From NCBI GenBank assembly GCA_023898585.1, contig CP060229.1, positions 381,912-445,911 on the forward strand: a stretch of 64,000 nt of DNA. Reading direction: 5' to 3'. Origin of the DNA: Candidatus Nomurabacteria bacterium (lineage in GTDB: Bacteria > Patescibacteriota > Minisyncoccia > Phycocordibacterales > UBA918). Positions 1 through 64,000 of this stretch are shown one piece after another. The translations under genes and the position numbers were made by a program. Each line of letters opens with the position of its first letter. Position 1 is the first letter of the stretch. A model generated the notes under the pieces. That model did no database searches, was not told where the DNA came from, and saw only the letters and a list, made by a program, of their open reading frames with translations.

Positions 1-1806
1 TTGAGTTTGTGAAATAAATCATGCGCTTCGAGTTTTTTCTCTATAATATTCCAGACATTGTCTCCGGGCATCACCTTATATCCCGGAGTCTGTTTTATCT
101 CTTTAACCAACGCGTTGATTTTTTCGTCAACTGGAGTGCCTACTGTTTCTGCTGATGTTCCCCCTGAATAGGGACTGCTCTCGGGTTGCTCGCCAGCTTT
201 TTCAAATTCTGACTGGTAAACTTCTTGGTTGTTGAATTTTATATCTGATTTTATAGCTTCGGGAGTATCTGGTAGCGCCACTTCAGTATCTGGTGACATC
301 ACCTCCTCGTCAAGTGGGACGTCGAATTTACCTTTTGTAGTATTCATGTCTTCCATTTCTTCAGCCAGTTGTTCTTGTTGTTGGGAACCAAAATAAACCG
401 GAACGGTGTCATTATTTGCAGTCTCTACATTTGTCATCTGGTTAGTGTACTGTTTGTTTCTCTCTGAGCCAAAAAAGACTTGCTTTTTATCATCGTCAGT
501 GTTTACGGTGTTTTCTGTTTGGATTGTAGGGTCGGGTTTTTCTTCAGCTTCCACCGAAAAAGCCTTTTTAAGCACATCCTCCGGAATAGTAGGAGGTTCA
601 TTTTGTGCTTTAGGAATTTCCTCGTTCACCGGCTGGATTTCTTCAGTGGCGGTTTTCAAATTTTCTCCATTGACCTCGGGGACTGTAGAGCCGTTAGCGT
701 AGACAGGTCCTAAGGAAAAGAATGATCCCACGAAACTGCCGATTGACTTTATCCTATTGCCCAACATTTCTAGATTGCCGGTAAATCCGGAAGGCATATT
801 TTCGATACTGAAATCGGACAACTTTTCCAAATCTTCTCCAATTGCGTCCGGATTGAAACCAAGGCTGGCAGTGAGTGCCCCGATCCTGGTAAACTTGGCG
901 GCGGCTCCCGCCCGGTCAATCCATTTTTTGCCTAAACTTTTGTTTTCAACATCCGTCCCTTTTAATTTTTGCCAGTTGTTTTTTACCGCCTCGCCGAATT
1001 TTAAAGCCAGAAGCCCTTCGTCAAATACCAAGCCTTCCTTATGCGCGGTTATTCCCGTCTTTTTGACAAAATCAACACCGTCAAGCGCCAGACTACTAAA
1101 GGCGGAAATTATGTAAGCTTGGCTACCAAGAACCATAACCGAACGCAAGCCTTCTTTGGCAGCCGTCACGCCATCGACTTTCTGCTCGGAGTAATAATCA
1201 AGTAGATTGGTTATATCTTCTTTGACTGCAGACCGATCAACCACTTCTTTTTTTCTATGTTCACGAAGAATACGAGCCATTTCATTACGGGTCTCCGATT
1301 TCTTAATTTCACCTTCTTTAGTGAAGGAAAGTTTTTTATTTATCTCGTTGATCGCTTCTCGGACCGCCGTCGGGTGTTCACTGTCAAGTTGTTCTTGCAA
1401 CACTCTGTATTCTTCATCTTCCGTCTGTCCGGAATTTTCCAGTTCATCAAGACGAGAAAACATTTCACCGCGGGTCATGATACTATTTTCCTTTTTACCT
1501 TCAGCATTACTGTGTAGTGCTGAAAGTTCAGAAAGCAGATCGCTTGTTGATTTGGAAAGCCCGCCTTCTTTGAAGCTTATTCCTCCAATGTCATACCCTC
1601 TCAATTGGTATCTTTCCGTTAGATACACAGGCAGATCATAAAGACCCTTGACACCAGATATAGAAGCGAGCGCTTTAATCCACGGTTTTGACATCTCAAC
1701 CACGTCACTCCCTGTCAGACGATCGGCCGATTTTTCTCGTGTCTCTGCATAAGCCCGCTCTTGTTCAAAGTTGTTGTCTCTTGGGTCTAGTACTCTTTCA
1801 TTCATA
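1..1806 (-). CDS. large hypothetical protein, N-terminal ~600 aa (continues beyond window start)
   Basis: ATG at 1806 on the minus strand opens a frame with no stop to position 1. The three +strand ORFs at 406-1641 lie antisense inside it. Acidic, low-complexity protein with no recognised domain. Confidence 0.45.
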
Positions 1807-1809
1807 GGG

Positions 1810-2178
1810 TTAGTTTAAAGTGGCTGATAAATTGGATAATTCTTTTTGCAATTCTTCATCACGATCGGCTTGGCGTTGGTAAAAGCTGTCAGTTATTTGC
1901 TTCAATTTGGCCTCCATTTCCTCATCGAGCGTTGTCATTTTTGAATTGGCGTACTTGGCTTCCAGTTTGTTTACTAGATTTATGATTTGGGATAATTTTA
2001 GGTGAGGCAGGGCGCTGATGAGTGCTTCTTGTATTTCTTCGTCAAGGTCACTGATTGCCAGAAGCAGAGCAAATTTCTTAGCTAAAAAATCGAGAATCTG
2101 GCTTAGTTCCTCGGTTGTGTAATCGTCATTGGAAGTTTCCATAAATAATGTGTTAATAAGGTTCTTAAATCGGTGCAA
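1810..2178 (-). CDS. hypothetical protein
   Basis: 122-aa ORF immediately upstream of, and co-directional with, the 1..1806 gene. Coiled-coil-like composition. Confidence 0.4.
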   Translation of the reverse strand: MHRFKNLINTLFMETSNDDYTTEELSQILDFLAKKFALLLAISDLDEEIQEALISALPHLKLSQIINLVNKLEAKYANSKMTTLDEEMEAKLKQITDSFYQRQADRDEELQKELSNLSATLN

Positions 2179-2254
2179 AACGCTCGTTATTGTTTGGGCT
2201 GTTTATATTGTATTGTACAGTACAATTTAACATAATCAGTCGTTTATATATACC

Positions 2255-2671
2255 GTGCATAAACCACATGGTATGCTATTTCTCATGAAACGAATGGGAA
2301 TTGATTATGGTGCAAAAAAGATCGGGCTGGCAATCACTGACGATTCAGGGGTGATGGCGTTTCCGTATAAGGTTGTTCCCAACAACGCTGATTTTTTGCG
2401 ATACATCGAGTCGTTGGTGAAAGAGAGAGGGATCAAGGAGATAGTCATCGGTCATTCAATTGATAACAAAGGGGAATCTAACTCCATTCATAAAGCGGTT
2501 GAGTCACTAATCACTGATCTGACATTGTCGCTCGGAATCCCTATTCATTTGGAGCCAGAGCAGTATTCCACGCAACAGGCGGTAAAAATTCAAGGTAAAA
2601 ATGCTCACACCGACGCTTCGGCGGCATCTATCATTCTCGACAGCTTTATTACTAAAAACAAAAAATCATGA
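2255..2671 (+). CDS. ruvX: Holliday-junction resolvase-like RNase H fold protein YqgF/RuvX
   Basis: MGIDYGAKKIGLAITD N-terminal motif typical of YqgF. The more likely start is the internal Met at 2291. Confidence 0.75.
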   Translation: MHKPHGMLFLMKRMGIDYGAKKIGLAITDDSGVMAFPYKVVPNNADFLRYIESLVKERGIKEIVIGHSIDNKGESNSIHKAVESLITDLTLSLGIPIHLEPEQYSTQQAVKIQGKNAHTDASAASIILDSFITKNKKS

Positions 2672-3003
2672 ATACGAACATAAATTACGACGATTTTGCA
2701 AAATTAGAAATACGTGTTGGTACTATCAAAGAAGTTGAGGTGGTGGAAGACGCCGACAAACTACTCAAACTCACCGTAGACCTGGGCGAAGCGGAGCTAC
2801 GCCAGATTGTGTCTGGCATTAGAGAATATTATGAAGACCCAGAAGTGTTGGTAGGGAAACAGTGTCCGTTTGTTGCTAATCTCGAACCCCGGACTATTCG
2901 CGGTTTAGAGAGTCAGGGGATGATTTTGGCCGGTAGTGCCGATGGTGACTTTGCTCTGTTTCATCCTGACAATAAGTTACCGCCGGGTACTCTAGTTTCA
3001 TGA
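2668..3003 (+). CDS. tRNA-binding domain protein (CsaA/Trbp111-like, Myf domain)
   Basis: LKLTVDLGEAELRQIVSGIREYY matches the EMAP/Myf tRNA-binding fold. 4-bp overlap with ruvX. Confidence 0.65.
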   Translation: MNTNINYDDFAKLEIRVGTIKEVEVVEDADKLLKLTVDLGEAELRQIVSGIREYYEDPEVLVGKQCPFVANLEPRTIRGLESQGMILAGSADGDFALFHPDNKLPPGTLVS

Positions 3004-3006
3004 TCT

Positions 3007-3621
3007 ATGACTACTCTGGAGAAAGACCTTGAGGTGCAAGTTGAACAAGTGCTTCATTCGAAAAGTGTTGGGAGGGTACAAAAACTGCTTCGTTCCAAAT
3101 CCGGAGTATTGATGATTTCGATTATTTCTTTTTTAGAATCGGCTCTGCCGATACCTATTATCACCGACCCTTTTTTGATCGCAGTCATTTTAGCCAACAG
3201 AACAAAAACAGCTTTGCTGGTCGCTACAACAGTTGTTTCGTCTGTTGTTGGCGGTCTCTTTGCTTTCGCGGTGGCTTCATTATTTTTTGACACCATGGTC
3301 GGGTATTTGTCGCCCGAAATAATGGCTGAGTTTCAAACTATGGTCTCTTCCAATCAATCAGATACTTTCATGTTGACTCTGGTTGGAGCGATTACTCCCG
3401 TACCGTACACTATCGTTGCCTGGGTGGTGGCGGTAATCGAGGGTGGAGTTATTACTTTTATTCTCGCTTCAGTTATTGGTCGTGGATTAAGGTATTTCAT
3501 AGTAGGCTATTGTACTTATCGTTTCGGACCGCTCGCTATTTCATACGCAAAACGCTACATCGTCCTGACTTCAGTAATTGTACTAGGTTTAACTGTCTTA
3601 TACATTTGGCTTAAGATGTGA
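3007..3621 (+). CDS. DedA/YqaA-family (SNARE-associated-like) membrane protein
   Basis: Multi-TM protein with LESALPIPIITDPFLIAV motif. Confidence 0.5.
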   Translation: MTTLEKDLEVQVEQVLHSKSVGRVQKLLRSKSGVLMISIISFLESALPIPIITDPFLIAVILANRTKTALLVATTVVSSVVGGLFAFAVASLFFDTMVGYLSPEIMAEFQTMVSSNQSDTFMLTLVGAITPVPYTIVAWVVAVIEGGVITFILASVIGRGLRYFIVGYCTYRFGPLAISYAKRYIVLTSVIVLGLTVLYIWLKM

Positions 3622-3622
3622 G

Positions 3623-4765
3623 TTGCTGGTCTCGAAAGTAAGGCTTGAACAGCGTATACTTAAGGCACGTATTATGTCTTCGGTTCTTTCAAGAATTCTT
3701 CCGCCTCCGGCTTACATAACAATGCCGTCTGTTGGAGTTGATATTTCTGACACTTCTTTAAAATACATCGCTTTCGAACCAACCGTTCGAGAGGGGATTG
3801 ATCGTAAGTTGAAGCTGTGGGGAGACATTTCCATACCAAACGGTATCTTGCAAAGAGGGCAACTCGATAAGCCTGAACAGCTAGTTATCGTGCTCAAGGA
3901 ATTCAAATCAATAACAAAAGCGGAATTTGTCACTGTATCTTTACCGGAAGAGAGAGCTTATTTGTTTGAGACAACAATAAAACGTGATGTCCCTCTTAAA
4001 GAAATAAGAAGTTTATTAGAATTTAAGCTGGAGGAGAATGTTCCGATTCCTTCCAAAGATGTAATTTTTGATTATGTAATTATTCCGGGCGATTCCGAGA
4101 CGAGAACGATGCAGATTGCCGTCGCAGCTTATGGTAAAGAAACAGTTTTGAAATATTACGATGCTTGCAAGGAAGCCGGGCTTCGTCCGATCTCCTTTGA
4201 GGTCGAAGCGCAGGCCATGGCTCGCTCAGTCATATCAAATGACATAAGTGGAGCAGTCATGTTGGTGGATTTCGGAAAAACAAGAACCGGCATCGGGATT
4301 GTCTACAAAGGAATTTTACTCTACACTTCCACCATCGATATCGGCGGTGATCAATTATCACAATCGCTACGTAGCATTTTAGGGTCCGATGTGGCTGAAT
4401 CCAGCTTAACTAAAATAAAAAATACGGAAGGTTTGATGCGTGGTGTGGATTCTTCCGATGTTCACGATGCTTTGCTTAGTGTCGTTTCTATCATCAAAGA
4501 CGAACTGATCACCAGAATGCAGTACTGGCATTTGCGCAACGGCAACAGTGAAGAAAGGAGGATAACATCAATTATGATGTGTGGTGGAAGCGCAAATATG
4601 AAGGGTCTGCCTGCATATCTTACCGAAACCATCGGCGTTCCTTGTGTCAGAGGTAATGTCTGGGAGAACACTTTTTCTCTTGATAACAATGTTCCTCCGA
4701 TCGATAAGTGGCATTCTTTCGGGTATGCGACAGCGATCGGTCTAGCGCTTAAAAAATTCGTATGA
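3623..4765 (+). CDS. pilM: type IV pilus assembly protein PilM (actin-like ATPase)
   Basis: Actin-like fold motifs (LVDFGKTRTGIGIV, DIGGDQLSQ). Followed by pilN/pilO-like genes with overlapping stop/start codons. Confidence 0.7.
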   Translation: MLVSKVRLEQRILKARIMSSVLSRILPPPAYITMPSVGVDISDTSLKYIAFEPTVREGIDRKLKLWGDISIPNGILQRGQLDKPEQLVIVLKEFKSITKAEFVTVSLPEERAYLFETTIKRDVPLKEIRSLLEFKLEENVPIPSKDVIFDYVIIPGDSETRTMQIAVAAYGKETVLKYYDACKEAGLRPISFEVEAQAMARSVISNDISGAVMLVDFGKTRTGIGIVYKGILLYTSTIDIGGDQLSQSLRSILGSDVAESSLTKIKNTEGLMRGVDSSDVHDALLSVVSIIKDELITRMQYWHLRNGNSEERRITSIMMCGGSANMKGLPAYLTETIGVPCVRGNVWENTFSLDNNVPPIDKWHSFGYATAIGLALKKFV

Positions 4766-5313
4766 TCAATTTAATTCCTCAGTACGCAAAGAAGAGTCTG
4801 GTTATCGAGTATTGGGTTCGTGTTTGTTCCGCCTGGTTGAGTTTATTGGCGGTCGCTCTTTTTGCCGGAGCTTGTGTTCTTTTGCCTACTTATGTATTGA
4901 TTGGTTCGCAAATTTCCGCTTATGAGACATCCGTGCAAGAAGCATCACAAAAAGTGTCCGATTATGAAAACGTCTCAATGTCGCTACAAGAAGCAAGTCT
5001 GCAAGCCAAAGAAATTGTTGACGAGCTTCAACTGCCGGTTTTTTCAAGTTATATAGATATGTTTGATGATCTGCAGGGCCCCGACCTCTCTATCAGTTCA
5101 ATAAACCTAAGATTGAATGAAAGCGGGAAGGGCATAGCACCGGTTTTGTTGAGCGGAATCGCGTCCAATCGCCAATCTCTCTCAACTTTTCGTGATCGAC
5201 TTCTCAGTAACGAAAATGTAACGACAGTTGATTTACCGATTTCCAATTTGGAGAAAGATAAGGACATCCAGTTTTCCATTACGATAACTTTCAGTAACGA
5301 AACCAAACTATGA
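4762..5313 (+). CDS. pilN: PilN-like pilus assembly protein
   Basis: N-terminal INLIPQY plus a single TM, the typical PilN start. Position after pilM. Confidence 0.55.
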   Translation: MINLIPQYAKKSLVIEYWVRVCSAWLSLLAVALFAGACVLLPTYVLIGSQISAYETSVQEASQKVSDYENVSMSLQEASLQAKEIVDELQLPVFSSYIDMFDDLQGPDLSISSINLRLNESGKGIAPVLLSGIASNRQSLSTFRDRLLSNENVTTVDLPISNLEKDKDIQFSITITFSNETKL

Positions 5314-5837
5314 GTAAAGCGACAATCAGAAATCTTGTCATATCTTTAATTCTCATCGCTTCGGCCCTGACCGTTTTCGGCTTAATGGTTTTTCAGGTAA
5401 GAGATCAGGGTAATCAACTAATTGCGCAAATGGAGTCTTTGAGAGAAGAGCAGTCTCAGGTGGGTTCTTATATCGCACTGCAACGTATTTCTGAGAAGTC
5501 GGCAGATGATAGAAATCTTCTGAAGAGCTATTTCCTTTCACAAGAAAGCGACAGTATTTATTTTTTGAATCAGGTTGAGTCCCTTGCCCCGCAAGTTGGT
5601 GTTGAAATCAGAACCAGTGGGTTGGGAACAGTTCAGAATGAAAAAGAAGAAGTCGAATGGATAAAGGTGACATTTTCTTTCTCGGGATCGCGTGAACGAG
5701 TGGAAAGATTCATTAAAATTCTTGAGAACTATCCCTTGCTATCGAGAATTAATTCAGTCAATTTCCTCTCCCGGTCGGGGGGGGAGTGGGAAGCGAGTGT
5801 TAATATGCAGGTAAGAGTAACGGCTTATGGTAAATAA
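5310..5837 (+). CDS. pilO: PilO-like pilus assembly protein
   Basis: Single N-terminal TM plus coiled coil. Position and overlap in the pilMNO arrangement. Confidence 0.45.
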   Translation: MSKATIRNLVISLILIASALTVFGLMVFQVRDQGNQLIAQMESLREEQSQVGSYIALQRISEKSADDRNLLKSYFLSQESDSIYFLNQVESLAPQVGVEIRTSGLGTVQNEKEEVEWIKVTFSFSGSRERVERFIKILENYPLLSRINSVNFLSRSGGEWEASVNMQVRVTAYGK

Positions 5838-6327
5838 GAAACAATTTTCTCAAATTGCCAAAAGGATAGTCAAGTCTAATAAAGGCTTGCAAAGCCCGAG
5901 GATAATGCACCCAATTCGCGAATGGTTTATTGGCATAACACTGGCCGTTATTGTCTTTGTCGCTTGTGGCGCGTGGAGTGCTTACATACACATGAAGCAC
6001 AAAGACCTTTCTGTAAAGCAATTGAATGAAATAGACTCTGAGGTCGTTGTCTACAAAGAATCTTTGGTAGGAACCGCCATCAAAGAGTTCTCGGAGCGTC
6101 TAGACAAGCATGACGTGCTTTTGCAGGAGATTTCCGCTAACCCAATCATAGAAGATGTTCCTGAAGAAGTCGAAGATACAACGGTGGCCACTGCATCAAG
6201 CTCGGAAGTGATTACAGACGAGGAATTGCCGGTCGTTGTATCTAATGAGGTAGAGGAAGATGCTGTCACTCCCGAAGAAGCAGAAACCGATGGAGAGGTA
6301 TTAGAGGAGAGTATGTTAATTGAGTAG
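5827..6327 (+). CDS. hypothetical membrane-anchored protein with acidic C-terminus (possible pilus accessory protein)
   Basis: Overlaps the pilO-like stop. One TM then an acidic tail. Confidence 0.35.
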   Translation: MVNKKQFSQIAKRIVKSNKGLQSPRIMHPIREWFIGITLAVIVFVACGAWSAYIHMKHKDLSVKQLNEIDSEVVVYKESLVGTAIKEFSERLDKHDVLLQEISANPIIEDVPEEVEDTTVATASSSEVITDEELPVVVSNEVEEDAVTPEEAETDGEVLEESMLIE

Positions 6328-6376
6328 ACAATTGTTGCTACTATTGTCACGAAGCCACGGGGTTTCTTTCCTTTCC

Positions 6377-6397
6377 CCGCGCGCCTGCGGCGCGCGG
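6377..6397 (+). terminator. GC-rich hairpin (9-bp stem ccgcgcgcc/ggcgcgcgg, 3-nt loop) after the pilus cluster
   Basis: Perfect palindrome seen directly. Weak U-tract, so terminator function is only probable. Confidence 0.4.
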
Positions 6398-6533
6398 TTC
6401 TCCCGTCCTTTCGGAACGAGAAGTTTCTGAATCTGCCCCTCGATTTATTTAGATGGAACCAAATTGAGGAAGAATTGAGAGGGTTGTTGGATGTAAAGGA
6501 GGTTGTAAACACCCAATTTGCTATACTTAACTA

Positions 6534-7529
6534 ATGCAATCAAACGAAAAACTAGGTTCTGATGAACATCATAAACCAAATGTTATTTTTCGTAATGAAC
6601 CAAAGTTATCTGAGCACGAGATTGACAACGATTTGAATAAAATGCGAACGGAGTTCATGACGTATATCCAGGACTTTGTAACAGAGCACGATTTATTCAA
6701 GAATGAAACAGAGGTAGGCATTGAATTTGCTCAAAAAGGAGTATCTTCTGTAATTGCCATCATTGACACGCCTGCAGGCAAGTGGGTATTAAAAATACCC
6801 CGAAACAAAAGACATACCGTTGGAGAGGGTGAATTTTTTCAGGTGTGGGAGAAAGCTGGGGTTACTGTTCCACAAGTAATTGAAACTGGTGAATTAAATG
6901 ATTCGCCGTATACACTTATGGAATATATAGACGCCCAGACACTTGATACTTGCTACAGTCATGAGGAGCTTTTAGCTAAAGGTACATTCGTTGAGATGGG
7001 AGAAGCTCTTCGGTGTATGCATTCTGAATCTGCTGATGGTTACGGATTTGTTGTTGATGGTAAACCAGAATTTGAGACAGTAGAAGAATGGCTTGAGGGA
7101 GATGACATGAAAAGACGTTTTGATTACATAGATGAGCATAATTTACTTGAAGGAATTGAGGATGAGCTAGATAAAGCTCTGGAAGTAATTAAGCAACACT
7201 CAGAAAATTCTGATAGTACGTATTGCCACGATGATTTTGGAACAGCGAACATCTTCGCAACTGACCCAATAACAATTTTTGACCCTCAACCAAAATTCAA
7301 CAGTGGGTACTATGATTTAGGTAAAATCAATTTTATTAAAATTGCTATGAGTGGTTCGGACGAATCGTTCAAACAGTTACTCGATGGCTACTTTGATGAC
7401 AATGACTGCAACGATGCAGTACTCAATGCTTATACTTTTCTTGCTTTTTGCATGAAGTGTCCGTACTGGCATCGAACAGGAAGACAGGAGCAATTGGAGA
7501 CTGCGAAGAAATACTTTAGAAATTGTTGA
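6534..7529 (+). CDS. phosphotransferase-family kinase (APH/choline-kinase-like)
   Basis: CHDDFGTANIF (Brenner H-x-D...N motif) and a D-x-G-K/DLG segment typical of aminoglycoside/choline kinase fold. Confidence 0.55.
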   Translation: MQSNEKLGSDEHHKPNVIFRNEPKLSEHEIDNDLNKMRTEFMTYIQDFVTEHDLFKNETEVGIEFAQKGVSSVIAIIDTPAGKWVLKIPRNKRHTVGEGEFFQVWEKAGVTVPQVIETGELNDSPYTLMEYIDAQTLDTCYSHEELLAKGTFVEMGEALRCMHSESADGYGFVVDGKPEFETVEEWLEGDDMKRRFDYIDEHNLLEGIEDELDKALEVIKQHSENSDSTYCHDDFGTANIFATDPITIFDPQPKFNSGYYDLGKINFIKIAMSGSDESFKQLLDGYFDDNDCNDAVLNAYTFLAFCMKCPYWHRTGRQEQLETAKKYFRNC

Positions 7530-7549
7530 TATTTGGTTCCAACACATCA

Positions 7550-8655
7550 AAATTTGGCATAAGGTACACAAACGTAGGGATAAAATACTAAATGTACGTT
7601 ATGTGGTATAGCTATAGTGGCTAATACTTATTTTCATGATTAAAAAAACACCAGAAATGCGGTGTTTGCGGATCACTAAGAACAGTTAAGAATGGTCACC
7701 TAAGAGGTATTCAAACATACAAATGCAAAGACTGTGGCAAGAAATTTAGTACCAAAAGAAGAAGTCAAACCAAGCTGGTCAAACAGCTATGGAAGGACTA
7801 CGTGTTTCATAAGCAAACTTTTCGGGAGTTAGGTCTGACACACAATTTGGACAGACGAACTATCAGAAATCTCATCGATACGTATCAATCGCCACCAAAG
7901 CTACACATGCCACGAAACGTGCACCTCGTAGTGGATGCGACGTACTTTGGTGAACGAAACGAGGAGACCTGCTGGTGTTTGGTTGTGTTTAGGTGTCCTC
8001 GGTCCAAAGAGAATCTGTGGTGGACGTTCTGTGGTACTGAAACCACTAGTGTATACAAAGAGGGACGTGAGTATCTTGAGTCACTGGGTTATACCATTCA
8101 GAGTGTCACCGGAGATGGTTTTGGTGGTATTAGACAAGCTTTTTCTGGTGTTCCGTTCCAAATGTGTCATGTGCATATGGAGCGGTTAGTTATCAAAGGA
8201 ACAACAAGGAAACCACAAACAGAGGCAGGTCAGGTGCTCCTGGCGATGGTGAGGTCACTTCAGTGCATGGATCAAGCCACGTTTAGAAACCGAATGAGAT
8301 TATTCTTCGACAAGTACCACACCTTCATGAATGAATGCACCACCCACCCCTTAACCGGTGACTGGAGTTATACCCACGAAGGGGTACGATCTGCGTATCG
8401 GAGTCTGGTCAACTTTGAACCTTACCTATTCGTCTACCAACATAACAAGAAGATATCCCGAACCACCAACTCACTTGAAGGCCACTTTTCACATATCAAT
8501 CGAGTCACCTCTATCCATAGAGGATTATCAAAATCACAGAAGCAGAAAGTCCTTCATTCCATTTGCCTTGCTTCTTCTGTTTCTCCTACTGAGGATAAAC
8601 TTGCTCATATTCTATGAAAATATCCCTACGTTTGTGTACCTTATGCCTAAAATTT
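7550..8655 (+). mobile_element. IS element (IS1595/IS1-superfamily-like) with ~33-bp imperfect terminal inverted repeats and candidate 5-bp direct repeats 'catca'
   Basis: 27-bp perfect inverted-repeat core ggcataaggtacacaaacgtagggata at 7556-7582, and its reverse complement at 8621-8647. 'catca' at 7545-7549 and 8656-8660. Single transposase gene inside. Confidence 0.7.
7636..8617 (+). CDS. transposase (N-terminal zinc-ribbon CxxC...CxxC plus DDE domain) with apparent +1 frame break in an A7 run at codons 3-5
   Basis: ATG 7636 gives MIKK, then the A7 run 7642-7648 shifts into the frame encoding HQKCGVCGS...YKCKDCGKKF...NSLEGHFSHINR (ORF-track 7802..8617). Removing one A restores a single ~327-aa ORF. 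Confidence 0.6.
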
Positions 8656-8832
8656 CATCAGTGATTTTTCAAAACTTGGAACCACAAAAACACCCTCAAG
8701 AATAATTTAAATATCTCACTCTCTATTTTTGTGCCTCTGAAAGGTACCCCTTCGGGCCGGAGACAAGCTTATAAACTTGCTGTCCCTTCGATTCCTGACG
8801 AGAGCAAAGCAGTTTGCTCTCTGTAGGGGCAC

Positions 8833-8860
8833 GAACAAAAATAGCACACTGATGTGTGCT
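8833..8860 (-). terminator. hairpin agcacac-tgat-gtgtgct plus U-run downstream of tRNA-Arg (minus strand)
   Basis: 7-bp perfect stem followed on the minus strand by UUUUUGUU. Confidence 0.45.
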
Positions 8861-8873
8861 CATTTTGTACTCG

Positions 8874-8945
8874 CGCCCCTACCAGGAATCGAACCCAGAT
8901 CAACGGCTTAGAAGTCCGCAGTTTTATCCATTAAACTATAGGGGC
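8874..8945 (-). tRNA. tRNA-Arg (anticodon TCT)
   Basis: Manual fold. Acceptor GCCCCTA/TAGGGGC, D arm GTTT/AAAC, anticodon loop cTTCTAa, T arm GGTTCGATTCC. One A:G mismatch at 31:39. Confidence 0.65.
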
Positions 8946-9077
8946 TGTTTACCTTACCGTTTTTACGGCAGTGATAACCATACCAGATATTTACCGAACA
9001 GGAAATACTTACTAGCCTATCTTCCTTCTCATCAGTCTGTCTGTCTACGGGTCAGTCTGAAGCAGATAGATGAACTA

Positions 9078-9920
9078 TCACTCAAGCATTCTTGATTGGT
9101 TAGGTGTTCTGAATTTTGTATAAATCAAAACCATGATAAAAATCAGGCCTTGGACGAAAACTATAGTGGCGCCGGTCGCTATGTCGAAATAGTAACTACT
9201 GTAAGCTCCAACCAAAGAGCTGAATATGCTAACACCAACAGCAATTTTAATCATGGTAATAAAACGTTTGGTGAGAAGGAAAGCGGTCGAACCGGGGGTA
9301 ATCAGCATGGCGATTACTAGTATGATACCGACCGTCTGGATTGATCCGGTAATCGCGATAGCTAAGAGTGAAAGAAAAGAATAATGGACCAGACTCATAG
9401 GTAAACCAATCGCTTTTCCGTGAGTGGGATCAAAGCAAAACATAGTAAACATCTTGCGGAACGTGATCACTACTAACGATACTATTCCTAATATGATGCC
9501 GGTATACCAAGCCGAAGTGTTAGATATTCCCAACACCTCACCAAAAAGAACATGGGTCAAATCAACAGAGCTGACCACTTTTGAGATCATCATAATACCC
9601 AAGGCAAAGAACATTGTAAAAACAATTCCCATCACCGCGTCTTCTTTTATACGAGTGTTGCTTTTTATGTATCCAATTAATATGACTGCTAGCATAGCAA
9701 AGACAAAAGCTCCCAAGCCGAAAGGAATACCGATGACATATGCTAGTACCACCCCGGGCAATACGGCGTGCGAAATGGCGTCACCCAAAAGAGCCCAACC
9801 TTTCAGGATAAGAAAACAAGACATGATGGCGAGAGTAGCACCAACAATCGTGGATACAACAACAGCCTTCAACATAAACGAATACTGTAGTGGTTCAATA
9901 AAAAAGTCTAAAGCAAACAT
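9078..9920 (-). CDS. metal (Zn/Mn) ABC transporter permease (ABC-3 family, ZnuB/MntB/TroC-like)
   Basis: Eight-TM protein with ABC-3 family motifs. Downstream of the ATPase gene in an operon. Confidence 0.7.
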   Translation of the reverse strand: MFALDFFIEPLQYSFMLKAVVVSTIVGATLAIMSCFLILKGWALLGDAISHAVLPGVVLAYVIGIPFGLGAFVFAMLAVILIGYIKSNTRIKEDAVMGIVFTMFFALGIMMISKVVSSVDLTHVLFGEVLGISNTSAWYTGIILGIVSLVVITFRKMFTMFCFDPTHGKAIGLPMSLVHYSFLSLLAIAITGSIQTVGIILVIAMLITPGSTAFLLTKRFITMIKIAVGVSIFSSLVGAYSSYYFDIATGATIVFVQGLIFIMVLIYTKFRTPNQSRMLE

Positions 9921-9923
9921 ATA

Positions 9924-10664
9924 TTATTCAAATGATAGGTGATGCAACAGTCCGTCGAAGGTCTTGGCGACTAAGTCCTTGGTGAATACTTCCTTAGTGG
10001 GACCGTTTGCTATTACAGTATGTTTTATAAGAGCCACACGATCACATGTTTCAGGCAGAGACAGCAAATCGTGGGTGGCTAATATTATGGTCTTGCCCTG
10101 TTCTTTTAGATTCATAAATAATGAAATCAGAGATTTTTCACTGGTTGCATCGAGTCCGGCAAAGGGTTCGTCCAAAAGCATGATGTCGGCACCTTGGGCG
10201 AGAGCGCGAGCAACAAAAACTCTCTTTTTTTGTCCTCCCGACAGCTCACCGATCTGATTGTTTTTATACTCCAGCATACTCACTTGTCGCAAAGCATCAA
10301 TAACGTTTTCGTGGTCTTCCTCAGAAGCGGTTTTAATAAAATTCTGTTTTCCATAACGACCCATCATCACTACTTCGTAGACGGAGATAGGGAAGTCCCA
10401 ATCAACGTCTTCCGATTGTGGTACGTAGGCGACGTGGCCGTGCTTCTGAGCAGTTTTGACAGGATCAGAGCAAACCGTCACTGTGCCGGATTGTGGTGCT
10501 ACTAGTCCCATGATGACCTTGAACATGGTGGATTTACCCGCGCCATTCATCCCAATCACACCGGTAAAAGAACGGTAGGGAATATCGATTGATGCACCGG
10601 TAAGAGCTGGCTTGTCGCCGTAGAATACAGTGACGTCTCTCAAAGATATCGCGATGTTTGTCAT
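9924..10664 (-). CDS. metal ABC transporter ATP-binding protein (ZnuC/MntA-like)
   Basis: Walker A GMNGAGKST, signature LSGGQKKR, Walker B LLDEP. Confidence 0.8.
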   Translation of the reverse strand: MTNIAISLRDVTVFYGDKPALTGASIDIPYRSFTGVIGMNGAGKSTMFKVIMGLVAPQSGTVTVCSDPVKTAQKHGHVAYVPQSEDVDWDFPISVYEVVMMGRYGKQNFIKTASEEDHENVIDALRQVSMLEYKNNQIGELSGGQKKRVFVARALAQGADIMLLDEPFAGLDATSEKSLISLFMNLKEQGKTIILATHDLLSLPETCDRVALIKHTVIANGPTKEVFTKDLVAKTFDGLLHHLSFE

Positions 10665-10676
10665 AGTGTTTAATGA

Positions 10677-11597
10677 TTAATTACTCGTCAGACCGGAGAT
10701 TATTGTGTTTGTTGTATGTTCCAAGAGAGCAAGATAGTTTGGTGCCGGACCGTCTTCGGAAGACAAGGAATCAACAAAGAGTATCCCACCGAGTTTTGCA
10801 TTGGTGGCATTGGCCACCTCGTTTTGCAAGCGTGGCTCGACCGTGCTCTCACAGAATACAGCCGGAATTTCCTTCTCGTTCACCGTATCAATTACCGATG
10901 CTACTTGTTGGGGTGTTCCTTGAGACTCGGAGTTGATCGCCCATAAGTAGATTTCTTCCAAACCGTAATCGTTAGTTAGGTAGGAGAAGGCTCCCTCGCA
11001 AGTTACTAATACACGGTTATTCTCCGGCAAACTGTCCATAGCGACCGACAATCTTTCCCCAACGGCTTTTATTTGTTCGGAATATTTCTCGGCTCTGGTT
11101 GCGAAATATTCAGCCTCCTCTGGCAGTAGCTTGGTTAATTCTGATCTTATATTTTCCACGTATACCAAACCTTGTTCAGGCGACATCCAGGCGTGCGGGT
11201 TTGGTTTGCCGGCATAAGCGTCGTCTCTTATGTTGATGACTTTAACACCGGTACTTACCGTCACTATGGGCACAACAGGAATACTGGCTCGCAGTTTTTC
11301 CGTCCACAACTCCAAGTTCATCCCGTTTTCAAAAATAACGTCAGCCTTTGACGCTTGAGTCAGGTCGCTTGGGGTAGGTTCATAACCGTGAATTTCAGCC
11401 CCGGGTTTCGTTAGTGAAATAGCGGTGACTTTATCTCCTCCAACCTCACTCACCATGTCGGAAATGATTGTAAACGTACTTAAGACCACCAAAGAGTCTT
11501 TTTCTGATTCGATTTCTGAACGTTCCGTTTTTGAATTGTAGAACAAAACAACTACAAGGGTGGTTAACAATACTGCTGTAATAGTGATTTTTCTCAT
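10677..11597 (-). CDS. metal ABC transporter substrate-binding protein (TroA/ZnuA/MntC cluster A-I)
   Basis: N-terminal signal/TM anchor. TroA-like fold sequence features. Operon position. Confidence 0.7.
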   Translation of the reverse strand: MRKITITAVLLTTLVVVLFYNSKTERSEIESEKDSLVVLSTFTIISDMVSEVGGDKVTAISLTKPGAEIHGYEPTPSDLTQASKADVIFENGMNLELWTEKLRASIPVVPIVTVSTGVKVINIRDDAYAGKPNPHAWMSPEQGLVYVENIRSELTKLLPEEAEYFATRAEKYSEQIKAVGERLSVAMDSLPENNRVLVTCEGAFSYLTNDYGLEEIYLWAINSESQGTPQQVASVIDTVNEKEIPAVFCESTVEPRLQNEVANATNAKLGGILFVDSLSSEDGPAPNYLALLEHTTNTIISGLTSN

Positions 11598-11615
11598 GTT
11601 TTAAATAATAGTAGT

Positions 11616-12044
11616 TTAATCAAAAGAGGGGATGTTAGAACCGTGAGGGTCTCTCGTCGGGTGGCCTAAAAATTCATCCAGCTTTCTTGCCACTTTGTCA
11701 CTGAGGGCGTGTTCCAGAATGTCGGCTTCAATATGCACTTCGTCACTCGGGATATTTAATTTTTTACTCAAAAATACTTCGATGACTCTGTGTTTGTGAG
11801 TGACTTTTTTACCAACCACCAAACCTTTAGGTGTCGGTGTTACTCTGCCGTATAGCTCTTGTTTGATCAGCTTATCTCTCGCTAATTCTTTTAGGCGCTC
11901 AGAGACGGTTGATTTACTCAAACCGAGCTTTTCCGCTATGTTTGTCACGGAAATTGGCAGGTTCTTTTTCTGAAGCAAGTAAATTGTCCGCAGATAGTCT
12001 TCTTGGGTAGCGCTAATATTCTTCTTTGAAGATTTTGTTCGCAC
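11616..12044 (-). CDS. DtxR/MntR-family metal-dependent transcriptional repressor
   Basis: N-terminal winged HTH (ATQEDYLRTIYLL...ISVTNIAEKLGLSKSTVSERLK) plus metal-binding/dimerisation domain. Heads the importer operon. Confidence 0.75.
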   Translation of the reverse strand: MRTKSSKKNISATQEDYLRTIYLLQKKNLPISVTNIAEKLGLSKSTVSERLKELARDKLIKQELYGRVTPTPKGLVVGKKVTHKHRVIEVFLSKKLNIPSDEVHIEADILEHALSDKVARKLDEFLGHPTRDPHGSNIPSFD

Positions 12045-12057
12045 ACACGAACTTTAG

Positions 12058-12072
12058 CATATTTAAAATATG
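12058..12072. promoter_or_regulatory. 15-bp perfect AT-rich palindrome CATATTTAAAATATG upstream of the DtxR/MntR gene (candidate operator)
   Basis: Perfect dyad 14-28 bp upstream of the regulator start codon. Confidence 0.4.
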
Positions 12073-12192
12073 GTGCAAATTGGTTTGCGTTATGTTCAGG
12101 AAATAACTTAACGATAAATCATGTGAGCCGGTGTCCAGTCATGTGAGGTGACAAAAACCAAGAAATTTACCGGTTTTGGTTTAAACACGTGC

Positions 12193-12223
12193 TGTGCACC
12201 ATGTGGGACGACGTTAGAACTTT
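12193..12223. repeat. 31-bp direct repeat tgtgcaccatgtgggacgacgttagaacttt (copy 1)
   Basis: Identical 31-mer recurs at 12814-12844. The two copies bracket the NUDIX gene. Confidence 0.8.
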
Positions 12224-12249
12224 TTTACAGGAAAAAGCCGAAGCACAAC

Positions 12250-12753
12250 TTACCCAAAATTAAGTGAACTACCACTCATCAACTCAAAAGCACGTTTCAG
12301 TGCTTGTATTTCAGGGTCGTCACCACGTTTGTTTTCAGTCATGACTTTTTCCAGCTCAGCTTCTGTAAACCAACCAAATTCTGAATGGTCATCAGGGTGA
12401 ATCTTAATGTCTTCAATGGGCGACAGGAAGGTGGCAAAGTAAATCACTTCAACAGAATGTGACCCCTTCACATCATTGGTATAGGTGAAAGAAGCGAACG
12501 GTTCACCAACTGCAATATCAACTTCAAATTCTTCTTTGATTTCACGCTTCAGACCTTCCACAAGGTCTTCACCATAATCAATATGCCCACCAGGTATTTC
12601 GTATACCCCCGGCAAGAATTTCTTGGTGCCGGCACGCTTTGGTAGAAATATCTTTTCTACGCCGTCAAAGTTTTTATGAATAAGAGCACAAGCGGTTATT
12701 ACTTGTTGGCCATGGGCCGCAGTTTCACTGTCGTGAGATGTTTTATGTTCCAT
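12250..12753 (-). CDS. NUDIX hydrolase
   Basis: Nudix box GGHIDYGEDLVEGLKREIKEEFEV. Confidence 0.8.
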   Translation of the reverse strand: MEHKTSHDSETAAHGQQVITACALIHKNFDGVEKIFLPKRAGTKKFLPGVYEIPGGHIDYGEDLVEGLKREIKEEFEVDIAVGEPFASFTYTNDVKGSHSVEVIYFATFLSPIEDIKIHPDDHSEFGWFTEAELEKVMTENKRGDDPEIQALKRAFELMSGSSLNFG

Positions 12754-12813
12754 TCAGCGAGTATACCAAAGACTTGAACGGAATGTATATTGCTAATTAA
12801 AGCTAAAACTTGG

Positions 12814-12844
12814 TGTGCACCATGTGGGACGACGTTAGAACTTT
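12814..12844. repeat. 31-bp direct repeat (copy 2) 62 bp upstream of the NUDIX gene
   Basis: Identical to 12193-12223. Confidence 0.8.
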
Positions 12845-12910
12845 CTTGAGTAAGAATTGCATGTCTGTGTAGATTTGATACAACTATTTTGTCAGCCACT
12901 AGTGGAGGAA

Positions 12911-13204
12911 ATGACAATGTTCTCAAAAATTTTCCCATGGGCATTCTTTTTTAGCTGGATGCCGTACCCCCGACGTTTCTCACTGTTTGGTCGTAATTTT
13001 GTACTTCTTTACGGTTCTTACTATGAGCGGTACAAGAAAGCGGTAATTCGTTACCACAAATCTCAACTCAGCAATCTGGATGTGGGTTTCCGGATGGAGG
13101 AGGCCGGTAAGGAGCTGGTTCGTCGTCGTAATGAAGCGAGAGAGAGAGGTGTTGGACCTTTGGATCCTGGATATCCAGATCTTCATGATGTTATGGATCT
13201 GTAA
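12911..13204 (+). CDS. hypothetical protein (97 aa)
   Basis: ATG 12911 is preceded by GGAGGA at the right spacing. ORF-track frame 12857..13204. Confidence 0.4.
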   Translation: MTMFSKIFPWAFFFSWMPYPRRFSLFGRNFVLLYGSYYERYKKAVIRYHKSQLSNLDVGFRMEEAGKELVRRRNEARERGVGPLDPGYPDLHDVMDL

Positions 13205-13256
13205 TTTTAGGGTATAGACCACCACAGCAAAACCATCGCTGTCTGGTGGTTTTTGC

Positions 13257-13604
13257 TTATATAGCACTCAGTATTTGGTTTTTTGTTGTTTGATTAAGTA
13301 AATCTAGTTTTTCATCGTGATTCCAAGATTGAATTTCTTTTTCTCTAACTCGTGCCTCCTTGCGAGTGGGGTAGCGCTCTAGATGTTGGAGAAACACAGG
13401 TCTGTGCATTTTAGTGTGAAAAGCACCACCCCAACGTAAACCATTATGTTGCTCAATTCGCTTACGAACATTTGATGTTACGCCGGTATAGAGTGACCCG
13501 CTAGAACACTGAACGATATACACATAACAATACATATGCGCTAATAATAACAAAGAGAAAGTCCTAGAAAAACATCCCGACACATTTATCATTATTGTGG
13601 TCAC
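13257..13604 (-). CDS. GIY-YIG nuclease-family protein (UPF0213/YhbQ-like)
   Basis: YVYIVQCSSGSLYTGVTSNVRKRIEQHN is a classic GIY-YIG motif. The likely start is the internal Met near 13533. Confidence 0.7.
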   Translation of the reverse strand: MTTIMINVSGCFSRTFSLLLLAHMYCYVYIVQCSSGSLYTGVTSNVRKRIEQHNGLRWGGAFHTKMHRPVFLQHLERYPTRKEARVREKEIQSWNHDEKLDLLNQTTKNQILSAI

Positions 13605-13747
13605 GAATCACTAAGTATATTTCTGCACTTCGTGAGAAATCTACTAAGTGTTCTCGACCCCGGCTCATCTGTTTTCTTCGCTAGGAAAGGCGAAAAAAAC
13701 ATGACTCCGCCTCGCACCAAGGTGCGCAAGCAAAGCAGTTTGCTTGC

Positions 13748-13790
13748 TATAAGAAAAACCACTGGATTGACTCCAGTGATTTTTCTTATA
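13748..13790 (-). terminator. long hairpin (~19-bp stem, loop ttgac) flanked by A-run/U-run, immediately 3' of tRNA-Val
   Basis: tataagaaaaaccactgga / tccagtgatttttcttata. The single mismatch becomes a G:U pair on the minus-strand RNA. U-rich tail. Confidence 0.6.
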
Positions 13791-13796
13791 CCTTTG

Positions 13797-13869
13797 TGCG
13801 CGATGAGAGACTCGAACTCCCGACCTTCGCAGTGTAAATGCGCTGCTCTACCAACTGAGCTAATCGCGC
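13797..13869 (-). tRNA. tRNA-Val (anticodon TAC)
   Basis: Manual fold. Acceptor GCGCGAT/ATCGCGC, D arm TAGCTCAGTTGGTAGAGC, anticodon loop tTTACAc, T arm GGGAGTTCGAGTCTCTC. Confidence 0.8.
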
Positions 13870-14017
13870 GCAGTGTATTTTTTAAAAAATATTCTATATG
13901 TATTTTAGATATACCCAAACACTTACCAAATATTCTTGTAGGCACTATCGTACCTAATTTTTAGAATAATTCAATAGTCGCCGGATTCCATTGGTTGGAA
14001 TTCGGCGACTGGTTTCG

Positions 14018-14209
14018 TCAGAAGTAGAGTGTCACACAACGTTTCCTGGTGGATCTGCGGTGTTTTTCCTTCCTTCTTATTCGCGGTCTATCTTTGTCGG
14101 GATGGTTTTCTTCTCCCGATTTTTCTCCTGATTCGTTCAGAGGATGATAATCTTTATTATCGTTGGCTTTTGGATTGTTCATCATCTCTACCCATTTTTC
14201 ATAATCCAC
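14018..14209 (-). CDS. small basic hypothetical protein (63 aa)
   Basis: ORF only. A weak AGGGGG lies upstream. Could be spurious. Confidence 0.2.
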   Translation of the reverse strand: MDYEKWVEMMNNPKANDNKDYHPLNESGEKSGEENHPDKDRPRIRRKEKHRRSTRKRCVTLYF

Positions 14210-14286
14210 TGCAATTAACCCCCTAGTGACTGGCCCGCTTTCTTTATAATTCGAAAAATTAAATATGGCAAGGTATACTTTCGATT

Positions 14287-14559
14287 ATGATCGAAATCTA
14301 TTGTGTTGTGACAGGTAAAGTACAAGGTGTGGCTTATAGGGTATACGCTCAAGAATCGGCCACCAATTTAGGGTTGGTTGGATACACAAAGAACCTGAGC
14401 GATGGCTCTGTGGTGGTAGTTGCTCAAGGGAGGCCGGAAGTACTGAAGGAATTTATTGAGTACCTACACGAAGGATCGCTCACTTCCAAAGTCGAAGGGG
14501 TAGCTGTTGAGTGGAAGAGTGTTGGTAAAACTTTCGATGAGTTCTCGGTGTTACATTAA
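14287..14559 (+). CDS. acyP: acylphosphatase
   Basis: VTGKVQGVAYRVY signature. ~90 aa. Confidence 0.8.
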   Translation: MIEIYCVVTGKVQGVAYRVYAQESATNLGLVGYTKNLSDGSVVVVAQGRPEVLKEFIEYLHEGSLTSKVEGVAVEWKSVGKTFDEFSVLH

Positions 14560-14564
14560 ACACT

Positions 14565-15245
14565 ATGGGAAAAACTGATATCCAATGTCTCGGATTCATC
14601 ATGGATGGTAATCGGCGTTGGGCTAAGAGCCGGCGTCTACCCACTTTAGCTGGGCATAAGCGCGGACAGGAAGTCTTTCAAGATTGTGTACGATTTGTGC
14701 GGGATAGGAATATACCACACGCTATTTTCTATGCTTTTTCTACCGAGAATTGGCAACGTGAAAAGTATGAGGTTGACTACCTCATGTCATTGTTTGAGGA
14801 TGTTTTGAAAAAGGTACTGAAAGAGACGGAAGAGAATAAAGTAAAAATAAAAATTATCGGTCGAAGATCTGACTTTTCTTTATCACTACAGAAAATAATG
14901 GACCAAGTGGAAGCAAAGAGTAGAAAATATAAATCGACTACTATCTGGGTAGCCTTGTCGTATGGTGGTAGAGCCGAGTTGATAGACGCGGTAAATAAAG
15001 CTGTGGAGTCCGGCAAGAAAGTGTCTGAAGAAAATTTTAAACAGTTGCTTTGGACGGCGAAAATGCCAGACCCCGATATGATAATAAGAACCGGCGGGGA
15101 ACAAAGGCTATCAAATTTTTTACCTTGGCAGTCTACCTACAGCGAGCTTTATTTTATAGATAAGCTCTGGCCGGCTTTGACCAAAGACGATTTTGAGGAC
15201 ATACTCATTGAATATGAAAAGCGAGAAAGACGTCGTGGGAAATAA
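14565..15245 (+). CDS. uppS: undecaprenyl-diphosphate synthase (isoprenyl transferase)
   Basis: MDGNRRWA motif and UPPS fold motifs. Confidence 0.85.
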   Translation: MGKTDIQCLGFIMDGNRRWAKSRRLPTLAGHKRGQEVFQDCVRFVRDRNIPHAIFYAFSTENWQREKYEVDYLMSLFEDVLKKVLKETEENKVKIKIIGRRSDFSLSLQKIMDQVEAKSRKYKSTTIWVALSYGGRAELIDAVNKAVESGKKVSEENFKQLLWTAKMPDPDMIIRTGGEQRLSNFLPWQSTYSELYFIDKLWPALTKDDFEDILIEYEKRERRRGK

Positions 15246-15987
15246 AACCGAGCCGATGGTTTTGTACGAAGACAAAGATGTTTTAATTATCGACAAACCA
15301 TACGGCTGGTTGACGCATGAAGACGGACACTCTCTTGAGAGTCCGATTGTAGTGAAGTGGTTTTGTCAAAAATATCCTTCTGCGGTCGGTGTTGGTGAGG
15401 CAGGGTATTCTCCTAAAGGCCAGGAGTTAAATCGCTCGGGGGTGGTGCACCGATTAGACAGGGAAACTTCCGGTGTGCTTGTCTTGGCTAAAAATCAAGA
15501 AGCATACGAACATCTAAAACAACAATTTAAAGACAGGCAAGTCTATAAAGAATACAGAGCATTTGTTTACGGCAGAATGAATGATAGATGGGGAACAATA
15601 AACCGACCGATTGGGCGTAGCGCGAAAGATAGCCGACGCCGTTCCGCCGAGCGCGGGTCGAAAGGTGTTCGTCGCGAAGCGATTACGGATTTTGAACGTA
15701 TCGGTATGGGTGAATATGAAGACGAGTCGTTTTCTTACGTAAAACTCATCCCTAAGACCGGCCGAACTCACCAGCTTCGAGTGCACTTGCGAGCGATTGA
15801 CCGGCCGATTGTGAAAGACTCTCTGTATGCTGAGCATAAAATATCCGGATCAAATAATTTAAAGATGGACCGACTGGCTCTACATGCCCACGTTTTGGAA
15901 ATCCAGTTACCGAATGGATCCCGAGAAAGGTACATAGCCCCCGTACCACAAGATTTTGAAGAGGCAGCCGAACGCATTGCAGAATAG
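15193..15987 (+). CDS. RluA-family pseudouridine synthase
   Basis: HRLDRETSGVLVLAKN catalytic motif. The true start is probably the Met at 15256 just after the uppS stop. Confidence 0.8.
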   Translation: MRTYSLNMKSEKDVVGNKTEPMVLYEDKDVLIIDKPYGWLTHEDGHSLESPIVVKWFCQKYPSAVGVGEAGYSPKGQELNRSGVVHRLDRETSGVLVLAKNQEAYEHLKQQFKDRQVYKEYRAFVYGRMNDRWGTINRPIGRSAKDSRRRSAERGSKGVRREAITDFERIGMGEYEDESFSYVKLIPKTGRTHQLRVHLRAIDRPIVKDSLYAEHKISGSNNLKMDRLALHAHVLEIQLPNGSRERYIAPVPQDFEEAAERIAE

Positions 15988-16054
15988 ATCTTATCATGTT
16001 AGAGTGTGGCACGTTTTAAACGGCTCGTTTGTTTAATTATTCAATAAGATTATT

Positions 16055-16672
16055 ATGAAAGCAGTAATGGCGGGGGTGGCAGTGTCACCTGTAAATATGG
16101 AAGAACGAAAGGGACTCGGCATCAGACCCGGAGATACCGTTCGTGTTCACCAGAAGATTCAAGATAAGGAGAAAACCAGAATTCAGATTTTTGAAGGATT
16201 GGTTTTAGCAAGAAAGCACGGAGACGAACCGGGAGCGACCTTCACTGTTCGCAAAGTAGCGAGCGGGGTTGGAGTAGAGAAGATATTCCCGTTATACTCA
16301 CCCCTTATCGACAAATTGGAAATTGTGAAGCGTGCCAAAGTTAGAAGAGCGAAACTTTATCACATACGAGAGAAAGTCAATCGAGAAATTAAGCGTCAGA
16401 TGCGTCGCATGAGTTTGGTTTCAATGTCTACTGAGTCTGGGGCTGAGGCAATGGCTCGGGAAGCTGAAGAAACTGCCAAGGCTGAAGCTGAAGCGGTTAA
16501 GCTTGCTGAAGCGACAGTAGAAGCGGATGTAACCAAAGAAGAAGTGGCTCAAGAAGAGGCTACAGAAAAGACTGAAATTCCGGTTGAGGTTGAGGAAGTA
16601 GAGAAAGAAGTAGCTGAAGATTCATCCGAAGAGGTAAAACCAACTGAAGAAACTAAAGGGGAAGTAAAATAG
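16055..16672 (+). CDS. rplS: ribosomal protein L19 with acidic C-terminal extension
   Basis: [29 protein letters not shown]...[25 protein letters not shown] matches L19. The Glu-rich tail is an extension. Confidence 0.85.
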
Positions 16673-16719
16673 GAAGCTGGTTAGACAGAAGAACATAAGA
16701 GGAAAGATTAAAGGCTACA

Positions 16720-16748
16720 AAAAGCGAATCCCCAGGATTCGCTTTTTT
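16720..16748 (+). terminator. intrinsic terminator after rplS (9-bp stem aagcgaatc/gattcgctt plus T6)
   Basis: Perfect stem, loop cccag, then tttttt. Confidence 0.7.
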
Positions 16749-16799
16749 GAATGATGGACAGCTTGAATTGACGGTTTACATAATGCATAATGACGATCT

Positions 16800-16884
16800 G
16801 TCCACGTGGCGAAATTGGTAGACGCGCTACCTTGAGGTGGTAGTGAGAATTATTCTCTTGCTGGTTCAAATCCAGTCGTGGACA
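16800..16884 (+). tRNA. tRNA-Leu (anticodon GAG), long variable arm
   Basis: Strong similarity to canonical bacterial tRNA-Leu (GGCGAAATTGGTAGACGCGCTACCTTGAGGTGGTAG...GGTTCAAATCC). A TTGAAT-17-CATAAT promoter sits just upstream. Confidence 0.85.
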
Positions 16885-17143
16885 CACCTAGAGCATATCC
16901 AAAAACCCTACACAAAAGAATAAATTATTGTCTAATATTTTGTTCCGGCTCGTCGGTTTGCAAAATTTGGTCAAAAAACCGCTATAATTTCTTACCGTAC
17001 ATCAGTATGGCTCGAAATTCTATCAATTTTTTGTCTCAAATTTTGCAAACCTTTGGAGCTCGGAGGGTTTTTGGACATGCTCTAAGCTGAAGTAAAAAGA
17101 GCAACATCCGAAAAACACTGCTCTTTTTGTTATACTAACATTC

Positions 17144-17593
17144 ATGGAAACCAAAAAAGATTCTTCTTACGGGGTAGTGCCGATTAGAAAGAAGGGTGAT
17201 TCCTGGGAGGTTTTCTTAATACACCAGTACAGTCGGATTGGAAACAATTCATACTGGGCTCTCCCTAAAGGGCATCCGGAATCCGATGAAACTGCCATAG
17301 AGACCGCAGAGCGAGAGCTGAAAGAGGAGACAGGTATGGTGGCTGAAAAAATATTAAATGAACCAATCTTTGACCTGCAATATTCATTTGTTTTTGATGG
17401 TGACTTGATAGAGAAGTCGGTTTTTTATTTCATCGGGATTGTCACAGATATGACACAGAAATTGAACGGTACAGAGGTTAAAGAAGCGGGGTGGTACTCG
17501 TTTGATGACGCTTCAGACAAACTTGAATACCAGGGAATGAAAAATCTATTTGAAGAGGCGAGAGAATACATCGAAAAGAACATGATGGATTAG
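17144..17593 (+). CDS. NUDIX hydrolase (second copy in window)
   Basis: Nudix box LPKGHPESDETAIETAERELKEETG. Confidence 0.8.
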   Translation: METKKDSSYGVVPIRKKGDSWEVFLIHQYSRIGNNSYWALPKGHPESDETAIETAERELKEETGMVAEKILNEPIFDLQYSFVFDGDLIEKSVFYFIGIVTDMTQKLNGTEVKEAGWYSFDDASDKLEYQGMKNLFEEAREYIEKNMMD

Positions 17594-17615
17594 GAAGAAG
17601 ACAGGGATTTTTTTT

Positions 17616-17643
17616 TTGCAAAAAAGATTTTTTGTGGTATAAT
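17616..17643 (+). promoter_or_regulatory. sigma70-like promoter TTGCAA-16-TGgTATAAT (extended -10)
   Basis: Seen in sequence. Followed by AAAGGAGG and ATG at 17701. Confidence 0.5.
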
Positions 17644-17700
17644 CTCAGTCAGATGTTTAGGTAGGTGTTTTATCTTGTCAACTTTTGAAAGGAGGACGCC

Positions 17701-18426
17701 ATGCGTCTAGTAATATTTTTTCTGTCAGTATTCTGCGCGTCGACGGTTTACGCAGAATATCCGACAAACAACATTTTCTGCTTTGATGTTTCGAGTACCA
17801 TAAGCAGTGAAAAGGGGCCGAGTGGTCTTCAGAGCTTGTACCGTATCTTGCAGAACGAGGTAGAGAACGAAATGCAAGTATACAACAACGATGAACTGAC
17901 TTGGCATCTAAAGGGGGGATGCACCATCGATGTCGGTAGTCGCGTTCCTATATACGACCAAGAACAAGCTTGCGTGGCGGGAGTGTTCCAGTGCGAGCGG
18001 GTCGGGTTTCGAGGTTGGGTGCAGACCAGAAAGTGGGTGGGCGAGCTATATCTCGCTGGCTTCAAGGGAGGAATGGCCCACGCTTGGACTTTAGGTCGAT
18101 TGTACCGCCGAGAAGACTTTCATTTACCTAAGGTATGTGAGAGTCGTGTTAGGGAGCTTGGTGGCGTACAGATTTACGGCTATCAAGCAAACAATGCCAA
18201 CTGGCAAGACAGGAAGCTCAACAGTATCTGCGCTGATGAGCTTCGGTATAATTTTGACACTCATCGCCAGTCAAATGACTCACGGGCACATGATCGGCGT
18301 GAACCTTACCCCAGACATCGGGGAAATGTCCGTCACGGAGAAATAAATGAAAAATTCTCTCCGGAGGAAAGGAGGAATTTGGAGATAATACTCCGAAACC
18401 AGCAACTTAGACGACAAGGGCAATGA
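17701..18426 (+). CDS. secreted Cys-rich hypothetical protein
   Basis: N-terminal signal peptide (MRLVIFFLSVFCASTVYA). Strong SD. Confidence 0.6.
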   Translation: MRLVIFFLSVFCASTVYAEYPTNNIFCFDVSSTISSEKGPSGLQSLYRILQNEVENEMQVYNNDELTWHLKGGCTIDVGSRVPIYDQEQACVAGVFQCERVGFRGWVQTRKWVGELYLAGFKGGMAHAWTLGRLYRREDFHLPKVCESRVRELGGVQIYGYQANNANWQDRKLNSICADELRYNFDTHRQSNDSRAHDRREPYPRHRGNVRHGEINEKFSPEERRNLEIILRNQQLRRQGQ

Positions 18427-18506
18427 GGAGAAAAACAATCAGCCGGGAGTGCGAACTTCCGGCTGAATTTAATTTGCTCCACAGATAGTCTGTGGTTTCT
18501 AGGTTT

Positions 18507-18878
18507 CTAGGTAAAAATTACTTCTCTCACTTTTTTCACAATCTCATCGAGACTAGAGTGGGCTTTTATGATGTAATCAGTGATCTTTCCTTCGTGAGCA
18601 GAGCCGATGTTGTTGATATCATCCATTGAAGTGAGCATGACCACTTTGACTGATTTCCCCCAAGGGTCTTGGCGTAGTTTTTTGAGCATTTCGTGTCCGT
18701 CCATGATTGGCATGATGATATCAAGCAGGATCAGATCGGGCTTTTCTTTTATCGCCACTCTGAGACCGACCGAACCATTTTCCGCAATCGAGACACGGAA
18801 ACCACTCTCGGTAATGGCTTCTGATATCGCTTCTCTGATATCCGGTTCATCCTCAACAATAAGTATGTGTTTGTCCAT
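18507..18878 (-). CDS. single-domain response regulator (CheY-like receiver)
   Basis: ILIVEDEP...LILLDIIMP...D/K receiver motifs. 123 aa. Confidence 0.8.
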   Translation of the reverse strand: MDKHILIVEDEPDIREAISEAITESGFRVSIAENGSVGLRVAIKEKPDLILLDIIMPIMDGHEMLKKLRQDPWGKSVKVVMLTSMDDINNIGSAHEGKITDYIIKAHSSLDEIVKKVREVIFT

Positions 18879-18962
18879 ATCAACGAGATAATACCACGAC
18901 TCCGAACTTTTTTGACATATTAAACGCTATCATGTTGTGTCATAGCTTGTTAAGATAAAGGA

Positions 18963-20240
18963 ATGACGTCAACGAAACAACAGGACATTCTAAGACTTGT
19001 CTTCAAATTGATTTTCTATTTCTCGGTCGTTTTTGTTTTCTGTTTTGTCGTTCTGTTGGTAGTAGGCAAGTTGGGAACGGTTGGGTACGTTGTCGGTGGT
19101 TTGGTTATTATTGCGATGCTCTCGATTTCGTTTTTCCTGTATAAAAAAATAGACTCGCAACTAGCGGTGACAATCTCTCAAACCAATTACACGGAGGACA
19201 GTGCTTTCACTTCTTTGTATGACAGGAGCCCAGTTGCTTATTTGACCATTAAAACCAGCGGTGAAGTAATCGGCGGTAATCCGGCGTCGGTTAAGCTTTT
19301 TCGTGGTACGACAGATTCAATAAATGAAGTAAATTTCTACAATCTGATCCCTATTGATTCGGAGGTTGAACCTTCCATTCTGAAGAGTAAGGTGGACGCC
19401 GGAGTCACTATCAATGACATTGAGACACCGCTTCAGACCTTTGACGGCGAAATAATCTGGGTTTTATTGTCTGTATACAAGCACGGCAGTTACGAAGAAA
19501 GACTAGTGTCTTTGGTTGATGTTACCGAACAGAAACACATCGATACCGCCAAGTCGGAATTTGTCGCTCTGGCCACTCACCAACTGCGCACACCGATATC
19601 TGCTATCCGCTGGAATGTTGAATTGCTTAGGAATGATATGAAGGATAGTCAGACAGAAAAGCAAACTCGTTACTTAACCAAAATAGAAAGGAATGTTATA
19701 AGAATGATCAATCTGATCAATGACTTTCTCAGTGTCTCCAAGTTGGAGATGGGCACTTTTGCCACTAAGGATGAAGATATTGTTTTGAGCGATTTCTTTT
19801 CCAGTATTGTTGATGAATTCATAGAGAAAATAAACGAAAAGAATATTACAATCAACAGAAGTGAGTCATCTTCGAGTCTTACGATAAGAGCTGACAGTCG
19901 TCTCTTCCATATTATTGTCAGTAATCTTGTATCCAATGCTGTTAAGTATTTAAACCCAGGAGGCAACTTGAATTTGTCTTTTGAGTTAAAGGGTGATCAA
20001 TTGGAACTAGTGGTTGCCGACAACGGAATCGGCATTCCCGAGCCGGAGGTAGAAAAATTGTTTATTAAATTTTATCGGGCAAGTAATGCACAAGCACACC
20101 AAACAGAAGGCACCGGCCTTGGTTTATATATCGTAAAACAGTCAGTTGAAAGACTGGGGGGTGTTATAAGGGTGGAAACCGCGGAAGACAAAGGGGCGCG
20201 ATTTATAGTCAACATTCCCGCACAGGTGGTGTCCAATTGA
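18963..20240 (+). CDS. membrane sensor histidine kinase (TM, PAS-like, HisKA, HATPase_c)
   Basis: H-box ATHQLRTPISAI. N/G boxes DNGIGIPEPE, GTGLGLYIVKQ. Confidence 0.8.
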   Translation: MTSTKQQDILRLVFKLIFYFSVVFVFCFVVLLVVGKLGTVGYVVGGLVIIAMLSISFFLYKKIDSQLAVTISQTNYTEDSAFTSLYDRSPVAYLTIKTSGEVIGGNPASVKLFRGTTDSINEVNFYNLIPIDSEVEPSILKSKVDAGVTINDIETPLQTFDGEIIWVLLSVYKHGSYEERLVSLVDVTEQKHIDTAKSEFVALATHQLRTPISAIRWNVELLRNDMKDSQTEKQTRYLTKIERNVIRMINLINDFLSVSKLEMGTFATKDEDIVLSDFFSSIVDEFIEKINEKNITINRSESSSSLTIRADSRLFHIIVSNLVSNAVKYLNPGGNLNLSFELKGDQLELVVADNGIGIPEPEVEKLFIKFYRASNAQAHQTEGTGLGLYIVKQSVERLGGVIRVETAEDKGARFIVNIPAQVVSN

Positions 20241-20262
20241 TAAATCGGTTAAGATCAAGGTT

Positions 20263-21177
20263 ATGAAAATCCCTGGTAAATTTCAGCTGATAGGCCTTTT
20301 GCTTGTCTTGCTATTTCTTTCCTTTCCCGTGCAAATGTATGCGCAAGTAAAATCGGAAGTAGCAGGTGAAGAAGCGTATCGGGCGGTTTTGTTCCAATTG
20401 ATTGAGACACTGCAAAAACAAATCTTATCTTTACAAAATCAAATTGATCGACAATCTGAAAAAAATGAAGAAGAAGTTAAGGGATTGAAGGGGGTCGTGG
20501 ATATTGAAGCTGTCTACCGGGTTGATGATGTTGAGGACTTGGAAAAAATCAGAACCAAAGAGCATAAGGAATATTTCAAGAGAGTATTCGATATCTTTCC
20601 TGATAATTACGACAACAAGCTTAGAGAGTTGATTGTTTTTGCCGGCGATGGAAACGAGTTTGATGCTTTTGTGGAAACCTTACCGCCCACTCACACTAGC
20701 TGGCTTTATGCTGTAAGTAGTGAGGTGTTTGATATTGAAGATTCTCTTCCTAATACAGAATTGATAGTACACGAATTGGGACACATTGTTTCTTACGAAG
20801 AGGACATCAACATACCTCAATCTCGCTCTTATGAATGTGATCCATATTTTGACATTCGCGGTTGTCCGGCGGAAAATTCATACCTTAACCAATTTGCCGA
20901 AAAGTTCTGGTCTCCATCTGACTTAACCAGAGCCAGCCGATATGCGACCAAAGAAAATACCTCCGAAGAAGTTTTGGTTTACTATAAAAAACACAAAAAC
21001 GAATATGTCAGCGATTATGCCACTTACAATCCGGAAGAAGACTTTGCTGAATCTTTCACCTTTTTTGTTTTAGGAAAAGTGTTGCTAAAAGGATCGGTGG
21101 CCAGAGAAAAGGTGGATTTCTTCTCAGACTACGAGGAGTTAGAAAATATACAAAAAGAAATCGGAACAAGGTTGTAG
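20263..21177 (+). CDS. secreted HExxH-motif protein (putative zinc metallopeptidase)
   Basis: Signal peptide. HELGH motif. Confidence 0.5.
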   Translation: MKIPGKFQLIGLLLVLLFLSFPVQMYAQVKSEVAGEEAYRAVLFQLIETLQKQILSLQNQIDRQSEKNEEEVKGLKGVVDIEAVYRVDDVEDLEKIRTKEHKEYFKRVFDIFPDNYDNKLRELIVFAGDGNEFDAFVETLPPTHTSWLYAVSSEVFDIEDSLPNTELIVHELGHIVSYEEDINIPQSRSYECDPYFDIRGCPAENSYLNQFAEKFWSPSDLTRASRYATKENTSEEVLVYYKKHKNEYVSDYATYNPEEDFAESFTFFVLGKVLLKGSVAREKVDFFSDYEELENIQKEIGTRL

Positions 21178-21390
21178 AAGGTACAGTATTCGTCGACCAT
21201 AAAAGGGGACATCGCTTGCGCATTGCTCCAAACCATTGACAATAATTAAAAACCATGTAGTATATGTTTGCTGGCAAGACCGGCGATTCATTAAAAAATG
21301 AGTCGAAGTACCTAAAAAACATGGACTCCAGGCGGAGTCAAAGGGACATAGTCTCAAAAAGAAAAGGGTCGGAGGACTTCTAAAAAACTC

Positions 21391-21423
21391 AAAGGCCGGA
21401 ATACAATGCAGTACCGGCCTTTT
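21391..21423 (+). terminator. hairpin aaaggccgg/ccggccttt followed by T-run
   Basis: 9-bp perfect stem plus tttt. Confidence 0.55.
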
Positions 21424-21532
21424 ATAATTGTTTTTTCGGTGCTGTATTGAGCAAATAGTTTCAAGAAGCGAAGTTACTGTCAAATTAACAATTCGACTGA
21501 ATCCTTGCAACGACAATGTGGCGGGACGTTTT

Positions 21533-22411
21533 CTAATCAATAGCTTGTGAACACCTCTCTAGTAATTGGACTGGTTTCACCAAGTTAATACCGAAGTGAT
21601 GTCGATCGTTCACATAGTGAGCAAGGTACTTCGGGAGATGCTGATTGATCACTCGATGGTCAACCGGTAGTGCGTCCAGACACTCTTCCCGCAGAGTCCG
21701 GTTAAAGCGTTCAACGTGAGCATTGTCATTGGACTTCCTAACCCGGGTATGTCGATGACGTATTTGTATACGCTCCGTAAAGTGGGTACTGAACTCACTC
21801 CCATTGTCCGTTTGTACACACTGAAACAGAAACGGTGCTGCCACTTGAGCTTGTTTAATGAAGTCTGTGGCGGTACGACAGTTGGCTCTTGTATAGCAAC
21901 GAGCATAGGCCCACCTCGAGTACACATCAATACAGGTGAAGACATACAGTACCGTCTTGCCTTGCACCGCCAGATGTACCGTATCGGCTTGTATTAAGGC
22001 TCCTGGAGCGTTAACTAATGGTCGTGGACTTGGTGGGTGATATCGCTTCCACGGACTCCGTTTCTTGGTATAGCCACCTCGGTCTAGAGTACGCTTCACG
22101 GTACTTAGTGATACATGAATGCCATTCTCTGCCAGTACCCGGTGTACCACTTCCGATGATCGTTTGGTACGCAAACGAACGTCAACAATCTTTTCGACCA
22201 ACCCATTGTCTAACGTCCGATGACTATGTTTAGGTCGACTGCTCTTTGTGGGAATAGGGTGAAGACCAATGACTTTAGCTTTCTTGCGCCACTCCACAAT
22301 CGCTCCTGGTGAGAAACCGAAGTGCCTGGCAGCACACCGTACTCCGTGTTTATTGGCAAACAATACAGCGTCTCTACGAATCTTGGGCATCTTAGGATTG
22401 GTTGTGTACAT
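21533..22411 (-). CDS. IS481-family transposase (HTH plus rve integrase core, DDE)
   Basis: IQADTVHL (D), VQTDNGSEF (D), NDNAHVERFNRTLREE (E) rve motifs. 292 aa. Confidence 0.8.
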   Translation of the reverse strand: MYTTNPKMPKIRRDAVLFANKHGVRCAARHFGFSPGAIVEWRKKAKVIGLHPIPTKSSRPKHSHRTLDNGLVEKIVDVRLRTKRSSEVVHRVLAENGIHVSLSTVKRTLDRGGYTKKRSPWKRYHPPSPRPLVNAPGALIQADTVHLAVQGKTVLYVFTCIDVYSRWAYARCYTRANCRTATDFIKQAQVAAPFLFQCVQTDNGSEFSTHFTERIQIRHRHTRVRKSNDNAHVERFNRTLREECLDALPVDHRVINQHLPKYLAHYVNDRHHFGINLVKPVQLLERCSQAID

Positions 22412-22449
22412 GACACTAGTTTAAGTGACTAGTGTTCACAAGCTATTGA
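21537..22449 (-). mobile_element. IS481-family insertion sequence with 18-bp terminal inverted repeats (tcaatagcttgtgaacac)
   Basis: Inverted repeat at 21537-21554, and its reverse complement at 22432-22449, enclose the transposase. Confidence 0.7.
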
Positions 22450-22526
22450 ACCATTACGCGGGGGTTGACAAATAGAATTTTATGTGCTACCTTGTTGTTT
22501 GAGTCAAACCATTTTGGAGGTAACAA

Positions 22527-22802
22527 ATGTATTTTGGAATCATGCATGGAGCGAAAGCACACCTATTCACTCCAGGAGCCTCAGCAGAAGTTGTGTACAA
22601 AGCACAAAAGCTTCAGGCCACAATCATAGAGCATGACGGTCGTCATAGCGTTATTGTGAAGCTTAATGAACCTATTCTTCGGGTGATCATTACAGTGACC
22701 AAGCGCTTGTTTCGTAGTGACCTCGAGGAGGAAAGTGTCGAATGGATCGAAGAACTCTCCCTTTGGGAGGATGACGTGACGCCACTTAATGATGTTCAAT
22801 AA
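22527..22802 (+). CDS. hypothetical protein (91 aa)
   Basis: GGAGGT SD at good spacing. TTGACA promoter upstream. Confidence 0.45.
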   Translation: MYFGIMHGAKAHLFTPGASAEVVYKAQKLQATIIEHDGRHSVIVKLNEPILRVIITVTKRLFRSDLEEESVEWIEELSLWEDDVTPLNDVQ

Positions 22803-22931
22803 TTAACGTCTTTCATGAAAAACGTGGGAGGCGTTTTTCTGTTTAAAATTTAGTTAAAAAAATCAAATCTTGTTCTCGAACCTTCGAAACTATTAACTTT
22901 CAACCTTGACATTCTTCAAAAATAAAGTATT

Positions 22932-23270
22932 ATGCTGAGACATTTTATGCGCCTTTTTCTTGTTACATTCGGTTTTTTTATCGTTTCACCCACCTTGGCT
23001 TTCGCTAAGGTGCCGGATATTTACACCAACGAAAACTATATAAACAGCACGCATGATGAACCGGCAACGTTTTACCTAGATGGCTGGGGTGGCTTCTACG
23101 GCACCACTATCTCCGGTCGTCTTTTCACTCAGAAACCTGTTACAAATACCGAAGGAGTTCGTTTGCACAAATTCCAAATTGATCAAGCTTACTACTACGT
23201 GAGTGACAAAGGCACTATTTGGGCTGGCTCGGATTTGGAAGCGCTTTCCATATACTGGACCCTTGTTTAG
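22932..23270 (+). CDS. secreted hypothetical protein
   Basis: Signal peptide MLRHFMRLFLVTFGFFIVSPTLAFA. Confidence 0.45.
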   Translation: MLRHFMRLFLVTFGFFIVSPTLAFAKVPDIYTNENYINSTHDEPATFYLDGWGGFYGTTISGRLFTQKPVTNTEGVRLHKFQIDQAYYYVSDKGTIWAGSDLEALSIYWTLV

Positions 23271-23333
23271 AGTGATTTTTTGTCACTGACAACTCGTCAG
23301 TTTAATCGAAGCATGAAAAGACAGGTAAACTGC

Positions 23334-24068
23334 CTACTCACTTCGATATCGATCAACAAATCTTTTTAGTATTTGATTGGCGTATGGAGTGGATTCTTTT
23401 TTTATAACTTCAATCAAATTATTGGCAGTCTCCGCGGGGAAGTAACCGTGGTGTTTATAGGCGTTGATACGAACAATAAACCCTGACGAATCGCCTTCGG
23501 GATGAAACTGGGTGGCGTAAACATTTTGACCGACTCGAAACATCTGTACCGGACAAGTATCACTTGAGGCCAAAAGTACGCTTCCCGGAGGAACGTCATC
23601 GCATGCCTCTTTATGTCCCAACAAGACCCTGATTGTGTTGGGGAAATGAGTAAGTAGAGGATCATCTCTACCTTCTTTAGTTAGTGTAATATCTTTTCCC
23701 CCTACCGCTTCATTGTACTTTCCAGAGATTGATACACCTAGATAACTGCCAAGCAGACCGGCTCCGGAACAGGCACCTAAGAAGGGAAAGTCTTCGCCCA
23801 CCACTTTCTTCAATAGGAGTTTGAAATCGGACTCAACCTTTTTTTGAATAGCGCTTTTTTCTTCGCTTGGTTTGCTGATATCAAACGGACTACCTCCGAC
23901 AATAATTGCAAAATAGTCAGCTAAGTTTAGTTTCGGAATCCCGCTTTTTTCCGCTCTTAATCTCGTCACCTCATTTTCTTTTAGTCCGCTAAACTTGAGT
24001 ATCGACTCGAATTCATTATCAGAAGTATCGTCTTCCGGGCGCAGTTGGATGATAAGACAAGTTTTCAT
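23334..24068 (-). CDS. class I glutamine amidotransferase-like protein
   Basis: GACSGAGLL (nucleophile Cys) and FHPE (His-Pro-Glu) motifs. Confidence 0.65.
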   Translation of the reverse strand: MKTCLIIQLRPEDDTSDNEFESILKFSGLKENEVTRLRAEKSGIPKLNLADYFAIIVGGSPFDISKPSEEKSAIQKKVESDFKLLLKKVVGEDFPFLGACSGAGLLGSYLGVSISGKYNEAVGGKDITLTKEGRDDPLLTHFPNTIRVLLGHKEACDDVPPGSVLLASSDTCPVQMFRVGQNVYATQFHPEGDSSGFIVRINAYKHHGYFPAETANNLIEVIKKESTPYANQILKRFVDRYRSE

Positions 24069-24180
24069 AGAAAATCAGTATAACAAGTAAATCTACAATA
24101 TAAAGATTAAGGAAGAGCGTCCTATAGAGTCCATAACAAGGAATTTTACAATACCCCCTAGGGGGTATATAATATTTTTC

Positions 24181-24450
24181 ATGTCTCACGAAATAAATAA
24201 GAGTAAATTAATAAGAAGACTGAAACTTATCGAAGGCCAGGTGCGAGGTTTACAACGGATGATAGAAAAAGACACGTACTGCATTGATGTTATTACTCAG
24301 ACTTCGTCTGTAAAGCAGGCTCTGTCCAACGTGGAAGATATCTTGCTCAAAGATCACCTTTCTCATTGTTTGGTTAATCAGATTAAGGAAGGGAAGGTGG
24401 AAAAGGCGAGGGACGAAATACTGAAGGTTTACCAATTAAAACGGAAATGA
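24181..24450 (+). CDS. csoR: CsoR/RcnR-family metal-sensing transcriptional repressor
   Basis: ~89 aa with RLKLIEGQVRGLQRMIEKDTYCIDVITQ...HLSHC. Directly upstream of copA with 4-bp overlap. Confidence 0.75.
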   Translation: MSHEINKSKLIRRLKLIEGQVRGLQRMIEKDTYCIDVITQTSSVKQALSNVEDILLKDHLSHCLVNQIKEGKVEKARDEILKVYQLKRK

Positions 24451-26684
24451 GTATGGCCACTTACCGGATTAAAGGCATGCACTGCGCCAGCTGTGCCACA
24501 ATTATCGAAAAGACTCTAAAGAAACAAGATGGAGTCAAGTCGGTTGTTGTCAGTTTTGGTACGGAAACCGCTCAAATAGAACATGATTTAGACTTGGCTC
24601 CTCTAAGTAAATTATCAGATTCATTGTCTAAGTATGGCTATTCTCTAAGTGATGAAGCGCTGAAAAGCAAAGGTGGTGAGGGAGAGTATTCGGAACTAAA
24701 TTCATTAAGAAGAAAAGCGCTAGCAAGTATTCCACTGGTTATATTGTCCGTCCTCATGATGGTCTGGGAGATATTTGGTTCCGACACCGGTCTTATCCCA
24801 TCCGTGCCGGAAGATTACATGCCGACCATCAGGTACTTGATGTTGGTAGTCGCCACCTACATGTTATTTTTTGTCGGTCGACCATATCTGGCGGGAGTGG
24901 TGCGTTTTGTTAAGTATCGAGTAGCCAACATGGATACTTTGGTCGGTCTTGGCACGAGCGTTGCATATTTTTTCAGCCTCGTCGTTGTGCTTTTTAACGA
25001 CCGGCTTTCGCCTTATCTTGATACCGGTGTTGTCTACTTTGACGCGACGATAATTGTGATTGGTCTTATTACGCTCGGAAAATTCCTTGAGGTCCGTGCC
25101 AAGTCACATACCAGTGACGCCTTAAAAAAATTGATTGGCTTGCAAGAAAAAATAGCCGTCGTGATACGTGACGGAAAGGAAGAGGTTGTTCCGGTTGGTG
25201 AAGTTGCGTTAGGAGACGTTGTCCTTATAAAGCCCGGAATGAGATTGCCGGTGGATGGCACTATCATTAAAGGTAGCTCTGACGTGGATGAATCAATGTT
25301 AACCGGCGAACCTCTACCTGTTTTTCGTGAGAGTGGATCAAAAGTTAGTGCCGGGACAGTCAATACGACCGGCTCGTTTACCATGAGAGCCGATAGTATC
25401 GGTTCCGACACTTTGTTGGCGCATATCGTTAAGCTTGTCAGTGACGCCCAAGGATCAAAAGCACCAATTGAGAAATTGGCGGATAAAATTTCCAGCGTTT
25501 TTGTGCCGATAGTTTTGGTCGTTGCTATTGTTTCTTTTCTAGCTTGGTTAACGCTCGGATCTTCCTCTTTAGTACAAGCGTTACCTTTGGCAGTAGTCGC
25601 TTTTGTTTCAGTTTTGGTGATTGCTTGTCCTTGTGCACTTGGTTTGGCTACGCCAACCGCTATCATGGTGGGGGTAGGTAAGGGAGCGGAGAAAGGTGTC
25701 TTGATAAAGAACGCCACTTCACTGGAAACTCTTTCCAAGATTGATACCATCATTCTCGACAAAACAGGAACTCTAACTGAAGGTAAGCCGAAAGTGCTTT
25801 CTTGGAGTGTAAATTCCGACCATGAGGAGAGGGTAGCCAAGGCGGTGTATGTGCTTGAGAAAAGATCGGAACATCCACTGGCGGAAGCCATTGTTACTTA
25901 TTTGAAGGACTATCACTCGGAAGTCGATGTCAAAGATTTCAATACTTCTCCCGGCAAGGGTCTAAGCGGGGTTGTCGATGGAGTTGAATATTATATAGGC
26001 CGAATTGAATACGCAAGAGAACTTAGAATCCGGTTGTCAGAAGACGAAATTGAAAAAGTCACTTCTTTGGGACAAACACCGGTCGTTGTACTAAGTAACA
26101 ACAAACACTTAGCAACTATCGGTCTCGGCGATTCGGTTAAGAAGGGAGCTAAGGATTCCATCTCGCGGTTAAAAGAAATGAACATCAAAGTCGTCCTAGC
26201 GACCGGTGATCATGAAGGTTCGGCAAAGGTTATAGCAAAAGAAGTAGGTATTGAAAACGTGCAGGCCGGACTTTTGCCGGAGGCCAAACTCGATGTAGTA
26301 AATAAAGAGAAATCTAACGGGAAGAAAGTGGCTATGGTTGGGGACGGGGTTAACGATGCTCCCGCCTTAGCCACTTCTGATGTTTCAGTGGCAATGGCGA
26401 CCGGAACAGACGTGTCAATCGAAGCGAGTGATATTACTTTGCTTCATGGCGACATTACTAAGCTTATATCTGCTGTTGTCTTGTCTAGAGTTACCATGAG
26501 AACGGTCAAACAAAATCTTTTTTGGGCTTTTGCGTATAATACTCTAGGTATCCCGCTTGCTACCGGTTTGTTTTATCCGTTTTTCGGTTGGCTTCTTTCT
26601 CCGGCCTTTGCTGGCACTGCCATGGCTTTGTCCAGCGTTTCGGTGGTCGGTAATTCTTTGCGTTTAAAAACTAAAAAAATATGA
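24447..26684 (+). CDS. copA: copper-translocating P1B-type ATPase
   Basis: N-terminal HMA (GMHCASCA), CPC motif, DKTGTLT, GDGVNDAP. Confidence 0.9.
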   Translation: MSMATYRIKGMHCASCATIIEKTLKKQDGVKSVVVSFGTETAQIEHDLDLAPLSKLSDSLSKYGYSLSDEALKSKGGEGEYSELNSLRRKALASIPLVILSVLMMVWEIFGSDTGLIPSVPEDYMPTIRYLMLVVATYMLFFVGRPYLAGVVRFVKYRVANMDTLVGLGTSVAYFFSLVVVLFNDRLSPYLDTGVVYFDATIIVIGLITLGKFLEVRAKSHTSDALKKLIGLQEKIAVVIRDGKEEVVPVGEVALGDVVLIKPGMRLPVDGTIIKGSSDVDESMLTGEPLPVFRESGSKVSAGTVNTTGSFTMRADSIGSDTLLAHIVKLVSDAQGSKAPIEKLADKISSVFVPIVLVVAIVSFLAWLTLGSSSLVQALPLAVVAFVSVLVIACPCALGLATPTAIMVGVGKGAEKGVLIKNATSLETLSKIDTIILDKTGTLTEGKPKVLSWSVNSDHEERVAKAVYVLEKRSEHPLAEAIVTYLKDYHSEVDVKDFNTSPGKGLSGVVDGVEYYIGRIEYARELRIRLSEDEIEKVTSLGQTPVVVLSNNKHLATIGLGDSVKKGAKDSISRLKEMNIKVVLATGDHEGSAKVIAKEVGIENVQAGLLPEAKLDVVNKEKSNGKKVAMVGDGVNDAPALATSDVSVAMATGTDVSIEASDITLLHGDITKLISAVVLSRVTMRTVKQNLFWAFAYNTLGIPLATGLFYPFFGWLLSPAFAGTAMALSSVSVVGNSLRLKTKKI

Positions 26685-27700
26685 GCAATTCAAAAATAAT
26701 CACCCTACACATTGCCGGGACTCACTGCAATGCCTGCAAACATTTAATTGAAGATGTCATGTCAGAAGAAAAGAATCTCAGTGAAGTAAAAGTGTCGCTA
26801 AAAGATGAAACCATTTCGTTTACTACAACATTGGGAAATACTAGGGAAGAACTGGCCGGTATGCTAACTTCTATTCTCAGTAAACATAACTACAGCGTAC
26901 ATGTCGAAAGACAGGAAACAAAAAAACTGAAAGATGAATGGACCTGCGCGATAGTACTTGTGTTTGTCGCGATACTTGGTTTTGTTTTGCTCGAAAAAAC
27001 CGGCCTGGCTTCATCTGTTAGTTTGAACGAAACCACCTTCACAACCGCTTTTGTGGTTGGTTTGGTAGCCTCTGTCTCCACTTGTTTGGCGGTTGTTGGT
27101 GGACTGGTTCTTTCCGTTTCGGCGACTTATGCTCATGAAGGAAAAGGATGGCGACCGCAAGCTTTATTCCACATTGGTCGGTTGGCCGGTTTCTTTTTGC
27201 TTGGTGGGTTGTTGGGAGCGCTTGGTGAAATAATGCATATCGGGATCTATGGCAGTGCAGTACTTGGAGGACTGGTCAGCGTGGTGATGGTTGTGCTCGG
27301 AATCCATTTGCTTGATGTGACAAAAAAAGTAAGGATGTTCACTTTGCCTAAAAGCGTCTCAACATTTTTCACTGAAATTGCACATAAAACAGGCGTCTTC
27401 GCTCCGGTGTTGCTTGGAGTTGCTACTTTTTTTCTCCCTTGCGGTTTTACGCAGTCAATGCAGATAGTTGCGCTTTCGTCCGGAAGTTTCTTCACCGGTT
27501 CTCTCGCAATGCTCATGTTCGCTTTAGGTACTTTGCCGGTGTTAGCGCTATTATCCTTCGGTTCGCTCGATTTGGCTAAAAGTCGATTCAAAGGGGTGTT
27601 TTTCAAAACAGCCGGTCTCTTGGTTATACTTTTCGCTTTGTTCAATCTCCATAACACATTAGTCATTTTTAGTATCATTACACCAATAATTAGTTTTTAG
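26681..27700 (+). CDS. HMA-domain protein fused to polytopic membrane domain (CcdA/DsbD_2- or TauE-like), probable metal handling
   Basis: N-terminal HMA-like GTHCNACK. Six or more TMs with Cys in TM segments (VSTCLAV, FLPCGF). Confidence 0.5.
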   Translation: MSNSKIITLHIAGTHCNACKHLIEDVMSEEKNLSEVKVSLKDETISFTTTLGNTREELAGMLTSILSKHNYSVHVERQETKKLKDEWTCAIVLVFVAILGFVLLEKTGLASSVSLNETTFTTAFVVGLVASVSTCLAVVGGLVLSVSATYAHEGKGWRPQALFHIGRLAGFFLLGGLLGALGEIMHIGIYGSAVLGGLVSVVMVVLGIHLLDVTKKVRMFTLPKSVSTFFTEIAHKTGVFAPVLLGVATFFLPCGFTQSMQIVALSSGSFFTGSLAMLMFALGTLPVLALLSFGSLDLAKSRFKGVFFKTAGLLVILFALFNLHNTLVIFSIITPIISF

Positions 27701-27701
27701 T

Positions 27702-28115
27702 ATGCAAACAAAACATATAGCCGTAATAATCTTGGGAGTTGGTCTGCTGATTGGAATCAGCGCCATGTCAAGGAATAATTCTTTTCCGGCCGATATAGAT
27801 GCTAGTAATACCGGCGGAATAGCCGGTGCTGAGGCGGTTGTGGAAGATGGCGTTCAGTACATCGACATAACCGCAAGAGGTGGATATTTTCCAAGGGTCA
27901 CCAAGGCCAAAGCCGGCGTGGAGACGGTCATTCGCGTGAGAACCGAAGGTACCTATGATTGTTCTAGTGCCTTGGTGATACCTGATATTGGTTATCAGTC
28001 ATATCTTAAACAAACGGGAGTGGAAGAAATCAAGATTCCGCTTGAAAAGACCAAAGGCAAACTTCGAGGTATGTGTTCGATGGCGATGTACCAATTTGAA
28101 GTCGATTTTGAATAA
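27702..28115 (+). CDS. membrane-anchored cupredoxin-like domain protein
   Basis: TM anchor plus a Cupredoxin_1-like sequence (YIDITARGGYFP...). The last gene of the copper operon. Confidence 0.55.
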   Translation: MQTKHIAVIILGVGLLIGISAMSRNNSFPADIDASNTGGIAGAEAVVEDGVQYIDITARGGYFPRVTKAKAGVETVIRVRTEGTYDCSSALVIPDIGYQSYLKQTGVEEIKIPLEKTKGKLRGMCSMAMYQFEVDFE

Positions 28116-28249
28116 ACTGCTCGTTTAAATAAGGCTTAAAACAAAGCCAAAAATATACAACTACGAGAAAATCGTGCCACGTGTACACACTAATATTTTG
28201 TGGTATAATGGTCGTGTCGAGAGAGGTTTTATAAGTTTTGTAATCTTAA

Positions 28250-28678
28250 TTGTTTATGTCACTTATTAAATGGGAACCTTTTGAAGAGTTTGATCGTGTC
28301 TTTAGGGATATGTCAACTTTACCTTCACTCAAGATGTCGAATATGAATTTTGATCTTGCGTGCGATGTTTATGAAGACGGAGATAATCTGGTTGCTGAAA
28401 TGAATTTGCCGGGGTTGGATGCGGATTCGATAGATGTTGAGATAGAAGAAAATCATCTTCGCGTGTCCGGTAAAAGGGAGGAAATTCAAGAAAAGAAAGA
28501 GAAGAACCATTACACCAAAGAAATAAAACGCGGTTCTTTTGAGAGACTTGTCCCGCTTCCAAACCCTGTTAAAAAAGATGCTGTCGAGGCAGAGTATTCC
28601 GAAGGTGTACTTAAAGTCACTATGCCGAAACGAGAAGCCAGTGAAGACAAAAGGATCAAAGTGAAAGTGAAGAAGTGA
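28250..28678 (+). CDS. Hsp20/alpha-crystallin small heat-shock protein
   Basis: Alpha-crystallin-domain signature (DVYEDGDNLVAEMNLPGLDADSIDVEIEENHLRVSGKRE). Confidence 0.8.
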   Translation: MFMSLIKWEPFEEFDRVFRDMSTLPSLKMSNMNFDLACDVYEDGDNLVAEMNLPGLDADSIDVEIEENHLRVSGKREEIQEKKEKNHYTKEIKRGSFERLVPLPNPVKKDAVEAEYSEGVLKVTMPKREASEDKRIKVKVKK

Positions 28679-30033
28679 TAAAGGAAAAAGACCGCTCTAC
28701 GAGCGGTCTTTTGTTGTATACTTTTTCTGTGTATAAAAAGTATCTTTTGATATTGGCGTTGGCGGTAGGGTTTATCCCTTACCAAGTTCATGCACTATTG
28801 CCACCTGATTTGGTCGTCAGTGTTGGATCTCAAATAGTCCAGTTTTTCTCGATAGGCGCGGTTGTGGTGGGAGGAGTTTTTTCCAGTTTGGCGTATTGGA
28901 GTCGCCGGTGGTTTTGCTGGTCCAATAAAAAAGTTTGGAAAGTAATTAGCCTTATAGTTTTTATTGTCGTTTGCGCTATTGTTCTGGTTTACGTGGTTGA
29001 GTTAGAGAAACAAAACAATAATTCGCTTAATCAAATGGAAAAACTACAATCGATAAATGCTGGCTTGGAGGAACGACTAGGAAACAGCGTATCACTTGCT
29101 GATTATCAACGACTGGTAGCCGAGCTAAACAAGCAGTCACCCGACTTCAGGCCTGATATATTTTTGTTTGCTACCGGTACACAAAGTTTGGATAAACAGT
29201 TTCATAGTGACAATATCATATTGTATAGAGGAGGTGGTTCTTCTTTTGCGCTGGAGATTGACTTCAATCGGATCGAAGTCAGCCCCGGAGTGTACACTCA
29301 CTACACCTATCTGAACGGAAATATAAATGGAGAAATTATATCTGACTACGATAGTGTCTTTGCCACCACAACAACACTGCAAAAAAATCGATATGTAACA
29401 GAAATCAGTAGGGTTATGGCCGACGATTTGTCTCCCCGAGATAGCTACAAAGTCACTGTACTGGTGAACGGTGACCCGGTTTCATTTGAGATAAAAAATC
29501 TGCAGGGTGATTTTGTGACCAGAAATCATCCTGATTATACTCAACTGCAAAGCGAAGGAACGGCGGAAGTGATTTATAAAGGAGAGAAGTTCGAAGCTCA
29601 GGCATTGGTTGAAAATACTTATGCTAACAACTATACAACCAAGATATTCTTTCCCGGTTACCAGGAGATAGATTCAACCACTCACCAGTTTGTGTTGTGG
29701 GACGAGAATGAAAATTTTTACCTCATAGACATTTCAGAGGTTAGATCCGATACGCCTGAATACCCATCTCATGTTTGGTTACTATACAAATCAGCTTCCG
29801 GCGAGACTATTAAAAAAAGTTTTTCGGCCAGCGTAAGTTCGGTCTCCGATAAGATTGGCAGAGTTTCGTGGTCAGTTTCAGCTCCTGATTTTGAAGGCGC
29901 GATGATAACAGTATCTCCGGTGGTTCCGTTTAAACAAAGTGGCGAGGACAGGATAAGAACTGAAGTAAGTGGTACGATTTACGATAATAACGGCTCCCGT
30001 TCGATCGGGGGAATTCTGCATTTGGTTAAATGA
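28675..30033 (+). CDS. hypothetical membrane-anchored protein (452 aa)
   Basis: N-terminal TM helices. 4-bp overlaps with both neighbours. Confidence 0.5.
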   Translation: MIKEKDRSTSGLLLYTFSVYKKYLLILALAVGFIPYQVHALLPPDLVVSVGSQIVQFFSIGAVVVGGVFSSLAYWSRRWFCWSNKKVWKVISLIVFIVVCAIVLVYVVELEKQNNNSLNQMEKLQSINAGLEERLGNSVSLADYQRLVAELNKQSPDFRPDIFLFATGTQSLDKQFHSDNIILYRGGGSSFALEIDFNRIEVSPGVYTHYTYLNGNINGEIISDYDSVFATTTTLQKNRYVTEISRVMADDLSPRDSYKVTVLVNGDPVSFEIKNLQGDFVTRNHPDYTQLQSEGTAEVIYKGEKFEAQALVENTYANNYTTKIFFPGYQEIDSTTHQFVLWDENENFYLIDISEVRSDTPEYPSHVWLLYKSASGETIKKSFSASVSSVSDKIGRVSWSVSAPDFEGAMITVSPVVPFKQSGEDRIRTEVSGTIYDNNGSRSIGGILHLVK

Positions 30034-32075
30034 CAGCTAGTATGTTTTTGTTACCGGATAAATTCGTTGGCGAAGAAATTGGAATTGGCGCCAAGGCTTT
30101 GCGATTAAATGAACTTAGACAGGCCGGATTTAAAGTCCCCTCATTTGGAGTGATACCAGCCAGAACGGTGGGTGGCTTAGTGTCCAGTTTAAATGATCGA
30201 AAAGTCACCTTATCAAAGTGGTGTGATGAAATAAAAACTTCCGTGCCGGCGGAAGAATACGCCATCCGCTCAGCGTCTTTAATCGAAGACGGAAAAAAAC
30301 ATTCCCAGGCCGGACAATTCAAAACAGTGCTCAAGGTGACAGAGAATCAACTGGGCGAGGCTATAGACAGCGTGATTAACGATTATGTTAAGAAAACCGG
30401 TGGCAAGCACGGCTTCTCAGTTATTGTTCAGGAGTACGTTACTTCAGATTATGCGGGAGTGATTTTTTCCAGAAACCCCATGGGGGGTAGGGAAATGGTT
30501 ATCGAATATTCACAAGAAGGAGGAGAGGTGGTGGTCCGTGGAGAAAAAACTCAAAGGATTGTATTTTCACCATCACAATCAGCCAAACATCAAAGCGAAC
30601 TACCTTTTCTTGCCTTACTGGCAAAACGAACCCTTGATATTGAGTCAATATATGACTGGCCACAAGATATTGAGTGGCTTGTCTCCAATGGTGAGATTCT
30701 TTTCTTACAAACTAGACCGATCACCAATATAAGTGAAAAAGAATGGCAAGGGATAAAATATCTGGAGAAAAAATTCAACAATAGGAAAAGTTTTTACTAC
30801 GAGCGAACAGCGATTTCGGAAACTTTCTACAAACCGTCTCCGCTGGCTTTTTCCATACTACGGTCTATGTATAAGAAGGATGGTCCGATTGAAAAAGCTT
30901 ACCAAAATATCGGAGTAAAATATCTGGCAACGGAACAGTTCGAATTGATTAACGGGGAGTTGTATGTAGACAAGGAAGCTGAGTTGAAATCCTTGTTTCC
31001 GGCCATGAGTTATTTACAGTTTGACTCATCGTTACCGAGGATCGGTTCTTTTTCAGGTTTGTTAACCTCTGTCAAAAACTTTTTAGCATTGTCATTTGTT
31101 TCTGATAAAAACTATTTGATTCTGAAAGAAAAAATTAATAATTTACTAACCGTTTCTCTGGACGAAGAACTTAATTTAAAAGAAAGGTGGAAGTTTTTAA
31201 ATGATAATTACCCGGTTTTGTTTGAGATTAACTTAAAAGCGCAAAGAGCAATCTCGAAGCTAGAGCAGTTGTTAAAGGGTGACAAAGTGCACCTGCCGGC
31301 ATTATTGGCGAGTGATTGGGATGAAGCGTTGGGGAAAGATTTTCCTGATTCTATCTCAGTTGATGATTGGATTGGCAATTCGTTTTCCATAGATGATATT
31401 TCCGATTTTAAACAGGCGAATGCTAATTTTAGCACTGAAAATTCGGGTTTTAGCCGATGGTATCGGTCGTTACCGAAATGGAAAGTGCAAGGATTACAGC
31501 CCTATATCACAAAGGCGAAGAAATACCAATTTTTACGCGAGAGAGTTCGCCGGACTGAAGTCAGACTTATCAGTTACTTAAGAAGGGAAGTTTCGAGAAT
31601 TGCTGACGAGCATTTTCCCGGTGAAACCGATTTGATCAATTTTTTCACTATCGACGAACTGACTACCGAAAATTTTTCCAAGGAGGTTGGTATGAAGCGT
31701 CGGAATAATAACCCTCTCTCAGAAGATGTATCATTACCGTCTTTAGTAGCAAGTTTTTCAATGGCTGAAAGCAATATTGGGAATGTAGGTTTGTCCGAAG
31801 GGGAGGCGGTGGGCAGGCTTGTTTATGTTGATGATATTGAAAATGGTTCCGAGTCGAAAATTCTTTACACCGACATTTTATCACCGGATCTGACGCAATA
31901 TTTTGACCGGATCGAAGGGATCGTTACTAAGCAGGGAGGAATGTTGTCGCACTTGGCGGTGGTGGCAAGAGAAGCGGGGTTGCCGGTGGTAATGACGACA
32001 GAGCCCTTGTCGGCCGGAATGCAGGTAAGGATTGACGGTTCATCAGGCGCTGTTTTTGTTGAAGGAGGGAAGTGA
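30030..32075 (+). CDS. PEP-utilising enzyme family protein (PPDK-N ATP-grasp plus mobile His domain, no PEP/pyruvate TIM-barrel domain)
   Basis: C-terminal GIVTKQGGMLSHLAVVAREAGLPVV swivel-His motif. N-terminal PPDK_N-like region. Confidence 0.65.
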   Translation: MTASMFLLPDKFVGEEIGIGAKALRLNELRQAGFKVPSFGVIPARTVGGLVSSLNDRKVTLSKWCDEIKTSVPAEEYAIRSASLIEDGKKHSQAGQFKTVLKVTENQLGEAIDSVINDYVKKTGGKHGFSVIVQEYVTSDYAGVIFSRNPMGGREMVIEYSQEGGEVVVRGEKTQRIVFSPSQSAKHQSELPFLALLAKRTLDIESIYDWPQDIEWLVSNGEILFLQTRPITNISEKEWQGIKYLEKKFNNRKSFYYERTAISETFYKPSPLAFSILRSMYKKDGPIEKAYQNIGVKYLATEQFELINGELYVDKEAELKSLFPAMSYLQFDSSLPRIGSFSGLLTSVKNFLALSFVSDKNYLILKEKINNLLTVSLDEELNLKERWKFLNDNYPVLFEINLKAQRAISKLEQLLKGDKVHLPALLASDWDEALGKDFPDSISVDDWIGNSFSIDDISDFKQANANFSTENSGFSRWYRSLPKWKVQGLQPYITKAKKYQFLRERVRRTEVRLISYLRREVSRIADEHFPGETDLINFFTIDELTTENFSKEVGMKRRNNNPLSEDVSLPSLVASFSMAESNIGNVGLSEGEAVGRLVYVDDIENGSESKILYTDILSPDLTQYFDRIEGIVTKQGGMLSHLAVVAREAGLPVVMTTEPLSAGMQVRIDGSSGAVFVEGGK

Positions 32076-32113
32076 TTGAATATCATTACTCTCTAATACT
32101 TAGTTGGCGATAC

Positions 32114-32668
32114 TTATTGTTGATATTCTTCCATAACAACTTCACCAATATTGCTCCAAATAGTAACCACACCTGTTTCATCAAGAAGTCCGTATCTGTA
32201 CCAAAGTCTTTGTGTTCCTAGGGCTACCTGATTGTCGACAAAACTGTTTTCGCACGATTTCAATGACGGCTCGGTGTTTTTAAAAGTATCGAAGGTAACA
32301 GTTGCAACTTCTTCCCATTCTGTTGTGTCATACGAACGTTCAATTGTGTACGTTTTCTCACATTCTCGCGAGGGCAATAATAATGAAACTTCGTTTTCGT
32401 ATGCAATGATTGTGTTCGGTGCCTCTAAGTAATTAGCCTTTTCTGCTAGAAGTTTTTCTGGGTTATAATCTCGAATTTCATCATACCAGAAAGGAACACT
32501 GCATGGGTTGCTAAAGACGACTTCTTTACCTGTTATGCGGTTGGTTGCGCTAACTACAACTTGGATGCAAGAAACACCCGGTAAATAAATATACCTATAA
32601 ACCACGAGACTACTTATTAAAATTAAAAACAGGATAAGTGATATCAAATAAGACTTTTTCATGCCCAA
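32114..32668 (-). CDS. hypothetical membrane-anchored protein
   Basis: N-terminal TM. No recognised domain. Confidence 0.4.
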   Translation of the reverse strand: MGMKKSYLISLILFLILISSLVVYRYIYLPGVSCIQVVVSATNRITGKEVVFSNPCSVPFWYDEIRDYNPEKLLAEKANYLEAPNTIIAYENEVSLLLPSRECEKTYTIERSYDTTEWEEVATVTFDTFKNTEPSLKSCENSFVDNQVALGTQRLWYRYGLLDETGVVTIWSNIGEVVMEEYQQ

Positions 32669-32849
32669 AGTATATCAGTTTACATTTTGTCAGGACAATG
32701 TAAGAAAAAATTATACGAAAGATGATGAAAAGAGGATTGCTGTTTGGTGAACTGACGATGTAATTTTGTGCGTCGTGATCACAGCTTCTCACTAGGGTTA
32801 GGGACTGTGGCCAAGCTGGCTTTATTCTCCACAGTTTGAAACTTGTTGT

Positions 32850-33701
32850 TTAGTGCAGAAAGAGGAGTGATAGTAAGGTTAGGACTATAACAATAAACTT
32901 TTTCAAATTAAAGTGCTCTTTATATATGAAGACAGCCAAGATAATTGGAACCAATATTGAGAAAGAGTTCACTGTGTAGACAATAGCAAGATTGCCCGTA
33001 GTAGATTTTGTAAAGCAGTAGACTGATAAAAATAACAAGACTCCATTAAGAATCCCAATTCTTTTTAATTTTTCTCCAGACTCTGCTACCTGACTTGATG
33101 TGAGCTTATAGTAAGTTAACGAGATAAATCCGCTGATAAGAAAAGAGAGAAAAATATATCCAAATACGTTTAGGTTGTTAACGGTAACAACTTTAGCGGT
33201 CGCGGAAGAAATTACGGCGAAAACGGTCCCTACAACCAAATACAACAACCCTTTTCTTAGGTTGGTTTGTATACTGTTCTCGCTTCTGCTAATAAGCAAA
33301 AGTGGCACCGAGATACCAAGAACGAAACCCACCCATTCGTAGGCGTTTAATGGTTCGGAGAATACAAAAACGCTAACCAACAGCATCAGGATAGGACCAA
33401 GTGTCTTGTAAATAGGGAAGTAGATAGTAGTGTGTATATTTTTTAGACTGGCTATACGCGTAATTATTGCTACTAAATAGAATGTCCCATTTACAACTGC
33501 TGTGAGTATAAATATACAAATGGGAGTGATTTTATCTAGAGAGAGAATAAAAAACACCAAGGCTAGCCCTGATGCTACAAACATCGAATAGGTACTAACC
33601 AGAAAGCCATTGTGCTTTTTTTCTGCAGATACTTTGAGAAAAAAAGAATAAAGACCGGCTGCTAGTCCAGAAAGTAGAGCGTAAATAAACCAAGTTTCCA
33701 T
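32850..33701 (-). CDS. DMT/EamA-like 10-TM transporter
   Basis: ~283 aa with 10 predicted TM helices in two repeats. Confidence 0.5.
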   Translation of the reverse strand: METWFIYALLSGLAAGLYSFFLKVSAEKKHNGFLVSTYSMFVASGLALVFFILSLDKITPICIFILTAVVNGTFYLVAIITRIASLKNIHTTIYFPIYKTLGPILMLLVSVFVFSEPLNAYEWVGFVLGISVPLLLISRSENSIQTNLRKGLLYLVVGTVFAVISSATAKVVTVNNLNVFGYIFLSFLISGFISLTYYKLTSSQVAESGEKLKRIGILNGVLLFLSVYCFTKSTTGNLAIVYTVNSFSILVPIILAVFIYKEHFNLKKFIVIVLTLLSLLFLH

Positions 33702-33794
33702 CGAGAGAGTGTATCACAAGTGTCGTATTCAGAGATACACCATTTAATATTAGATTCCATCTTTACCCGCATGCTTGCATTGGGGCAGTTCATT

Positions 33795-34391
33795 TTAATC
33801 AACGGTAATGGCGCAGACGTTTCCGGCGCAAGCGGGTTTATGCTCCTGTTGTTTTAATATTCCCTTGGCCAATAGAGCACTGTATATTTTACATCCCACG
33901 CAAATACCAAACGCAGTTTCCATAAACATGAAAGCAAGACATATTCCGCAAATAATCATGTTTGGTAATCCCTGGACGCCAAAGACAAACAATAATAACA
34001 ACATCACTCCGGACAGCATGAGCCCAATGCCCCACGCGAAACGCTTTTGAATAGCGCCTACATACTCAGGTTGTTGTTTTCGTACGACCAGGTCAGATAA
34101 GCGGGTTATTGGTGAGAATTTGGTTCCGACTACTACTTTCATCAAGAAATCAAAAAAGAAAATCACCACAACTATTTTAATATATAAAAAGTCCCGTAGG
34201 TAAAAAGCTTGAAAGAACGCAAATATTCCGAGCGCGAACATAATCCCCGCGCCGGCGCGGATTGCTCGTTCATTTAATACCGGATAAGGTGCTGGTTGAC
34301 CGTATATGGTCAGTCCGGGAATGATTTGGCCGTACCGGAAAAAGCCGTATTTTTTTAATTTTTCAATCATAAACGATCTGAATGATACCAC
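33795..34391 (-). CDS. hypothetical membrane protein with Cys-rich C-terminus
   Basis: Four TMs. C-terminal CAGNVCAITVD. Confidence 0.4.
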   Translation of the reverse strand: MVSFRSFMIEKLKKYGFFRYGQIIPGLTIYGQPAPYPVLNERAIRAGAGIMFALGIFAFFQAFYLRDFLYIKIVVVIFFFDFLMKVVVGTKFSPITRLSDLVVRKQQPEYVGAIQKRFAWGIGLMLSGVMLLLLFVFGVQGLPNMIICGICLAFMFMETAFGICVGCKIYSALLAKGILKQQEHKPACAGNVCAITVD

Positions 34392-34677
34392 GTTTCTATA
34401 ATATTTAAGGAAAAACTGAAAAAGGTGGATACACTTCTAAAGAAAGGTTTACTCATGCGGGATGAACGGTACAAAATAAATGAAAGGTTCAACCTATCTT
34501 TGCAGTAACCCGACAAATAGGGACAGGGACAATAGAATCTTAAATCACTTGGCATAATATTTTATACCCCGGCCACTAACACTGTATCCTTGATTGGAGG
34601 AGGAGACAGTTAGGCTGATGATCTCGAGTATACACTGCATGTAATAGGGAGTCCAAAGAACAATCAGAACACACTTT

Positions 34678-34754
34678 TACCTAGAGTATTGTCCCTGTCC
34701 CCATTTCCTTTACCTAGAGTATTGTCCCTGTCCCCATTTCCTGTCCCCATTTCC
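34678..34754. repeat. tandem repeat (2.4 copies of a 32/33-bp unit tacctagagtattgtccctgtccccatttcct)
   Basis: Units at 34678-34709 and 34711-34742 plus the partial gtccccatttcc. An inverted copy of the core (gggacagggacaa) lies at ~34518-34531. Confidence 0.8.
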
Positions 34755-34851
34755 GATTTAAGCCACCGCCTAAGTTGCAGCCGAAGTTGGGGTTTTAGGA
34801 GTTAGTTGGACAGCAGTGGAGTCTGATGTATCGAAAAAAGTAGGACTAATT

Positions 34852-36387
34852 TTAGTTATCCGGCGTGACTTTTTTCTGTAAGTGAATATAGAGCACTGCA
34901 TTTCCAGAATGTACATTATTCAGACCAAGTTCTTCATAAGTAAAGGTTCTATCTTCGATGACATCAAACTTTTCTTTTATTAAATCAGAAAAATATTCTG
35001 CTAGGGTGTGAACTGGATACTCAACGACAAATGTTCCGTACAAGTTAATACGTATGTATTCTTTACCATTACGCTCAAAAACTACCTGATTTTGTTTGTC
35101 GTCAGGATGGGGAACTATTACGAACAAATTGCCCCCAGGCTTAAGTTTTTCGTGAACCTTGCTGAGGGAAGAGTCGATGTCGTTGTTGTAATGTAAAGAA
35201 AATCTACTGACAGCCAAATCGATACCTCCTTCGTTTAAACTATTGTTTTCATAATCACCAATTTGTAAATCAACATTTTCTAGTTCTGGATGGTCCTTTA
35301 ATCTTTCACGGAGTACCTTAAGGATATTTTTTGCGGGGTCAATAAGAGAAATGTGCTTTGCCCCATTAGAAATGTAAAAGTCTAGATTTGGCGCGTCTCC
35401 GCAACCAATATCTGCAACGTCTGCACTTTGTATAAGGGGACGGATTTTTTCTAGCATGTATGTCGTTGGTTTTTCGGCGTCTGGATTCTCTGTAAAAAAT
35501 TTCTTTGCCCCCTCGGTGTAATCTGTAGGTGCCGAGTCATAAGCAGTCTCTTTTTTACATAAAAGAAGAAGGTTGTGGAATCCGCCTATAATAGGACGAG
35601 TAAAAATGTCTACTTCAGGGTTGGGAATTGCTAAATTTGTATCTACTATCTCTAGTCCATTTTCTTCAACCCAGTCTTTAGCCTCGTCGTCAGTTTTCCA
35701 CTCCTTGAAGTGAAAATTTTTAAATGAGTCAATTTTCCCTATAGGGATAGAGAGTATAAAGTACGATCCATATTTTGCATTTGTTACTTGAGTCCTGAGG
35801 TATTTATCTGGGTCAGACGCGTGTTCAATCGAATCAAGAAACACGTAGGCGTCACTGTCGCCAAGATACTCAAAATCGTTCATGTTCTTTACTTCGAAAG
35901 ATATGTCTTGTGTTGGAATATGGTTTATGTCCAAAATTACTCTAGTAACCTTTTCTCCGACACTTGAACCCTCAACTAGATTTATCTTTCTCTCGGTAAC
36001 AAATTGTTCGTCAAGCATGTAATCTGTTGGTGCTGAATAACCACAATCAGTTATAGATTTGGGGTTAATTCGTTTTAGCCACTCGAAAGTGGTCATGTGT
36101 CTCACTCTGTGATAAGAACCATTCACATGCATACAGTGATAATTCGCTAAACTCGTTGCAGTTTCGTTGTATATAGAATTATCAGCGCTATTAGTAAAGA
36201 TCATTGCGTAATTATGTGCAGCCATTCGGAATTCTTCAAAATCAACATCCAGTGCACTACAAGCGTCTGTTATCTGTTTAGTCAGATTGGGTTCTTCAGA
36301 TAATGCCCGAATCAAAAAAGCATCTACATCATCAGACATTTTTTGTTCATCGATTTTGTTTTCATTGTGTAACAAACCCTCGTTCAT
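34852..36387 (-). CDS. tandem double SAM-dependent methyltransferase-fold protein (511 aa)
   Basis: C-terminal half has motif I VADIGCGDAP and LKPGGNLFV. N-terminal half has degenerate ITDCGYSAP...YVFLDSIEH...GSYFILSIP. Confidence 0.6.
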   Translation of the reverse strand: MNEGLLHNENKIDEQKMSDDVDAFLIRALSEEPNLTKQITDACSALDVDFEEFRMAAHNYAMIFTNSADNSIYNETATSLANYHCMHVNGSYHRVRHMTTFEWLKRINPKSITDCGYSAPTDYMLDEQFVTERKINLVEGSSVGEKVTRVILDINHIPTQDISFEVKNMNDFEYLGDSDAYVFLDSIEHASDPDKYLRTQVTNAKYGSYFILSIPIGKIDSFKNFHFKEWKTDDEAKDWVEENGLEIVDTNLAIPNPEVDIFTRPIIGGFHNLLLLCKKETAYDSAPTDYTEGAKKFFTENPDAEKPTTYMLEKIRPLIQSADVADIGCGDAPNLDFYISNGAKHISLIDPAKNILKVLRERLKDHPELENVDLQIGDYENNSLNEGGIDLAVSRFSLHYNNDIDSSLSKVHEKLKPGGNLFVIVPHPDDKQNQVVFERNGKEYIRINLYGTFVVEYPVHTLAEYFSDLIKEKFDVIEDRTFTYEELGLNNVHSGNAVLYIHLQKKVTPDN

Positions 36388-36992
36388 ACGATATCTAAAA
36401 CTAGTAACTCTTTGTAGTAAGAATGATGTCTAAATGTCTCCCTGTGTATCATTTCTAAACCAACGTCACTGAAGAAGTCTTTAACTTCACTTCTTTTTAA
36501 ATAACTCCTCCAAAATACCCTACAAGGAGTTCCAGCCTTTCGGTTTAAGTACCAATCTCTCCAGACGAGATGTGCTTTTTGGAAGAGGTTGTCATATGTT
36601 TCTTCAACAAAGATAATTCTATTCTTGGTTAATGATACGACGTTTTTTAAATATTCCTTATTTTTCGGTATATGATGGAAGGAAAGGTTAAACACAGTGA
36701 CATCGACGCTTTTTTCTGGTAACCGTAAGTATTTACCGTCATACAAGATTACTTCGCTTTTGTTTACTGTATTTTCATACACGGCAATCTCGTAGATTTT
36801 GAGTGACTTAGAGAAACCACGAATCATCTCAGATAAATGACCAAACCCATTGCCAATCTTTAGTATATCCGCGTTCCCATCGAACAGGAATGGCTTTATC
36901 CTTTCGAACCATTGTTGTTCCCTTTTCTTAAAGAGTATTGAGTAATCTGTCATGTGATAATAATAGCAAAAGTACCACCCCACCGTATACAC
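36384..36992 (-). CDS. class I SAM-dependent methyltransferase-like protein
   Basis: ADILKIGNGFGHL (motif I-like) and VDVTVFNLSFHHIP. Confidence 0.5.
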   Translation of the reverse strand: MYTVGWYFCYYYHMTDYSILFKKREQQWFERIKPFLFDGNADILKIGNGFGHLSEMIRGFSKSLKIYEIAVYENTVNKSEVILYDGKYLRLPEKSVDVTVFNLSFHHIPKNKEYLKNVVSLTKNRIIFVEETYDNLFQKAHLVWRDWYLNRKAGTPCRVFWRSYLKRSEVKDFFSDVGLEMIHRETFRHHSYYKELLVLDIV

Positions 36993-37108
36993 TATTTTGT
37001 ACGAGAGGATAGTTCTAAATTCCCATTAGTGTCCATTTGGCTAGAAATGAAATGATTAGGAATTACAAAGCTATTTGGTTTCAATTACCGTTTGGGCACT
37101 TACTGTCC

Positions 37109-37177
37109 ATGGGGTGGAACCAGTTTGAGGAAATTTGTTTGGAGTGGTTGGAGGAGGCGAGGGAGGTGCTTGTATAA
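37109..37177 (+). CDS. candidate conserved small ORF (22 aa, MGWNQFEEICLEWLEEAREVLV); a paralogous copy ends at 38769
   Basis: Two copies differ mostly by synonymous or conservative codon changes, but both lack a clear SD. A cis-element explanation is equally possible. Confidence 0.25.
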   Translation: MGWNQFEEICLEWLEEAREVLV

Positions 37178-37181
37178 AAAA

Positions 37182-37212
37182 CCGCGTCCTTTGCCATAAG
37201 CTAGGGACGCGG
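37182..37212 (-). terminator. hairpin ccgcgtcc/ggacgcgg plus U6 on minus strand, directly after the 449-aa gene
   Basis: 8-bp GC stem, 15-nt loop. The minus-strand RNA is followed by UUUUUU. Confidence 0.55.
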
Positions 37213-37223
37213 CATTTACCTCA

Positions 37224-38573
37224 TTATTCGACGTTAAGGAGTTGCATCATTCGATCATAGTCGTTTTCCAGCACTTTTTCCTTGATGGGTCGGTGCGTTG
37301 GGTCAACTTCCACGCGATAACCTTGTACGAGACATGTCTCTCGACTTCCGACACCGTTGGTAAAGTCGGGTTCGCCCACCAGTGCATACGCATTTGCACT
37401 CTTGGGGAGTACAGCCTCCACTTCCTTGCGATCGTAGCGAAAGATCGGAACAGGGTAGTTCGAATCGGTATAGAATCGTACCGCTTCTCCCACCTGTTGC
37501 ATGGATTTCACCAGGAACTCTGGTTCGTACGTATCAGCCCGAGCACCTTTCTTTGGCACTTGTGTGAACCAGGTCTCATCCGGCAGTTGCATGAGCACCA
37601 TGAGGCCTCCTGGCGCTTGGTCGAGTCCGGTTGGCTCCATGAGTTCACGCCAGTGCTTTAGTAGCAACTTGCGTGCATCAGGACCTTTGCGGATTTCACC
37701 AGCATCACCCTCACGGACGCCAAACATGCGTGTTCCATCACCCCATCCATGGGGTCCAATGTCACACGACCAGGTTGGGAGACGACCATAGTCATTGCCC
37801 TGGACTTGGGAAATCGCGCCGATACTCAACAGGTGGGCAAAGGCAAAACCTTCTTCCACCTCCTGGTATACGTAGCTACAGCTTGCATCACCAGGTTGGA
37901 TGATGTATGGGTTCATCGGACCACTGCTCGGATCATACGCGTGATGCTTCTTGTAGAACTCGATTGCCAGCCTTGCGTGCTCGGTCAAATATTCAGAAGC
38001 CCGAGGACCGAGTCGTGCACGCAGCACCGGATCGACAAATGCTTCCACAGCCGAAAGGATTGAGAGGAAAGGGTACTGGTACCGACGAAGGTATGTCTCC
38101 AGTTCCACCACCTCGACCGGACCATAGTGTCCACTTTCGAGTTTGTGGAACTCGTCGATCGTGATGCGACCACCTTCTCGTCCGCGAGTCTTGTCGCTTG
38201 TTTGCCACTTGTAGGCGTCGACAACACCACGTTCGGTTGCCATCGGGCCAACGCCGTGGGCAACGAGTAGGATCTTGATGCCACCTTTGCTCATCCCTAC
38301 GTACTCGGCAGACATCGTGGTGAAGTACTGATCCCACGGGGTCGGGTTGGAAGGGTCGTAGCCATTCAGGTGTTTCGGCGGAGTTGCAAGCCGTGCATCG
38401 ACCACGTCAAGCATGGTGCCGACATGACCTTTGTCTCCAGCGAATCTGGAAGCTTGCCGGAAGGATGGCACGAAGCCATCCATGTGGAAGAAGCTCATAG
38501 CTTCACCAGTTGCGGTTTTTTCAGACATTAGTAGTCTCCTTGTTTCCGTTTTTGGATTTGAAGGAACGGACAA
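37224..38573 (-). CDS. hypothetical protein (449 aa) in GC-rich island
   Basis: Long ORF in a locally GC-rich stretch, with many spurious antisense ORFs on the + strand. No family recognised by eye. Confidence 0.6.
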   Translation of the reverse strand: MSVPSNPKTETRRLLMSEKTATGEAMSFFHMDGFVPSFRQASRFAGDKGHVGTMLDVVDARLATPPKHLNGYDPSNPTPWDQYFTTMSAEYVGMSKGGIKILLVAHGVGPMATERGVVDAYKWQTSDKTRGREGGRITIDEFHKLESGHYGPVEVVELETYLRRYQYPFLSILSAVEAFVDPVLRARLGPRASEYLTEHARLAIEFYKKHHAYDPSSGPMNPYIIQPGDASCSYVYQEVEEGFAFAHLLSIGAISQVQGNDYGRLPTWSCDIGPHGWGDGTRMFGVREGDAGEIRKGPDARKLLLKHWRELMEPTGLDQAPGGLMVLMQLPDETWFTQVPKKGARADTYEPEFLVKSMQQVGEAVRFYTDSNYPVPIFRYDRKEVEAVLPKSANAYALVGEPDFTNGVGSRETCLVQGYRVEVDPTHRPIKEKVLENDYDRMMQLLNVE

Positions 38574-38773
38574 TGTGTCCGGCGAAACAATACAATATAA
38601 AGATTTATTTGTCTACATTAAAAAAGTCCATAGTGGAACTAAAAAGTCATTATTTTATTCTGTTTCCCAGATATCTAGGACAGTAGGGCACGTACTGTCT
38701 CTCGGGTGGAACCAGTTTGAGGAATTGTGTATTGAATGGCTTGAAGAAGCGAGAGTAATTTTTGTATGAAAAA

Positions 38774-38826
38774 GCCACCCTTCCGCCGAAACGAAAGGGT
38801 CGCTTTCAGTTTCGTGGTTGGGTGGC
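38774..38826 (-). terminator. hairpin gccaccc...gggtggc plus U5 on minus strand, directly after the 116-aa gene
   Basis: 7-bp outer stem with structured loop. The minus-strand RNA is followed by UUUUU. Confidence 0.4.
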
Positions 38827-38827
38827 G

Positions 38828-39178
38828 TCAGTCAGGGCGGCGGCCTTCTTTCCAGCCACCGCATATGGACTTGTAACCAGGCGGGAACGCCTCGTTGAAC
38901 GTGTGACCACCGTGTTCTTCCAGGGCGCGTTGGACTTCCCAGCACACTTCGTCCCGCTGTTCTTCGGTCATGTTGATGAACTGCATGGTGTAGACTCGCG
39001 CCATTGCGTGAATGTCGGGCGACGTTTCGATACTGGGGTCAGTCAGGAAGTTGACGGTAGTGGTGTCGAGTCGCTCGAAGCTCCACCGTTTCTGAAATGC
39101 TGTCTGTACAGCGTGGCGAATGGCTTTCATCTGCGGTACTTCGTCCGCAGTGAAACCGGTCACATCGACAATAGGCAT
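38828..39178 (-). CDS. hypothetical protein (116 aa), possibly tautomerase-superfamily-like (Met-Pro start)
   Basis: MPIVDVTGF... with Pro at position 2, ~116 aa. GC-rich codon usage. Family assignment is weak. Confidence 0.3.
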   Translation of the reverse strand: MPIVDVTGFTADEVPQMKAIRHAVQTAFQKRWSFERLDTTTVNFLTDPSIETSPDIHAMARVYTMQFINMTEEQRDEVCWEVQRALEEHGGHTFNEAFPPGYKSICGGWKEGRRPD

Positions 39179-39189
39179 CGTGTCCTCCT

Positions 39190-39723
39190 TCAGGCCAGGA
39201 AGTTCCGGCCGTCGAGCTTGTCATTGCTGTTTTCGAATGCGTAACGACCGAGCGCCTTGAGTGAGTCAGCGGTCATCCCGGAGATGAGCTGGTCAATACA
39301 CGGTTTTTCGCCCGAGAAGCCGACCACCAGTCCGTGTCGTTTGACGCCGCCCCAGTAGGGCGTGTCGCCCGAGAACAGCAGGTGAGCGTTCGAATCGGTC
39401 TGCCCGTCATCGTTGCGTCCCTGCCAGAGCTGGAGCGCCTTGCAACGGGCGATGTCGTCGAACGGGTACTCCCAGTTATCCTTTTCACCCACGCTCTCTT
39501 CATAGAGCAAGTGCGGGTAAATCGGGTAGTTGGGCCAGTCGGGGTAGTCTTCCGATCGCACGTCGTCCATCGACGGAACGAGGATGACGAGATGACCTTG
39601 GCGACGCTTCATGGCGTCGGCGTAAGGGCCTTCTTCGGCGAATAGTGTGACCGAAAACACCTGCTTGGCCACCTGGGCGGCCAGTTGCGGGGTGAGGTAC
39701 TTGGGGGTGAGCAATTGGCTCAT
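39190..39723 (-). CDS. GlcG/DUF336-family protein
   Basis: GGVKRHGLVVGFSGEKPCIDQLISG resembles the DUF336 core motif. The likely start is the Met at 39723 (the ORF-track frame extends to 39816). Confidence 0.5.
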   Translation of the reverse strand: MSQLLTPKYLTPQLAAQVAKQVFSVTLFAEEGPYADAMKRRQGHLVILVPSMDDVRSEDYPDWPNYPIYPHLLYEESVGEKDNWEYPFDDIARCKALQLWQGRNDDGQTDSNAHLLFSGDTPYWGGVKRHGLVVGFSGEKPCIDQLISGMTADSLKALGRYAFENSNDKLDGRNFLA

Positions 39724-39879
39724 GTCGTTTCTCCACTTGGTTGCGAATTGTGATTGCCGAAATGGCGGGAACTTGTAGATCGTAGTGATCCATAAGCTGG
39801 CAAAAAAGTATAGCAAAAGTCAATTTTTGTAAATACTAACTCGACATTAGTGAAACTAGAATCTTCTGTCTGACCTGGG

Positions 39880-41634
39880 CTATGCAGAGATTTTTTCCTC
39901 TATGATGCTCTTCAAATCAGCAACGTCGTCGCTAACGTATGATTCTGGTAGGTGAGAAGCAGATTCAATTTCGACTTTTGCTTCCTCGTACTTTTTATTG
40001 TCTAAGTAGTGTCGAGCTTTTTCGTAATGCCATATTTGAGAGGCAATATTTTTATTTTTAGTTGATGCAAAGCGTTCTATGGCTTTTGTGTAGTACGCAT
40101 CTCCTTTGTTATTTTTGCCAGTTCGGAAACAAAGCAGTCCTTTTGTTGCTGAAAGTGATGGTGGCAGCTCATCGTCTTTATACTTTTTGAGGATATCCTC
40201 AGCTTTTTTAAAATGTCCGCCTAAAATGTAAGCGTGAGCTAGGTTGTTTTCAATGTAAGGCATGTCAAAACCAAGCTCTAGTGCACCTTCAAGTAGTTTT
40301 ATTGACGCTTCGTAATCCTTGTCTAGTGAAGAAAGTATAAAACTATAGTCAGGGTAAACTTCACGGATGCGAGGTTCTATTTCTAGAGATTTCTCGAAAT
40401 AAGTTTTTGCATTGTCGTATTGCTTCATCCTCCCTAGGTATGCTCCTCTTAGGTAAAAACCAAAAGCATCCTCTGGGTGAATGCGTAATATGAAGTCGGC
40501 TGTTTCTTTTAGTTTATCTAAGTCGTCTCTGTCAACGGCTGATCTCCCTATGTTGTAAGATGATTTTAGGTGATCAATTTTGATATTAAGATTGCGCTTG
40601 CCGGAGATGTGTTTTTTGAATAAAGAGGCAGCTTTTTCGAAACAAGCGTCACCTTGAGTGTTCAGACCAACTGATTTATAGCAAACTCCAAGATTGTTGT
40701 ATAAAAGATCGTTGTTTTTCTCTTCTTGTATCTTCTTTTGGTACCAGGGTATCGCTTCTTCGAAGTTTCTTAGCTCCATTAGTAGCCAACCAATCTTATG
40801 CTCCCAAACGTGGTCGAGTATCAACTGACTATGTTTTGCCTTTACGAGTGTTTCTAAGGCTTCAGCGTATTTTTTTCCGTTCACGTACAGATAGGCCAGG
40901 TTTTGATAACTGTGTATATATCTAGGATCTATTTCAATAACACTCTTGAAAAGACCTTCCGCATCTCCAGGGTTGCCAGACCGTAGATGGGCCACCCCAA
41001 GGTTATTTATCGCGTGTATATAACGGTTATTTATAGATCTTGATCTTTCAAAATACGTTACTGAACCTTCTATGTCTTTCTTAAGGTTTAGGAGTATAAA
41101 CCCATGAGTGTTGATAACTTCGTAGTCTGCTGGATCTTTTTGTTCAGCTTCATTTAAAACGCTGATGGCTTCCTCTACATCACGATTTTTTTCATCTATT
41201 AAAGCTTTAAAAATGGCATACTTATGCAAAATATCTGGGCGACGATTGGTAACTTCTAGTACCTTCCTGAAAAATAGGTTTGCTTGGTCGATGTCCTTGT
41301 GTGATATGCATGCAAAGAGTATTTTTTCGTATGCCGGTAAATGGTCAGGTTTTAAATCTATCGCCATTAGGAAGTAGGTGATAGCACGTTTGTAATTACC
41401 TTTCATTAGGTACAGATCGCCAACCTGCATTAGAGTCTGTGGTGCCTCGCGTTCACTAAGTCTTTTCTTGGCGAACCTCATTTGCTCATTTATGAACTTA
41501 TGTTTAAACTTGTGTCCGAAAGAGTTGACGGGAGAAGCGTCTGTAGAGGAAATAGGAGTATGAGTTGGTCGTGATTTTGCAGCACCAATAACCGGTTCGA
41601 TGTAATCGTTGGTATTTTGGGTCTGAGTAATCAT
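39880..41634 (-). CDS. TPR-repeat protein (584 aa)
   Basis: Multiple 34-residue TPR-like repeats (W/LG/Y...A...F...A...P patterns). 4-bp overlap with the upstream kinase gene. Confidence 0.7.
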   Translation of the reverse strand: MITQTQNTNDYIEPVIGAAKSRPTHTPISSTDASPVNSFGHKFKHKFINEQMRFAKKRLSEREAPQTLMQVGDLYLMKGNYKRAITYFLMAIDLKPDHLPAYEKILFACISHKDIDQANLFFRKVLEVTNRRPDILHKYAIFKALIDEKNRDVEEAISVLNEAEQKDPADYEVINTHGFILLNLKKDIEGSVTYFERSRSINNRYIHAINNLGVAHLRSGNPGDAEGLFKSVIEIDPRYIHSYQNLAYLYVNGKKYAEALETLVKAKHSQLILDHVWEHKIGWLLMELRNFEEAIPWYQKKIQEEKNNDLLYNNLGVCYKSVGLNTQGDACFEKAASLFKKHISGKRNLNIKIDHLKSSYNIGRSAVDRDDLDKLKETADFILRIHPEDAFGFYLRGAYLGRMKQYDNAKTYFEKSLEIEPRIREVYPDYSFILSSLDKDYEASIKLLEGALELGFDMPYIENNLAHAYILGGHFKKAEDILKKYKDDELPPSLSATKGLLCFRTGKNNKGDAYYTKAIERFASTKNKNIASQIWHYEKARHYLDNKKYEEAKVEIESASHLPESYVSDDVADLKSIIEEKISA

Positions 41635-42608
41635 ATGTTGAGTTTGTCTAAATCTGCTTCCAGTTCCTCGATGCTATTGTATCTTCTGGAATGGTCGATA
41701 TCACAGAGCTTTTCAATGATTTTGTTAATCTCCTGGGTTAGTTGGTAATCTACCAGAGATACGTGTAAGTTTGAGTAGTCGAGATTTCTTCTTGTTTCAA
41801 GCCACTTGCTATAAAACTGTTCTCTTTCGGTATAGGTTTTTCCGTTCGTGCTAAACGAGTTTTGTTGCATGTAGGTACCAATATCTCCCACAAGTTGTGA
41901 GTAATGTATTATTGGTGTTCCGTTAAATAGGAAAGATAATAAAATACCGAGAGCATAGTGATCGGTCTTTTTAGAAAGACCGATATTAGTACCGTCTGTT
42001 ATCTCAAAGAAGAGTTCGGGAGGACGTACGTATCTATGACCTACGCAAGGACGATCAAGATAATCAAGAGGCTCAAGGTTGTGATCTTTTGCTCTTCCAA
42101 AATCACACAACTTAACCTGTTGTTCGTCACCGTCAAATACTAAAACATTGTTCCACCAGAGATCTCTGTGTACTACGTCCAGTTGGTGGGCATGCTTTAC
42201 ACCAGTACATATCTTTCTGAATGTAGAGATAAGTTCAGAAGGTGTCTGATTATAGTTTTCTTTTATATGGGCATCAAGATTGCCTTGAGCAAGCTCCATC
42301 AGATAGTAGAAAAATGGACTCTCTTCCTCGTTAACACTCAAAGGAAGTATTATTTGTTCGCAATGCAAAGGTGTGTGTAGTCTGTGGAGGATGGTATTTT
42401 CTTGTTTGAAGCGGTCAATCTCTTCTTTGGGAGCGCCGTCTCTGCAGACTTTTAGAGCAATCGGCGAACCGTATTCTTCATTTTTTACCTCGTAGACAAT
42501 ACCAAAATTGCCGCCACCCAGCTCTCTAATTACAGTATTTTCTCGAATCTTTTGCCCTGTCGTTAGCATGGTAGTCGTTACTATAGGCAACACCTTTTCC
42601 GTTGTCAA
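41631..42608 (-). CDS. Ser/Thr protein kinase (Hanks-type)
   Basis: G-loop LGGGNFGIVY, VAIK-like IALKV, catalytic loop HRDLWWNNVLV, DFG (DFGRAKD). Confidence 0.8.
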   Translation of the reverse strand: MTTEKVLPIVTTTMLTTGQKIRENTVIRELGGGNFGIVYEVKNEEYGSPIALKVCRDGAPKEEIDRFKQENTILHRLHTPLHCEQIILPLSVNEEESPFFYYLMELAQGNLDAHIKENYNQTPSELISTFRKICTGVKHAHQLDVVHRDLWWNNVLVFDGDEQQVKLCDFGRAKDHNLEPLDYLDRPCVGHRYVRPPELFFEITDGTNIGLSKKTDHYALGILLSFLFNGTPIIHYSQLVGDIGTYMQQNSFSTNGKTYTEREQFYSKWLETRRNLDYSNLHVSLVDYQLTQEINKIIEKLCDIDHSRRYNSIEELEADLDKLNI

Positions 42609-42662
42609 AGATGAGTATCGAGACTAGGTTACTATCGTTCGCTCATTTTACTGTCACACCTG

Positions 42663-43034
42663 TCACTTTTCAAAGATGGATGCTACTAGTCGATCAATTC
42701 TTTCTTGATCGATCTGTTTTGCGGGCAGTTCGATTGTTTGCCTAGGAATGTCCCAGCCGTAGTTACACCGTAAATTAAACATTGCCCCAGTAACAGCCCC
42801 GCCTCTAAATAGGTGTTCTTCAGCGAATGTCTCACAGCGCTGTTTTGCTGCCTCTATCGTGTCAAAAAATTCCTCTTTTCGTGAGTAATTCAACAATGTT
42901 TGTCGTGTGACTCCGAGAAAAAGAGATAGTCCGGATATTGTATACGGTCGATCTTGTTGATCGCATAGTTGAAAATAGCCGTCCACAGCGGTCTGTAGAG
43001 CTATTTGGTTGTTGAATTTAAGTGGCCTTGACAC
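42663..43034 (-). CDS. phage terminase small subunit-like protein (HTH DNA-packaging protein)
   Basis: Pattern YTISGLSLFLGVTRQTLLNY...EFFDTIEAAKQRCE...FNLRCNYGW resembles TerS-family N-terminal domains. Confidence 0.5.
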   Translation of the reverse strand: MSRPLKFNNQIALQTAVDGYFQLCDQQDRPYTISGLSLFLGVTRQTLLNYSRKEEFFDTIEAAKQRCETFAEEHLFRGGAVTGAMFNLRCNYGWDIPRQTIELPAKQIDQERIDRLVASIFEK

Positions 43035-43049
43035 CTATGTATTTTACCA

Positions 43050-43529
43050 TCAAATACAGGCTGGGCTGGAGTAATTTATTGTTTTGCAGACATACTCTAT
43101 GCCTGCCCTAAAAGCGTATTCGGTTGTTGAGTCCATAAAATCTTCGTTCAAGTCTAGAGCTTTTTCTAGCGCCTCGCTCTGAGCCGCCTGTTTGCCATGT
43201 ATGAATCCTGCGTTATAGCGTGCTTCTCCAAACTCAGATACTGACATGCTGCCTATGTTTATATCAGTACTAGGTTGATTTTCTTCTTCCGTTTCGTACA
43301 AGGACCAAGCGTCTTCATAACCATCTTCGTAACCCACCTCTATACCTGCATCGTAACCAGACGCATATCGTTCCTTCATCTGCGCTGAAATAAATAGCCA
43401 GACTACAATTAGTGCGATTATCGTCAATATGGATATGATTATCTTTTTCATGGTTACGTCTGTATACAAAAAGCCCACTGCTAAAAGGTAGGATGTGAGT
43501 CCACATGCCCAGTTTCCCAGACATGACAC
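43050..43529 (-). CDS. hypothetical membrane-anchored protein
   Basis: The likely start is the internal Met (MKKIIISILTIIALIVVWLF). Acidic ectodomain. Confidence 0.4.
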   Translation of the reverse strand: MSCLGNWACGLTSYLLAVGFLYTDVTMKKIIISILTIIALIVVWLFISAQMKERYASGYDAGIEVGYEDGYEDAWSLYETEEENQPSTDINIGSMSVSEFGEARYNAGFIHGKQAAQSEALEKALDLNEDFMDSTTEYAFRAGIEYVCKTINYSSPACI

Positions 43530-43673
43530 AGAACGTGACCCCGTTAACAGCGGGTTCTTTATCGTTCTGTGATTAACTTATTCGCACCATGCCGCGCCTC
43601 ACGGCAGCGGGTTAGGTGACTATATTGTCTTTTAATAGTATCAGAAATAAGGGTATGATACGAGGAAATGTAA

Positions 43674-44417
43674 ATGTATATGGATGCAAAAAGGGTAAAA
43701 ACAGTATGGAGATCAGTTGTTAAAAGGATTCCTGCCGAATATGTGACTGAAACTCGGGAAAGATTGAATATTCCACCAAAGGGGTTTTTGACCTTTAAGG
43801 ACCAAGAAAAGTGGTATCAAAACGCATTAAAAGAAGTTACTGCAATGAGTCGTGGTGCCTACAAAGGGAAAAGATTAACTGAGCGGCAACGAATCGTCTT
43901 AAACAAAGCATTGGAAAAGACAGATTATGGGATTTTGCAGCAAGCGATTTCTACCATCGTAGAAAAATTTCCAGTACTAAAAGGATATGAAGATGCCGTA
44001 CGGGAAGGTTTGTTGGGCTTAATGAACGAAAAAAGTATCAATTCGGGCGATTACACTGGTTGTGAATTTGCGTATGTGACCAAAGATTCTGGAGATACAG
44101 ATTTATCTGAAGGTTTGTACATCAGGGTTTCCAGTCACACAACCAAGCAAGACATTGATGATTTTTTAACAAAGAAAAAAACTGCTTTTCAAAAGCTGAA
44201 AAAGCTTCTATATCCAGATGAGCCAATCCGTTATCAGGTTTCACCAGCAGCAGAGAGGAAAGAGATGACGAGAATTTTGCGCGACCATTCATTAGTGGAA
44301 CTTAATAAGTTGTGTAAAAAAGAGTGCGAGGAAAGGGGTGATTATGATCCCATATTGCCGACTCGAAAGGATATGGCTATTGAAAGACTTCTTAAATTTT
44401 GGGGATACAAGAAGTGA
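43674..44417 (+). CDS. hypothetical protein (247 aa), divergently transcribed
   Basis: ORF with plausible start. No domain recognised. Confidence 0.45.
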   Translation: MYMDAKRVKTVWRSVVKRIPAEYVTETRERLNIPPKGFLTFKDQEKWYQNALKEVTAMSRGAYKGKRLTERQRIVLNKALEKTDYGILQQAISTIVEKFPVLKGYEDAVREGLLGLMNEKSINSGDYTGCEFAYVTKDSGDTDLSEGLYIRVSSHTTKQDIDDFLTKKKTAFQKLKKLLYPDEPIRYQVSPAAERKEMTRILRDHSLVELNKLCKKECEERGDYDPILPTRKDMAIERLLKFWGYKK

Positions 44418-44504
44418 TCTAGTGCAGTTAAATGACCGTTTGTTAGTAAAAACTCAACTAGGGTTGGGTTTTTACTAACTCCTAATTCTTTTACGGGGAA
44501 TACT

Positions 44505-44744
44505 TTGGTCACTATGACTAATGTATATAAAACATCAGATTTAAATGAGGCGGTCGTACTTTTATGTTATGACCACAAACTAGAGTACATTGATAAAACA
44601 GAGCGGCGGGCACAATTTTGCTTTACGGAGCAATCTGATACCGCTGAAGTAATTAAGAATTATAGGCTACGTGAAATTCAGATAGAGCCACATTCCTTTT
44701 ACCAACACCAACGCGATCTAAAGGATCGTTTGTATAACGGCTAG
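44505..44744 (+). CDS. hypothetical small protein (79 aa)
   Basis: ORF immediately upstream of the primase gene. Confidence 0.4.
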   Translation: MVTMTNVYKTSDLNEAVVLLCYDHKLEYIDKTERRAQFCFTEQSDTAEVIKNYRLREIQIEPHSFYQHQRDLKDRLYNG

Positions 44745-44748
44745 GCTT

Positions 44749-47007
44749 ATGTCAGGTGTAAGTAAATTGAACAACGACAGTAGTCATTTGAATAAGTTAA
44801 AGGAAGCTGCGCTACAGTACGTAAAAGACGGCCACCCCATTGTACCTATGGGCCTCAATGGTGATACAGGGGACTATAAAAGGCCACTAGTAAGGTGGCG
44901 AGATGTAGACGGTCCGGCTCGGACAGAAAAAGCTGTAGAGAGTTTATTTTCCAAGTTTGGCAAACGAATTTTCGGAATCGCAACAATTGTTGAGCGGCAT
45001 ATCCTGGTCGATTTTGATACAGAGGATTCACACAAGTTATTTAGGCTACAACCAGCCCCAACCATTAAAACTGGCAAAGGTAGACACATGTGGTATGCCA
45101 CAACTTCTGTAGTCAAACAGAATGGGCCACTTGACTTGTCTGAACATGAAAAGAGGGACGGTAAAAAATATCAGGTAGAGATTTACACAGAAAAGCGGCT
45201 TGAAATTCTGCCACCCTCTCTACATCACTCTGGTGTGTTGTACGAATGGGAGCTGGACTATACAGATTTCTTAGATTTGTCACCTTTACCTGAAGATTTG
45301 GTCCAATTGTGTGGAATTAAAAAGGAGAAAGTTGGCCAGAAAAAAAGCGACATATTTCAAATCATCTATGAGGGTGAGCGACACAGCAAATTAAAAGAAG
45401 CTTGTTTTTACTTCTTTAATAAGCATAAAGGGAATGGAAAAAAGATAACCAAATCAGTTCTGGCCTGGAACATCGAATATTGTAATCCTCCAATAGATGA
45501 AGGTGAGGTTGGGAACATGGTCGATTGGACTATCAAAAACTTTGATGCACCTGACGGGAAGAAAGACAAAGAACCGAAACAAAGTCAGGCAGTAATTGAG
45601 TATATTGAAGAAAATAAAGCAATTACGCTATTCCACGACCAAGACAAGATTGGTTTTGCTCGCCTCAATTCACAAAAGGGAGTGAATATTCCAATTCACA
45701 GTCAAGAGTTTACTGAGTTTTTATCCCTACTCGCGTATCAATCTGACAAAAGTGTTTTAACGGATTATGTTTGTAAAGAGATTCAGTCAGTTTTACATGC
45801 CAAAGCATTGTATGAGTCTTCCCAGCACGCTCTACAACACCGAGTGTATCAGTCTGGTGAGTGTGAATTTTACTATGACCTCTGCAACGATGCTGGAGAA
45901 GCAGTAAAGATAACAAAAGACGGGTGGACTATTGAATCGGGAGAGAAAATACAGTTTCTTTTTAAGCGCGGTGCTGCAACAGAACAGCCGAGACCAGTTA
46001 AGGGTGGAAACCTAAGACAGTTTCTCGATTTTGTGAATCTCAAAGACGAAGATGAACAGATGTTGTTTTTGTGCACGCTTCCCGTGCGAATGATTCGAGA
46101 TATCGACCAGCCGATCGTTTACATCTACGGCCCAGCTGGAAGTGCAAAAACCACACTGCTTAAACTGACTAAAGACCTGCTTGACCCGTCTCAAGGTGGA
46201 ATTTCAATGCCGGTAAAAAAGCTTGAACACATCACGCCGCTTTTAAATCAGACGTGGGTGTTTGCTAATGACAACATATCTCATATTGGTGACGAGTTGT
46301 CTGACTTCTTTTGTGTAATGGCCACTGGAGCTGAAAGTGCTCGTCGCACCTTGTATAAAGACTCAGAAGTGACAGTGCATCGTGTTAAGAACCCTGCATA
46401 CATGACGGGCATCAACATTGAAGCTAGTAATAGTGACTCACTTAGCAGGTTGTTGATCTTTAAGACTGAAGCGTTGGGTAAGGGGAATCTCAAGAATAAA
46501 AATGATCTTTTTAGAAAATATCAGCAGATGAAACCACAGCTGCTGGGCTCTATTTTTGACACATTAGTAGCAGCTTCGAATGTAAAGCAGGACTTACCAC
46601 AACAGACCGAGTTCCGTATGACTGAATATGCGCTATGGGGCGCTGCATGTGCCGAGGTGCTCGGGTATGGGGCTGAAAATTTTGAAAAGGCTTTACAGAG
46701 AGCAATGAGAGCTCGGGCTTATGACGCCATCCAGTCTTCTAGCGCAGGTCGAGCGCTTTTGAAACACCTCGAAAGCAACCTTTCTTTTGAAGGGACAATG
46801 ACTCAGCTTCTAAAGACACTAAAGGATCTGTATTTTGAGGATGATTTTCATGAAAGATGGGGTGAGACTGTAGCAAACAATCCTGAATCACTAAGCAAGA
46901 AACTGCGTGAACTTGAAAATAGTCTATCAGAGATAGGCATAACCATAGATTTTAAACGAACAGCCACAGAACGATTGATTGTCATAAGTCGAGTAGAGGG
47001 GTTTTAG
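44749..47007 (+). CDS. primase-helicase replication protein (Prim-Pol N-terminal domain plus D5/P4-type P-loop NTPase)
   Basis: Prim-Pol DxD (HILVDFDTED). Walker A GPAGSAKTT in the C-terminal half. 752 aa. Confidence 0.7.
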   Translation: MSGVSKLNNDSSHLNKLKEAALQYVKDGHPIVPMGLNGDTGDYKRPLVRWRDVDGPARTEKAVESLFSKFGKRIFGIATIVERHILVDFDTEDSHKLFRLQPAPTIKTGKGRHMWYATTSVVKQNGPLDLSEHEKRDGKKYQVEIYTEKRLEILPPSLHHSGVLYEWELDYTDFLDLSPLPEDLVQLCGIKKEKVGQKKSDIFQIIYEGERHSKLKEACFYFFNKHKGNGKKITKSVLAWNIEYCNPPIDEGEVGNMVDWTIKNFDAPDGKKDKEPKQSQAVIEYIEENKAITLFHDQDKIGFARLNSQKGVNIPIHSQEFTEFLSLLAYQSDKSVLTDYVCKEIQSVLHAKALYESSQHALQHRVYQSGECEFYYDLCNDAGEAVKITKDGWTIESGEKIQFLFKRGAATEQPRPVKGGNLRQFLDFVNLKDEDEQMLFLCTLPVRMIRDIDQPIVYIYGPAGSAKTTLLKLTKDLLDPSQGGISMPVKKLEHITPLLNQTWVFANDNISHIGDELSDFFCVMATGAESARRTLYKDSEVTVHRVKNPAYMTGINIEASNSDSLSRLLIFKTEALGKGNLKNKNDLFRKYQQMKPQLLGSIFDTLVAASNVKQDLPQQTEFRMTEYALWGAACAEVLGYGAENFEKALQRAMRARAYDAIQSSSAGRALLKHLESNLSFEGTMTQLLKTLKDLYFEDDFHERWGETVANNPESLSKKLRELENSLSEIGITIDFKRTATERLIVISRVEGF

Positions 47008-47019
47008 CATTTTGGCTTA

Positions 47020-47181
47020 TGACCAGCCTCGAAACATTTAAAGAGATTCTTATAGAATGCGGTGTTTCCGTGCCAGAAGAGCAGATCGAAGTGTTTCGTG
47101 ATTTGATTGATGCGCAAGCCGATTTGATTTTAGACTCATGGCTCAAAAGTAAACATGACGGTTGTGACAGTGTAAAATAAA
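47020..47181 (+). CDS. small hypothetical ORF (53 aa) between primase and recombinase
   Basis: Unlisted ORF MTSLETFKEILIECGVSVPEEQIEVFRDLIDAQADLILDSWLKSKHDGCDSVK. Fills the intergenic gap. Confidence 0.3.
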
Positions 47182-47184
47182 CGT

Positions 47185-48933
47185 ATGCAGAAAGAACGGC
47201 CCAGGACATGTCTAGCTAGTGCACGAATCAGTAGCCAACAACAAATGGCTGGTGAGAGTCTTGATGATCAGGTGCGAGTTCTCAAAACTACCGCTGAACA
47301 TAAAGGACTTAAGATACTACCTGACGGTGAGGTAGCCGTTGAGATATTCACTGGTACAAAACGTCGTCCTGTGTACGAACAGCACATTCAGTACATCAAA
47401 GACAATCCGGGCAAGGTTGGTTACTATCTAATTCGATACATTGATCGCTTTACTCGTGGTGGTGCCTCTGTCTATCACGACATGAAAAAAGAACTTTCCG
47501 ATTTGGGAGTGATGCTCATTGATACAAACGGAATCATCCAAGAATCACGGAACATGCCGGAATTGGCTGAGATGGGTTTTGAATATGAGTGGAGTGTCGA
47601 ATCACCAAGTGACATGACTGAGGTGATGATGGCAACAACAGCCAAACAGGAACGCGACACAATTCTAAAAAGAACAATTCCTAAGCAGATTGCTTATACT
47701 CAAAAAGGATTTCAGATAGGTCGCCCTGACGATGGAATGATGAACTATCGTACTCAAGTGGGGACACAGATACGATTTGTGCAGGTCCCCGATCCAGAGC
47801 GCGCTCACTTCATAAGAAAAATATTTGAGCTACGGGCAGAGAATAAACACTCTGATCAAGAGATACTTCATATTGTGAATGAAGACATGGGGTTTCGTAC
47901 TAAAAAATTCCATCGCTGGAATAAAACCCACACAGAGATTATCGGTGAAGGAGGTGGCCACAAGCTTCATATCAAGCAGCTACAGCGCATTTATCAGCGT
48001 TTAGCGTATGCAGGTGTACTTTGCGAGAAATGGACGCACCACAAGCCAATTAAGGCGCAATGGGACGGCTTAGTATCAATTGAGCTATGGAACAAAGCAA
48101 ACCGTGGCAAGATTTTCATTAAGGAGTACGACAATGACCTGTTGGAGATTCTGTACGACTATAAAACCGAGAAGCCCGTCTATCAACGACTTCGATACAA
48201 CCCAGAGTATCCTTTCAAGTGTGTAAGTTGTCCGCAGTGCAACAAGCCACTTAAAGGCAGTGCACCACGCGGGCGCGGCGGAACATACCCACGCTATCAC
48301 TGTGAACGTGGCCACACTTCATTTACGGTCAGTCGGCAACAAATGAATCAGACTGTCGAAGCATTTTTGGACAGTGTCGATTATGACGATGATTATCTGA
48401 AAGTTTTAGAAGAAGTGCTGGTCCGTAAACTACGACAGCGACAGAAAGATATTGTGCAGGAATCAGAGAAGCTAAACGAACGAGTCACTTTATTAAAGAG
48501 CCAACAGAAGCAGGTTCTAGGTACTTTAATCTCAACTGAGAGTCCGACGGTCAAAGTCATGCTTGAGAAAGAATTGGAGACCATTGTTGCTGACATCAAA
48601 AAGGCTGAATCAATTCGTTTCTCTGTCGATCTCACTGAAGGCAATATTACTGAGTTGGTGAGCTACGCACGAAAGATAGTGGAATCACCGAAAAAAGCCT
48701 TGATAGATAAAGACAATCCACTCCGACAGAAGCAGTTATTCAAGCTTTTCTTCGAGGACCTACCAACCTATACAGAATTGGATAGTGGAACCGCTAAAAA
48801 ACGCTTTCTTTTCAATAGGAAATGTATTGTCGAGACCCCTGAAAACAGGGTGTCTAGACAGAAGGGGCGACTACTGGGAATCGAACCCAGATTTCCGGTA
48901 CCACAAACCGGCGTAATAGCCGTTATACAATAG
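47185..48933 (+). CDS. large serine recombinase (resolvase catalytic domain, recombinase domain, zinc ribbon, coiled coil)
   Basis: Catalytic ARISSQQQ (cf. YARVS..Q) and IDRFTRG. Zn-ribbon CVSCPQC...HCERGH. The last ~23 codons overlap tRNA-His on the opposite strand. Confidence 0.75.
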   Translation: MQKERPRTCLASARISSQQQMAGESLDDQVRVLKTTAEHKGLKILPDGEVAVEIFTGTKRRPVYEQHIQYIKDNPGKVGYYLIRYIDRFTRGGASVYHDMKKELSDLGVMLIDTNGIIQESRNMPELAEMGFEYEWSVESPSDMTEVMMATTAKQERDTILKRTIPKQIAYTQKGFQIGRPDDGMMNYRTQVGTQIRFVQVPDPERAHFIRKIFELRAENKHSDQEILHIVNEDMGFRTKKFHRWNKTHTEIIGEGGGHKLHIKQLQRIYQRLAYAGVLCEKWTHHKPIKAQWDGLVSIELWNKANRGKIFIKEYDNDLLEILYDYKTEKPVYQRLRYNPEYPFKCVSCPQCNKPLKGSAPRGRGGTYPRYHCERGHTSFTVSRQQMNQTVEAFLDSVDYDDDYLKVLEEVLVRKLRQRQKDIVQESEKLNERVTLLKSQQKQVLGTLISTESPTVKVMLEKELETIVADIKKAESIRFSVDLTEGNITELVSYARKIVESPKKALIDKDNPLRQKQLFKLFFEDLPTYTELDSGTAKKRFLFNRKCIVETPENRVSRQKGRLLGIEPRFPVPQTGVIAVIQ

Positions 48934-48938
48934 TCGCC
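48866..48938 (-). tRNA. tRNA-His (anticodon GTG) with encoded G-1
   Basis: Manual fold. Extra 5' G pairs with discriminator C. Anticodon loop tTGTGgt. T arm GGGTTCGATTCCC. Confidence 0.75.
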
Positions 48939-49417
48939 ATAAATCGTTCTTTTTCTTTCGAGTAATGATGAACGAGATGGTGGCAATTGTGGCACAACCA
49001 AGCCAAATTTTCAATGCTATTGTTGGAGTGGTTCTCATCAATGTGGTGAACTGCTAATACTCTAGTATCTCCAGAGTTGCATAGTTTACATTTTTTAGGA
49101 GTTTTACCTCGTGAAAGTAAGCTCCGATACGAATGATTACCCGACTTCCAATTAGGGTGCTTTTCTTGAGAGAATTCCCGATTCCTCCACTTTGTTTGGC
49201 AAGACTTGCCACAAAAGAATTTTCCACTTTTTGATCCTTTGAGAGCTTTGGGTGATTTGTATATTTCTTTGTTGCAATAAGAACAGTTTACATATTTACC
49301 AGTTCGAGATGCTTCATGTTGACAGGAGGAAGAACAGTACTTGCCCCAACCTCTCTTTAACCAAGAGGGCTTAGCGTAAAAATCAACCTTACACTTTTCG
49401 CATTGTTTTATAGGCAT
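48923..49417 (-). CDS. HNH endonuclease with N-terminal zinc-finger repeats
   Basis: C-terminal LAVHHIDENHSNNSIENLAWLCHNCH HNH motif. Multiple CxxC pairs. The 3' end overlaps the tRNA-His 5' end by 16 nt. Confidence 0.65.
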   Translation of the reverse strand: MPIKQCEKCKVDFYAKPSWLKRGWGKYCSSSCQHEASRTGKYVNCSYCNKEIYKSPKALKGSKSGKFFCGKSCQTKWRNREFSQEKHPNWKSGNHSYRSLLSRGKTPKKCKLCNSGDTRVLAVHHIDENHSNNSIENLAWLCHNCHHLVHHYSKEKERFMATIV

Positions 49418-49567
49418 AATTCAAGTATAGCAGGTAAGCAAGGCGATTTGCGGTTTAGTTTACAAACCAATGCTCTAACCATTGTTGTAAAACTTGGTTT
49501 TCATTTATTTTCGATAGATGTCGAGTAAGCATTTTTTATACTGGTTTTATAGAGTATAATTATCTCA

Positions 49568-49657
49568 ATGGATCAGACATCATTGTTAGTGGTTTTGTTC
49601 TTTACGCTTATTCTAGGGGCCGGTATCGGTTTTTACGTGGCGAAACTCATTATCTAA
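49568..49657 (+). CDS. candidate small hydrophobic peptide (29 aa)
   Basis: Unlisted ORF MDQTSLLVVLFFTLILGAGIGFYVAKLII, single TM, upstream of mscL. Confidence 0.2.
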   Translation: MDQTSLLVVLFFTLILGAGIGFYVAKLII

Positions 49658-49687
49658 ATAATTTAATTTCATTTAAAATCATTACTT

Positions 49688-50080
49688 ATGAAAGGTTTTA
49701 TTGAGGAATTCAAAGCTTTTGCCGTTAAAGGCAATGTTATAGATTTGGCGGTGGCGGTTGTAATAGGGGCGGCTTTTGGAAAGATCGTCTCTTCCTTAGT
49801 GACTAACATTATTACGCCGTTTATCGGTTTGTTAATGGGGGGGATAGATTTTACCGGATTGGAATACACCATTGGAGATGAAGCGATCACTTATGGTGTC
49901 TTCATTCAGTCAATAGTCGATTTTATAATTGTTGCCATGGTCATTTTCTTGGTTGTTAAAGCGATCAATAAGGCGCAAAATCTTGGTAAGGAAGAGGAAG
50001 AGGAGAAGGAAAAGAAGCCGACTGAACCGGCGGAAGATATTAAATTACTGCGCGAGATTCGCGATATTCTGAAAAAGTAA
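49688..50080 (+). CDS. mscL: large-conductance mechanosensitive channel
   Basis: [27 protein letters not shown]...[12 protein letters not shown] is the canonical MscL. Confidence 0.9.
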
Positions 50081-50102
50081 CTACGGTAGATGAATTAGAA
50101 AA

Positions 50103-50137
50103 ACAGTCGCCGGCCTTTGGCCGGCGACTGTTTTTCC
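50103..50137 (+). terminator. intrinsic terminator after mscL (13-bp stem acagtcgccggcc/ggccggcgactgt plus T5)
   Basis: Perfect stem, loop tttg, ttttt tail. Confidence 0.8.
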
Positions 50138-50324
50138 TTGTCATCCAGAATCTAGATTGGAATAGAAAAATAACCATTTGTATATATTGGCAGGAGTGGA
50201 TTAATGATACGTATTTTGTCATCGTATAAGTTTATCCACAGACTCCGGTTCATAAATTTCAAAAAATCCTTATTCCGGTACCAAAGTGCGATTTGGAAGA
50301 AGTCTTCTTAATGGTAAGATGGAG

Positions 50325-50385
50325 CTATCACACGAGGTTGTCGTGTGTCGGAGGTTAAGACACACGTATTCTTAATTTAAGAATC
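50325..50385 (+). promoter_or_regulatory. nrdBA leader with mutually exclusive hairpins and AT-rich dyad (candidate attenuator / operator)
   Basis: cacacgag(50329-36)/gtcgtgtg(50340-47) versus cgtgtgtc(50342-49)/gacacacg(50359-66). 17-bp perfect palindrome attcttaaTttaagaat at 50368-50384. Confidence 0.35.
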
Positions 50386-50544
50386 AAGTCATAAAGGAGT
50401 TTTCAACGACCGTGTGTTGTCGCTCTTTGATTGCCTTTGGACATAAACGACCATCTCCACCAGAGATGGCAAGTTTTTCCACCGATTATGTTTGAAGGCA
50501 ATAAGCCCTTATAGTTTATTCGTTGACCAAATGTATAGATTGAT

Positions 50545-51858
50545 ATGAAAATCGAGAGTATTCGCAAACGTGATGGATCGATCCAGCCCTTTGACATTAA
50601 AAAGATTGTTAATGCCATCACCAAGGCCCTCAATGAGACAAGGGAAGGTGGTCAGAAAGAGGCGGAAGATGTCGCGGAATTGGCCTATGAAAAAGTTGTC
50701 TCCATGTGTGTTGAGGCAACGGAAGCCGACCCGGAAGATCCGATGGCGCAGAAGTGTATAGATGGCAGTCCTTCAGTGGAAGAAATTCAAGACTTGGTAG
50801 AGCAAGCCTTGATGGAAAAGGACTACTACAATACAGCCAAGGCCTACATCATTTATCGTAATGCGCGTAAGAAAATGCGTGAGCGAGATATCTTTGCAAA
50901 GCGTCAAAATCTCAAACCATACGAATATCCAGAACTGTACGAATATACCGATTCAATTCGCCATTCATATTGGGTACATACTGAGTTTAATTACACTTCC
51001 GACGTACAAGATTTTCACGTTAATGTCACGGAAGCGGAAAGAACCGCTATCAAGCACTCGATGTTGGCGATTGCTCAAATTGAAGTGGCGGTAAAGACAT
51101 TCTGGGGAGACATCTATAAAAAAATGCCCAAGCCTGAGATCGGAGCGGTAGGGGCCACTTTTGCCGAAAGTGAAGTGCGCCACACTGACGCTTATTCACA
51201 TTTGTTGGAGATACTGGGGCTCAATGATGAGTTTACCGATATTAAAGATATCCCGGTCATTCAAAAACGAATGGATTATCTCGAAAAGGTCATTGATTTG
51301 TCACGCACGGAGGAAGATAAGCAGTATGCTCACTCAATGCTACTTTTTTCGCTTTTCATCGAACATGTTTCTTTGTTTTCACAATTCCTGATTATGATGT
51401 CGTTTAATAAGCATAAAAACTTGTTCAAAGGCATCAGCAACGCGGTTGAAGCCACTTCGAAGGAGGAACAAATTCACGGCATGTTTGGCATTGATGTCAT
51501 CAACATCATAAAAGAAGAGCACCCTGAGTGGTTTGACGATGAATGCAAAGAACTGATTGTGAAGTCCTGCGAAGAAGCCTACGAAGCCGAGTGTAAGATC
51601 GTGGACTGGATTTTTGAAGATGGGGAATTGGACTTCTTACCGGCTACTAACGTGAAAGAGTTTATAAAAAATCGCTTGAATAACTCACTCGCTTCGATCG
51701 GTCTGCCTCGAATATTTGAAGTTAGTGAAGCCTTGCTTGAAGAAACCGACTGGTTTGACAACGAAGTGATAGCGACAAAGCACGTAGACTTCTTCAACAA
51801 GCGATCAATAAACTACAACAAACGGTCGTCAAGTGTCACCAGTGACGATTTGTTTTAA
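50545..51858 (+). CDS. nrdB: class I ribonucleotide reductase beta subunit with N-terminal ATP-cone
   Basis: N-terminal ATP-cone (IRKRDGSIQPFDIKKIVNAITKA). Ferritin-like di-iron motifs EVRHTDAYS and EEQIHGMF. Confidence 0.8.
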   Translation: MKIESIRKRDGSIQPFDIKKIVNAITKALNETREGGQKEAEDVAELAYEKVVSMCVEATEADPEDPMAQKCIDGSPSVEEIQDLVEQALMEKDYYNTAKAYIIYRNARKKMRERDIFAKRQNLKPYEYPELYEYTDSIRHSYWVHTEFNYTSDVQDFHVNVTEAERTAIKHSMLAIAQIEVAVKTFWGDIYKKMPKPEIGAVGATFAESEVRHTDAYSHLLEILGLNDEFTDIKDIPVIQKRMDYLEKVIDLSRTEEDKQYAHSMLLFSLFIEHVSLFSQFLIMMSFNKHKNLFKGISNAVEATSKEEQIHGMFGIDVINIIKEEHPEWFDDECKELIVKSCEEAYEAECKIVDWIFEDGELDFLPATNVKEFIKNRLNNSLASIGLPRIFEVSEALLEETDWFDNEVIATKHVDFFNKRSINYNKRSSSVTSDDLF

Positions 51859-51910
51859 ACTATGGGCAAGAGGCAATCATTTTTATAAATTAATCACGAA
51901 TAAAATACTT

Positions 51911-53605
51911 ATGGAACCCTGGTACTGGTTGAACGAAAATAGTCGCGCTTTTCTAGCAAGAGGCTATCTGTCCGAGGGGCAGACCGCCGAAGAACGCATT
52001 CGAGTGATAGCCGACAGAGCCGAACAAATCTTAAACAAAAAAGGTTTTTCGGATAAATTCTACGAGTACATGTCGAAGGGTTGGATCTCGCTCGCTTCAC
52101 CGGTGTGGTCTAATTTCGGTTTGAAAAGAGGTCTGCCTATAAGTTGCTTCGGTTCCTATCTCGACGACAATATGGGAAGCATACTCTTCACCAATGCGGA
52201 AGTGGGGATGATGAGCAAGTACGGAGGCGGTTGCTCCGGCTACTTTGGGGCATTGCGACCGCGCGGAGCGGAAATAGCGGGCGACAATGGTCATTCTTCC
52301 GGTTCCGTGCATTTTATGCAATTGTTCGAAACTTTGATAAATGTTGTTAGCCAGGGTTCGGTGCGACGCGGACATCTGTCCCCCTACTTACCGGCTGAGC
52401 ATCCTGACATCATGGAATTCCTTGATATCGGCACCGAAGGAAATCCGATTCAAATGTTGACACACGGGGTGACAGTAGGGGACGACTGGATGGAAAGCAT
52501 GATAGATGGCGATGAGGCAAAGCGAAAAATTTGGGCGCGAATAATCCAAAGACGGGGCGAAATGGGCTATCCGTATATTATGTTCAGTGATACGGCCAAC
52601 AAGAATACGGTTGATGTCTACAAAGAGAAAAAATTGAAGATCTACGCCAGCAACATGTGTAGCGAGATCATGTTGCCAAGTAAGGAGGATTGGTCGTTTG
52701 TTTGTTGTCTTTCCTCGATCAACTTGCTTCATTACGGTGCTTGGAAAGATACCGATTTGGTTGAGACGATGATTGCTTTTCTCGACTCGGTGATGGAAGA
52801 TTTTATTTTGAAATTGGAAGATTTGCGTGACTCGGGCGACGATGAAAAGAAGAGGGCTTTTGAATTCATGCAAAGAGCGTATAGTTTTGCTAAAGCGAAC
52901 CGCGCTCTCGGGCTCGGTGTTCTTGGCTACCACTCTCTTCTACAATCCAAAAAATTACCGTTTGAAAGTGAGGAGGCGGCCAAGCTAAACGAAGAAGTGT
53001 TCAAACATATTAGGCTCAAAGCTGACATCTCAACTCAGCAGTTGGCGAAAGATTTTGGCGAACCGGAAGTTTTGAAAGGTTACGGCCGTCGTAACACTAC
53101 TCTAATGGCTATTGCCCCGACTACCTCTTCAGCTTTTATTCTCGGTCAGGTCTCGCAGGGAATCGAGCCGATTTGGTCAAATTGCTACATTAAAGACGTG
53201 GCTAAAATGAAGGTGACGATAAAGAATCCGACTTTGAAAATTTTGCTCAAGGAGAAGAAAAAAGACACCAAAGCGACGTGGGACAGCATCCGTGACAATG
53301 ACGGTTCGGTTCAACATCTTGATTTTCTCAGTGATGAAGAAAAAGCGATCTTCCGCACTTTCGGTGAAATCGACCAAGCTAAAATCATCGAACAAGCGGG
53401 AATCAGACAGAAATATATCGATCAAGGCCAGTCACTTAATGTGATGGTACCACCAAACACTCCCGCCAAAGAGATCAATCAACTTTATATCAAAGCCTGG
53501 AAGGAGGGAATCAAGTCGCTTTATTACCAACATAGCCAAAACGCAGCTCAACAAATGGCTCGTAAAAAATTGGCTGAAAAGGACGCCAAGGAAAACGGAA
53601 AGTAG
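51911..53605 (+). CDS. nrdA: class I ribonucleotide reductase alpha subunit lacking ATP-cone
   Basis: Catalytic NMCSEIMLP (cf. NLCxEI) and the C-terminal tail. The start is taken at Met 51911 after the nrdB stop. Confidence 0.8.
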   Translation: MEPWYWLNENSRAFLARGYLSEGQTAEERIRVIADRAEQILNKKGFSDKFYEYMSKGWISLASPVWSNFGLKRGLPISCFGSYLDDNMGSILFTNAEVGMMSKYGGGCSGYFGALRPRGAEIAGDNGHSSGSVHFMQLFETLINVVSQGSVRRGHLSPYLPAEHPDIMEFLDIGTEGNPIQMLTHGVTVGDDWMESMIDGDEAKRKIWARIIQRRGEMGYPYIMFSDTANKNTVDVYKEKKLKIYASNMCSEIMLPSKEDWSFVCCLSSINLLHYGAWKDTDLVETMIAFLDSVMEDFILKLEDLRDSGDDEKKRAFEFMQRAYSFAKANRALGLGVLGYHSLLQSKKLPFESEEAAKLNEEVFKHIRLKADISTQQLAKDFGEPEVLKGYGRRNTTLMAIAPTTSSAFILGQVSQGIEPIWSNCYIKDVAKMKVTIKNPTLKILLKEKKKDTKATWDSIRDNDGSVQHLDFLSDEEKAIFRTFGEIDQAKIIEQAGIRQKYIDQGQSLNVMVPPNTPAKEINQLYIKAWKEGIKSLYYQHSQNAAQQMARKKLAEKDAKENGK

Positions 53606-53619
53606 GCGAGGAGGATGTT

Positions 53620-53685
53620 ATGACAATTTTGAATGTTTGTCATTGTAGAGCACATCTGAAAACACCATACAACCGAGAAGTATGA
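53620..53685 (+). CDS. candidate small ORF (21 aa, MTILNVCHCRAHLKTPYNREV) with strong SD
   Basis: AGGCGAGGAGG lies 5-8 nt upstream of the ATG. CHC..H residues. Confidence 0.3.
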   Translation: MTILNVCHCRAHLKTPYNREV

Positions 53686-53843
53686 TTGTGTGACACTGCA
53701 ACAAAACAAGAGCATGTCTTCAAAAACCACAATTTCAAGGCGTCAAATCGAGGTACGTGAGACGTGTATGGATATACTGTGAACATATCTAGATGCAGAC
53801 AACGCAGAAATTGAGGGTTTTGGAACATGCTCTAGAGTTAGGG

Positions 53844-53870
53844 ACGGGCACGACCGTAGGTCGTGCCCGT
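53844..53870 (+). terminator. hairpin acgggcacgacc/ggtcgtgcccgt (12-bp stem) plus T-rich tail after the nrd operon
   Basis: Perfect 12-bp stem, loop gta, then tgcttttcc. Confidence 0.65.
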
Positions 53871-53905
53871 TGCTTTTCCAGGCAAGAAGACTAAAATAAA
53901 ATTCT

Positions 53906-54292
53906 ATGAAACAAGACATACAAAAGATCATAAAAGACTTTAAATCAGCCACATTAGCAACCACCGGTCCCAATGGATTGAATGTGGTGCCGATCTCGGT
54001 GGTCGAAGTGTGTGGGGAAGAAATACATCTTTACGATTTCTTTATGAGAAAAACGGCTGAGAATGTAAAGGCGGAGCCGAGGGTCGCTTTTGCTTGTTGG
54101 CATGATTTTGTCGGTTTGCAGATAAAGGCTGACGCTGTTTATGAGACTGAAGGAGAGGATTTTGAGAGAGCTGTCGCGGAGATGAAAAAACGTTTTCCGG
54201 ACAGGACTCTTAGTGGCCTTATTAAACTTACTCCGGTTGAGATCTATGACGTAGCGCCTGAGGCTAGCGCTGATAATATTTTGAGCGCTTGA
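53906..54292 (+). CDS. pyridoxamine 5'-phosphate oxidase-like FMN-binding split-barrel protein
   Basis: ~128 aa with SATLATTGPNGLNVVPISVV, typical of the PNPOx-like family. Confidence 0.6.
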   Translation: MKQDIQKIIKDFKSATLATTGPNGLNVVPISVVEVCGEEIHLYDFFMRKTAENVKAEPRVAFACWHDFVGLQIKADAVYETEGEDFERAVAEMKKRFPDRTLSGLIKLTPVEIYDVAPEASADNILSA

Positions 54293-54307
54293 GTAATCGA
54301 GCTAATC

Positions 54308-54346
54308 GTCCTATCGGGTAGGTGCGAAGCACCTACCCGATAGGAC
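54308..54346 (+). terminator. 18-bp perfect-stem hairpin (gtcctatcgggtaggtgc / gcacctacccgataggac, loop gaa) plus ttt
   Basis: Seen directly. Follows the PNPOx-like gene. Confidence 0.75.
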
Positions 54347-54544
54347 TTTACCTAGCGGTTTTTTGTACAATCAAAGTGCTAATTTTTTATAACCTTAACT
54401 TGTCGCATCAAAAGTGCCCTTTCTAACCCAAATTTTAGAAACTGTTGAAATCTTTTCTTGCGTAAGTGTCAGATAGGGTATAGTAAAAGCACGTAGGGGC
54501 ACCATGCCCTTGCGGACATGTTTCTATTATGAGCTTCGGCTCTG

Positions 54545-54599
54545 ACGGCGCCCGGCAGGGACTACGTATCGCGACTACGCAGTCCCCGCCGGGCGCCGT
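54545..54599. repeat. ~55-bp GC-rich near-perfect palindrome (acggcgcccggc...gccgggcgccgt) in AT-rich intergenic DNA
   Basis: 24-25-bp arms with two G:U-compatible mismatches. Preceded by small UUCG-loop hairpins (54487-54500, 54531-54542). Confidence 0.6.
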
Positions 54600-54641
54600 T
54601 TGTAATGATAATGTTCACTCTGCTATGATTACTATAGTCTT

Positions 54642-55577
54642 ATGGGAAAGACTTACCTCATTTCGCTGTTGTTAACACTCGCCATCGCCGGGGCGTATTG
54701 GTACCAGTCAAACTCTGCAGTTTGTCCTGTTCCCTTAACCTACCGTATAGGCAATATTGATGGTTCGTTTAATATCGAAAAGGAGGAAGCTAAACAGTAT
54801 GCTAAAGTCGCTGAAGATCTTTGGGAGTCTAGGGTAGACCGTGATCTCTTCGTATATGACGAAACGGCTGAGTTTGTAATTGATTTTGTTTTCGACGAAA
54901 GACAACAGACGGCAGATTCACAAGTGGCTCTAAATAATACTCTTGACCAACAAAGGGCGGAAAACGAAAAAGTCATGGAAACGGTTAAAAAACTACAGGC
55001 CGAATACGAATCACTCTTAGCAAATCACCAAGCCAAAGTTAAAGCCTATGAGGCTGATCTTTACGAGTATAATACTACTGTAAATAAATATAATGATCAG
55101 GGCGGGGCCCCTCCGGCTGTTTTTGAAAAGCTTCAATCTGATCTAAAGTCTTTGGATAGAGAAGCGAAAAAGATTGCCGATACTGCGAAGGAACTAAATG
55201 ATCTGGTTTCAGAAATCAATCGCTTAGCCGATCGTGGTAATGAGTTGGTGGAACAGTACAATCAAGAAGTGAGAGAATATAATAAAGAATTTGGATTTAT
55301 CGGAGAATTTACCCAAGGTGATTATCAAGGGGACAGTATCCATGTTTACAAATTTTCGTCTGGCAACGAACTTTCTACCGTCGTAGCTCACGAACTTGGT
55401 CATGCTCTTGGTATTGATCATGTTGAAGGTAGCTCGTCACTCATGTACTATTTATTACAGGATACCGGTGCCACACCGACACTGACAACCAATGACCTTA
55501 AAGCCTATTACGAAGTGTGTGGAGCAAGAGAAACATTCGGTCAAAAAGTAAGAAGAGTGATTCGAGAGTTTTATTAA
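54642..55577 (+). CDS. matrixin/metzincin-like zinc metalloprotease with coiled-coil region
   Basis: HELGHALGIDH (HExxHxxGxxH) plus Met-turn SLMYY. N-terminal TM anchor. Confidence 0.7.
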   Translation: MGKTYLISLLLTLAIAGAYWYQSNSAVCPVPLTYRIGNIDGSFNIEKEEAKQYAKVAEDLWESRVDRDLFVYDETAEFVIDFVFDERQQTADSQVALNNTLDQQRAENEKVMETVKKLQAEYESLLANHQAKVKAYEADLYEYNTTVNKYNDQGGAPPAVFEKLQSDLKSLDREAKKIADTAKELNDLVSEINRLADRGNELVEQYNQEVREYNKEFGFIGEFTQGDYQGDSIHVYKFSSGNELSTVVAHELGHALGIDHVEGSSSLMYYLLQDTGATPTLTTNDLKAYYEVCGARETFGQKVRRVIREFY

Positions 55578-55598
55578 AATAAAATTAATTCAATTAAC

Positions 55599-56393
55599 AT
55601 GAACAACGGATTTTTTAATACTATACAGATGCGTATTTTTGGTGGTTTGGCGATATTAATGTGTATGATCGCCTTAGCTTCGTATGCCTCTTTAAATTTC
55701 GAGAAGATAGGATTTCTAAACCCCTCTCCCGCTACCATTTCGGTGTCAGGCGAAGGGGAAGTTTTGGCCATTCCGGACATTGGAGAATTTTCATTTTCAG
55801 TAAACGCTAAAGGGGAAACTGCGGTCGTGGCCCAAGAAGAATCGGGGACTAAAATAAACGCTATTTTGACATATCTTAAAGAACAAGGAATTGAAGACAA
55901 AGACATCAAAAATCAAAACTACAACCTGTATCCAAAGTGGCGTTATGAAGAGAGGATTTGCCCCATCGGTTCTTACTGTCCGGGTGGGGAAAGGGTACAA
56001 GACGGTTTTGAAGTGACCCAGACCGTGTCGGTAAAACTGCGAGACACAGACAAAGCAGGGTCAATAGTTTCTGGAGTGGGGGAACTGGGGGCTACTAATA
56101 TCGGCAGTCTTTATTTCACAGTTGATGATACTGAAGGACTGCGTGCTGAAGCCAGAGAGAAAGCTATCAAAGACGCTCAAGAAAAAGCGAAGGTGTTAGC
56201 CGAGCAACTTAGTGTCCGGGTAGTTCGTCTTGTTGCCTACAACGAAGGTGAAGGTTATTACGAACCACAGTATATGAAGACCAGAGTTGCCTCTTATGAC
56301 ATGGCTGAAGAAGAGGGTTTTGGCGGAGCGGAAATGCCGGTTGGGGAAGAGAGCACAAAAGTGGTGGTTAATTTGGTTTACGAAGTACGGTAG
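55599..56393 (+). CDS. SIMPL/DUF541-family protein
   Basis: N-terminal TM. Sequence features of the DUF541 (26-kDa periplasmic immunogenic protein) family. Confidence 0.55.
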   Translation: MNNGFFNTIQMRIFGGLAILMCMIALASYASLNFEKIGFLNPSPATISVSGEGEVLAIPDIGEFSFSVNAKGETAVVAQEESGTKINAILTYLKEQGIEDKDIKNQNYNLYPKWRYEERICPIGSYCPGGERVQDGFEVTQTVSVKLRDTDKAGSIVSGVGELGATNIGSLYFTVDDTEGLRAEAREKAIKDAQEKAKVLAEQLSVRVVRLVAYNEGEGYYEPQYMKTRVASYDMAEEEGFGGAEMPVGEESTKVVVNLVYEVR

Positions 56394-56407
56394 GTGGTTG
56401 GGGTAGA

Positions 56408-56470
56408 GTGGGAATTGTAAAGGGGACGACGCCGTAGGCGTCGACACCTTTACAATTCTCCCAACAAGCG
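56408..56470 (+). terminator. long nested hairpin (gggaattgtaaagg...cctttacaattctccc with inner gacgcc-gtag-ggcgtc)
   Basis: Seen directly. Immediately after the 55599-56393 gene. Confidence 0.55.
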
Positions 56471-56568
56471 TATAATCACTGTAAACAAGCCCCCCGAAGG
56501 GGTTTTAAAAATGAGTAAATAAAAGAAGCTTAAGTAACAAATTTTATCACCCTTTCACCCTTATAAAT

Positions 56569-56760
56569 ATGGATAAACTTACAAAATATTTCCGTGATAC
56601 AGCCATTGAATTAAAGCAAGTATCGTGGCCGACTCAGCACCAGGCGATGCTCTACACCGCTCTCGTCATTGGTATTTCCGCGGTTGTGGCACTGTTTGTA
56701 GCGGCTTTTGACTTCGGTTTTTCTCGAATTATCAGCCTATTCGTTAGTTCAATAGAATAA
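56569..56760 (+). CDS. secE: preprotein translocase subunit SecE
   Basis: 63 aa with single C-terminal TM. ELKQVSWPT motif. Followed by nusG. Confidence 0.8.
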   Translation: MDKLTKYFRDTAIELKQVSWPTQHQAMLYTALVIGISAVVALFVAAFDFGFSRIISLFVSSIE

Positions 56761-56761
56761 T

Positions 56762-57307
56762 ATGGCCAAGCAACACAGCACAGGTGAAAGACATTGGTAC
56801 GCTATTCATACCTACTCTGGTTATGAAAACGCTGTTACTCGAAATCTAAAGCAACGCATCGACTCGCTAAACATGCATGACAAAATCTTCAATGTGGTTG
56901 TACCGACTGAGAAGAAGATTCGCGTCAAGGGTGGCAAAAGGGTAACTGAAGAAGAAAGAATATATCCCGGATACGTCTTGGTGGAAATGATCGTTGATGA
57001 TGAGTCTTGGTTTGTGGTTCGAAATACGCCACGAGTGACCGGATTTGTCGGTAGCGGAACCCAGCCAGTTCCTTTGACCGAGTCTGAATACAACGCTTTG
57101 ATGAAGCAAATGACCAGCGAAACGGTAAAGCACAAAGTCGATTTGAGTGTCGGAGACATGGTCATTATTGCCGATGGTCCGTTCAAGGACTTGGAAGGAA
57201 AGGTAGGTGGGGTAGATGAAGAGAGCGGAAAGGTGAAGGTGCTGGTGTCCATGTTTGGTCGCGACACGCCGGTTGAGCTTGATTTTCTTCAGATCAAGAA
57301 GGTGTAA
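56762..57307 (+). CDS. nusG: transcription termination/antitermination factor NusG
   Basis: NGN domain (WYAIHTYSGYENAV) plus KOW (VGDMVIIADGPFKDLEGKV). Confidence 0.9.
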   Translation: MAKQHSTGERHWYAIHTYSGYENAVTRNLKQRIDSLNMHDKIFNVVVPTEKKIRVKGGKRVTEEERIYPGYVLVEMIVDDESWFVVRNTPRVTGFVGSGTQPVPLTESEYNALMKQMTSETVKHKVDLSVGDMVIIADGPFKDLEGKVGGVDEESGKVKVLVSMFGRDTPVELDFLQIKKV

Positions 57308-57420
57308 TTCCGGGGGCTAAAAACTTGCAAAACGAACATTTCTTTTGTACTCTAACCGGGCTTCTAAAAGTGGCCGTAGTTATGGAATATGGTCGCTATC
57401 ACAACATTAAAATTTAAAAA

Positions 57421-57846
57421 ATGGCAAAAAAACTATTAAAACAAGTAAAAGTGCAAGCGGTTGGTGGAAAGGCTACACCCGCTCCACCGCTTGGTCCGGT
57501 TCTGGGTCAAGCCGGTATCAACATCGGCGAGTTTGTTAATCAGTTTAACGAACAAACGCGTGAACGAATGGGCGAAGTCGTGCCTACCGTCATTAATGTT
57601 TACGACGATCGCAGTTTTGATTTTGTGGTCAAGGTTTCACCGATGTCACGTTTGATTCTGAAGAAGATCGGTAAAGACAAAGGTTCTAGTAAAAATCTAG
57701 TCTCCAGCATCGGTACTATCACTAAAGCTCAGGTAAGAGAAGTGGCCGAACAAAAAATGCCTGATCTCAACGCCGCTTCAATCGAAGCAGCCATGAAGAT
57801 CGTCGAAGGTTCTTGCTACACCATGGGTGTAAAAGTGGTCGACTAG
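57421..57846 (+). CDS. rplK: ribosomal protein L11
   Basis: KVQAVGGKATPAPPLGPVLGQAGINI is canonical L11. Confidence 0.9.
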   Translation: MAKKLLKQVKVQAVGGKATPAPPLGPVLGQAGINIGEFVNQFNEQTRERMGEVVPTVINVYDDRSFDFVVKVSPMSRLILKKIGKDKGSSKNLVSSIGTITKAQVREVAEQKMPDLNAASIEAAMKIVEGSCYTMGVKVVD

Positions 57847-57881
57847 TAACGAGATCACCGCAATCAGCTTTGTCAGGCTGT

Positions 57882-57926
57882 AGAAAAAGACTCGACCGGA
57901 TAACTTTCCCCTTCGGGTCTTTTTCT
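57882..57926 (+). terminator. hairpin agaaaaagac...gtctttttct (10-bp outer stem) after rplK, bidirectional A/U-rich arms
   Basis: Arms are exact reverse complements. Inner GC hairpin with ttcg loop. Confidence 0.55.
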
Positions 57927-57957
57927 TTCTCAAAAACTCGCTATACTTTCTCAAATT

Positions 57958-58665
57958 ATGCAATATATTCCGGTAAAAACTCGTATCCTCAAACCTCCCA
58001 AAGACGATCTTTTTTCGGTTTTAGATGAGTATCTGCCTGTGATAAAAGAAAGAGATGTGGTAGTGATCTCATCCAAAGTAGTGGCAATTGGTGAGGGTAG
58101 ATGTGTCAAAGAATCCGATTTTAATAAAAAAGAACACATCGAAAAAGAAGCGGAAGTCATCATTCCTCGTCCGTATTGGAAAGCGCCACTTACTATAACC
58201 AACCATGTTATGGTTTCGAGTTCCGGAGTTGACCGCAGTAACAGTAATGGCTACTACACTTTACTCCCAGCCGATCCTTTTGCCAGTGCTGAAAAAATAT
58301 GCGCTTATCTAAAAAATCGCTTTAAAATCAGGGATTTGGGAATCATCATTACCGACAGTGTATCTAGCCCTTGTCGTTTTGGAGCGACCGGCCGGGCTAT
58401 CGGTTTCTGGGGCTTTGTTCCACTCAAGAATCACATCGGAGAAAAAGATTTATTTGGAAGGAAAATCAAATATGAGAGAGCCAATCTTGTCGATGGAATC
58501 GCTTCTGGGGCCAACGTACTAATGGGGGAGGTGGCCGAGTGCACTCCAATAGTAATAGCGCGCGGACTTGATAACCTGGAATTCAAAGATGGTAATTTCA
58601 AGAACATACTCTTTTGTTCTTTTGCCGAAGATACTTTTCGGATTTTGTACGAGCGATTTTTGTAG
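57958..58665 (+). CDS. CofE-like (F420-0:gamma-glutamyl ligase family) protein
   Basis: VVVISSKVVAIGEGRCV and TPIVIARG resemble the CofE/FbiB-N family. Assignment is tentative. Confidence 0.4.
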   Translation: MQYIPVKTRILKPPKDDLFSVLDEYLPVIKERDVVVISSKVVAIGEGRCVKESDFNKKEHIEKEAEVIIPRPYWKAPLTITNHVMVSSSGVDRSNSNGYYTLLPADPFASAEKICAYLKNRFKIRDLGIIITDSVSSPCRFGATGRAIGFWGFVPLKNHIGEKDLFGRKIKYERANLVDGIASGANVLMGEVAECTPIVIARGLDNLEFKDGNFKNILFCSFAEDTFRILYERFL

Positions 58666-58839
58666 CAATCCACCCTGTTTATAACCTGTTTATAACTCGC
58701 TTGACAACATCTTAATAAGCGGATCTTTTCTTTATTTTAAGCCATATTTATCCCCACGGAAACGAGTTTTTCGATTGCACAAACTATATAATATAACTAA
58801 CCTCGTCATAATAGACAGGGAGAGGTTAAGAAAATTATT

Positions 58840-61800
58840 TTGTTTACTAAAACGACCGAGTCGTATTTCTTTTCGGTAGCCGTTTCGACAGCGGTTGTTT
58901 GCTGTGTTGCTTTTCTGCTACTTACAATCGGAATAGGCTCCCAATTTGTTCCAACCGCCCACGCCGAACCCACCCCCACCATCAACTACCAAGGTAAGCT
59001 AACCGACACCAATGGCCTCGCAGTCCCTGACGGCACATACAACATGCGCTTTTGGCTACTACAAAGCGAAGCGCAAGCGACCACGAGTGCTCTTTGGACA
59101 GAATCTCTCACCGGTAGCAATAAGGTGCAAGTTACCGATGGTCTATTCTCCATCATGCTTGGTTCCACGAGCGCTCTCACTTCCGTTGACTTCAATCAAA
59201 CCCTCTACCTGGGAGTGGAGATAGGTGGTTCCACCACACCCGCTTGGGACGGTGAAATGTCACCTCGTAAACCACTCGGTACCGTCCCGGCTTCTTTCGA
59301 ATCATACAAACTAGGAGGAGTAGCTTCTTCTTCTTTCGTACGATCAGATGTAGCCGATCTAGTATCCGGTCTACTCACATTCGCTGGAGGTTTTGTCAGC
59401 TCCGCTTCGAGCACAATTACAGATTTATTGTTTAGTAGAGCTACCGGCACAACTTTGGTTGTGACAACGTTGGATGTCGGAGGTGAATCGTTCACTAGTT
59501 TAACCGGTACCGGATTACAAAATGACTCAGGTGTATTAACTATAGCCACTAGTTCTCTAAATATCGCTATTGATGAAACCACCGGAACTTTGGCGGTGGC
59601 GCGAGGGGGTACCGGTAGTACCACCCCAACAGGTTTTCTTTTTGGTAATGGAGCAGGTCTTTTAGATTCAGTCAACTTGATAACAAACAGTTACATTGAA
59701 GACGTCTATCTTAGAAATGACGGTGATGATACTACCAGTGGAAAGCTCACGATTGGTGGAGACACCAACGTATCAGATCCTAACTCCAACCTCGGTGGCT
59801 ACTTCATCAACTCCATGCCGGCCGTTACCGGTTCGACCACTCTCAATAACTTTTTCTTTGCGGGGGCGTCAAGCACCAGCTTTTCCTCTGGCGCAAATAA
59901 CTACGCTTTCGGTGAAGGTGCCCTTACCAATCTGTTGTGGGGAAGTAACAACGTTGCAATTGGTAAAAATGCTCTTTATGCCTCCAGTACGGCAGCCACC
60001 TTCTTTTCAGATAACAATGCCTTCGGTGAAGGTGCGCTTTATGCCATAACAGCTGGTGTCAACAATAACGCTTTAGGAAAAGAAACTCTGACCGCAAACA
60101 CCACTGGTTCAGGTAATAATGCCTTAGGTTATCAAGCGTTAAACTACAACATTACTGGTGGTGGTAACAACGCTTTTGGTACTTGGTCTATGGCTTTTAA
60201 CACTTCCGGTTCTGACAATAATGCTATGGGTGTTCAGTCTCTGTATAACAACACAACAGGCACATACAACAACGCCTTTGGTTACGAAGCGATGAACAAT
60301 AACACCACCGGTTCAAATAACAACGCCTTTGGACAACGAGCCCTTCGTAACGGAAACTACAGCACATACAACAACGCTTTTGGTTATCAAACCATGTTGT
60401 TTAACAGTGTCGGTGCTCACAACAACGCTCTTGGCTACGAAGCTTTGTATAGCAATACTACCGGATCACGTAACAACGCCCTCGGTTACCATACTCTATA
60501 CAACAACAACGGCACCGGCACTATCGCCATCGGCTACCAGACAGCCGACAACGCCACCGGCGTCGACCGCGGTATCTTCATCGGTTACGACATCGACGCC
60601 TTCAGTACCACCGCCGACGATCAGCTCAACATCGGTAACCTTATCTTCGGTAACAACGTCAACGGTACTGGTCAAACCATCAGCTCCGGTAACATCGGTA
60701 TCGCCACTACTTCATCTACTGCTCGCCTCACCGTCCAGTCTACCGGCACCTCCGATATCTTTAATCTCTTTGAAACGGGAGGCAGTGAAGTGTTCACGGT
60801 GTTGGAGAGTGGTAACGTTGGCATCGGCACCTCTTCACCCTTACGCCAAACTCGGCGTAGCCGGTAACCTGGTAGCAACCGGTGTCATCAACACGCAGAC
60901 TAACTCAGCCAACACTTTCGCCGGTCACCTTGACATCAACGGCACCGCCACCTCCACCTTCGCAAACGGCATCGAACTCGAAGGTGGTTGCTTCCGCGAC
61001 CAAAGTGGTACCTGCATCAGCGCTCAAGGTGACACGCAGATAGTAGTCTGCAGCAAACGACACCGACGTCAATCTCAAAGCCTACGCCGACTATGTTGCG
61101 GATGGTACGAACGACCAAGATGAAATCCAGTCTGCTATCGACTACGTCTACGCTAACGGTGGGGGAACCGTTCATCTTCTAGCCGGTACTTTCACCGTTG
61201 GTACCACTACCTACACCGACTCCGCTATCAGACTCGCTACTTTACTCAACTCATTGGACAAGGAGATGCGACCGTCATCAAACTCCGTAACAGCTTCAAC
61301 GCCAACATCTCCATCGTGCACGCGAAAAACGTCCAAGATGTTTACGTTGGACATTTGGCGGTGGATGGAAACAAGGGGAATCAGAGTGGGGGGACGAACT
61401 ATGGTGTACACCTGTACGTCACGGGTTCTAGCACGATCGAAGGAGTCTACTCCTACAACATGCACTCAGTCGGTATTAGGGCTGAAAGTTCATACTATAA
61501 CACAATTACAAATAATATCGTCCGTAACAACATTGACTCCGGTATCACCTCAGATGGAAGTAATACTATTATCAATAACTTCTCTTCAGATAACGGTACC
61601 GGTATTAGGGTTGTTGTTGGTGGACGCGAATTAGTCACCAACAATAGAATTTATGATAACACCACTGGTATTTCTGTGACTGGTTCCGCAAATACTATTT
61701 CTAACAACTACGTATACAGTAACACTGATGGCTTGAAGATAGGAACGCTAGCTGACTGGAACACTGTATCAGGCAATAAATTTGAACTGAACAGCAATTA

Positions 61801-64000
61801 TGGTATTTACATAGACCCCAGTTATTACAACAAACTAACAGATAATCTTTTACTTGGTAACGGATATGGTATTTATACGTCAACCGCTCTTGAACTCGTT
61901 GTTGCCTCAAATGAAATCAGGGGCAACACGACTGCTATTTATTTGAGTAATGGAGGTATAACTGGTGCCGGTAGTAAAGTTACAAACAATTATATCTCTG
62001 ACAACGGTGGCACTGGCGCTACCAGTAGCATTAAATTGGTAAACGAAGACAACGCTCTCATTTCCGGCAACCGCATCTACGACACCGCCGGTTCCGGCTA
62101 CGCTATCGATATAGACGCTGCTTCAAGCAATGTCACCTTGGCCGACAACGTCTACTCCGGCACGGGAGCGACCGCCATCCGCGACCTAAGCTCCAATACC
62201 GAGTACACGGAGCACAACCGCATCACGGTAAACGCCACCGACTCTGACTTTGCTTCTGGCGCATACACCGCGCTTAAAATAACCCAATCCGGTACTGGAG
62301 ACATTGCCAACTTCTTTGATGGCTCCAATGAGGTGCTTACCATCCTTGATGGGGGTAATGTAGGTATTGGCACAACTTCTCCTTCCAGTAAGTTAGAAGT
62401 AAACGGCAACATAACACTTTCTTCCGCTGGCGGAAAAAAAATCACTACTCCGGGAGACGAACTGATACTAGAAAATACTGGAGACACGTTTGGTACGGTC
62501 CAGCTCCTACTTCGTAATCGTAACGGTGCAAATGGAGCTCTGTTTAATAACTTATCACTTGATCTTGTTGATTTTGGGTTCAAAGGTAATTCTGGGTATC
62601 AAAGCAATATTCGTTACGAACACAGATCCGGATATATTCTAGGTGGTTCAGATAATTCAGTGGGCGAATTTCAGCTTATTGATGACGTGGCAGGTACGCC
62701 AAATTACATGTTTACCGTTAACAAAAACGCCTCAGTGTTCCATTCCGGCAACATCGGCATCGGCACCTCCTCACCAAACAGCAAACTAACCATCGCCGGC
62801 AACACCAACGTCTCCAGCTACACCAACCTCCCCGGCTACTTCATCAACAGCATGCCGGCAGTTACCGGTTCTACCACTCTCAACAACTTCTTCTTTGCGG
62901 GGGCGACTTCCAGTAGTTTCTACCTCGGAAGTCATAACTACGCGATGGGAAATGGCGCTCTTACCAACCTCGGTCAAGGAAGCTACAACTTCGCAGTTGG
63001 TGGAAACGCTCTTGCTGGTTCGAGTACGGCTGGTATGCACGGTTCCAGTAACATCGCCCTTGGCTATAGCACTCTTTTTAGTAACGTCTGGGGCGAACAC
63101 AACAACGCTCTTGGTAACGAAGCATTGTATAGCAACACAAACGGTGGAGGTAATAATGCTCTCGGTTACCAAGCTCTTCGCTACAGTACAACCGGTGGAG
63201 CTAACAATGCTCTCGGTTATCAAGCACTCTTCAGTAACGTAACTGGTCACCGTAACAACGCTCTTGGTTACCAAACTCTCTTCTATAACACCACCGGAGC
63301 AGACAATAACGCCATTGGTGACAGCGCACTGTTTGTTAACAGTATCGGTTCACGTAACAATGCTCTTGGTTATAACACCATCTTTAACAACACTGTTGGT
63401 TCCGACAATAACGCAATCGGACATAATGCTTTGTATAGCAATACTACCGGATCACGTAACAACGCCCTCGGTTACCACACTCTATACAGCAACAACGGCA
63501 CCGGCACTATCGCCATCGGCTACCAAACCGCCGACAACGCCCTCTCCGTCGATCGCAGTATCTTCATCGGCTACAACATCGACGCCTTCAGTACCACCGC
63601 CGACGATCAGCTCAACATCGGTAACCTTATCTTCGGTAACAACGTCAACGGTACTGGTCAAACCATCAGCTCCGGTAACATCGGTATCGCCACTACTTCA
63701 TCTACTGCTCGCCTCACCGTCCAGTCTACCGGCACCTCCGATATCCTCAATCTCTTTGAAACGGGAGGCAGTGAAGTGTTCACGGTGTTGGAGAGTGGTA
63801 ATGTTGGGATTGGTGCAAATAATCCTGATGCACGGTTTGTTATAAAAGGGGAAGATGGGGGTGGCCAACCATCCTTCTTAAAGATTCTCGATGAAACCGA
63901 CAGTATAAAATTTCAGATAAACCAATACGGTAATTTCATTGCTAATGCAGGTGGATATTTTTCAGGTTCTGCTGGAACAGCACCACATTCTGCAGCGGTA
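58840..64000 (+). pseudogene. giant surface/tail-fibre-like protein gene, interrupted by three frame breaks. Signal/TM anchor, YadA-head-like 'NNALGYxAL' beta-roll repeats, pectate-lyase-like right-handed beta-helix. Continues past window end.
   Basis: Frame 1 (58840-~60845), frame 2 (~60845-61045), frame 0 (~61047-61250), frame 2 (61220 to window end, open for >900 codons). ~1-kb module duplicated, with a 350-bp ~95% identical core (60481-60830 vs 63461-63810). The frame breaks may be assembly errors. Confidence 0.6.

Follow-up and report, generated by a model that had tools for sequence, protein, structure and literature searches.

Phage-inducible chromosomal islands (PICIs/SaPIs) integrate site-specifically, replicate with their own primase-helicase (SaPI5 fold), carry an orphan, phage-homologous small terminase subunit (TerS), and combine the lack of structural or lysis genes with accessory defence-type cargo (definition in PMC10085698). 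These characteristics are shared by an element next to tRNA-His in a 64,000-nt stretch of a Candidatus Nomurabacteria genome (hereafter the window; all coordinates are positions in it). Unlike PICIs, which usually employ a tyrosine integrase, it encodes a large serine recombinase (LSR), and its gene order differs, with terS pointing away from the replication genes; searches detected in it neither an alpA, stl or merR regulator nor a gene for capsid morphogenesis (Pfam, PHROG and NCBIfam for Stl/AlpA-type regulators and capsid-size genes). More than 99.9% of detected PICIs occur in Proteobacteria or Firmicutes (PMC10085698), whereas the host here is a CPR bacterium.

Tycheposons, found in Prochlorococcus and other marine bacteria, exist as cargo elements and as PICI-like ones (terS or MCP) with integration and replication modules in common; large serine recombinases are found in a minority of them (bioRxiv 10.1101/2020.12.28.424599). 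They resemble the element in tRNA-adjacent integration, in accreting hypervariable islands with the newest unit next to the tRNA, and in their replication modules (primase, Prim-Pol, helicase). Their units are split by partial tRNA copies, whereas the separator here is a repeat, Y, that has just ~4-12 nt in common with the tRNA and codes for the recombinase end; judging by the descriptions, host lineage and protein families also set them apart. The PICMIs of Vibrionaceae are likewise small, with an integrase, a small regulator-type ORF, a primase and no capsid-remodelling genes, and are packaged as a helper-sized concatemer (PMC10803314), the mode proposed below for the element. In contrast, the defining features of PICMIs are int, alpA and a DUF3987/DUF5906 primase at a site beside fis; the element has neither these families nor that site, and the word terminase has no occurrence in the PICMI paper (PMC10803314), whereas the element has a TerS.

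SSV-type ('suicidal') archaeal integrases also target tRNA genes and have their att site inside the integrase gene (PMC8371274). Those enzymes are tyrosine recombinases and integration cuts the gene into two inactive parts, whereas the LSR here would lose its last 27 codons and gain a 23-codon tRNA-antisense tail. The SSV-associated replicons include the satellites pSSVi and pSSVx, which a helper virus packages. Their pRN-type relatives replicate by a Prim-Pol/helicase. Phage and ICE LSRs (Bxb1, phiC31, A118, TP901-1) share with the present one the Resolvase and Recombinase domains, a zinc-ribbon motif, a long C-terminal region, the lack of long att direct repeats and an adjacent small ORF as a possible directionality factor. 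Serine integrases at tRNA genes are rare, making up 14 of 297 in one survey, 'not reported previously… experimental proof will be required' (PMC7192596). The element family differs in its use of tRNA 3' ends by three divergent lineages, with attP apparently within the ORF.

Extent and gene content of the tRNA-His element

The ~10-kb tRNA-His element is an integrative element with its own replication gene in a tiny CPR bacterium. The host, judged CPR-like from the letters alone, belongs to the Patescibacteria/Paceibacteria, and host genomes are colinear with the window outside the element. Recombination sites enclose a unit of ~10.18 kb (38686 to ~48864); the sequence-only reading had set the left boundary at 42663 and the size at 6.3 kb, both of which were wrong. 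The features are as follows.

37094-37181, +: Y1, the more upstream Y repeat, bounding on the left a 1.6-kb unit without LSR
37224-38573, -: 449-aa GC-rich orphan gene, sole gene of the Y1-to-X unit, GC 0.52
38650-38685, +: X, P-arm-like right end of the LSR-less unit, ending …TATCTAGGACAGTA
38686-38772, +: Y2, interpreted as attL of the LSR-carrying element; P' half-site, with 27 codons and their stop (38686-38769)
38777-38800, -: terminator-like hairpin closing the leftward gene block just inside Y2
38828-39178, -: 116-aa GC-rich orphan gene, cargo
39190-39816, -: 208-aa GC-rich orphan gene, cargo
39880-41634, -: TPR-repeat protein (Pfam TPR families), second gene of the candidate defence pair
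41631-42608, -: Ser/Thr protein kinase (Pkinase 119.7 bits), first gene of the candidate defence pair
42663-43034, -: orphan TerS, P22 gp3 family, GTG start
43050-43529, -: small membrane protein, probable ATG at 43379 giving 109 aa
43674-44417, +: 247-aa protein, first of the rightward block, weakly conserved in related elements
44505-44744, +: DUF5659 protein (Pfam 37.4 bits), probable ATG at 44514
44749-47007, +: Prim-Pol primase fused to a P-loop (D5/SF3-like) helicase, replication module
47019-47180, +: 53-aa acidic protein, candidate recombination directionality factor (by position only)
47185-48933, +: LSR, integrated form, 582 aa (Resolvase, Recombinase, PHROG 95)
48864-48937, -: tRNA-His(GTG) (ARAGORN and Rfam), attR at its 3' end

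The satellite-type architecture first proposed for the locus, an integrase, a replication gene and an orphan TerS at tRNA-His with structural genes absent, was borne out, and the genes named for it are real: a P22-gp3-type TerS, a Prim-Pol/D5-like primase-helicase and a 582-aa LSR running into tRNA-His. Likewise, Pfam and PHROG detected neither capsid nor portal, TerL or tail genes in 20-54 kb, as had been claimed, and structural phage genes are absent for ~27 kb leftward and ~15 kb rightward. Since TerS, integrase and primase are all possible prophage genes, the locus could be a decayed prophage that has lost its structural genes, and an S49 peptidase in one relative (L086) matches PHROG 53 'head maturation protease'. 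The ORF beside that peptidase is not recognisable as a capsid protein, however; in the window all ORFs between the att sites are intact, with no structural-gene fragments among them and no TerL remnant beside TerS, and independent relatives are equal in size, one being a complete 10.5-kb circle. We therefore consider a prophage remnant highly improbable.

In the primase-helicase, a Prim-Pol domain at the N-terminus (37.7 bits) is accompanied by a P-loop, and PHROG 1156 is matched as well. Its AF2 model finds as best PDB folds ASFV PrimPol, NrS-1, poxvirus D5/E5 and SaPI5, and the best 50 Foldseek matches were all primase-helicases, including SaPI5 (7OLA). In relatives, the primase recurs at 50-54% identity within a module of primase, small ORF and LSR. 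Upstream of the primase, the DUF5659 gene is also found in L086 (46% identity), where a 229-aa protein in the equivalent position is 25% identical to the 247-aa protein, a family with only 24 representatives, none annotated, among 1.84 billion proteins. The 109-aa length of the membrane protein is given by gene calls on identical contigs; it has no match in Pfam, PHROG, PADLOC or NCBIfam. This gene and the divergent 43674-44417 had been taken for a regulatory switch, a role that found no backing: the same four databases gave no HTH or repressor signature for the pair, and a single-sequence AF2 model was unusable. No family match was obtained for the 53-aa protein, which is 67-68% identical to the neighbours of close LSRs in L007 and L105; in L087, the gene occupying the slot of the 53-aa protein is a strong HTH_17 match (57.8 bits).

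Besides the genes identified earlier, the element carries a kinase/TPR pair and two GC-rich orphan genes. The kinase and TPR genes overlap by 4 nt; PADLOC matched the kinase to mad6 (126 bits), PD-T4-6, PDC-M71A (84 bits) and Stk2, and the TPR protein to PDC-M71B (95 bits). From these profiles the pair is probably anti-phage cargo. The 116-aa and 208-aa genes matched no family (PADLOC and NCBIfam included), nor did the 449-aa gene outside the element in Pfam, PHROG, PADLOC or NCBIfam; GC over 38686-39880 is 0.55.

Recombinase, attachment sites and the Y repeat

The LSR ORF, which matches Resolvase, Recombinase and the PHROG 95 integrase family, overlaps tRNA-His by ~70 nt, so that the description of a 582-aa LSR ending on a tRNA was accurate; its final 23 codons are antisense to the tRNA. 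An ORF remaining open over 23 codons is not improbable by chance. Relatives of the LSR at 82% and 62% identity have the identical insertion site, and no PDB relative was found at the sequence level. The att direct repeats anticipated for the element were not of the tRNA type, as no classical direct repeat of the tRNA was found; instead, Y2 marks the left end. Y is a conserved repeat of ~87 nt; its 30 copies, from 19 sources, lie left of tRNA-His in related Paceibacteria genomes and without exception on the + strand. Y1 (nhmmer 69.9 bits; translation GHLLSMGWNQFEEICLEWLEEAREVLV and stop) is 77% identical to Y2. By sequence statistics, Y2 shows selection as a coding sequence; across Y, entropy was 1.39 at third codon positions vs 0.95 at first and 0.74 at second.

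Joined in frame to the LSR, Y2 gives a 587-aa protein ending …VSRQKGHVLSLGWNQFEELCIEWLEEARVIFV and a stop, and a natural LSR-Y fusion is present in L024. Y starts like the tRNA 3' end and then continues the LSR frame, which places attP inside the LSR gene. Integration would thus exchange the final 27 residues of the LSR, a swap that may be without functional consequence. X is similar to the LSR gene's 3' end and forms with Y2 the dyad GACAGTA-N7-TACTGTC; elsewhere it abuts tRNA-His directly (L016) or Y copies (L011, L054). GGGC stands at the start of each Y copy and each tRNA-His and at the centre of the attP dyad, and the 97% homology between L006 and L007 begins exactly at the tRNA 3' end. 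We infer a crossover within 48865-48876, probably at GGGC (48865-48868). The predicted attP junction joins …GTGTCTAGACAGAAG to GGGCACGTACTGTCTCTC…, and the predicted restored chromosomal site joins …TATCTAGGACAGTA to GGGCGACTACTGGG…. The hairpin next to Y2 has a 10-bp stem, 5 of whose pairs are GC, with a T run after it.

Many Y-bounded units of 1.3-2.2 kb lack an LSR, and these look more like cassette accretion than satellite biology. They raise the alternative of an immobile or domesticated platform akin to an integron: next to tRNA-His, a resident serine recombinase would rearrange cassettes delimited by Y, and the TerS/primase block would be one fixed cassette. Consistent with this, loci hold arrays of two to four Y copies, 1.3-2.2 kb apart in one orientation and many without a nearby LSR, a Y-bounded unit parts the LSR from the tRNA in L024, and a 229-nt direct repeat in L006 ends 12 nt inside the tRNA/Y sequence. 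Yet LSR units are consistently 9-12 kb with a replication module and a circular relative; LSR, primase and cargo recombine across elements and tRNA targets, as mobile elements would; and decayed elements accreting beside the tRNA explain the Y arrays equally well. Such a platform thus appears unlikely.

Relatives were loci and contigs compared with the window element (labelled L006-L105). Elements with primase homologues and divergent LSRs (<=22% identity) overlap tRNA-Tyr or tRNA-Asn in the same manner, so that three divergent LSR lineages all target tRNA 3' ends. The tRNA-Tyr and tRNA-Asn relatives measure 11.0 and 11.9 kb (family range 10.5-11.9 kb), with a host hairpin just before attL. 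One relative, L101, is a 10,514-bp circle whose ends are bridged by an independent contig (L100); across its attP, the LSR ORF stays open to 525 aa, vs 496 aa in an integrated relative. An empty site, sought in related genomes, was found in L010, where the flanking anchors lie just 1.3 kb apart, and several MAG contigs end exactly at tRNA-His, a pattern taken as a sign of a hot spot. No circular junction of the window element was seen among the ten metagenome contigs carrying it, all of which have the integrated form only. Close LSR relatives at tRNA-His in L007 and L028 have other cargo and neither primase nor TerS, hence the integration module is not satellite-specific.

TerS and the proposed satellite life cycle

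Profile searches upheld the TerS assignment, with matches to Pfam GP3_package at 72.2 bits (cut-off 29.4) and to PHROG 606 'terminase small subunit' at 81 bits. The full-length protein matches phage TerS proteins from the N-terminal MSRPLKF through to the C-terminus and keeps every invariant family residue. Identity to phage TerS proteins is 57-65%, the nearest homologues (up to 59-65% identity) are phage TerS genes, and homologues at 40-59% identity lie immediately 5' of TerL, portal and capsid genes. A TerL-sized ORF directly follows the TerS homologue at 64 of 76 IMG/VR loci, 7 of 10 sampled being TerL by Pfam, and L091 and L094 have the order TerS-TerL-portal-capsid. Phages with related TerS genes are ~35-45 kb, and TerS is the only gene that they have in common with the element, where it is orphaned, adjoining the kinase/TPR pair with no TerL remnant beside it. 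The TerS relatives come from phages of unassigned host, and no phage was identified as the helper.

The TerS gene may have been captured recently and go unused. Correspondingly, the element may be a phage-independent integrative replicon (an integrative plasmid or cargo-type tycheposon-like element) that excises, replicates by its Prim-Pol and spreads via vesicles, transformation or cell contact, with TerS a captured relic or DNA-binding regulator. Relatives (among them L007, L028, L101 and L087, the last with DGR-like cargo) have the LSR or primase module and no recognisable packaging gene, the window primase and predicted attP junction are both absent from IMG/VR, and tycheposons, many of them cargo-only elements that follow the same logic, are vesicle-enriched (bioRxiv 10.1101/2020.12.28.424599). 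Against this, TerS is complete and close to its phage counterparts, an orphan TerS in an integrative replicon is a defining hallmark of the PICI type (PMC10085698), and 10 kb is about one quarter of the related-TerS phage genomes, which fits headful concatemer packaging as in PICMI. We consider a phage-independent replicon possible but doubtful.

As a phage satellite, the element would be inserted by its LSR at the 3' end of tRNA-His, and a crossover in the final few tRNA nucleotides would leave the tRNA intact. Integration would leave Y at the far end as attL, and the LSR ORF would then end in tRNA-antisense codons. Excision, perhaps aided by the 53-aa protein upstream of the LSR, would yield a circle in which the LSR ORF crosses attP into Y and ends …GHVLSLGWNQFEELCIEWLEEARVIFV, and this circle would be copied by the element's own Prim-Pol/helicase. 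On infection by a pac-type phage, TerS would most likely steer the phage's large terminase to headful packaging of element DNA. The predicted helper, with a genome of ~35-45 kb and a P22/SU10-like portal, would accommodate about four element copies per head.

The PICI interpretation held for the architecture, but PICI membership was not established: three of five core components are present, a number considered ambiguous by the SatelliteFinder authors (PMC10085698). No satellite described in a CPR lineage was found in the literature, in agreement with the suggestion that one would be essentially undescribed there. Packaging by a phage terminase under the direction of TerS would place the element among phage satellites of the PICI/tycheposon kind. 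Our best reading, with a probability of roughly 0.5, is a PICI/tycheposon-like phage satellite mobilised by a tRNA-targeting LSR.

Island and putative attachment sites at tRNA-His

The host is a Patescibacteria/Paceibacteria MAG, and one protein of the element is deposited as H6782_02440 ('Candidatus Nomurabacteria bacterium', contig of 994,774 bp). About 60 related MAGs keep tRNA-His, mscL and ribonucleotide reductase in this order; related contigs and loci used for comparison carry L numbers. The spacing between a conserved host gene (window 20263-21177 or its equivalent) and tRNA-His is 1.3 kb in L010 versus 27.7 kb in the window, and the DNA between these anchors in the window is an island, outside which the window is colinear with related host genomes. 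The related loci L006 and L007 are 97% identical rightwards from the tRNA 3' end and unrelated leftwards. The island holds an rve transposase, a copper ATPase block, HSP20, a PEP-utilising enzyme, transporters, methyltransferases, a GC-rich patch, a TPR/kinase pair, and a block encoding a small terminase (TerS), a primase, and a large serine recombinase (LSR). The features referred to below are, in window positions:

21139-22411, minus strand: IS-type rve (DDE) transposase with a small upstream ORF, at the distal island edge next to the last conserved host gene
24447-28115: copper P-type ATPase, DsbD_2 and cupredoxin block
37094-37181: Y1, first copy of the ~87-nt repeat Y
38650-38685: X, resembling the LSR 3' end
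38686-38772: Y2, second copy of Y
38777-38800: terminator-like hairpin
39880-42608, minus strand: kinase/TPR pair
42663-43034, minus strand: TerS
43050-43529, minus strand: 109/159-aa protein
43674-44417, plus strand: 247-aa protein
44749-47007, plus strand: primase-helicase
47019-47180, plus strand: 53-aa protein
47185-48933, plus strand: LSR
48864-48937: tRNA-His(GTG)
48923-49417, minus strand: HNH endonuclease with a TRASH-like zinc ribbon

The TerS, the primase-helicase and an LSR ending on a tRNA gene, all named in the sequence-only reading, are present. The LSR matches Resolvase (33 bits), Recombinase (23.9 bits) and PHROG 95 integrase, and carries an ARISS motif and a zinc-ribbon-like stretch (CVSCPQC…HCERGH), with a faint Zn_ribbon_recom match in relatives. 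It thus has the make-up of a large serine integrase: an N-terminal catalytic resolvase domain bearing the serine motif, a Recombinase domain, and a C-terminal part of the zinc-ribbon/coiled-coil type; a search against PDB sequences gave no match. The final 23 codons of the LSR gene consist of tRNA-His sequence in reverse complement. The LSRs of L007 (82% identity) and L028 (62%) overlap tRNA-His identically, and their cargo is wholly different from that of the window and includes neither primase nor TerS.

Classical att direct repeats, which the sequence-only reading suggested looking for, were not found: no tRNA fragment of at least 11 nt occurs elsewhere in the window, and 48781-48960 compared with the window by k-mer and blastn-short matched only a tRNA-Arg T-arm and chance sequence. 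A generic search for repeats and inverted repeats across 39.8-49 kb returned chance-level pairs only, and no convincing tandem repeats or iterons marking an origin or pac site were found. The repeat that does recur is Y, with 28 further copies in 18 related loci, in one orientation throughout and always on the 3' side of tRNA-His. Its 5' end, GGGCAC(G/T)TACTG, resembles the same-strand tRNA 3' end (GGGCGACTACTG), and it encodes a conserved peptide, G[HR][VL]L[ST][LM]GWNQ[FL]EE.C.[ED]WL[ES][ED]AR..F, followed by a stop. Codon-position entropy is 1.39 at the third position versus 0.95 and 0.74 at the other two; because third positions vary most, Y bears the mark of selection as coding sequence. 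Joining the LSR gene at …CAGAAG to Y2 continues the frame into a 587-aa protein, and a fusion of this kind between a related LSR and a Y copy occurs naturally in L024. From these comparisons we conclude that Y is the putative P' side of attP, that attP would sit in the 3'-terminal part of the LSR gene, and that the LSR-containing unit probably has Y2 as its attL. With Y2 as attL, the element therefore spans 38686-48864 (~10.18 kb), from Y2 to tRNA-His, and the extent of 42663-48938 first proposed was too small. The hairpin directly inside Y2 closes the leftward gene block.

The attP and attB sites that we infer for the LSR by comparison predict a junction of …CCTGAAAACAGGGTGTCTAGACAGAAG|GGGCACGTACTGTCTCTCGGGTGGAACC… in the excised element and a restored site of …CAGATATCTAGGACAGTA|GGGCGACTACTGGGAATCG… after excision. 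The reconstructed attP contains a dyad, AGACAG…CTGTCT, centred on the first GGGC, which is common to all Y copies and all tRNA-His genes and hence prevents exact placement of the crossover. A strictly symmetric attP was considered and rejected: the dyad is clear for the window and the X|Y2 junction, but the P arms of L007 and L024 show it too weakly to fix the crossover dinucleotide. Integration would replace only the C-terminal 27 residues of the LSR and would not destroy the gene. The stretch running from Y1 through X (37094-38685) forms a unit that lacks an LSR; its right end, X, resembles an LSR 3' end and directly adjoins tRNA-His in L016. The Y1-to-X unit has the pattern expected of serial insertion at one site followed by decay.

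Several further features were recorded around the site. GC content is 0.52-0.55 at 37000-39900, compared with ~0.41-0.43 around it, and this patch holds three orphan ORFs (449, 116 and 208 aa) with no match in Pfam, PHROG, PADLOC or NCBIfam; because the patch straddles Y2, it points to two adjoining recombination units with cargo of similarly foreign composition. In L006, a 229-nt direct repeat (5671-5897 and 8644-8872; 97.8% identity), comprising the tRNA-His downstream flank and the first 12 nt of the tRNA or Y, brackets ~3 kb with two Y copies. Since this repeat covers the downstream flank, mobile units can apparently take along the tRNA terminator region. Sites without an adjacent LSR (L006, L008, L010, L035 and L039) carry the motif TAGCCGCCC (or TAGTCGCCC) beyond the terminator hairpin, ~45-50 nt past the 3' end of tRNA-His. 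The motif matches the tRNA acceptor 3' end in inverse complement and partly co-varies with it, and Rfam searches of the window, L006 and L010 found tRNAs only, with no RNA family at the motif. Distant serine recombinase genes (23-25% identity to the window LSR) occur 0.5-3.2 kb from tRNA-His in L031, L048, L061 and L062. The HNH gene, which overlaps the tRNA-His 5' end by 15 nt, is found in few relatives (L009, 70% identity; L066, 64%) and is absent from L006 and L007, a distribution suggestive of sporadic, homing-type insertion at the opposite flank of the tRNA. Many related MAG contigs end exactly at or within tRNA-His (L021, L025, L036, L068 and L069, starting at nt 1-5, and L027 and L056), consistent with strain heterogeneity or repeats disrupting assembly there.

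Terminase, primase and accompanying genes

The proposed TerS held up in family searches, matching PHROG 606 'terminase small subunit' (81 bits) and Pfam GP3_package (PF16677, P22 gp3; 72.2 bits, gathering cut-off 29.4, aligned over positions 2-100 of the 105-position profile). A direct match to PDB 3P9A was weak (E = 0.1). In an alignment with phage TerS proteins it matches over the full length and has lost none of the invariant residues; by these sequence criteria it is a genuine TerS. Its relatives are phage genes, with best homologues at 57-65% identity and 108 matches in IMG/VR, and annotated Clostridium and Pseudoalteromonas phages carry homologues called small terminase. An ORF the size of a large terminase (TerL) directly follows the TerS homologue in 64 of 76 IMG/VR loci, seven of ten sampled being TerL by Pfam, and the viral loci L091 and L094 read TerS-TerL-P22/SU10 portal-capsid. 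In L108 (548-2845), the phage TerL adjoining the TerS homologue carries a Hint/LAGLIDADG intein-type insertion. TerS is the sole gene that the element has in common with these phages. DUF5681 proteins of related elements were considered as disguised TerS and rejected (hhalign probability 0.8%, no PDB match).

Also borne out was the Prim-Pol/D5 assignment, as the primase has an N-terminal Prim-Pol domain and a P-loop. An AlphaFold model from 12 homologues (pLDDT 70.6, with a low-confidence ATPase core) had as its best PDB matches primase-helicases throughout (ASFV PrimPol, NrS-1, poxvirus D5/E5 and SaPI5), and a profile search against PDB sequences gave P-loop matches only. Homologues at 50-54% identity numbered 33 among 5.8 billion proteins.

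The divergent gene pair read from sequence as a regulatory switch has no detectable DNA-binding domain in either protein. No HTH or AlpA match was obtained for the 53-aa, 109/159-aa or 247-aa proteins, and an HTH_17 match was confined to the relative L087. The 247-aa family has 24 representatives and no Pfam or PDB relative, and its single-sequence AF2 model (pLDDT 55.8) was unusable. In PADLOC, the kinase/TPR pair hits the candidate system PDC-M71A/B, in keeping with the defence cargo that satellites commonly carry. The absence of structural genes was upheld: among all sizeable ORFs at 20-54 kb, Pfam and PHROG detected no capsid, portal, TerL, tail or lysis gene.

Related elements and known mobile element classes

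The genes around primase homologues form a conserved module, which comprises a 229-295-aa protein, in some cases DUF5659, the primase itself, a small ORF and an LSR. The LSRs of these modules share at most 22% identity with that of the window, and their 3' ends overlap tRNA-Tyr (L086, L088, L089) or tRNA-Asn (L087) antisense. In L086 and L087 a matching attL was found, in which a host-type hairpin precedes the first 6-8 nt of the tRNA and the LSR frame continues from there, giving elements of 11.0 and 11.9 kb; continued through attL, the L086 LSR ends in …HELCAELEAVRQRCVA and a stop. The related contig L101 (10,514 bp) and the independent contig L100 are circular permutations of each other, so this relative exists either as a circle or as a tandem repeat. 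The LSR ORF of L101 crosses the junction and encodes 525 aa, versus 496 aa in the integrated L087. Cargo varies and includes a DGR-like Avd (bAvd) and reverse transcriptase inside the L087 element (4919-6317), an S49 peptidase matching PHROG 53 'head maturation protease' in L086, L103 and L104, and a NERD nuclease in L101. A 326-aa ORF of L086, considered as a capsid protein, showed a SEC-C motif only. The copper-block gene pair of the island also flanks the L086 element (1-638), and the upstream flank in L088 (1-6632) encodes a PLD-SNF2 helicase and an MmeI-like methyltransferase.

Among known systems, PICIs and the PICI-like tycheposons found in Prochlorococcus come closest to the element in function. 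PICI-type architecture combines an orphan TerS, an integrase and a primase-helicase without structural genes, and the SatelliteFinder definition treats tyrosine and serine integrases as exchangeable (PMC10085698). Three of the five PICI core components in that scheme are present: the integrase (Resolvase, Recombinase, PHROG 95), a primase-replicase module with a predicted fold like that of SaPI5 among primase-helicases, and TerS (GP3_package, PHROG 606, homologues adjoining TerL). As in PICIs, tail, holin, portal and connector genes are absent (20-54 kb). Unlike PICIs, the element has no detected alpA, merR or stl homologue, and no capsid-morphogenesis gene was matched in Pfam or PHROG, although orphan ORFs could hide an analogue. 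PICMIs, defined by int, alpA and a DUF3987/DUF5906 primase next to fis (PMC10803314), differ in that the element has a Prim-Pol-type primase, no AlpA and tRNA-His as its site.

Tycheposons give rise to islands beside tRNA genes through accretion, and they have primase or helicase modules and occasional LSRs (10.1101/2020.12.28.424599). The window resembles them as a tRNA-seeded island with accreted remnants (27.7 kb versus 1.3 kb in L010; Y-bounded arrays). However, tycheposon units are flanked by partial tRNA copies and mostly use a tycheposon-clade tyrosine recombinase, the LSR being in the minority (10.1101/2020.12.28.424599), whereas units here are separated by Y and the recombinase is an LSR. 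Integrases with att in their own gene have been described as exclusively archaeal tyrosine enzymes (PMC8371274). The element would share with these SSV-type integrases an att site inside the recombinase ORF and a tRNA target, as suggested by the in-frame LSR|Y joint, the L024 fusion and the circular L101. The SSV gene, however, encodes a tyrosine recombinase and is split and inactivated, whereas here a serine recombinase would have its last 27 codons exchanged.

A satellite reading and its implications

It is highly probable that Y2 and tRNA-His delimit an LSR-mobilised, self-replicating integrative element, and this is much firmer than the reading of that element as a phage satellite. The latter is nevertheless the best supported interpretation, with a probability of roughly one in two. 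Element concatemers would be packaged headful by a phage of ~4x element size. Many of the longer viral contigs with a related TerS are ~33-48 kb, roughly four times the element, which fits headful concatemer packaging as reported for PICMI (PMC10803314). Several points count against a satellite. No helper phage is known, and a search for alternative contexts found ten contigs with identical proteins, all in the same integrated arrangement (samples SRR14493007, SRR14234114, SRR14234040 and SRR26387400, and the runs behind ERZ27309344 and ERZ28655751). In IMG/VR, scans gave no match to the element primase, to the Y core or to the predicted attP junction, and this absence of primase and junction also weighs against it, as do the lack of a recognisable regulator or capsid-size gene and the movement of non-satellite cargo by the same integration system.

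A broader proposal, unlikely as a whole, is that Paceibacteria (CPR) host a family of 10-12-kb phage satellites with tRNA-targeting LSRs and attP in the LSR 3' end. Integration would swap the conserved 27-residue C-terminal helix of the LSR for a tail encoded antisense to the tRNA, and this swap could act as a built-in sensor of integration state, biasing the LSR towards integration or excision. Repeated use of the site would build integron-like arrays of Y-bounded cassettes. If true, archaeal SSV-type integrases would have a bacterial counterpart built on a serine recombinase, and a satellite system would for the first time be described in CPR bacteria; our literature search found no paper describing satellites in these hosts.

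CPR bacteria are epibionts with ~1-Mb genomes, and their viruses and mobile elements are poorly known. If the element is a satellite, phage parasitism by satellites would reach the CPR lineage, in the form of a self-replicating island with a hijacked packaging gene, and the tRNA-His flank would be identified as the main CPR gene-exchange hot spot. Serine integrases at tRNA genes accounted for 14 of 297 cases in a survey that called them previously unreported and in need of proof (PMC7192596). The three divergent LSRs that target tRNA 3' ends here contradict the common picture of serine integrases as enzymes that avoid tRNA genes. An attP inside the recombinase ORF would make a compact integration module in which the C-terminus of the enzyme is altered on integration, and such own-ORF attP sites may serve as a new class of integrase/att pairs.

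Follow-up and report, generated by a model that had tools for sequence, protein, structure and literature searches.

A large serine recombinase (LSR) gene in this Candidatus Nomurabacteria genome runs into a tRNA-His gene on the opposite strand, and we consider it likely that this arrangement marks an integrative element of about 10-12 kb (37094-48868) that was inserted at the very 3' end of the host tRNA-His by its own LSR, with its attP lying inside the recombinase gene (int) and the C-terminal tail of the enzyme exchanged on integration. All positions are those of the window, the whole stretch of 64,000 nucleotides that was analyzed. By comparison of sequences we were able to show the anatomy of the element, the crossover core, a 5-bp offset between half-sites, the coding-type constraint on the tail, and the recurrence of the layout at seven tRNA isotypes.

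The recombinase and the tRNA-His gene that it overlaps

The int gene lies at 47185-48933 on the forward strand and, in its integrated (attR) form, encodes 582 residues without an earlier stop. The protein is a large serine recombinase and not a classic tyrosine integrase. It carries the catalytic motif R14-I15-S16, whose R14 and S16 show conservation of 90% or more among 28 homologues, it matches PF00239 (Resolvase; 7.8e-08, 33 bits with a cut-off of 23.3, residues 12-167) and PF07508 (Recombinase; 23.9 bits with a cut-off of 21.1), and its zinc-ribbon residues C349, C352, and C373 are invariant. A phmmer search of the protein against PDB gave no match and a sequence profile matched catalytic domains only, so that a comparison of folds was needed. 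The AF2 model of P0028, a homologue in the attP state, has long helices at residues 402-476, as in a zinc ribbon with an inserted coiled coil, and its best Foldseek matches were the full-length SPbeta, Bxb1, and PhiC31 integrases, with probability 1.0 over 560-630 columns. In the same model a disordered stretch (547-569) is followed by a helix (568-599, pLDDT about 80); residues 562-582 of int are read from antisense tRNA.

The host tRNA-His (GTG) was called by ARAGORN at 48864-48937 on the minus strand, and Infernal matched the Rfam tRNA family RF00005 at 48866-48937 (model positions 1-71; 58 bits against a threshold of 29). The call is based on these two programs, as the cloverleaf was not recovered by ViennaRNA alone. 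Reading the sequence directly places an encoded G-1 at 48938, opposite C73, and the intact gene (48864-48938) provides the B' half of attR. A sequence-only reading of this DNA had already recognized the tRNA-His with its own G-1, and the Infernal run that it proposed bears this out. It was also correct that the stop of int falls 5 nt within the tRNA 5' end on the opposite strand, that an HNH gene shares 16 nt with the tRNA, and that the whole is an integration signature at a tRNA. Read in antisense, tRNA nt 74 to 5 supply codons 561-582 of int and its stop; the HNH open reading frame (48923-49417, minus strand, 164 aa) runs on the same strand as the tRNA and overlaps it from G-1 to nt 15, including TAA. 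Neither overlap is due to chance: 54 of 74 complete recombinase homologues and 117 of 120 HNH homologues repeat them. Scanning for promoters and terminators near the tRNA and att sites gave matches no commoner than in shuffled sequence.

Gene order indicates that the tRNA-His is wholly host DNA. The order tRNA-His, MscL, and ribonucleotide reductase (RNR) is kept in relatives whose elements hold different cargo, and is found also at loci without any recombinase. Both tRNAs and HNH genes are frequent in phages and satellites, and the element does contain a small-terminase homologue and a primase, which would suit a mobile element that owns both the tRNA-His and the HNH gene and an overlap that is internal and no junction. 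However, the tRNA-His/MscL/RNR order persists next to unrelated elements and where no recombinase is present, other members of the family abut tRNAs in host clusters (in L012, int abuts another tRNA within such a cluster), and the HNH gene, which among close relatives this strain alone has, is missing from four close relatives with the same int/tRNA junction (L001, L003, L004, and L006). Synteny contradicts the tRNA-His as element cargo, a reading whose probability we put close to negligible.

Where an int gene abuts a tRNA, the usual cause is an island of the tyrosine-integrase type, in which the element brings a copy of the tRNA 3' end, the crossover lies in the tRNA body, and int contains a tRNA-derived core; int genes that extend across attP are, according to the account in PMC4383910, known for Mx8 and SSV. 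Here, the protein instead combines the Resolvase and Recombinase domains with an LSR fold, and a scan of the ORFs at 32114-53605 detected no Phage_integrase domain. Direct-repeat and k-mer searches of the window for a second tRNA copy returned only chance 11-14-mers, which tells decisively against the tyrosine-type model and points to repeat D1 instead. The att sites are short, only 4 bp of core being identical, and the tRNA region has no longer repeat in the window; a displaced fragment duplicating the restored part of the tRNA is absent, and the P' half-site is an imperfect imitation of it with a 5-bp insertion. Moreover, the tRNA-antisense codons are missing from attP-state homologues. The earlier suggestion of the classic signature, an int 3' end carrying the tRNA-derived att core, does not apply, since these codons are host DNA fused to int on integration. 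With a serine recombinase and no displaced tRNA fragment, the signature used by Islander is contradicted, and such an island is very improbable.

Attachment sites and the proposed exchange of the int C-terminus

We take the overlap with the tRNA to be attR, the right-hand junction of the integrated element inserted by the LSR, and its partner attL (site A) to be the stretch 37094-37177 (plus strand), which holds a core (37094-37097), the P' half-site, and an orphan tail. The attR core, GGGC at 48865-48868 (plus strand; tRNA nt 74-71), is the sole block identical between attR and attL, and for this reason the 2-bp crossover is placed inside it; its position, previously regarded as unclear, would be at codons G561/R562. 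On the right, the B' half-site (48869-48888, plus strand) is the acceptor 3' strand and T arm in antisense (GACTACTG GGAATCGAACC), and its TCGAAC at 48881-48886, which is the T-loop sequence at tRNA nt 58-53, lies 10-19 bp from the inferred centre, in agreement with the attB model of Rutherford 2013. On the left, the P half-site of the element (48835-48864, plus strand, ...TCTAGACAGAAG, outer limit approximate) is within the int coding sequence. Its GACAG mirrors CTGTC of the P' arm; no clear mirror of TGGAAC or zinc-ribbon motif was found in the P arm inside int, and with this dyad as the only mirror the site is quite asymmetric. At attL the P' half-site reads ACTTACTG-TCCAT-GGGGTGGAACC, with TGGAAC at 37115-37120, and the B half-site (37070-37093, plus strand, GGTTTCAATTACCGTTT) is the displaced native 3' flank of the tRNA-His, with loose dyad symmetry to the tRNA arm. 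In relatives, the flank matching the B half-site is the displaced terminator hairpin of the tRNA, and the left flanks of attL sites resemble the terminator that directly follows tRNA-His in the recombinase-free L124. A search for other contexts of the left flank through the methyltransferase there found no record of the exact product. The 4-bp core common to attL and attR, at tRNA nt 74-71, differs in sequence from one tRNA to another (GGGC, GTGA, GTCC, GTGC).

In the sites of serine integrases, the outer motif read by the zinc ribbon is shifted by 5 bp between attP and attB, the attB copy being nearer the centre (Rutherford et al. 2013, PMC3783163). When 21 registers were tested on the right-hand half-sites (B' and P') of 31 attL/attR pairs, TGGAAC lying 5 bp further out than TCGAAC was the best register in 29. 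The offset between the element arm and the tRNA arm matches the published attP/attB geometry.

The attL at 37094 also holds an orphan fragment, GHLLSMGWNQFEEICLEWLEEAREVLV, which is in frame, terminated by a stop, in the reading phase of int, and scores 28.3 bits with a tail HMM. We take it to be the C-terminus of int in the circular element, and its stranding at attL means that attP would lie inside the int ORF. The circular form would be a 587-aa enzyme ending ...RQKG-HLLSMGWNQFEEICLEWLEEAREVLV. The expectation that C-termini of homologues end ~23 aa earlier is not borne out, the native end being a different 26-aa tail from 37094-37177. Tails in homologues are of two classes, tRNA-antisense (such as GIEP) and G.SWNTIE..L.W, the invariant Trp-Asn pair of the latter being encoded by TGGAAC itself. 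They co-vary with the abutting tRNA; one tRNA-independent tail in all homologues, which the sequence-only reading had named as the outcome that would speak against it, was not seen. By comparison, the attP-state ORFs of L002, L005, L128, and L129 read through the same core. In searches with the tail HMM, orphan tails turned up upstream of int and without exception on its strand; 29 tRNA-fused loci contain one in the flank available, and no match above 15 bits was obtained on the minus strand. The window contains two tail-bearing sites, 37094 and 38686, and both are candidate partners of attR.

The orphaned tail seems to be maintained as coding sequence. Among 35 distinct orphan tails of the His group, the entropy beyond the half-site is 1.34 at codon position 3, 0.89 at position 1, and 0.63 at position 2, with synonymous Leu and Arg switches, so that 14 tail codons past the half-site have a coding-type substitution pattern though they are orphaned in the integrated state. 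For 30 of these tails the first 29 nt were fixed by the search pattern, and the invariance there carries no information.

We propose that attP lies in the stretch of int encoding the disordered linker between the zinc-ribbon domain and the C-terminal helix, and that in the circular element the ORF would read across attP to give the 587-aa form. Exchange between attP and attB within the 4-bp GGGC (tRNA nt 74-71) would spare all 73 tRNA nt and G-1 and replace only the 3' trailer and terminator. It would strand the tail-coding fragment at attL, 11.7 kb away, and fuse int to antisense tRNA, so that the prophage copy would have 582 aa with the last 21 residues incidental; the last ~25 residues of int would be exchanged on integration. 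Following the standard LSR scheme, we infer that the recombinase domain would read the inner part of each right half-site, which is the acceptor 3' strand in the tRNA and an imitation of it in the element. The zinc-ribbon domain would read TCGAAC of the universal T-loop (tRNA nt 58-53) or TGGAAC of the element, which is displaced outward by 5 bp, the shift expected between attB and attP.

Element content, recurrence, and relation to known systems

An internal attP-like site, site B (38632-38769, plus strand), has a P-like arm, a core GGGC (38686-38689), a P' arm, and a second copy of the tail, GHVLSLGWNQFEELCIEWLEEARVIFV plus stop. Its P-like arm includes a possible remnant of an int 3' end (SGTKKSLFYSVSQISRTV; TCTAGGACAGTA), and its junction aggacagta/GGGCAC is present also in L001, L111, and L121. 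Between attL and site B lies E1 (37178-38631), 1.5 kb with 51% GC and without an int gene, which holds one 449-aa ORF (37224-38573, minus strand) with a homologue adjoining an attL in L101. The int-bearing element E2 has its cargo at 38770-47184, where domain matches gave two ORFs without assigned function, a TPR protein, a Ser/Thr kinase, a small-terminase homologue (42663-43034, minus strand), two more ORFs without assigned function, and a PrimPol-type primase with a P-loop region (44749-47007). With int, primase, and small-terminase homologue, E2 may be considered as a phage satellite. Immediately upstream of int is a 53-aa ORF (47019-47180, plus strand), without a match in Pfam or PHROG. 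Its family keeps this position throughout the recombinase family: jackhmmer gave 67 matches in the 83 loci, and almost all of these share the strand of int and lie no more than about 200 nt from its start. The 53-aa protein is a candidate partner or directionality factor. The predicted empty attB is ...ACCGTTTGGGCGACTACTGG... / ...CAATTACCGTTTGGGCGACTACTGGGAATCG..., and the predicted circle junction ...AGACAGAAGGGGCAC[T/G]TACTGTC... would be ...TCTAGACAGAAGGGGCACTTACTGTCCATGG... for E1 and E2 together and ...TCTAGACAGAAGGGGCACGTACTGTCTCTCGGG... for E2 alone.

The same layout appears in about 50 related elements at seven tRNA isotypes. The 54 of 74 complete homologous recombinase ORFs that stop in antisense tRNA are fused to Glu (32), Lys (7), His (5), Trp (4), Arg (4), Gly (1), and Tyr (1). 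Relatives share the int/att module and have unrelated cargo, and the attP-state int contigs carry plasmid-like genes and no tRNA. In four distant homologues on large non-Patescibacteria contigs (L014, L016, L040, and L048) the tail is inside the ORF and no tRNA is nearby, so that tail exchange belongs to the tRNA-targeting clade and does not extend to the family as a whole. Classification of these elements as viral is rare, with just 2 relatives in IMG/VR, of which one has a tail from sequence in which ARAGORN does not call a tRNA.

It could be argued that the element is a dead remnant, that int simply ran on into the tRNA, that the tail exchange has no meaning, and that the Trp-Asn codons are kept only as a DNA site. 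No terminal overlap indicating circularity was found on the attP-state contigs (L002, L128-L131), an exact 32-mer of the tRNA arm of this species had 0 matches in JGI metagenomes, and neither an empty attB nor a circular junction was recovered for this species, so that it is solely comparative anatomy that suggests mobility. In addition, site B and E1 resemble decayed copies, and TGGAAC coincides with the presumed zinc-ribbon motif. On the other hand, int is an uninterrupted ORF in this genome, as it is in 54 tRNA-fused relatives with identities as low as about 35%, the 14 orphaned codons beyond the half-site show coding-type substitutions, and the cargo differs between close relatives, implying recent turnover. 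Assembly also breaks exactly at the junction, as a Logan contig from another sample begins exactly at 48864. The strain occurs, for instance, in SRR15882951, SRR26387399, and SRR14234114. We regard a dead remnant as unlikely, and an inserted element that may still excise as the better account.

Excision would be carried out by the prophage form of the enzyme, probably with the conserved 53-aa upstream protein. It is conceivable, though we find it rather doubtful, that the exchanged C-terminal helix senses the integration state, the helix form integrating and the prophage form, with its 53-aa partner, excising. If true, directionality would be partly hard-wired by the position of attP in the gene. 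A corollary, equally doubtful, would be that the clade reads the universal T-loop by the zinc ribbon and retargets to other tRNAs via inner half-site contacts only; the clade would then be a natural set of serine integrases that can be retargeted.

The enzyme resembles the PhiC31, Bxb1, Listeria A118/LI, and SPbeta SprA integrases in its catalytic domain, recombinase domain, and zinc ribbon with inserted coiled coil, in short att sites with a minimal identical core and an attP outer motif 5 bp further out (PMC3783163), and in a small separate protein as the likely directionality factor. It differs from them in that it targets a tRNA gene at its 3' tip, the attB outer motif is the universal T-loop, and attP is inside the int ORF, so that integration would exchange the C-terminal helix. 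A survey in 2020 called the use of tRNA genes by serine integrases previously unreported and in need of proof (PMC7192596), and in the work on Islander only tyrosine integrases were known to target tDNA (PMC4383910). The searchable literature yielded no precedent for a serine integrase whose C-terminus is exchanged by an attP in int, and no description of the int/tRNA layout or of the HNH/tRNA-His overlap.

Related arrangements are found among other recombinases. Myxophage Mx8 has attP in the int 3' end, and its prophage encodes another isoform than the free phage does (IntP/IntX; Tojo et al. 1996, as recounted in PMC4383910). As here, integration changes the C-terminal residues of the integrase; unlike here, the enzyme is of the tyrosine family, with different chemistry, long core identity, and arm-type sites, and without relation in sequence or fold. 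The Mx8 target is reportedly also a tRNA locus. The 'suicidal' integrases of the SSV type, from viruses and plasmids of archaea (PMC7253208), likewise have the site inside the integrase ORF and a tRNA gene as target, but they belong to the tyrosine family and integration breaks their gene into two inactive pieces. In the present element, by contrast, about 96% of the protein, with all recognized domains, stays intact. Small serine recombinases of the phiRSM group are, by the citation in PMC7192596, site-specific integrases (Askora et al. 2011). They share this function with the present enzyme and are, in contrast to it, resolvase-sized, without recombinase, zinc-ribbon, and coiled-coil domains, carried by filamentous phages, and with int unfused to the target. 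As attB they reportedly use a tRNA-Ser gene at its 3' end.

The insertion of large DNA segments relies mainly on serine integrases as tools, and how their direction is controlled is under active structural study. The family provides dozens of natural attP/attB pairs for one protein scaffold, which is of use for specificity studies, and an attP inside the gene would give two natural isoforms that differ by one helix and match the two reaction directions. To our knowledge, the mobile elements of Patescibacteria are little characterized; the present analysis defines in them a class of integrative elements of 4.6-11 kb, from a clade found mostly in this group, that make precise and repeated use of tRNA 3' ends. 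A rule for annotation follows, namely that such int genes end in 10-25 codons that are host tRNA, and that the short 'non-coding' piece at the opposite end of the element is real coding sequence.

The HNH gene at the tRNA 5' end

The HNH overlap is a separate feature, independent of the integrase and conserved across the HNH family. The gene (48923-49417, minus strand) ends in five codons and a stop (M-A-T-I-V-stop) that are G-1 to nt 15 of tRNA-His. Its product matches PF13392 (25.5 bits with a cut-off of 24.8) and phrog_1271, 'HNH endonuclease' (9.9e-18). The 117 of 120 homologues that share the overlap end in a peptide encoded by the tRNA-His 5' end, and the fusion was confirmed at the DNA level at 5 of 5 further loci. 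The gene is sporadic and occupies one fixed position, always fused to the tRNA-His 5' end where present, and we consider it an independent and probably mobile gene. In this it resembles free-standing HNH homing endonuclease genes of phages, which also encode a small HNH protein with zinc-binding repeats, are sporadic among close relatives, and keep a fixed place by a highly conserved target-like sequence. The present gene differs from these in being chromosomal, in belonging to Patescibacteria, and in a frame that always ends inside tRNA-His. By this analogy it may spread by homing. Two contigs break inside the HNH gene.

The junction between the recombinase gene and tRNA-His

In this analysis, the tRNA-His(GTG) gene was called by ARAGORN at 48864-48937 on the minus strand and is backed by Infernal/Rfam (58 bits, gathering score 29, full model covered), and base 48938, read from the sequence, is an encoded G-1 opposite C73. 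The recombinase gene, int (47185-48933, plus strand, 582 aa), lacks any earlier stop and terminates 5 nt within the 5' end of the tRNA, and a 164-aa ORF on the tRNA strand (48923-49417) has G-1 to nt 15 in common with it. A sequence-only reading had described the recombinase overlap as a tRNA integration signature, and both its tRNA call and its coordinates, all correct to 1-2 nt, are borne out.

The recombinase carries Resolvase (12-167) and Recombinase (204-307) Pfam domains, and its R14-I15-S16 motif and zinc-ribbon residues C349, C352, and C373 are conserved or invariant among homologues. Moreover, the AF2 model of P0028, a homologue in the attP state (the site of the circular element), has a mean pLDDT of 77.6 and long coiled-coil helices, and its top Foldseek matches are the full-length SPbeta, Bxb1, and PhiC31 integrases (probability 1.0 each, 560-630 columns). 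On these grounds, it is a large serine recombinase (LSR), not a tyrosine integrase; it agrees with the serine-integrase family in every feature testable here, and the system works like standard serine integrases. The att sites of LSRs have few bp in common, so integration need not duplicate the tRNA.

Homologues (the best 120 of 327, mostly Patescibacteria: Kaiserbacteria, Nomurabacteria, Parcubacteria) are collinear to about residue 560 and then diverge into two tail classes. The first, GIEPRF... or VGIEPTLEVLETPVLPLY, corresponds to tRNA T arms read antisense (GGA ATC GAA CC), and the second ends in G(F/L)(S/G/E)WN(T/Q)(I/F)E..(V/I)L.W..(V/A)F. Among 80 genomic loci taken out of GTDB genomes, 54 of the 74 complete ORFs stop inside or just beyond an opposite-strand tRNA (Glu 32, Lys 7, His 5, Trp 4, Arg 4, Gly 1, Tyr 1), indicating that the tail follows the neighbouring tRNA, the outcome that the earlier reading had named as favouring an integration junction. 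It is thus very probable that the overlap with tRNA-His is such a junction, as had been proposed, and the comparative evidence supports the structural claims well; the Resolvase and Recombinase domains and the Foldseek matches make it one of a different kind, formed by an LSR and not by a tyrosine integrase.

The order tRNA-His, MscL, ribonucleotide reductase is kept in relatives whose int is 62-85% identical and whose cargo is unrelated. The left flanks of the relatives' far junctions (attL), in tRNA-sense orientation, are terminator hairpins a few bases past GCCC, and a hairpin likewise follows tRNA-His in the recombinase-free locus L124, and integration has therefore pushed the tRNA terminator one element length away. 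In a different sample, a Logan contig starts exactly at 48864, which is compatible with a polymorphic junction, short of proof. The sequence itself is 99.98% identical to GCA_020428745.1. In the window's ribonucleotide reductase (50545-51858 and 51833-53605, ORFs overlapping by 26 nt) it is the small (R2) subunit that carries a fused ATP-cone, and the large subunit lacks one; in locus L001 the ATP-cone sits on the large subunit.

The probable attachment site within the recombinase gene

When read on the int strand, the longest direct repeat within 30-52 kb of the window, at 37094-37181 and 38686-38773, gives GHLLSMGWNQFEEICLEWLEEAREVLV and GHVLSLGWNQFEELCIEWLEEARVIFV, both second-class (WN) tails terminated by a stop. 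A tail HMM run against every stop-to-stop fragment of the loci (available flank up to 10 kb) found such an orphan tail upstream of int, invariably on the int strand, in 29 tRNA-fused loci, and no minus-strand match above 15 bits among these fragments; the positions imply element sizes of 4.6-11.1 kb. The tail lies within the int ORF in L002 and L005 (62% identity to the window protein) as well as in L128 and L129, the last two having plasmid-like genes and no tRNA, and likewise in some more remote homologues of other phyla (L014, L016, L040, L048). The simplest reading is that attP is located within the int ORF: the circular element would encode the WN tail, and integration would leave this tail at attL and join int to the target. 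A degenerate pattern of the P' arm (an element half-site) retrieved 30 additional sites from metagenomes, nearly all attL-type. Their left flanks are unrelated and frequently have stop codons just upstream, so these sites are not independent small genes.

Over the 14 codons past the half-site in 35 distinct tails, the third codon position has a mean entropy of 1.34, the first 0.89, and the second 0.63, with synonymous switches (Leu TTG/CTA, Arg AGG/CGA); that the first 29 nt do not vary is in part a product of the search pattern. The orphan tail thus has the substitution pattern of translated sequence, though it is orphaned when integrated. In the P0028 model it forms a helix (568-599, pLDDT ~80). 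Ahead of the helix lies a disordered stretch (547-569, pLDDT 37-40), in the same place as the attP core and P' arm, so that the DNA site is placed where protein constraint is lowest.

The element/tRNA junction (attR) reads ...AGACAGAAG GGGC GACTACTG GGAATCGAACC... and attL reads ...ACCGTTT GGGC ACTTACTG TCCAT GGGGTGGAACC..., and in their alignment the sole exact block is GGGC, tRNA nt 74-71, spanning the first base past the discriminator, the discriminator, and the last two acceptor pairs. The equivalent four positions are shared at other tRNAs with varying sequence (Glu GTGA; Lys GTCC or GTGC). Judged from these alignments, the 2-bp crossover must fall within the four-base block, and a GACAG...CTGTC dyad would favour nt 72/71. 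In the protein the junction is G561; the tRNA supplies the 21 residues that follow in the prophage form, and the circular form goes on for 26 native residues to a length of 587 aa. In this arrangement nt -1 to 73 of tRNA-His are unaltered and the trailer alone changes.

Beyond the core, the element arm mimics the tRNA arm for about 8 bp, followed by 5 extra bp and then TGGAAC, which stands for the TCGAAC of the tRNA (nt 58-53, T54-C56 region). This +5 register was the best of 21 tested in 29 of 31 attL/attR pairs from five isotypes, and the tRNA motif occupies bp 10-19 if the centre is taken at nt 72/71. In the inferred scheme, the zinc ribbon recognises the T-loop and the recombinase domain contacts the acceptor strand, which would explain how one scaffold shifts between tRNAs. 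TGGAAC also encodes the invariant Trp-Asn of the tail, placing a double constraint on these two codons. In many attR sites of the Glu group (e.g., L010 11658, L017 7001) the P arm gives TGG (antisense CCA) right after the discriminator, and the displaced native flank is TTT; integration thereby adds an encoded CCA end that the tRNA-Glu gene apparently lacked.

Three features are unusual: the tRNA target, the universal T-loop as outer motif of the host site (attB), and attP within the int ORF. In the large survey of LSRs by Durrant et al. (PMC10083194), tRNA is not mentioned. An attP inside the int ORF is a feature in common with the tyrosine integrases of Mx8, where the C-terminus is altered, and SSV, where the gene is split (PMC4383910); no serine integrase of this kind was found in the searchable literature, whose incomplete coverage makes this absence of evidence only.

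The composition of the tandem element

Site A (37094), flanked on the left by non-int sequence, is attL. To the left of site B (38686) lies TCTAGGACAGTA, which compares with TCTAGACAGAA of the int P arm, and there is also a weak, possible int 3'-end remnant (SGTKKSLFYSV...); site B is therefore an internal attP-like site. The order is therefore attL, E1, attP-like site, E2, attR, where E1 (1.5 kb, 51% GC) has one 449-aa ORF and E2 (~10.2 kb) encodes a TPR protein, a Ser/Thr kinase, a small-terminase homologue, a PrimPol primase, a 53-aa ORF, and int. Similar tandem arrangements occur in L001 (2633, 4629) and L005 (5003, 11681), and it is possible that they arose by homologous recombination between related elements or by dimer integration. 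In these arrays (37094-38769 in the window) attL, the internal attP-like site, and attR bound two adjacent elements, one of them without a complete int, resembling accretion of cis-mobilisable elements.

Only the 53-aa ORF and int are common to the window element and its relatives. The former (47019-47180, plus strand) is acidic, has no Pfam or PHROG match, and belongs to a family (67 jackhmmer hits) lying directly upstream of int in most of 83 searched loci, making the ORF a candidate for a recombination directionality factor or some other partner. The cargo (38770-47007) includes the PrimPol-type primase with a P-loop region, the P22 gp3-like small-terminase homologue, and the Ser/Thr kinase, and capsid or tail genes are absent from it; it recalls phage satellites such as PICIs, and the element could be a satellite of a Patescibacteria phage. 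The stretch 37000-40000, spanning E1 and the left part of E2, has 51-53% GC against ~42% elsewhere, and its ORFs of 449, 160, and 208 aa have no family match. Outside the element, at 34676-34754, a 33-nt unit (TTTACCTAGAGTATTGTCCCTGTCCCCATTTCC) forms two perfect tandem copies and a partial third, intergenic and upstream of a methyltransferase operon.

The HNH endonuclease gene in the tRNA-His leader

The product of 48923-49417 matches PF13392 just over the cut-off and phrog_1271 at 1e-17, and on these matches it is a genuine member of the HNH endonuclease family; an identical protein carries the NCBI label Candidatus Kaiserbacteria bacterium. Nearly all of its 1207 homologues are 164 aa long, and in 117 of the 120 best hits the C-terminus is (F/L/Y)-M-A-(A/T)-(I/M)-V or a near variant. 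This peptide is ATG GCG RCT ATN GTA TAA, that is, tRNA-His G-1 to nt 15 read as the last five codons and stop, and it follows the local tRNA sequence (e.g., AAMV fits the L001-type tRNA). The same-strand overlap of 15-16 nt recurs, with no recombinase, in all five extra loci (L123-L127); four close relatives lack the gene, and two contigs end within it. We take it for an independent endonuclease gene, probably a mobile one, that occupies one fixed site in the tRNA-His leader, and RNase P cleavage of an HNH/tRNA co-transcript would strip the last five codons and stop from the HNH message. No description of an HNH family ending in tRNA-His was found in the searchable literature. In locus L024, where tRNA-His adjoins a tRNA-Glu used by a recombinase of the family, a 51-aa mini-HNH ORF (4926-5081, minus strand) with the nuclease motif only ends 10 nt upstream of tRNA-His, and it is a relative of the 164-aa family, whether degraded or minimal.

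Follow-up and report, generated by a model that had tools for sequence, protein, structure and literature searches.

Ribonucleotide reductase and its possible control in a Patescibacterium

Patescibacteria have tiny genomes with few recognisable regulators, and to our knowledge almost no RNA regulation has been studied in them. The 64-kb stretch of DNA analysed here (the window; coordinates count from its first letter) carries a ribonucleotide reductase (RNR) operon with a long spacer ahead of it, and this locus raises the question of how such an organism might control its RNR, at the level of the enzyme and at that of the gene.

Both genes lie on the + strand. The first, nrdB (50545-51858), encodes a 437-aa class Id radical-generating subunit with an N-terminal ATP-cone, and the second, nrdA (51911-53605), a 564-aa class Id catalytic subunit; the ATG at 51911 is the likely start of the latter, and the GTG at 51833, where the ORF opens, is less likely. 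A Pfam search placed an ATP-cone (PF03477, E 4e-22) at residues 5-110 of NrdB (about 50557-50874), followed by Ribonuc_red_sm (PF00268, residues 120-393, E 6e-62), and found in the downstream ORF only Ribonuc_red_lgN, a weak match (E 2e-7), and the barrel domain (E 5e-93), with no ATP-cone in NrdA. These domain calls confirmed what an earlier reading of the window, made from the sequence alone (the sequence-only reading), had proposed, namely that the ATP-cone sits on NrdB rather than on NrdA. Its further statement that alpha starts directly in the catalytic barrel was right as to the missing ATP-cone, but a short all-alpha N-domain precedes the barrel.

Residues 2-437 of NrdB, the cone included, aligned to PDB 5OLK (E 1.5e-170), the NrdB with ATP-cone of the class Id RNR of Leeuwenhoekiella blandensis (Rozman Grinberg et al., eLife 2018; PMC5794259), and the best PDB matches to NrdA were the class Id alpha chains 6DQX (E 9e-207) and 6DQW (E 7e-178). 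The resemblance to the L. blandensis enzyme extends to the domain order of beta (ATP-cone, then ferritin-like domain), to an alpha of ~564 aa without an ATP-cone and to the beta-then-alpha genes; the differences are the host, a Patescibacterium here and a Flavobacterium there, and a 13-residue insertion in the ATP-cone here. The order beta-then-alpha on one strand is that of class Id NrdBi/NrdAi operons, and 564 aa is the median length of NrdAi (PMC9669993). We conclude that the operon is an ordinary class Id RNR (NrdBi/NrdAi) of a Ca. Kaiserbacteria-type Patescibacterium; NrdB is 100% identical to one Ca. Kaiserbacteria protein. By analogy with L. blandensis, the cone would place an ATP/dATP on-off switch on the beta subunit; dATP-induced beta tetramerisation and inhibition and an Mn2(IV,III) cofactor are class Id traits that this enzyme may share.

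The two-domain, 437-aa architecture of NrdB was identical in all of the best 120 of 8000 scored matches, and to judge from these protein sequences the ATP-cone-on-beta layout is the norm within the Ca. Kaiserbacteria/Paceibacteria clade. The protein arrangement is thus already known, as it is a documented class Id layout and standard in this clade. Of the earlier description of the layout as "documented but rare", the first half stands (NrdBi/NrdAi) and the second does not: a large clade of uncultivated organisms has the supposedly rare design as its standard RNR.

The spacer upstream of nrdB and its promoter

The gene upstream of nrdB is mscL (49688-50080; MscL Pfam E 1e-43), as it is in 106 of 131 loci. 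Its intrinsic terminator (50104-50137, + strand), a GC-rich inverted repeat followed by a T-run, marks the start of a conserved mscL-nrdB spacer of ~410 bp. Between 50137 and 50310 we found no consensus RNA structure (consensus only -1.7 kcal/mol), and we therefore read this part as DNA-level signals. One of them is a conserved block, TGTATATATTGGCA (50179-50192, + strand), that recurs at an equal relative position; the exact string TGTATANNTTGGCA occurs a single time, at the equivalent place, in 30 loci and has one copy only within the window. The block might bind a factor or belong to the promoter as an upstream element, and since it is a second promoter-like conserved block, a longer transcript is possible.

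The second is a consensus match to the DnaA box, TTATCCACA (50232-50240, + strand), which lies ~75 bp upstream of the -10 element, is the sole exact DnaA box in the 64-kb window and is invariant in alignment A1. Of 81 regions upstream of nrdB, 46 have a DnaA box on the + strand, at a distance that hardly varies, and in 648 kb of related loci exact boxes number 55, of which 52 fall within 480 nt before nrdB. DnaA binding at TTATCCACA is predicted from the consensus match, and by analogy with E. coli nrdAB, which is controlled via DnaA boxes (review PMC8203912), the box probably adds replication-coupled control of the promoter. The two systems share a consensus 9-mer in an RNR promoter region, kept across orthologous loci; the difference is that there is a single box here and that E. 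coli has three.

The promoter itself is marked by an extended -10 element, TGGTAAGAT (50312-50320, + strand), with a conserved TGnTAnnnT signature. TAnnnT was present in 100 of 101 leaders, as 14 different hexamers, with TGn ahead of it in at least 84, and the -10 element is separated by 7-9 nt from segment A, the 5' arm of the first hairpin (P1) described below. Transcription would most likely start near A50327, ~7 nt past the extended -10, which predicts a leader of ~218 nt. Most genes in this genome appear to be leaderless and without Shine-Dalgarno (SD) sequences: a -10 hexamer stands 4-9 nt ahead of the ATG in 15 of the 32 genes of the window, and an SD-like core is found in only 2 of the 32. 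A leaderless promoter directly before the ATG of nrdB (TGTATAGAT in the window) was also considered, and rejected as it is not kept in relatives.

A conserved, covarying RNA in the leader

Directly 3' of the extended -10, and reaching to about 50504, the leader is predicted to fold into a structured RNA with the parts P1, P2, P3, P4 and P5/P6. P1, the 5'-terminal hairpin (50329-50347, + strand), pairs CACACGA (50329-35) with TCGTGTG (50341-47) across the loop GGTTG, and P2 (50342-50366, + strand) pairs CGTGTGTC (50342-49) with GACACACG (50359-66) around the loop GGAGGTTAA. The sequence-only reading had reported the stems cacacgag/gtcgtgtg and cgtgtgtc/gacacacg, the latter with a GGAGG loop, and a 17-bp AT dyad; all are exact and in place, the dyad (ATTCTTAA-T-TTAAGAAT, 50368-50384, + strand) being P3. 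It had also described the stems as competing. In the window they do exclude each other, as P1 and P2 overlap by 6 nt, with GTGTG common to both stems, and they are isoenergetic (-9.5 and -9.4 kcal/mol, respectively); the competition is lineage-specific, though, and in several lineages the two hairpins lie side by side. RNAalifold chose P1 in a 36-locus alignment and P2 in the 43-locus group-1 alignment. P1 takes other forms in other lineages (CACUCG/CGAGUG, CGCACG/CGUGUG and AAGAGAAG/CUUCUCUU), with a loop of 4-20 nt across loci, and the P2 stem and loop are nearly invariant, with a loop length of 6-12 nt.

At the position of P3 other loci have hairpins of unrelated sequence, e.g., GCUC..GAGC or AAACUC..GAGUUU, and the AT dyad was rejected as an operator, being the local version of a hairpin whose sequence is free between loci. 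The P3+P4 segment has a mean z of -2.5. The P4 region (50386-50426, + strand), a clear hairpin in most loci and a weak one in the window, includes the conserved segment D (CGTGTGTTGTCGC, 50411-50417), which can pair with A or with segment C, the 3' arm of P2. The minimum-energy fold of the window pairs 50329-43 with 50404-16, and the consensus of 12 close loci likewise pairs A with D. We did not accept the A:D and C:D helices as established: they are energetically reasonable, but segments A-D and P2 are too nearly invariant to give the alternative pairings covariation support, and A:D is unproven because D varies without compensation in some loci. The leader also contains a conserved single-stranded tract, GUGUGUUGUCGC.

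The P5/P6 domain (50430-50502, + strand) is a 20-bp interrupted stem, 50430-49 with 50483-502, that encloses the apical variable hairpin P6 (50451-50469, + strand; mean z -3.4) and a conserved 3' bulge, TTTTTCCAC (50474-50482, + strand), in which CCAC is invariant. Compensatory double changes were seen at 11 of the 16 pairs of P5, which also held all of the top mutual-information pairs; mutual information with APC correction revealed no long-range or pseudoknot covariation beyond P5. Together P1 and P5 were 97.6% paired, against 23-50% with the partners slid, a value equalled in 0 of 500 shuffles, and the folding energy of the leader beat all shuffles (z = -3.9). Non-canonical pairs in the leader stems were G.U in 82 cases and A.C in 6, which places the RNA on the + strand, and this bias, along with the variable loops and the compensatory stem changes, argues for an RNA rather than a DNA operator. 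The unpaired nucleotides that are invariant lie in the GGAGGU loop, in the CCAC bulge and in the internal loops of P5, such that the predicted 5' UTR combines covarying conserved structure with conserved unpaired nucleotides, as riboswitches generically do. Pairing of the GGAGG loop with CUCCAC (in the P1 loop of some lineages) or CUUCCAC (in the P5 bulge) looked plausible by eye but was dropped, as there was no covariation and the partners were inconsistent across groups. The sequence-only reading had mentioned neither the larger P5/P6 domain nor the promoter nor the DnaA box.

The leader structure proposed from the window is kept, with covariation, at about 100 related loci, always just upstream of nrdB. 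A covariance model gave a single match in the window (108.6 bits, E 1.5e-22; the next scored 11 bits), and in 712 kb all of its + strand matches were just before nrdB. A 20-nt core pattern (P2) was found at 51 metagenome loci, and in 45 of the 45 that were testable nrdB followed 120-310 nt downstream. There are also relatives with a 66% identical NrdB and no leader at all. A search of Rfam 15 over 49000-54500 returned no match at E <= 1, and over 50130-50560 only chance matches (E about 8-10); no cobalamin, purine/2'-dG or other Rfam riboswitch family matched the leader, in keeping with the earlier remark that no cobalamin-riboswitch B12 box was present. Literature searches found no published description of a Patescibacteria nrd leader or riboswitch. 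To judge from these searches, the leader is new: conserved in Patescibacteria, exclusive to nrdB and outside the catalogued RNA families.

What the leader may do

The reading we favour, with a probability of roughly 0.55, is that the leader is a new nrdBA-specific cis-regulatory RNA, and as such a candidate riboswitch or else an operator to which a protein binds; a regulatory role is probable. It would be a dedicated cis-acting RNA composed of the 5' hairpin P1, a P2 that displays GGAGGU(A)A, P3 and P4 of free sequence, the single-stranded tract and a P5 capped by P6, and it would sense an effector and set the amount of nrdBA message that is translated or survives. The effector would be a small molecule linked to the nucleotide or deoxynucleotide pool in the case of a riboswitch, or otherwise a protein with P2 as its recognition site. 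In the lineage of the window the switch would be between P1 (A:B) with C:D and P2 (B:C) with A:D; because the competition is absent in several lineages, the ancestral mechanism may have been another. We found no expression platform, there being neither a conserved terminator nor conserved start-codon sequestration, and a duplex search of 101 leaders gave no consistent pairing partner for the start-codon region. Sequestration of the GAUUG before the AUG by the 3' strand of P5 (CAAUC) fails in loci with other P5 sequences. A small ORF after GGAGGU, sought by eye in a few leaders, has its ATG in some loop variants only and is not conserved. The more specific proposal, a riboswitch of a new class with a nucleotide or deoxynucleotide (e.g., a dNTP, or dATP/ATP) as its ligand and acting in feedback on RNR synthesis, is tentative and less likely than not.

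Alternatively, the leader might be constitutive and structural, sensing nothing, and shield the message from RNases that depend on the 5' end, or guide its processing (the ~20-bp P5 is a possible RNase III substrate), with the GGAGGU loop tethering the 30S subunit as a standby site that aids translation from a start codon that lacks an SD sequence and follows a long leader. The position of P1 at the predicted 5' end would suit this role, as would the expression platform not having been found and the loop itself, a perfect SD core that is invariant, has no covarying partner in cis and stands out in a genome that hardly uses SD sequences. The loop is ~190 nt from the AUG, however, and anti-SD pairing leaves the invariance of the P2 stem unexplained; the invariant unpaired positions (the CCAC bulge, the P5 internal loops and the D tract) exceed the needs of a stabiliser, and the relatives with a 66% identical NrdB do without a leader. 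A purely constitutive role of this kind, in message stability or in loading of ribosomes, would account for the observations as well; we regard this alternative as rather unlikely.

The sequence-only reading had suggested an NrdR-like repressor site. NrdR acts through tandem NrdR boxes (Rozman Grinberg et al. 2022; PMC9110341), and we took as its operator two 16-bp palindromes (about ACACwAtATaTwGTGT) at the promoter, some 31-32 bp from each other. More broadly, the inverted repeats CACACGA/TCGTGTG and GTGTGTC/GACACAC and the AT dyad might be where a dimeric repressor, of the NrdR type or another, binds and so blocks RNA polymerase. The ACAC...GTGT half-sites do look superficially like NrdR boxes, their position at +3 to +60 is typical of repressors, and the P2 arms are as invariant as operator half-sites would be. 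Yet the NrdR-box consensus had no match with up to 3 mismatches within 50000-50545, and among the window and 131 loci tandem boxes at 30-33 bp phasing were absent from the window and from all leader-bearing loci; NrdR-like tandem boxes at the nrdB promoter were present in one locus only (L079), a relative without the leader, which is a point in favour of a DNA operator. The spacers between the arms of P1 and P2 vary in length, the arms change by compensatory substitution with a strand-specific G.U bias that points to RNA, the conserved GGAGGU loop is non-palindromic, and the sequence of the AT dyad is not conserved. An nrdR gene was found neither in the window, which covers 64 kb of a ~1-Mb genome, nor in ~1 Mb of related flanks, by motif regex or by phmmer with an approximate E. 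coli NrdR, a weak test since the phmmer control was itself weak (the NrdB ATP-cone was likewise missed). The repressor-site proposal was thus not upheld, and we consider a DNA operator of any kind improbable.

Weaker still is classical attenuation, in which segments A/B/C/D would form 1:2, 2:3 and 3:4 alternatives that decide termination at the 50451-69 hairpin and its U-run before nrdB: the four segments with alternative pairings are there, and 50451-50480 was flagged in the window as resembling a terminator, a hairpin with five T in a row, but this hairpin is P6, enclosed by the covarying P5, a U-run of at least 5 follows it in only 2 of 71 leaders (in 60 of the 71 the run is 2 or shorter), D is not adjacent to it, and by eye no conserved leader peptide was seen in the window and a few leaders, such that we rejected an intrinsic terminator at 50451-80 and found the earlier suggestion of an attenuator, in the terminator sense, highly improbable.

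Relation to known RNR control

Returning to the favoured reading of a cis-regulatory RNA, the leader has likenesses to two kinds of RNR control. The cobalamin riboswitch found before nrd operons and the 2'-deoxyguanosine riboswitch of Mesoplasma florum both precede RNR genes, and like them the leader is a structured 5' element dedicated to an RNR operon, with covarying stems and invariant unpaired nucleotides; its architecture differs from theirs, and it has no match in Rfam. With the NrdR system it shares the ACAC/GTGT motifs, superficially, a predicted position at or just after the transcription start of an RNR-specific control element, and the expectation that it would report the dATP/ATP state. 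It differs from that system in that it lacks 16-bp palindromes with an AT centre and has no two boxes set three helical turns from each other, and in a conservation pattern that is that of a folded RNA. The leader thus stands outside the NrdR system and may, by analogy, nonetheless work as NrdR does, in feedback on RNR expression. If the riboswitch proposal is true, an RNA would here take the place of the near-universal NrdR repressor, alongside the ATP-cone of NrdB and the DnaA box, and its feedback would serve Patescibacteria that apparently have no NrdR boxes at nrdBA. Together with the conserved DnaA box, the leader sketches a control of dNTP supply in three layers, of which DnaA would act on the promoter, the RNA within the leader and the ATP-cone on the enzyme itself. 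The leader, ~180 nt of it structured, covarying and not in Rfam, is a concrete candidate for an orphan riboswitch or RNA operator, exclusive to the only operon that produces dNTPs. The RNA is open to synthesis and in vitro probing with no need to grow the host, and it offers the genetic toolkits under development for Patescibacteria a natural regulatory part.

A structured leader RNA upstream of nrdB

The nrdB gene is preceded by a conserved, structured, nrdB-specific leader RNA (predicted length ~218 nt), and this is as far as the direct evidence reaches. Aligned leaders start with TGnTAnnnT (50312-50320), in which hexamer positions 1, 2, and 6 are fixed and the rest are free; of 101 leaders, 100 have TAnnnT 7-9 nt ahead of the first stem, in 14 hexamer versions. 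By its signature we take TGnTAnnnT to be an extended -10 element, and transcription would start near A50327. Hairpin P1 (50329-50347) lies at the 5' end of the leader and is followed by P2 (50342-50366, with the loop GGAGGUUAA), P3 (50368-50384), a P4 that is weak in the window, and then a conserved tract, GUGUGUUGUCGC; segment D, one of the stretches with alternative pairings, is at 50411-50417. P5 (50430-50449 with 50483-50502) encloses the hairpin P6 (50451-50469) and a bulge, UUUUUCCAC (50474-50482). P5 is separated from the AUG by ~42 A/U-rich nucleotides, and the AUG lacks a Shine-Dalgarno sequence. We also noted a direct repeat, with ACCAAATGTATAGATTG just before the nrdB ATG (50526-50542) and ACCATTTGTATATATTG 353 bp upstream (50173-50189); the ATG-proximal copy is not conserved in relatives.

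An iterated nhmmer search of 81 upstream regions (80 related loci and the window) recovered the 5' element from 65, and 47 have a second conserved block. Scanning metagenomes with the 20-nt core of P2 gave 51 further loci, and nrdB lay 120-310 nt downstream in all 45 that had enough downstream sequence. A covariance model trained on 43 leaders had a single match in the window (50325-50504, 108.6 bits, E-value 1.5e-22; the runner-up scored 11 bits), and its + strand matches in 712 kb of loci fell only directly upstream of nrdB. The leader was absent from relatives with NrdB identity ≤67%, where the upstream region is short and AT-rich with a promoter near the ATG. No Rfam 15 family matched the leader and full-text literature searches found no description of such an nrd leader; we regard it as a real RNA element, specific to the clade and apparently new to the literature.

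The sequence-only reading had described competing stems and a 17-bp AT dyad here, all of which are exact in the window sequence, and its suspicion of a structured leader held up on folding (z = -3.9 against dinucleotide shuffles) and on covariation, found in P1 and P5. In a 36-locus alignment P1 and P5 were paired in 97.6% of cases, compared with 23-50% for controls in which the partners were slid by 1-3 columns; 11 pairs had changes on both sides, and none of 500 shuffles reached the observed values. P3, P4, and P6 are hairpins whose sequences are unrelated between loci (mean z of -2.5 for P3 and P4, and -3.4 for P6), and the AT dyad is simply the window organism's P3. Some lineages form P1 from entirely other stem sequences (CACUCG/CGAGUG, AAGAGAAG/CUUCUCUU), and loop lengths across loci range from 4-20 nt in P1 and 6-12 nt in P2. 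The proposed competition stood for the window's group (in the window P1 and P2 share GTGTG and are isoenergetic, at -9.5 and -9.4 kcal/mol) but not for several other lineages, in which the two hairpins are adjacent (side by side in related loci L049, L052, L053, L059, L063, and L031); RNAalifold picks P2 in the window's group and P1 in the broader set.

Possible functions of the leader

We favor, at slightly better than even odds (roughly 0.55), a sensing cis-regulatory RNA, counting riboswitches and protein-binding operators together; that it is specifically a riboswitch we propose only tentatively. Effector recognition is suggested because the P2 stem and its GGAGGU loop are near-invariant, being kept even where P1 does not overlap P2, the CCAC bulge is invariant, and the P5 internal loops and D tract are conserved. 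Three negative results did not help with the mechanism: no conserved pairing partner was found for the start-codon region, no pseudoknot was revealed by mutual information, and GGAGG had no covarying cis partner.

Rather than sensing, the leader might be a constitutive stabilizer or a ribosome standby element, which we think unlikely. Among 32 window genes, TAnnnT occurs 4-9 nt before the ATG in 15, as against 3-9 in shifted controls (examples are at 6534, 12753, 48923-49417, and 57958), and a Shine-Dalgarno-like core in 2, most of the genes being without a Shine-Dalgarno sequence. This pattern suggests that leaderless transcripts may be widespread in the organism. Since the genome hardly uses Shine-Dalgarno sequences and looks leaderless-rich, a 218-nt leader displaying a perfect Shine-Dalgarno core is exceptional.

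That the leader is a DNA operator is improbable, as the alignment contained 82 G.U/U.G cells versus 6 A.C/C.A cells, which places the helices on the + strand transcript rather than in the opposite strand or double-stranded DNA. The 170 bp upstream of the -10 are also conserved, but no consensus RNA structure was found there (-1.7 kcal/mol versus -32.7 for the leader). An NrdR-like site had been proposed; however, no match to the NrdR-box consensus was found near the window nrdB, and a tandem-box scan of the window and 131 loci found NrdR-like boxes at an nrdB promoter only in L079, a locus with no leader. In this Patescibacteria relative a pair of NrdR-box-like palindromes, matching at 14 and 13 of 16 positions and 33 bp apart, lies over the nrdB promoter (L079:3900-3948), a hint that a locus may have either the leader or NrdR boxes. 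A similar pair in the window (30630-30675, 30 bp apart, scores 12 and 13 of 16) is within a long ORF (30030-32075) and is probably due to chance.

A terminator attenuator, also proposed from the sequence, is least credible: P6 is the terminator-like hairpin, but its U-run is not conserved, and with at least five U following it in only 2 of 71 leaders we rejected P6 as an intrinsic terminator. Neither the NrdR nor the attenuator reading is supported. The four exclusive readings total 0.87, the remainder being reserved for explanations we did not consider.

Signals upstream of the leader

An exact DnaA box, TTATCCACA, is at 50232-50240, the single exact copy in the 64-kb window, and 46 of the 81 orthologous upstream regions share it, with orientation and offset unchanged. 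Related DNA totaling 648 kb contained 55 exact DnaA boxes, and 52 of these were within the 480 nt before nrdB. In E. coli, DnaA is an established regulator of nrdAB (PMC8203912), and the box suggests that similar replication-coupled control of the ribonucleotide reductase (RNR) may operate here. Two further conserved DNA motifs, TTGTCA(T/A) (50138-50144) and TGTATANNTTGGCA (50179-50192), are located downstream of the mscL terminator and upstream of the DnaA box. They are TTGNCAA-type palindromes ~50 bp apart, and 30 loci each have a single copy of TGTATANNTTGGCA.

NrdB and NrdA

Pfam searches agreed with the earlier placement of the ATP-cone on NrdB and not NrdA: NrdB (50545-51858) has an ATP-cone at residues 5-110 (E-value 4e-22) followed by Ribonuc_red_sm (6e-62), and the NrdA ORF has a small all-alpha N-domain and the barrel, and nothing else. 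The first codon of this ORF is a GTG (51833) that falls within the end of nrdB; from its first ATG (51911) NrdA is 564 residues, exactly the median length of NrdAi, the alpha subunit of class Id RNRs (PMC9669993). NrdA matched two structures of the class Id alpha subunit, 6DQX and 6DQW (9e-207 and 7e-178), and PDB 5OLK, the ATP-cone-bearing NrdB of Leeuwenhoekiella blandensis, matched NrdB residues 2-437 (1.5e-170), the only notable difference being a 13-residue insertion in the window cone. Rozman Grinberg et al. 2018 described this arrangement and counted 93 RefSeq examples, mostly in Flavobacteriales (PMC5794259), and Burnim et al. 2022 tied beta-then-alpha gene order to it (PMC9669993). 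A protein annotated as Candidatus Kaiserbacteria has the same sequence as NrdB (100% identity), which assigns the window to a Patescibacterium (CPR). We scored 8000 candidate relatives, all with E-values ≤1e-20; the best 120 of the 8000 are ~437 residues (a few up to 481), all have both domains, and are mostly Patescibacteria by name. The protein architecture is thus already known and typical for the clade.

Gene neighborhood

The region at 44749-49417, 1-5 kb 5' of the nrd genes, resembles an integrative mobile element that has inserted at tRNA-His (48864-48937, minus strand). It has genes for a Prim-Pol (44749-47007), a large serine recombinase (47185-48933) with a 3' end that overlaps the tRNA gene, and an HNH endonuclease (48923-49417, minus strand). 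Next are mscL (49688-50080), its strong terminator (~50104-50137), and a 410-bp spacer before nrdB and nrdA, with genes for a PNPOx-like protein, an M10 peptidase, and a SIMPL protein 3' of nrdA. The PNPOx-like gene (53906-54292; FMN-binding fold) adjoins nrdA in 23 loci, some of them in distant relatives without the leader; L002, L005, L006, L009, and L068-L080 are among the 23. As pure speculation, the product of this gene might partner the Mn-dependent class Id RNR as a flavoprotein. In 106 of 131 loci mscL, nrdB, and nrdA keep this order and a common strand, with ~450 bp of spacer; for functionally unrelated genes this synteny is unusually stable.
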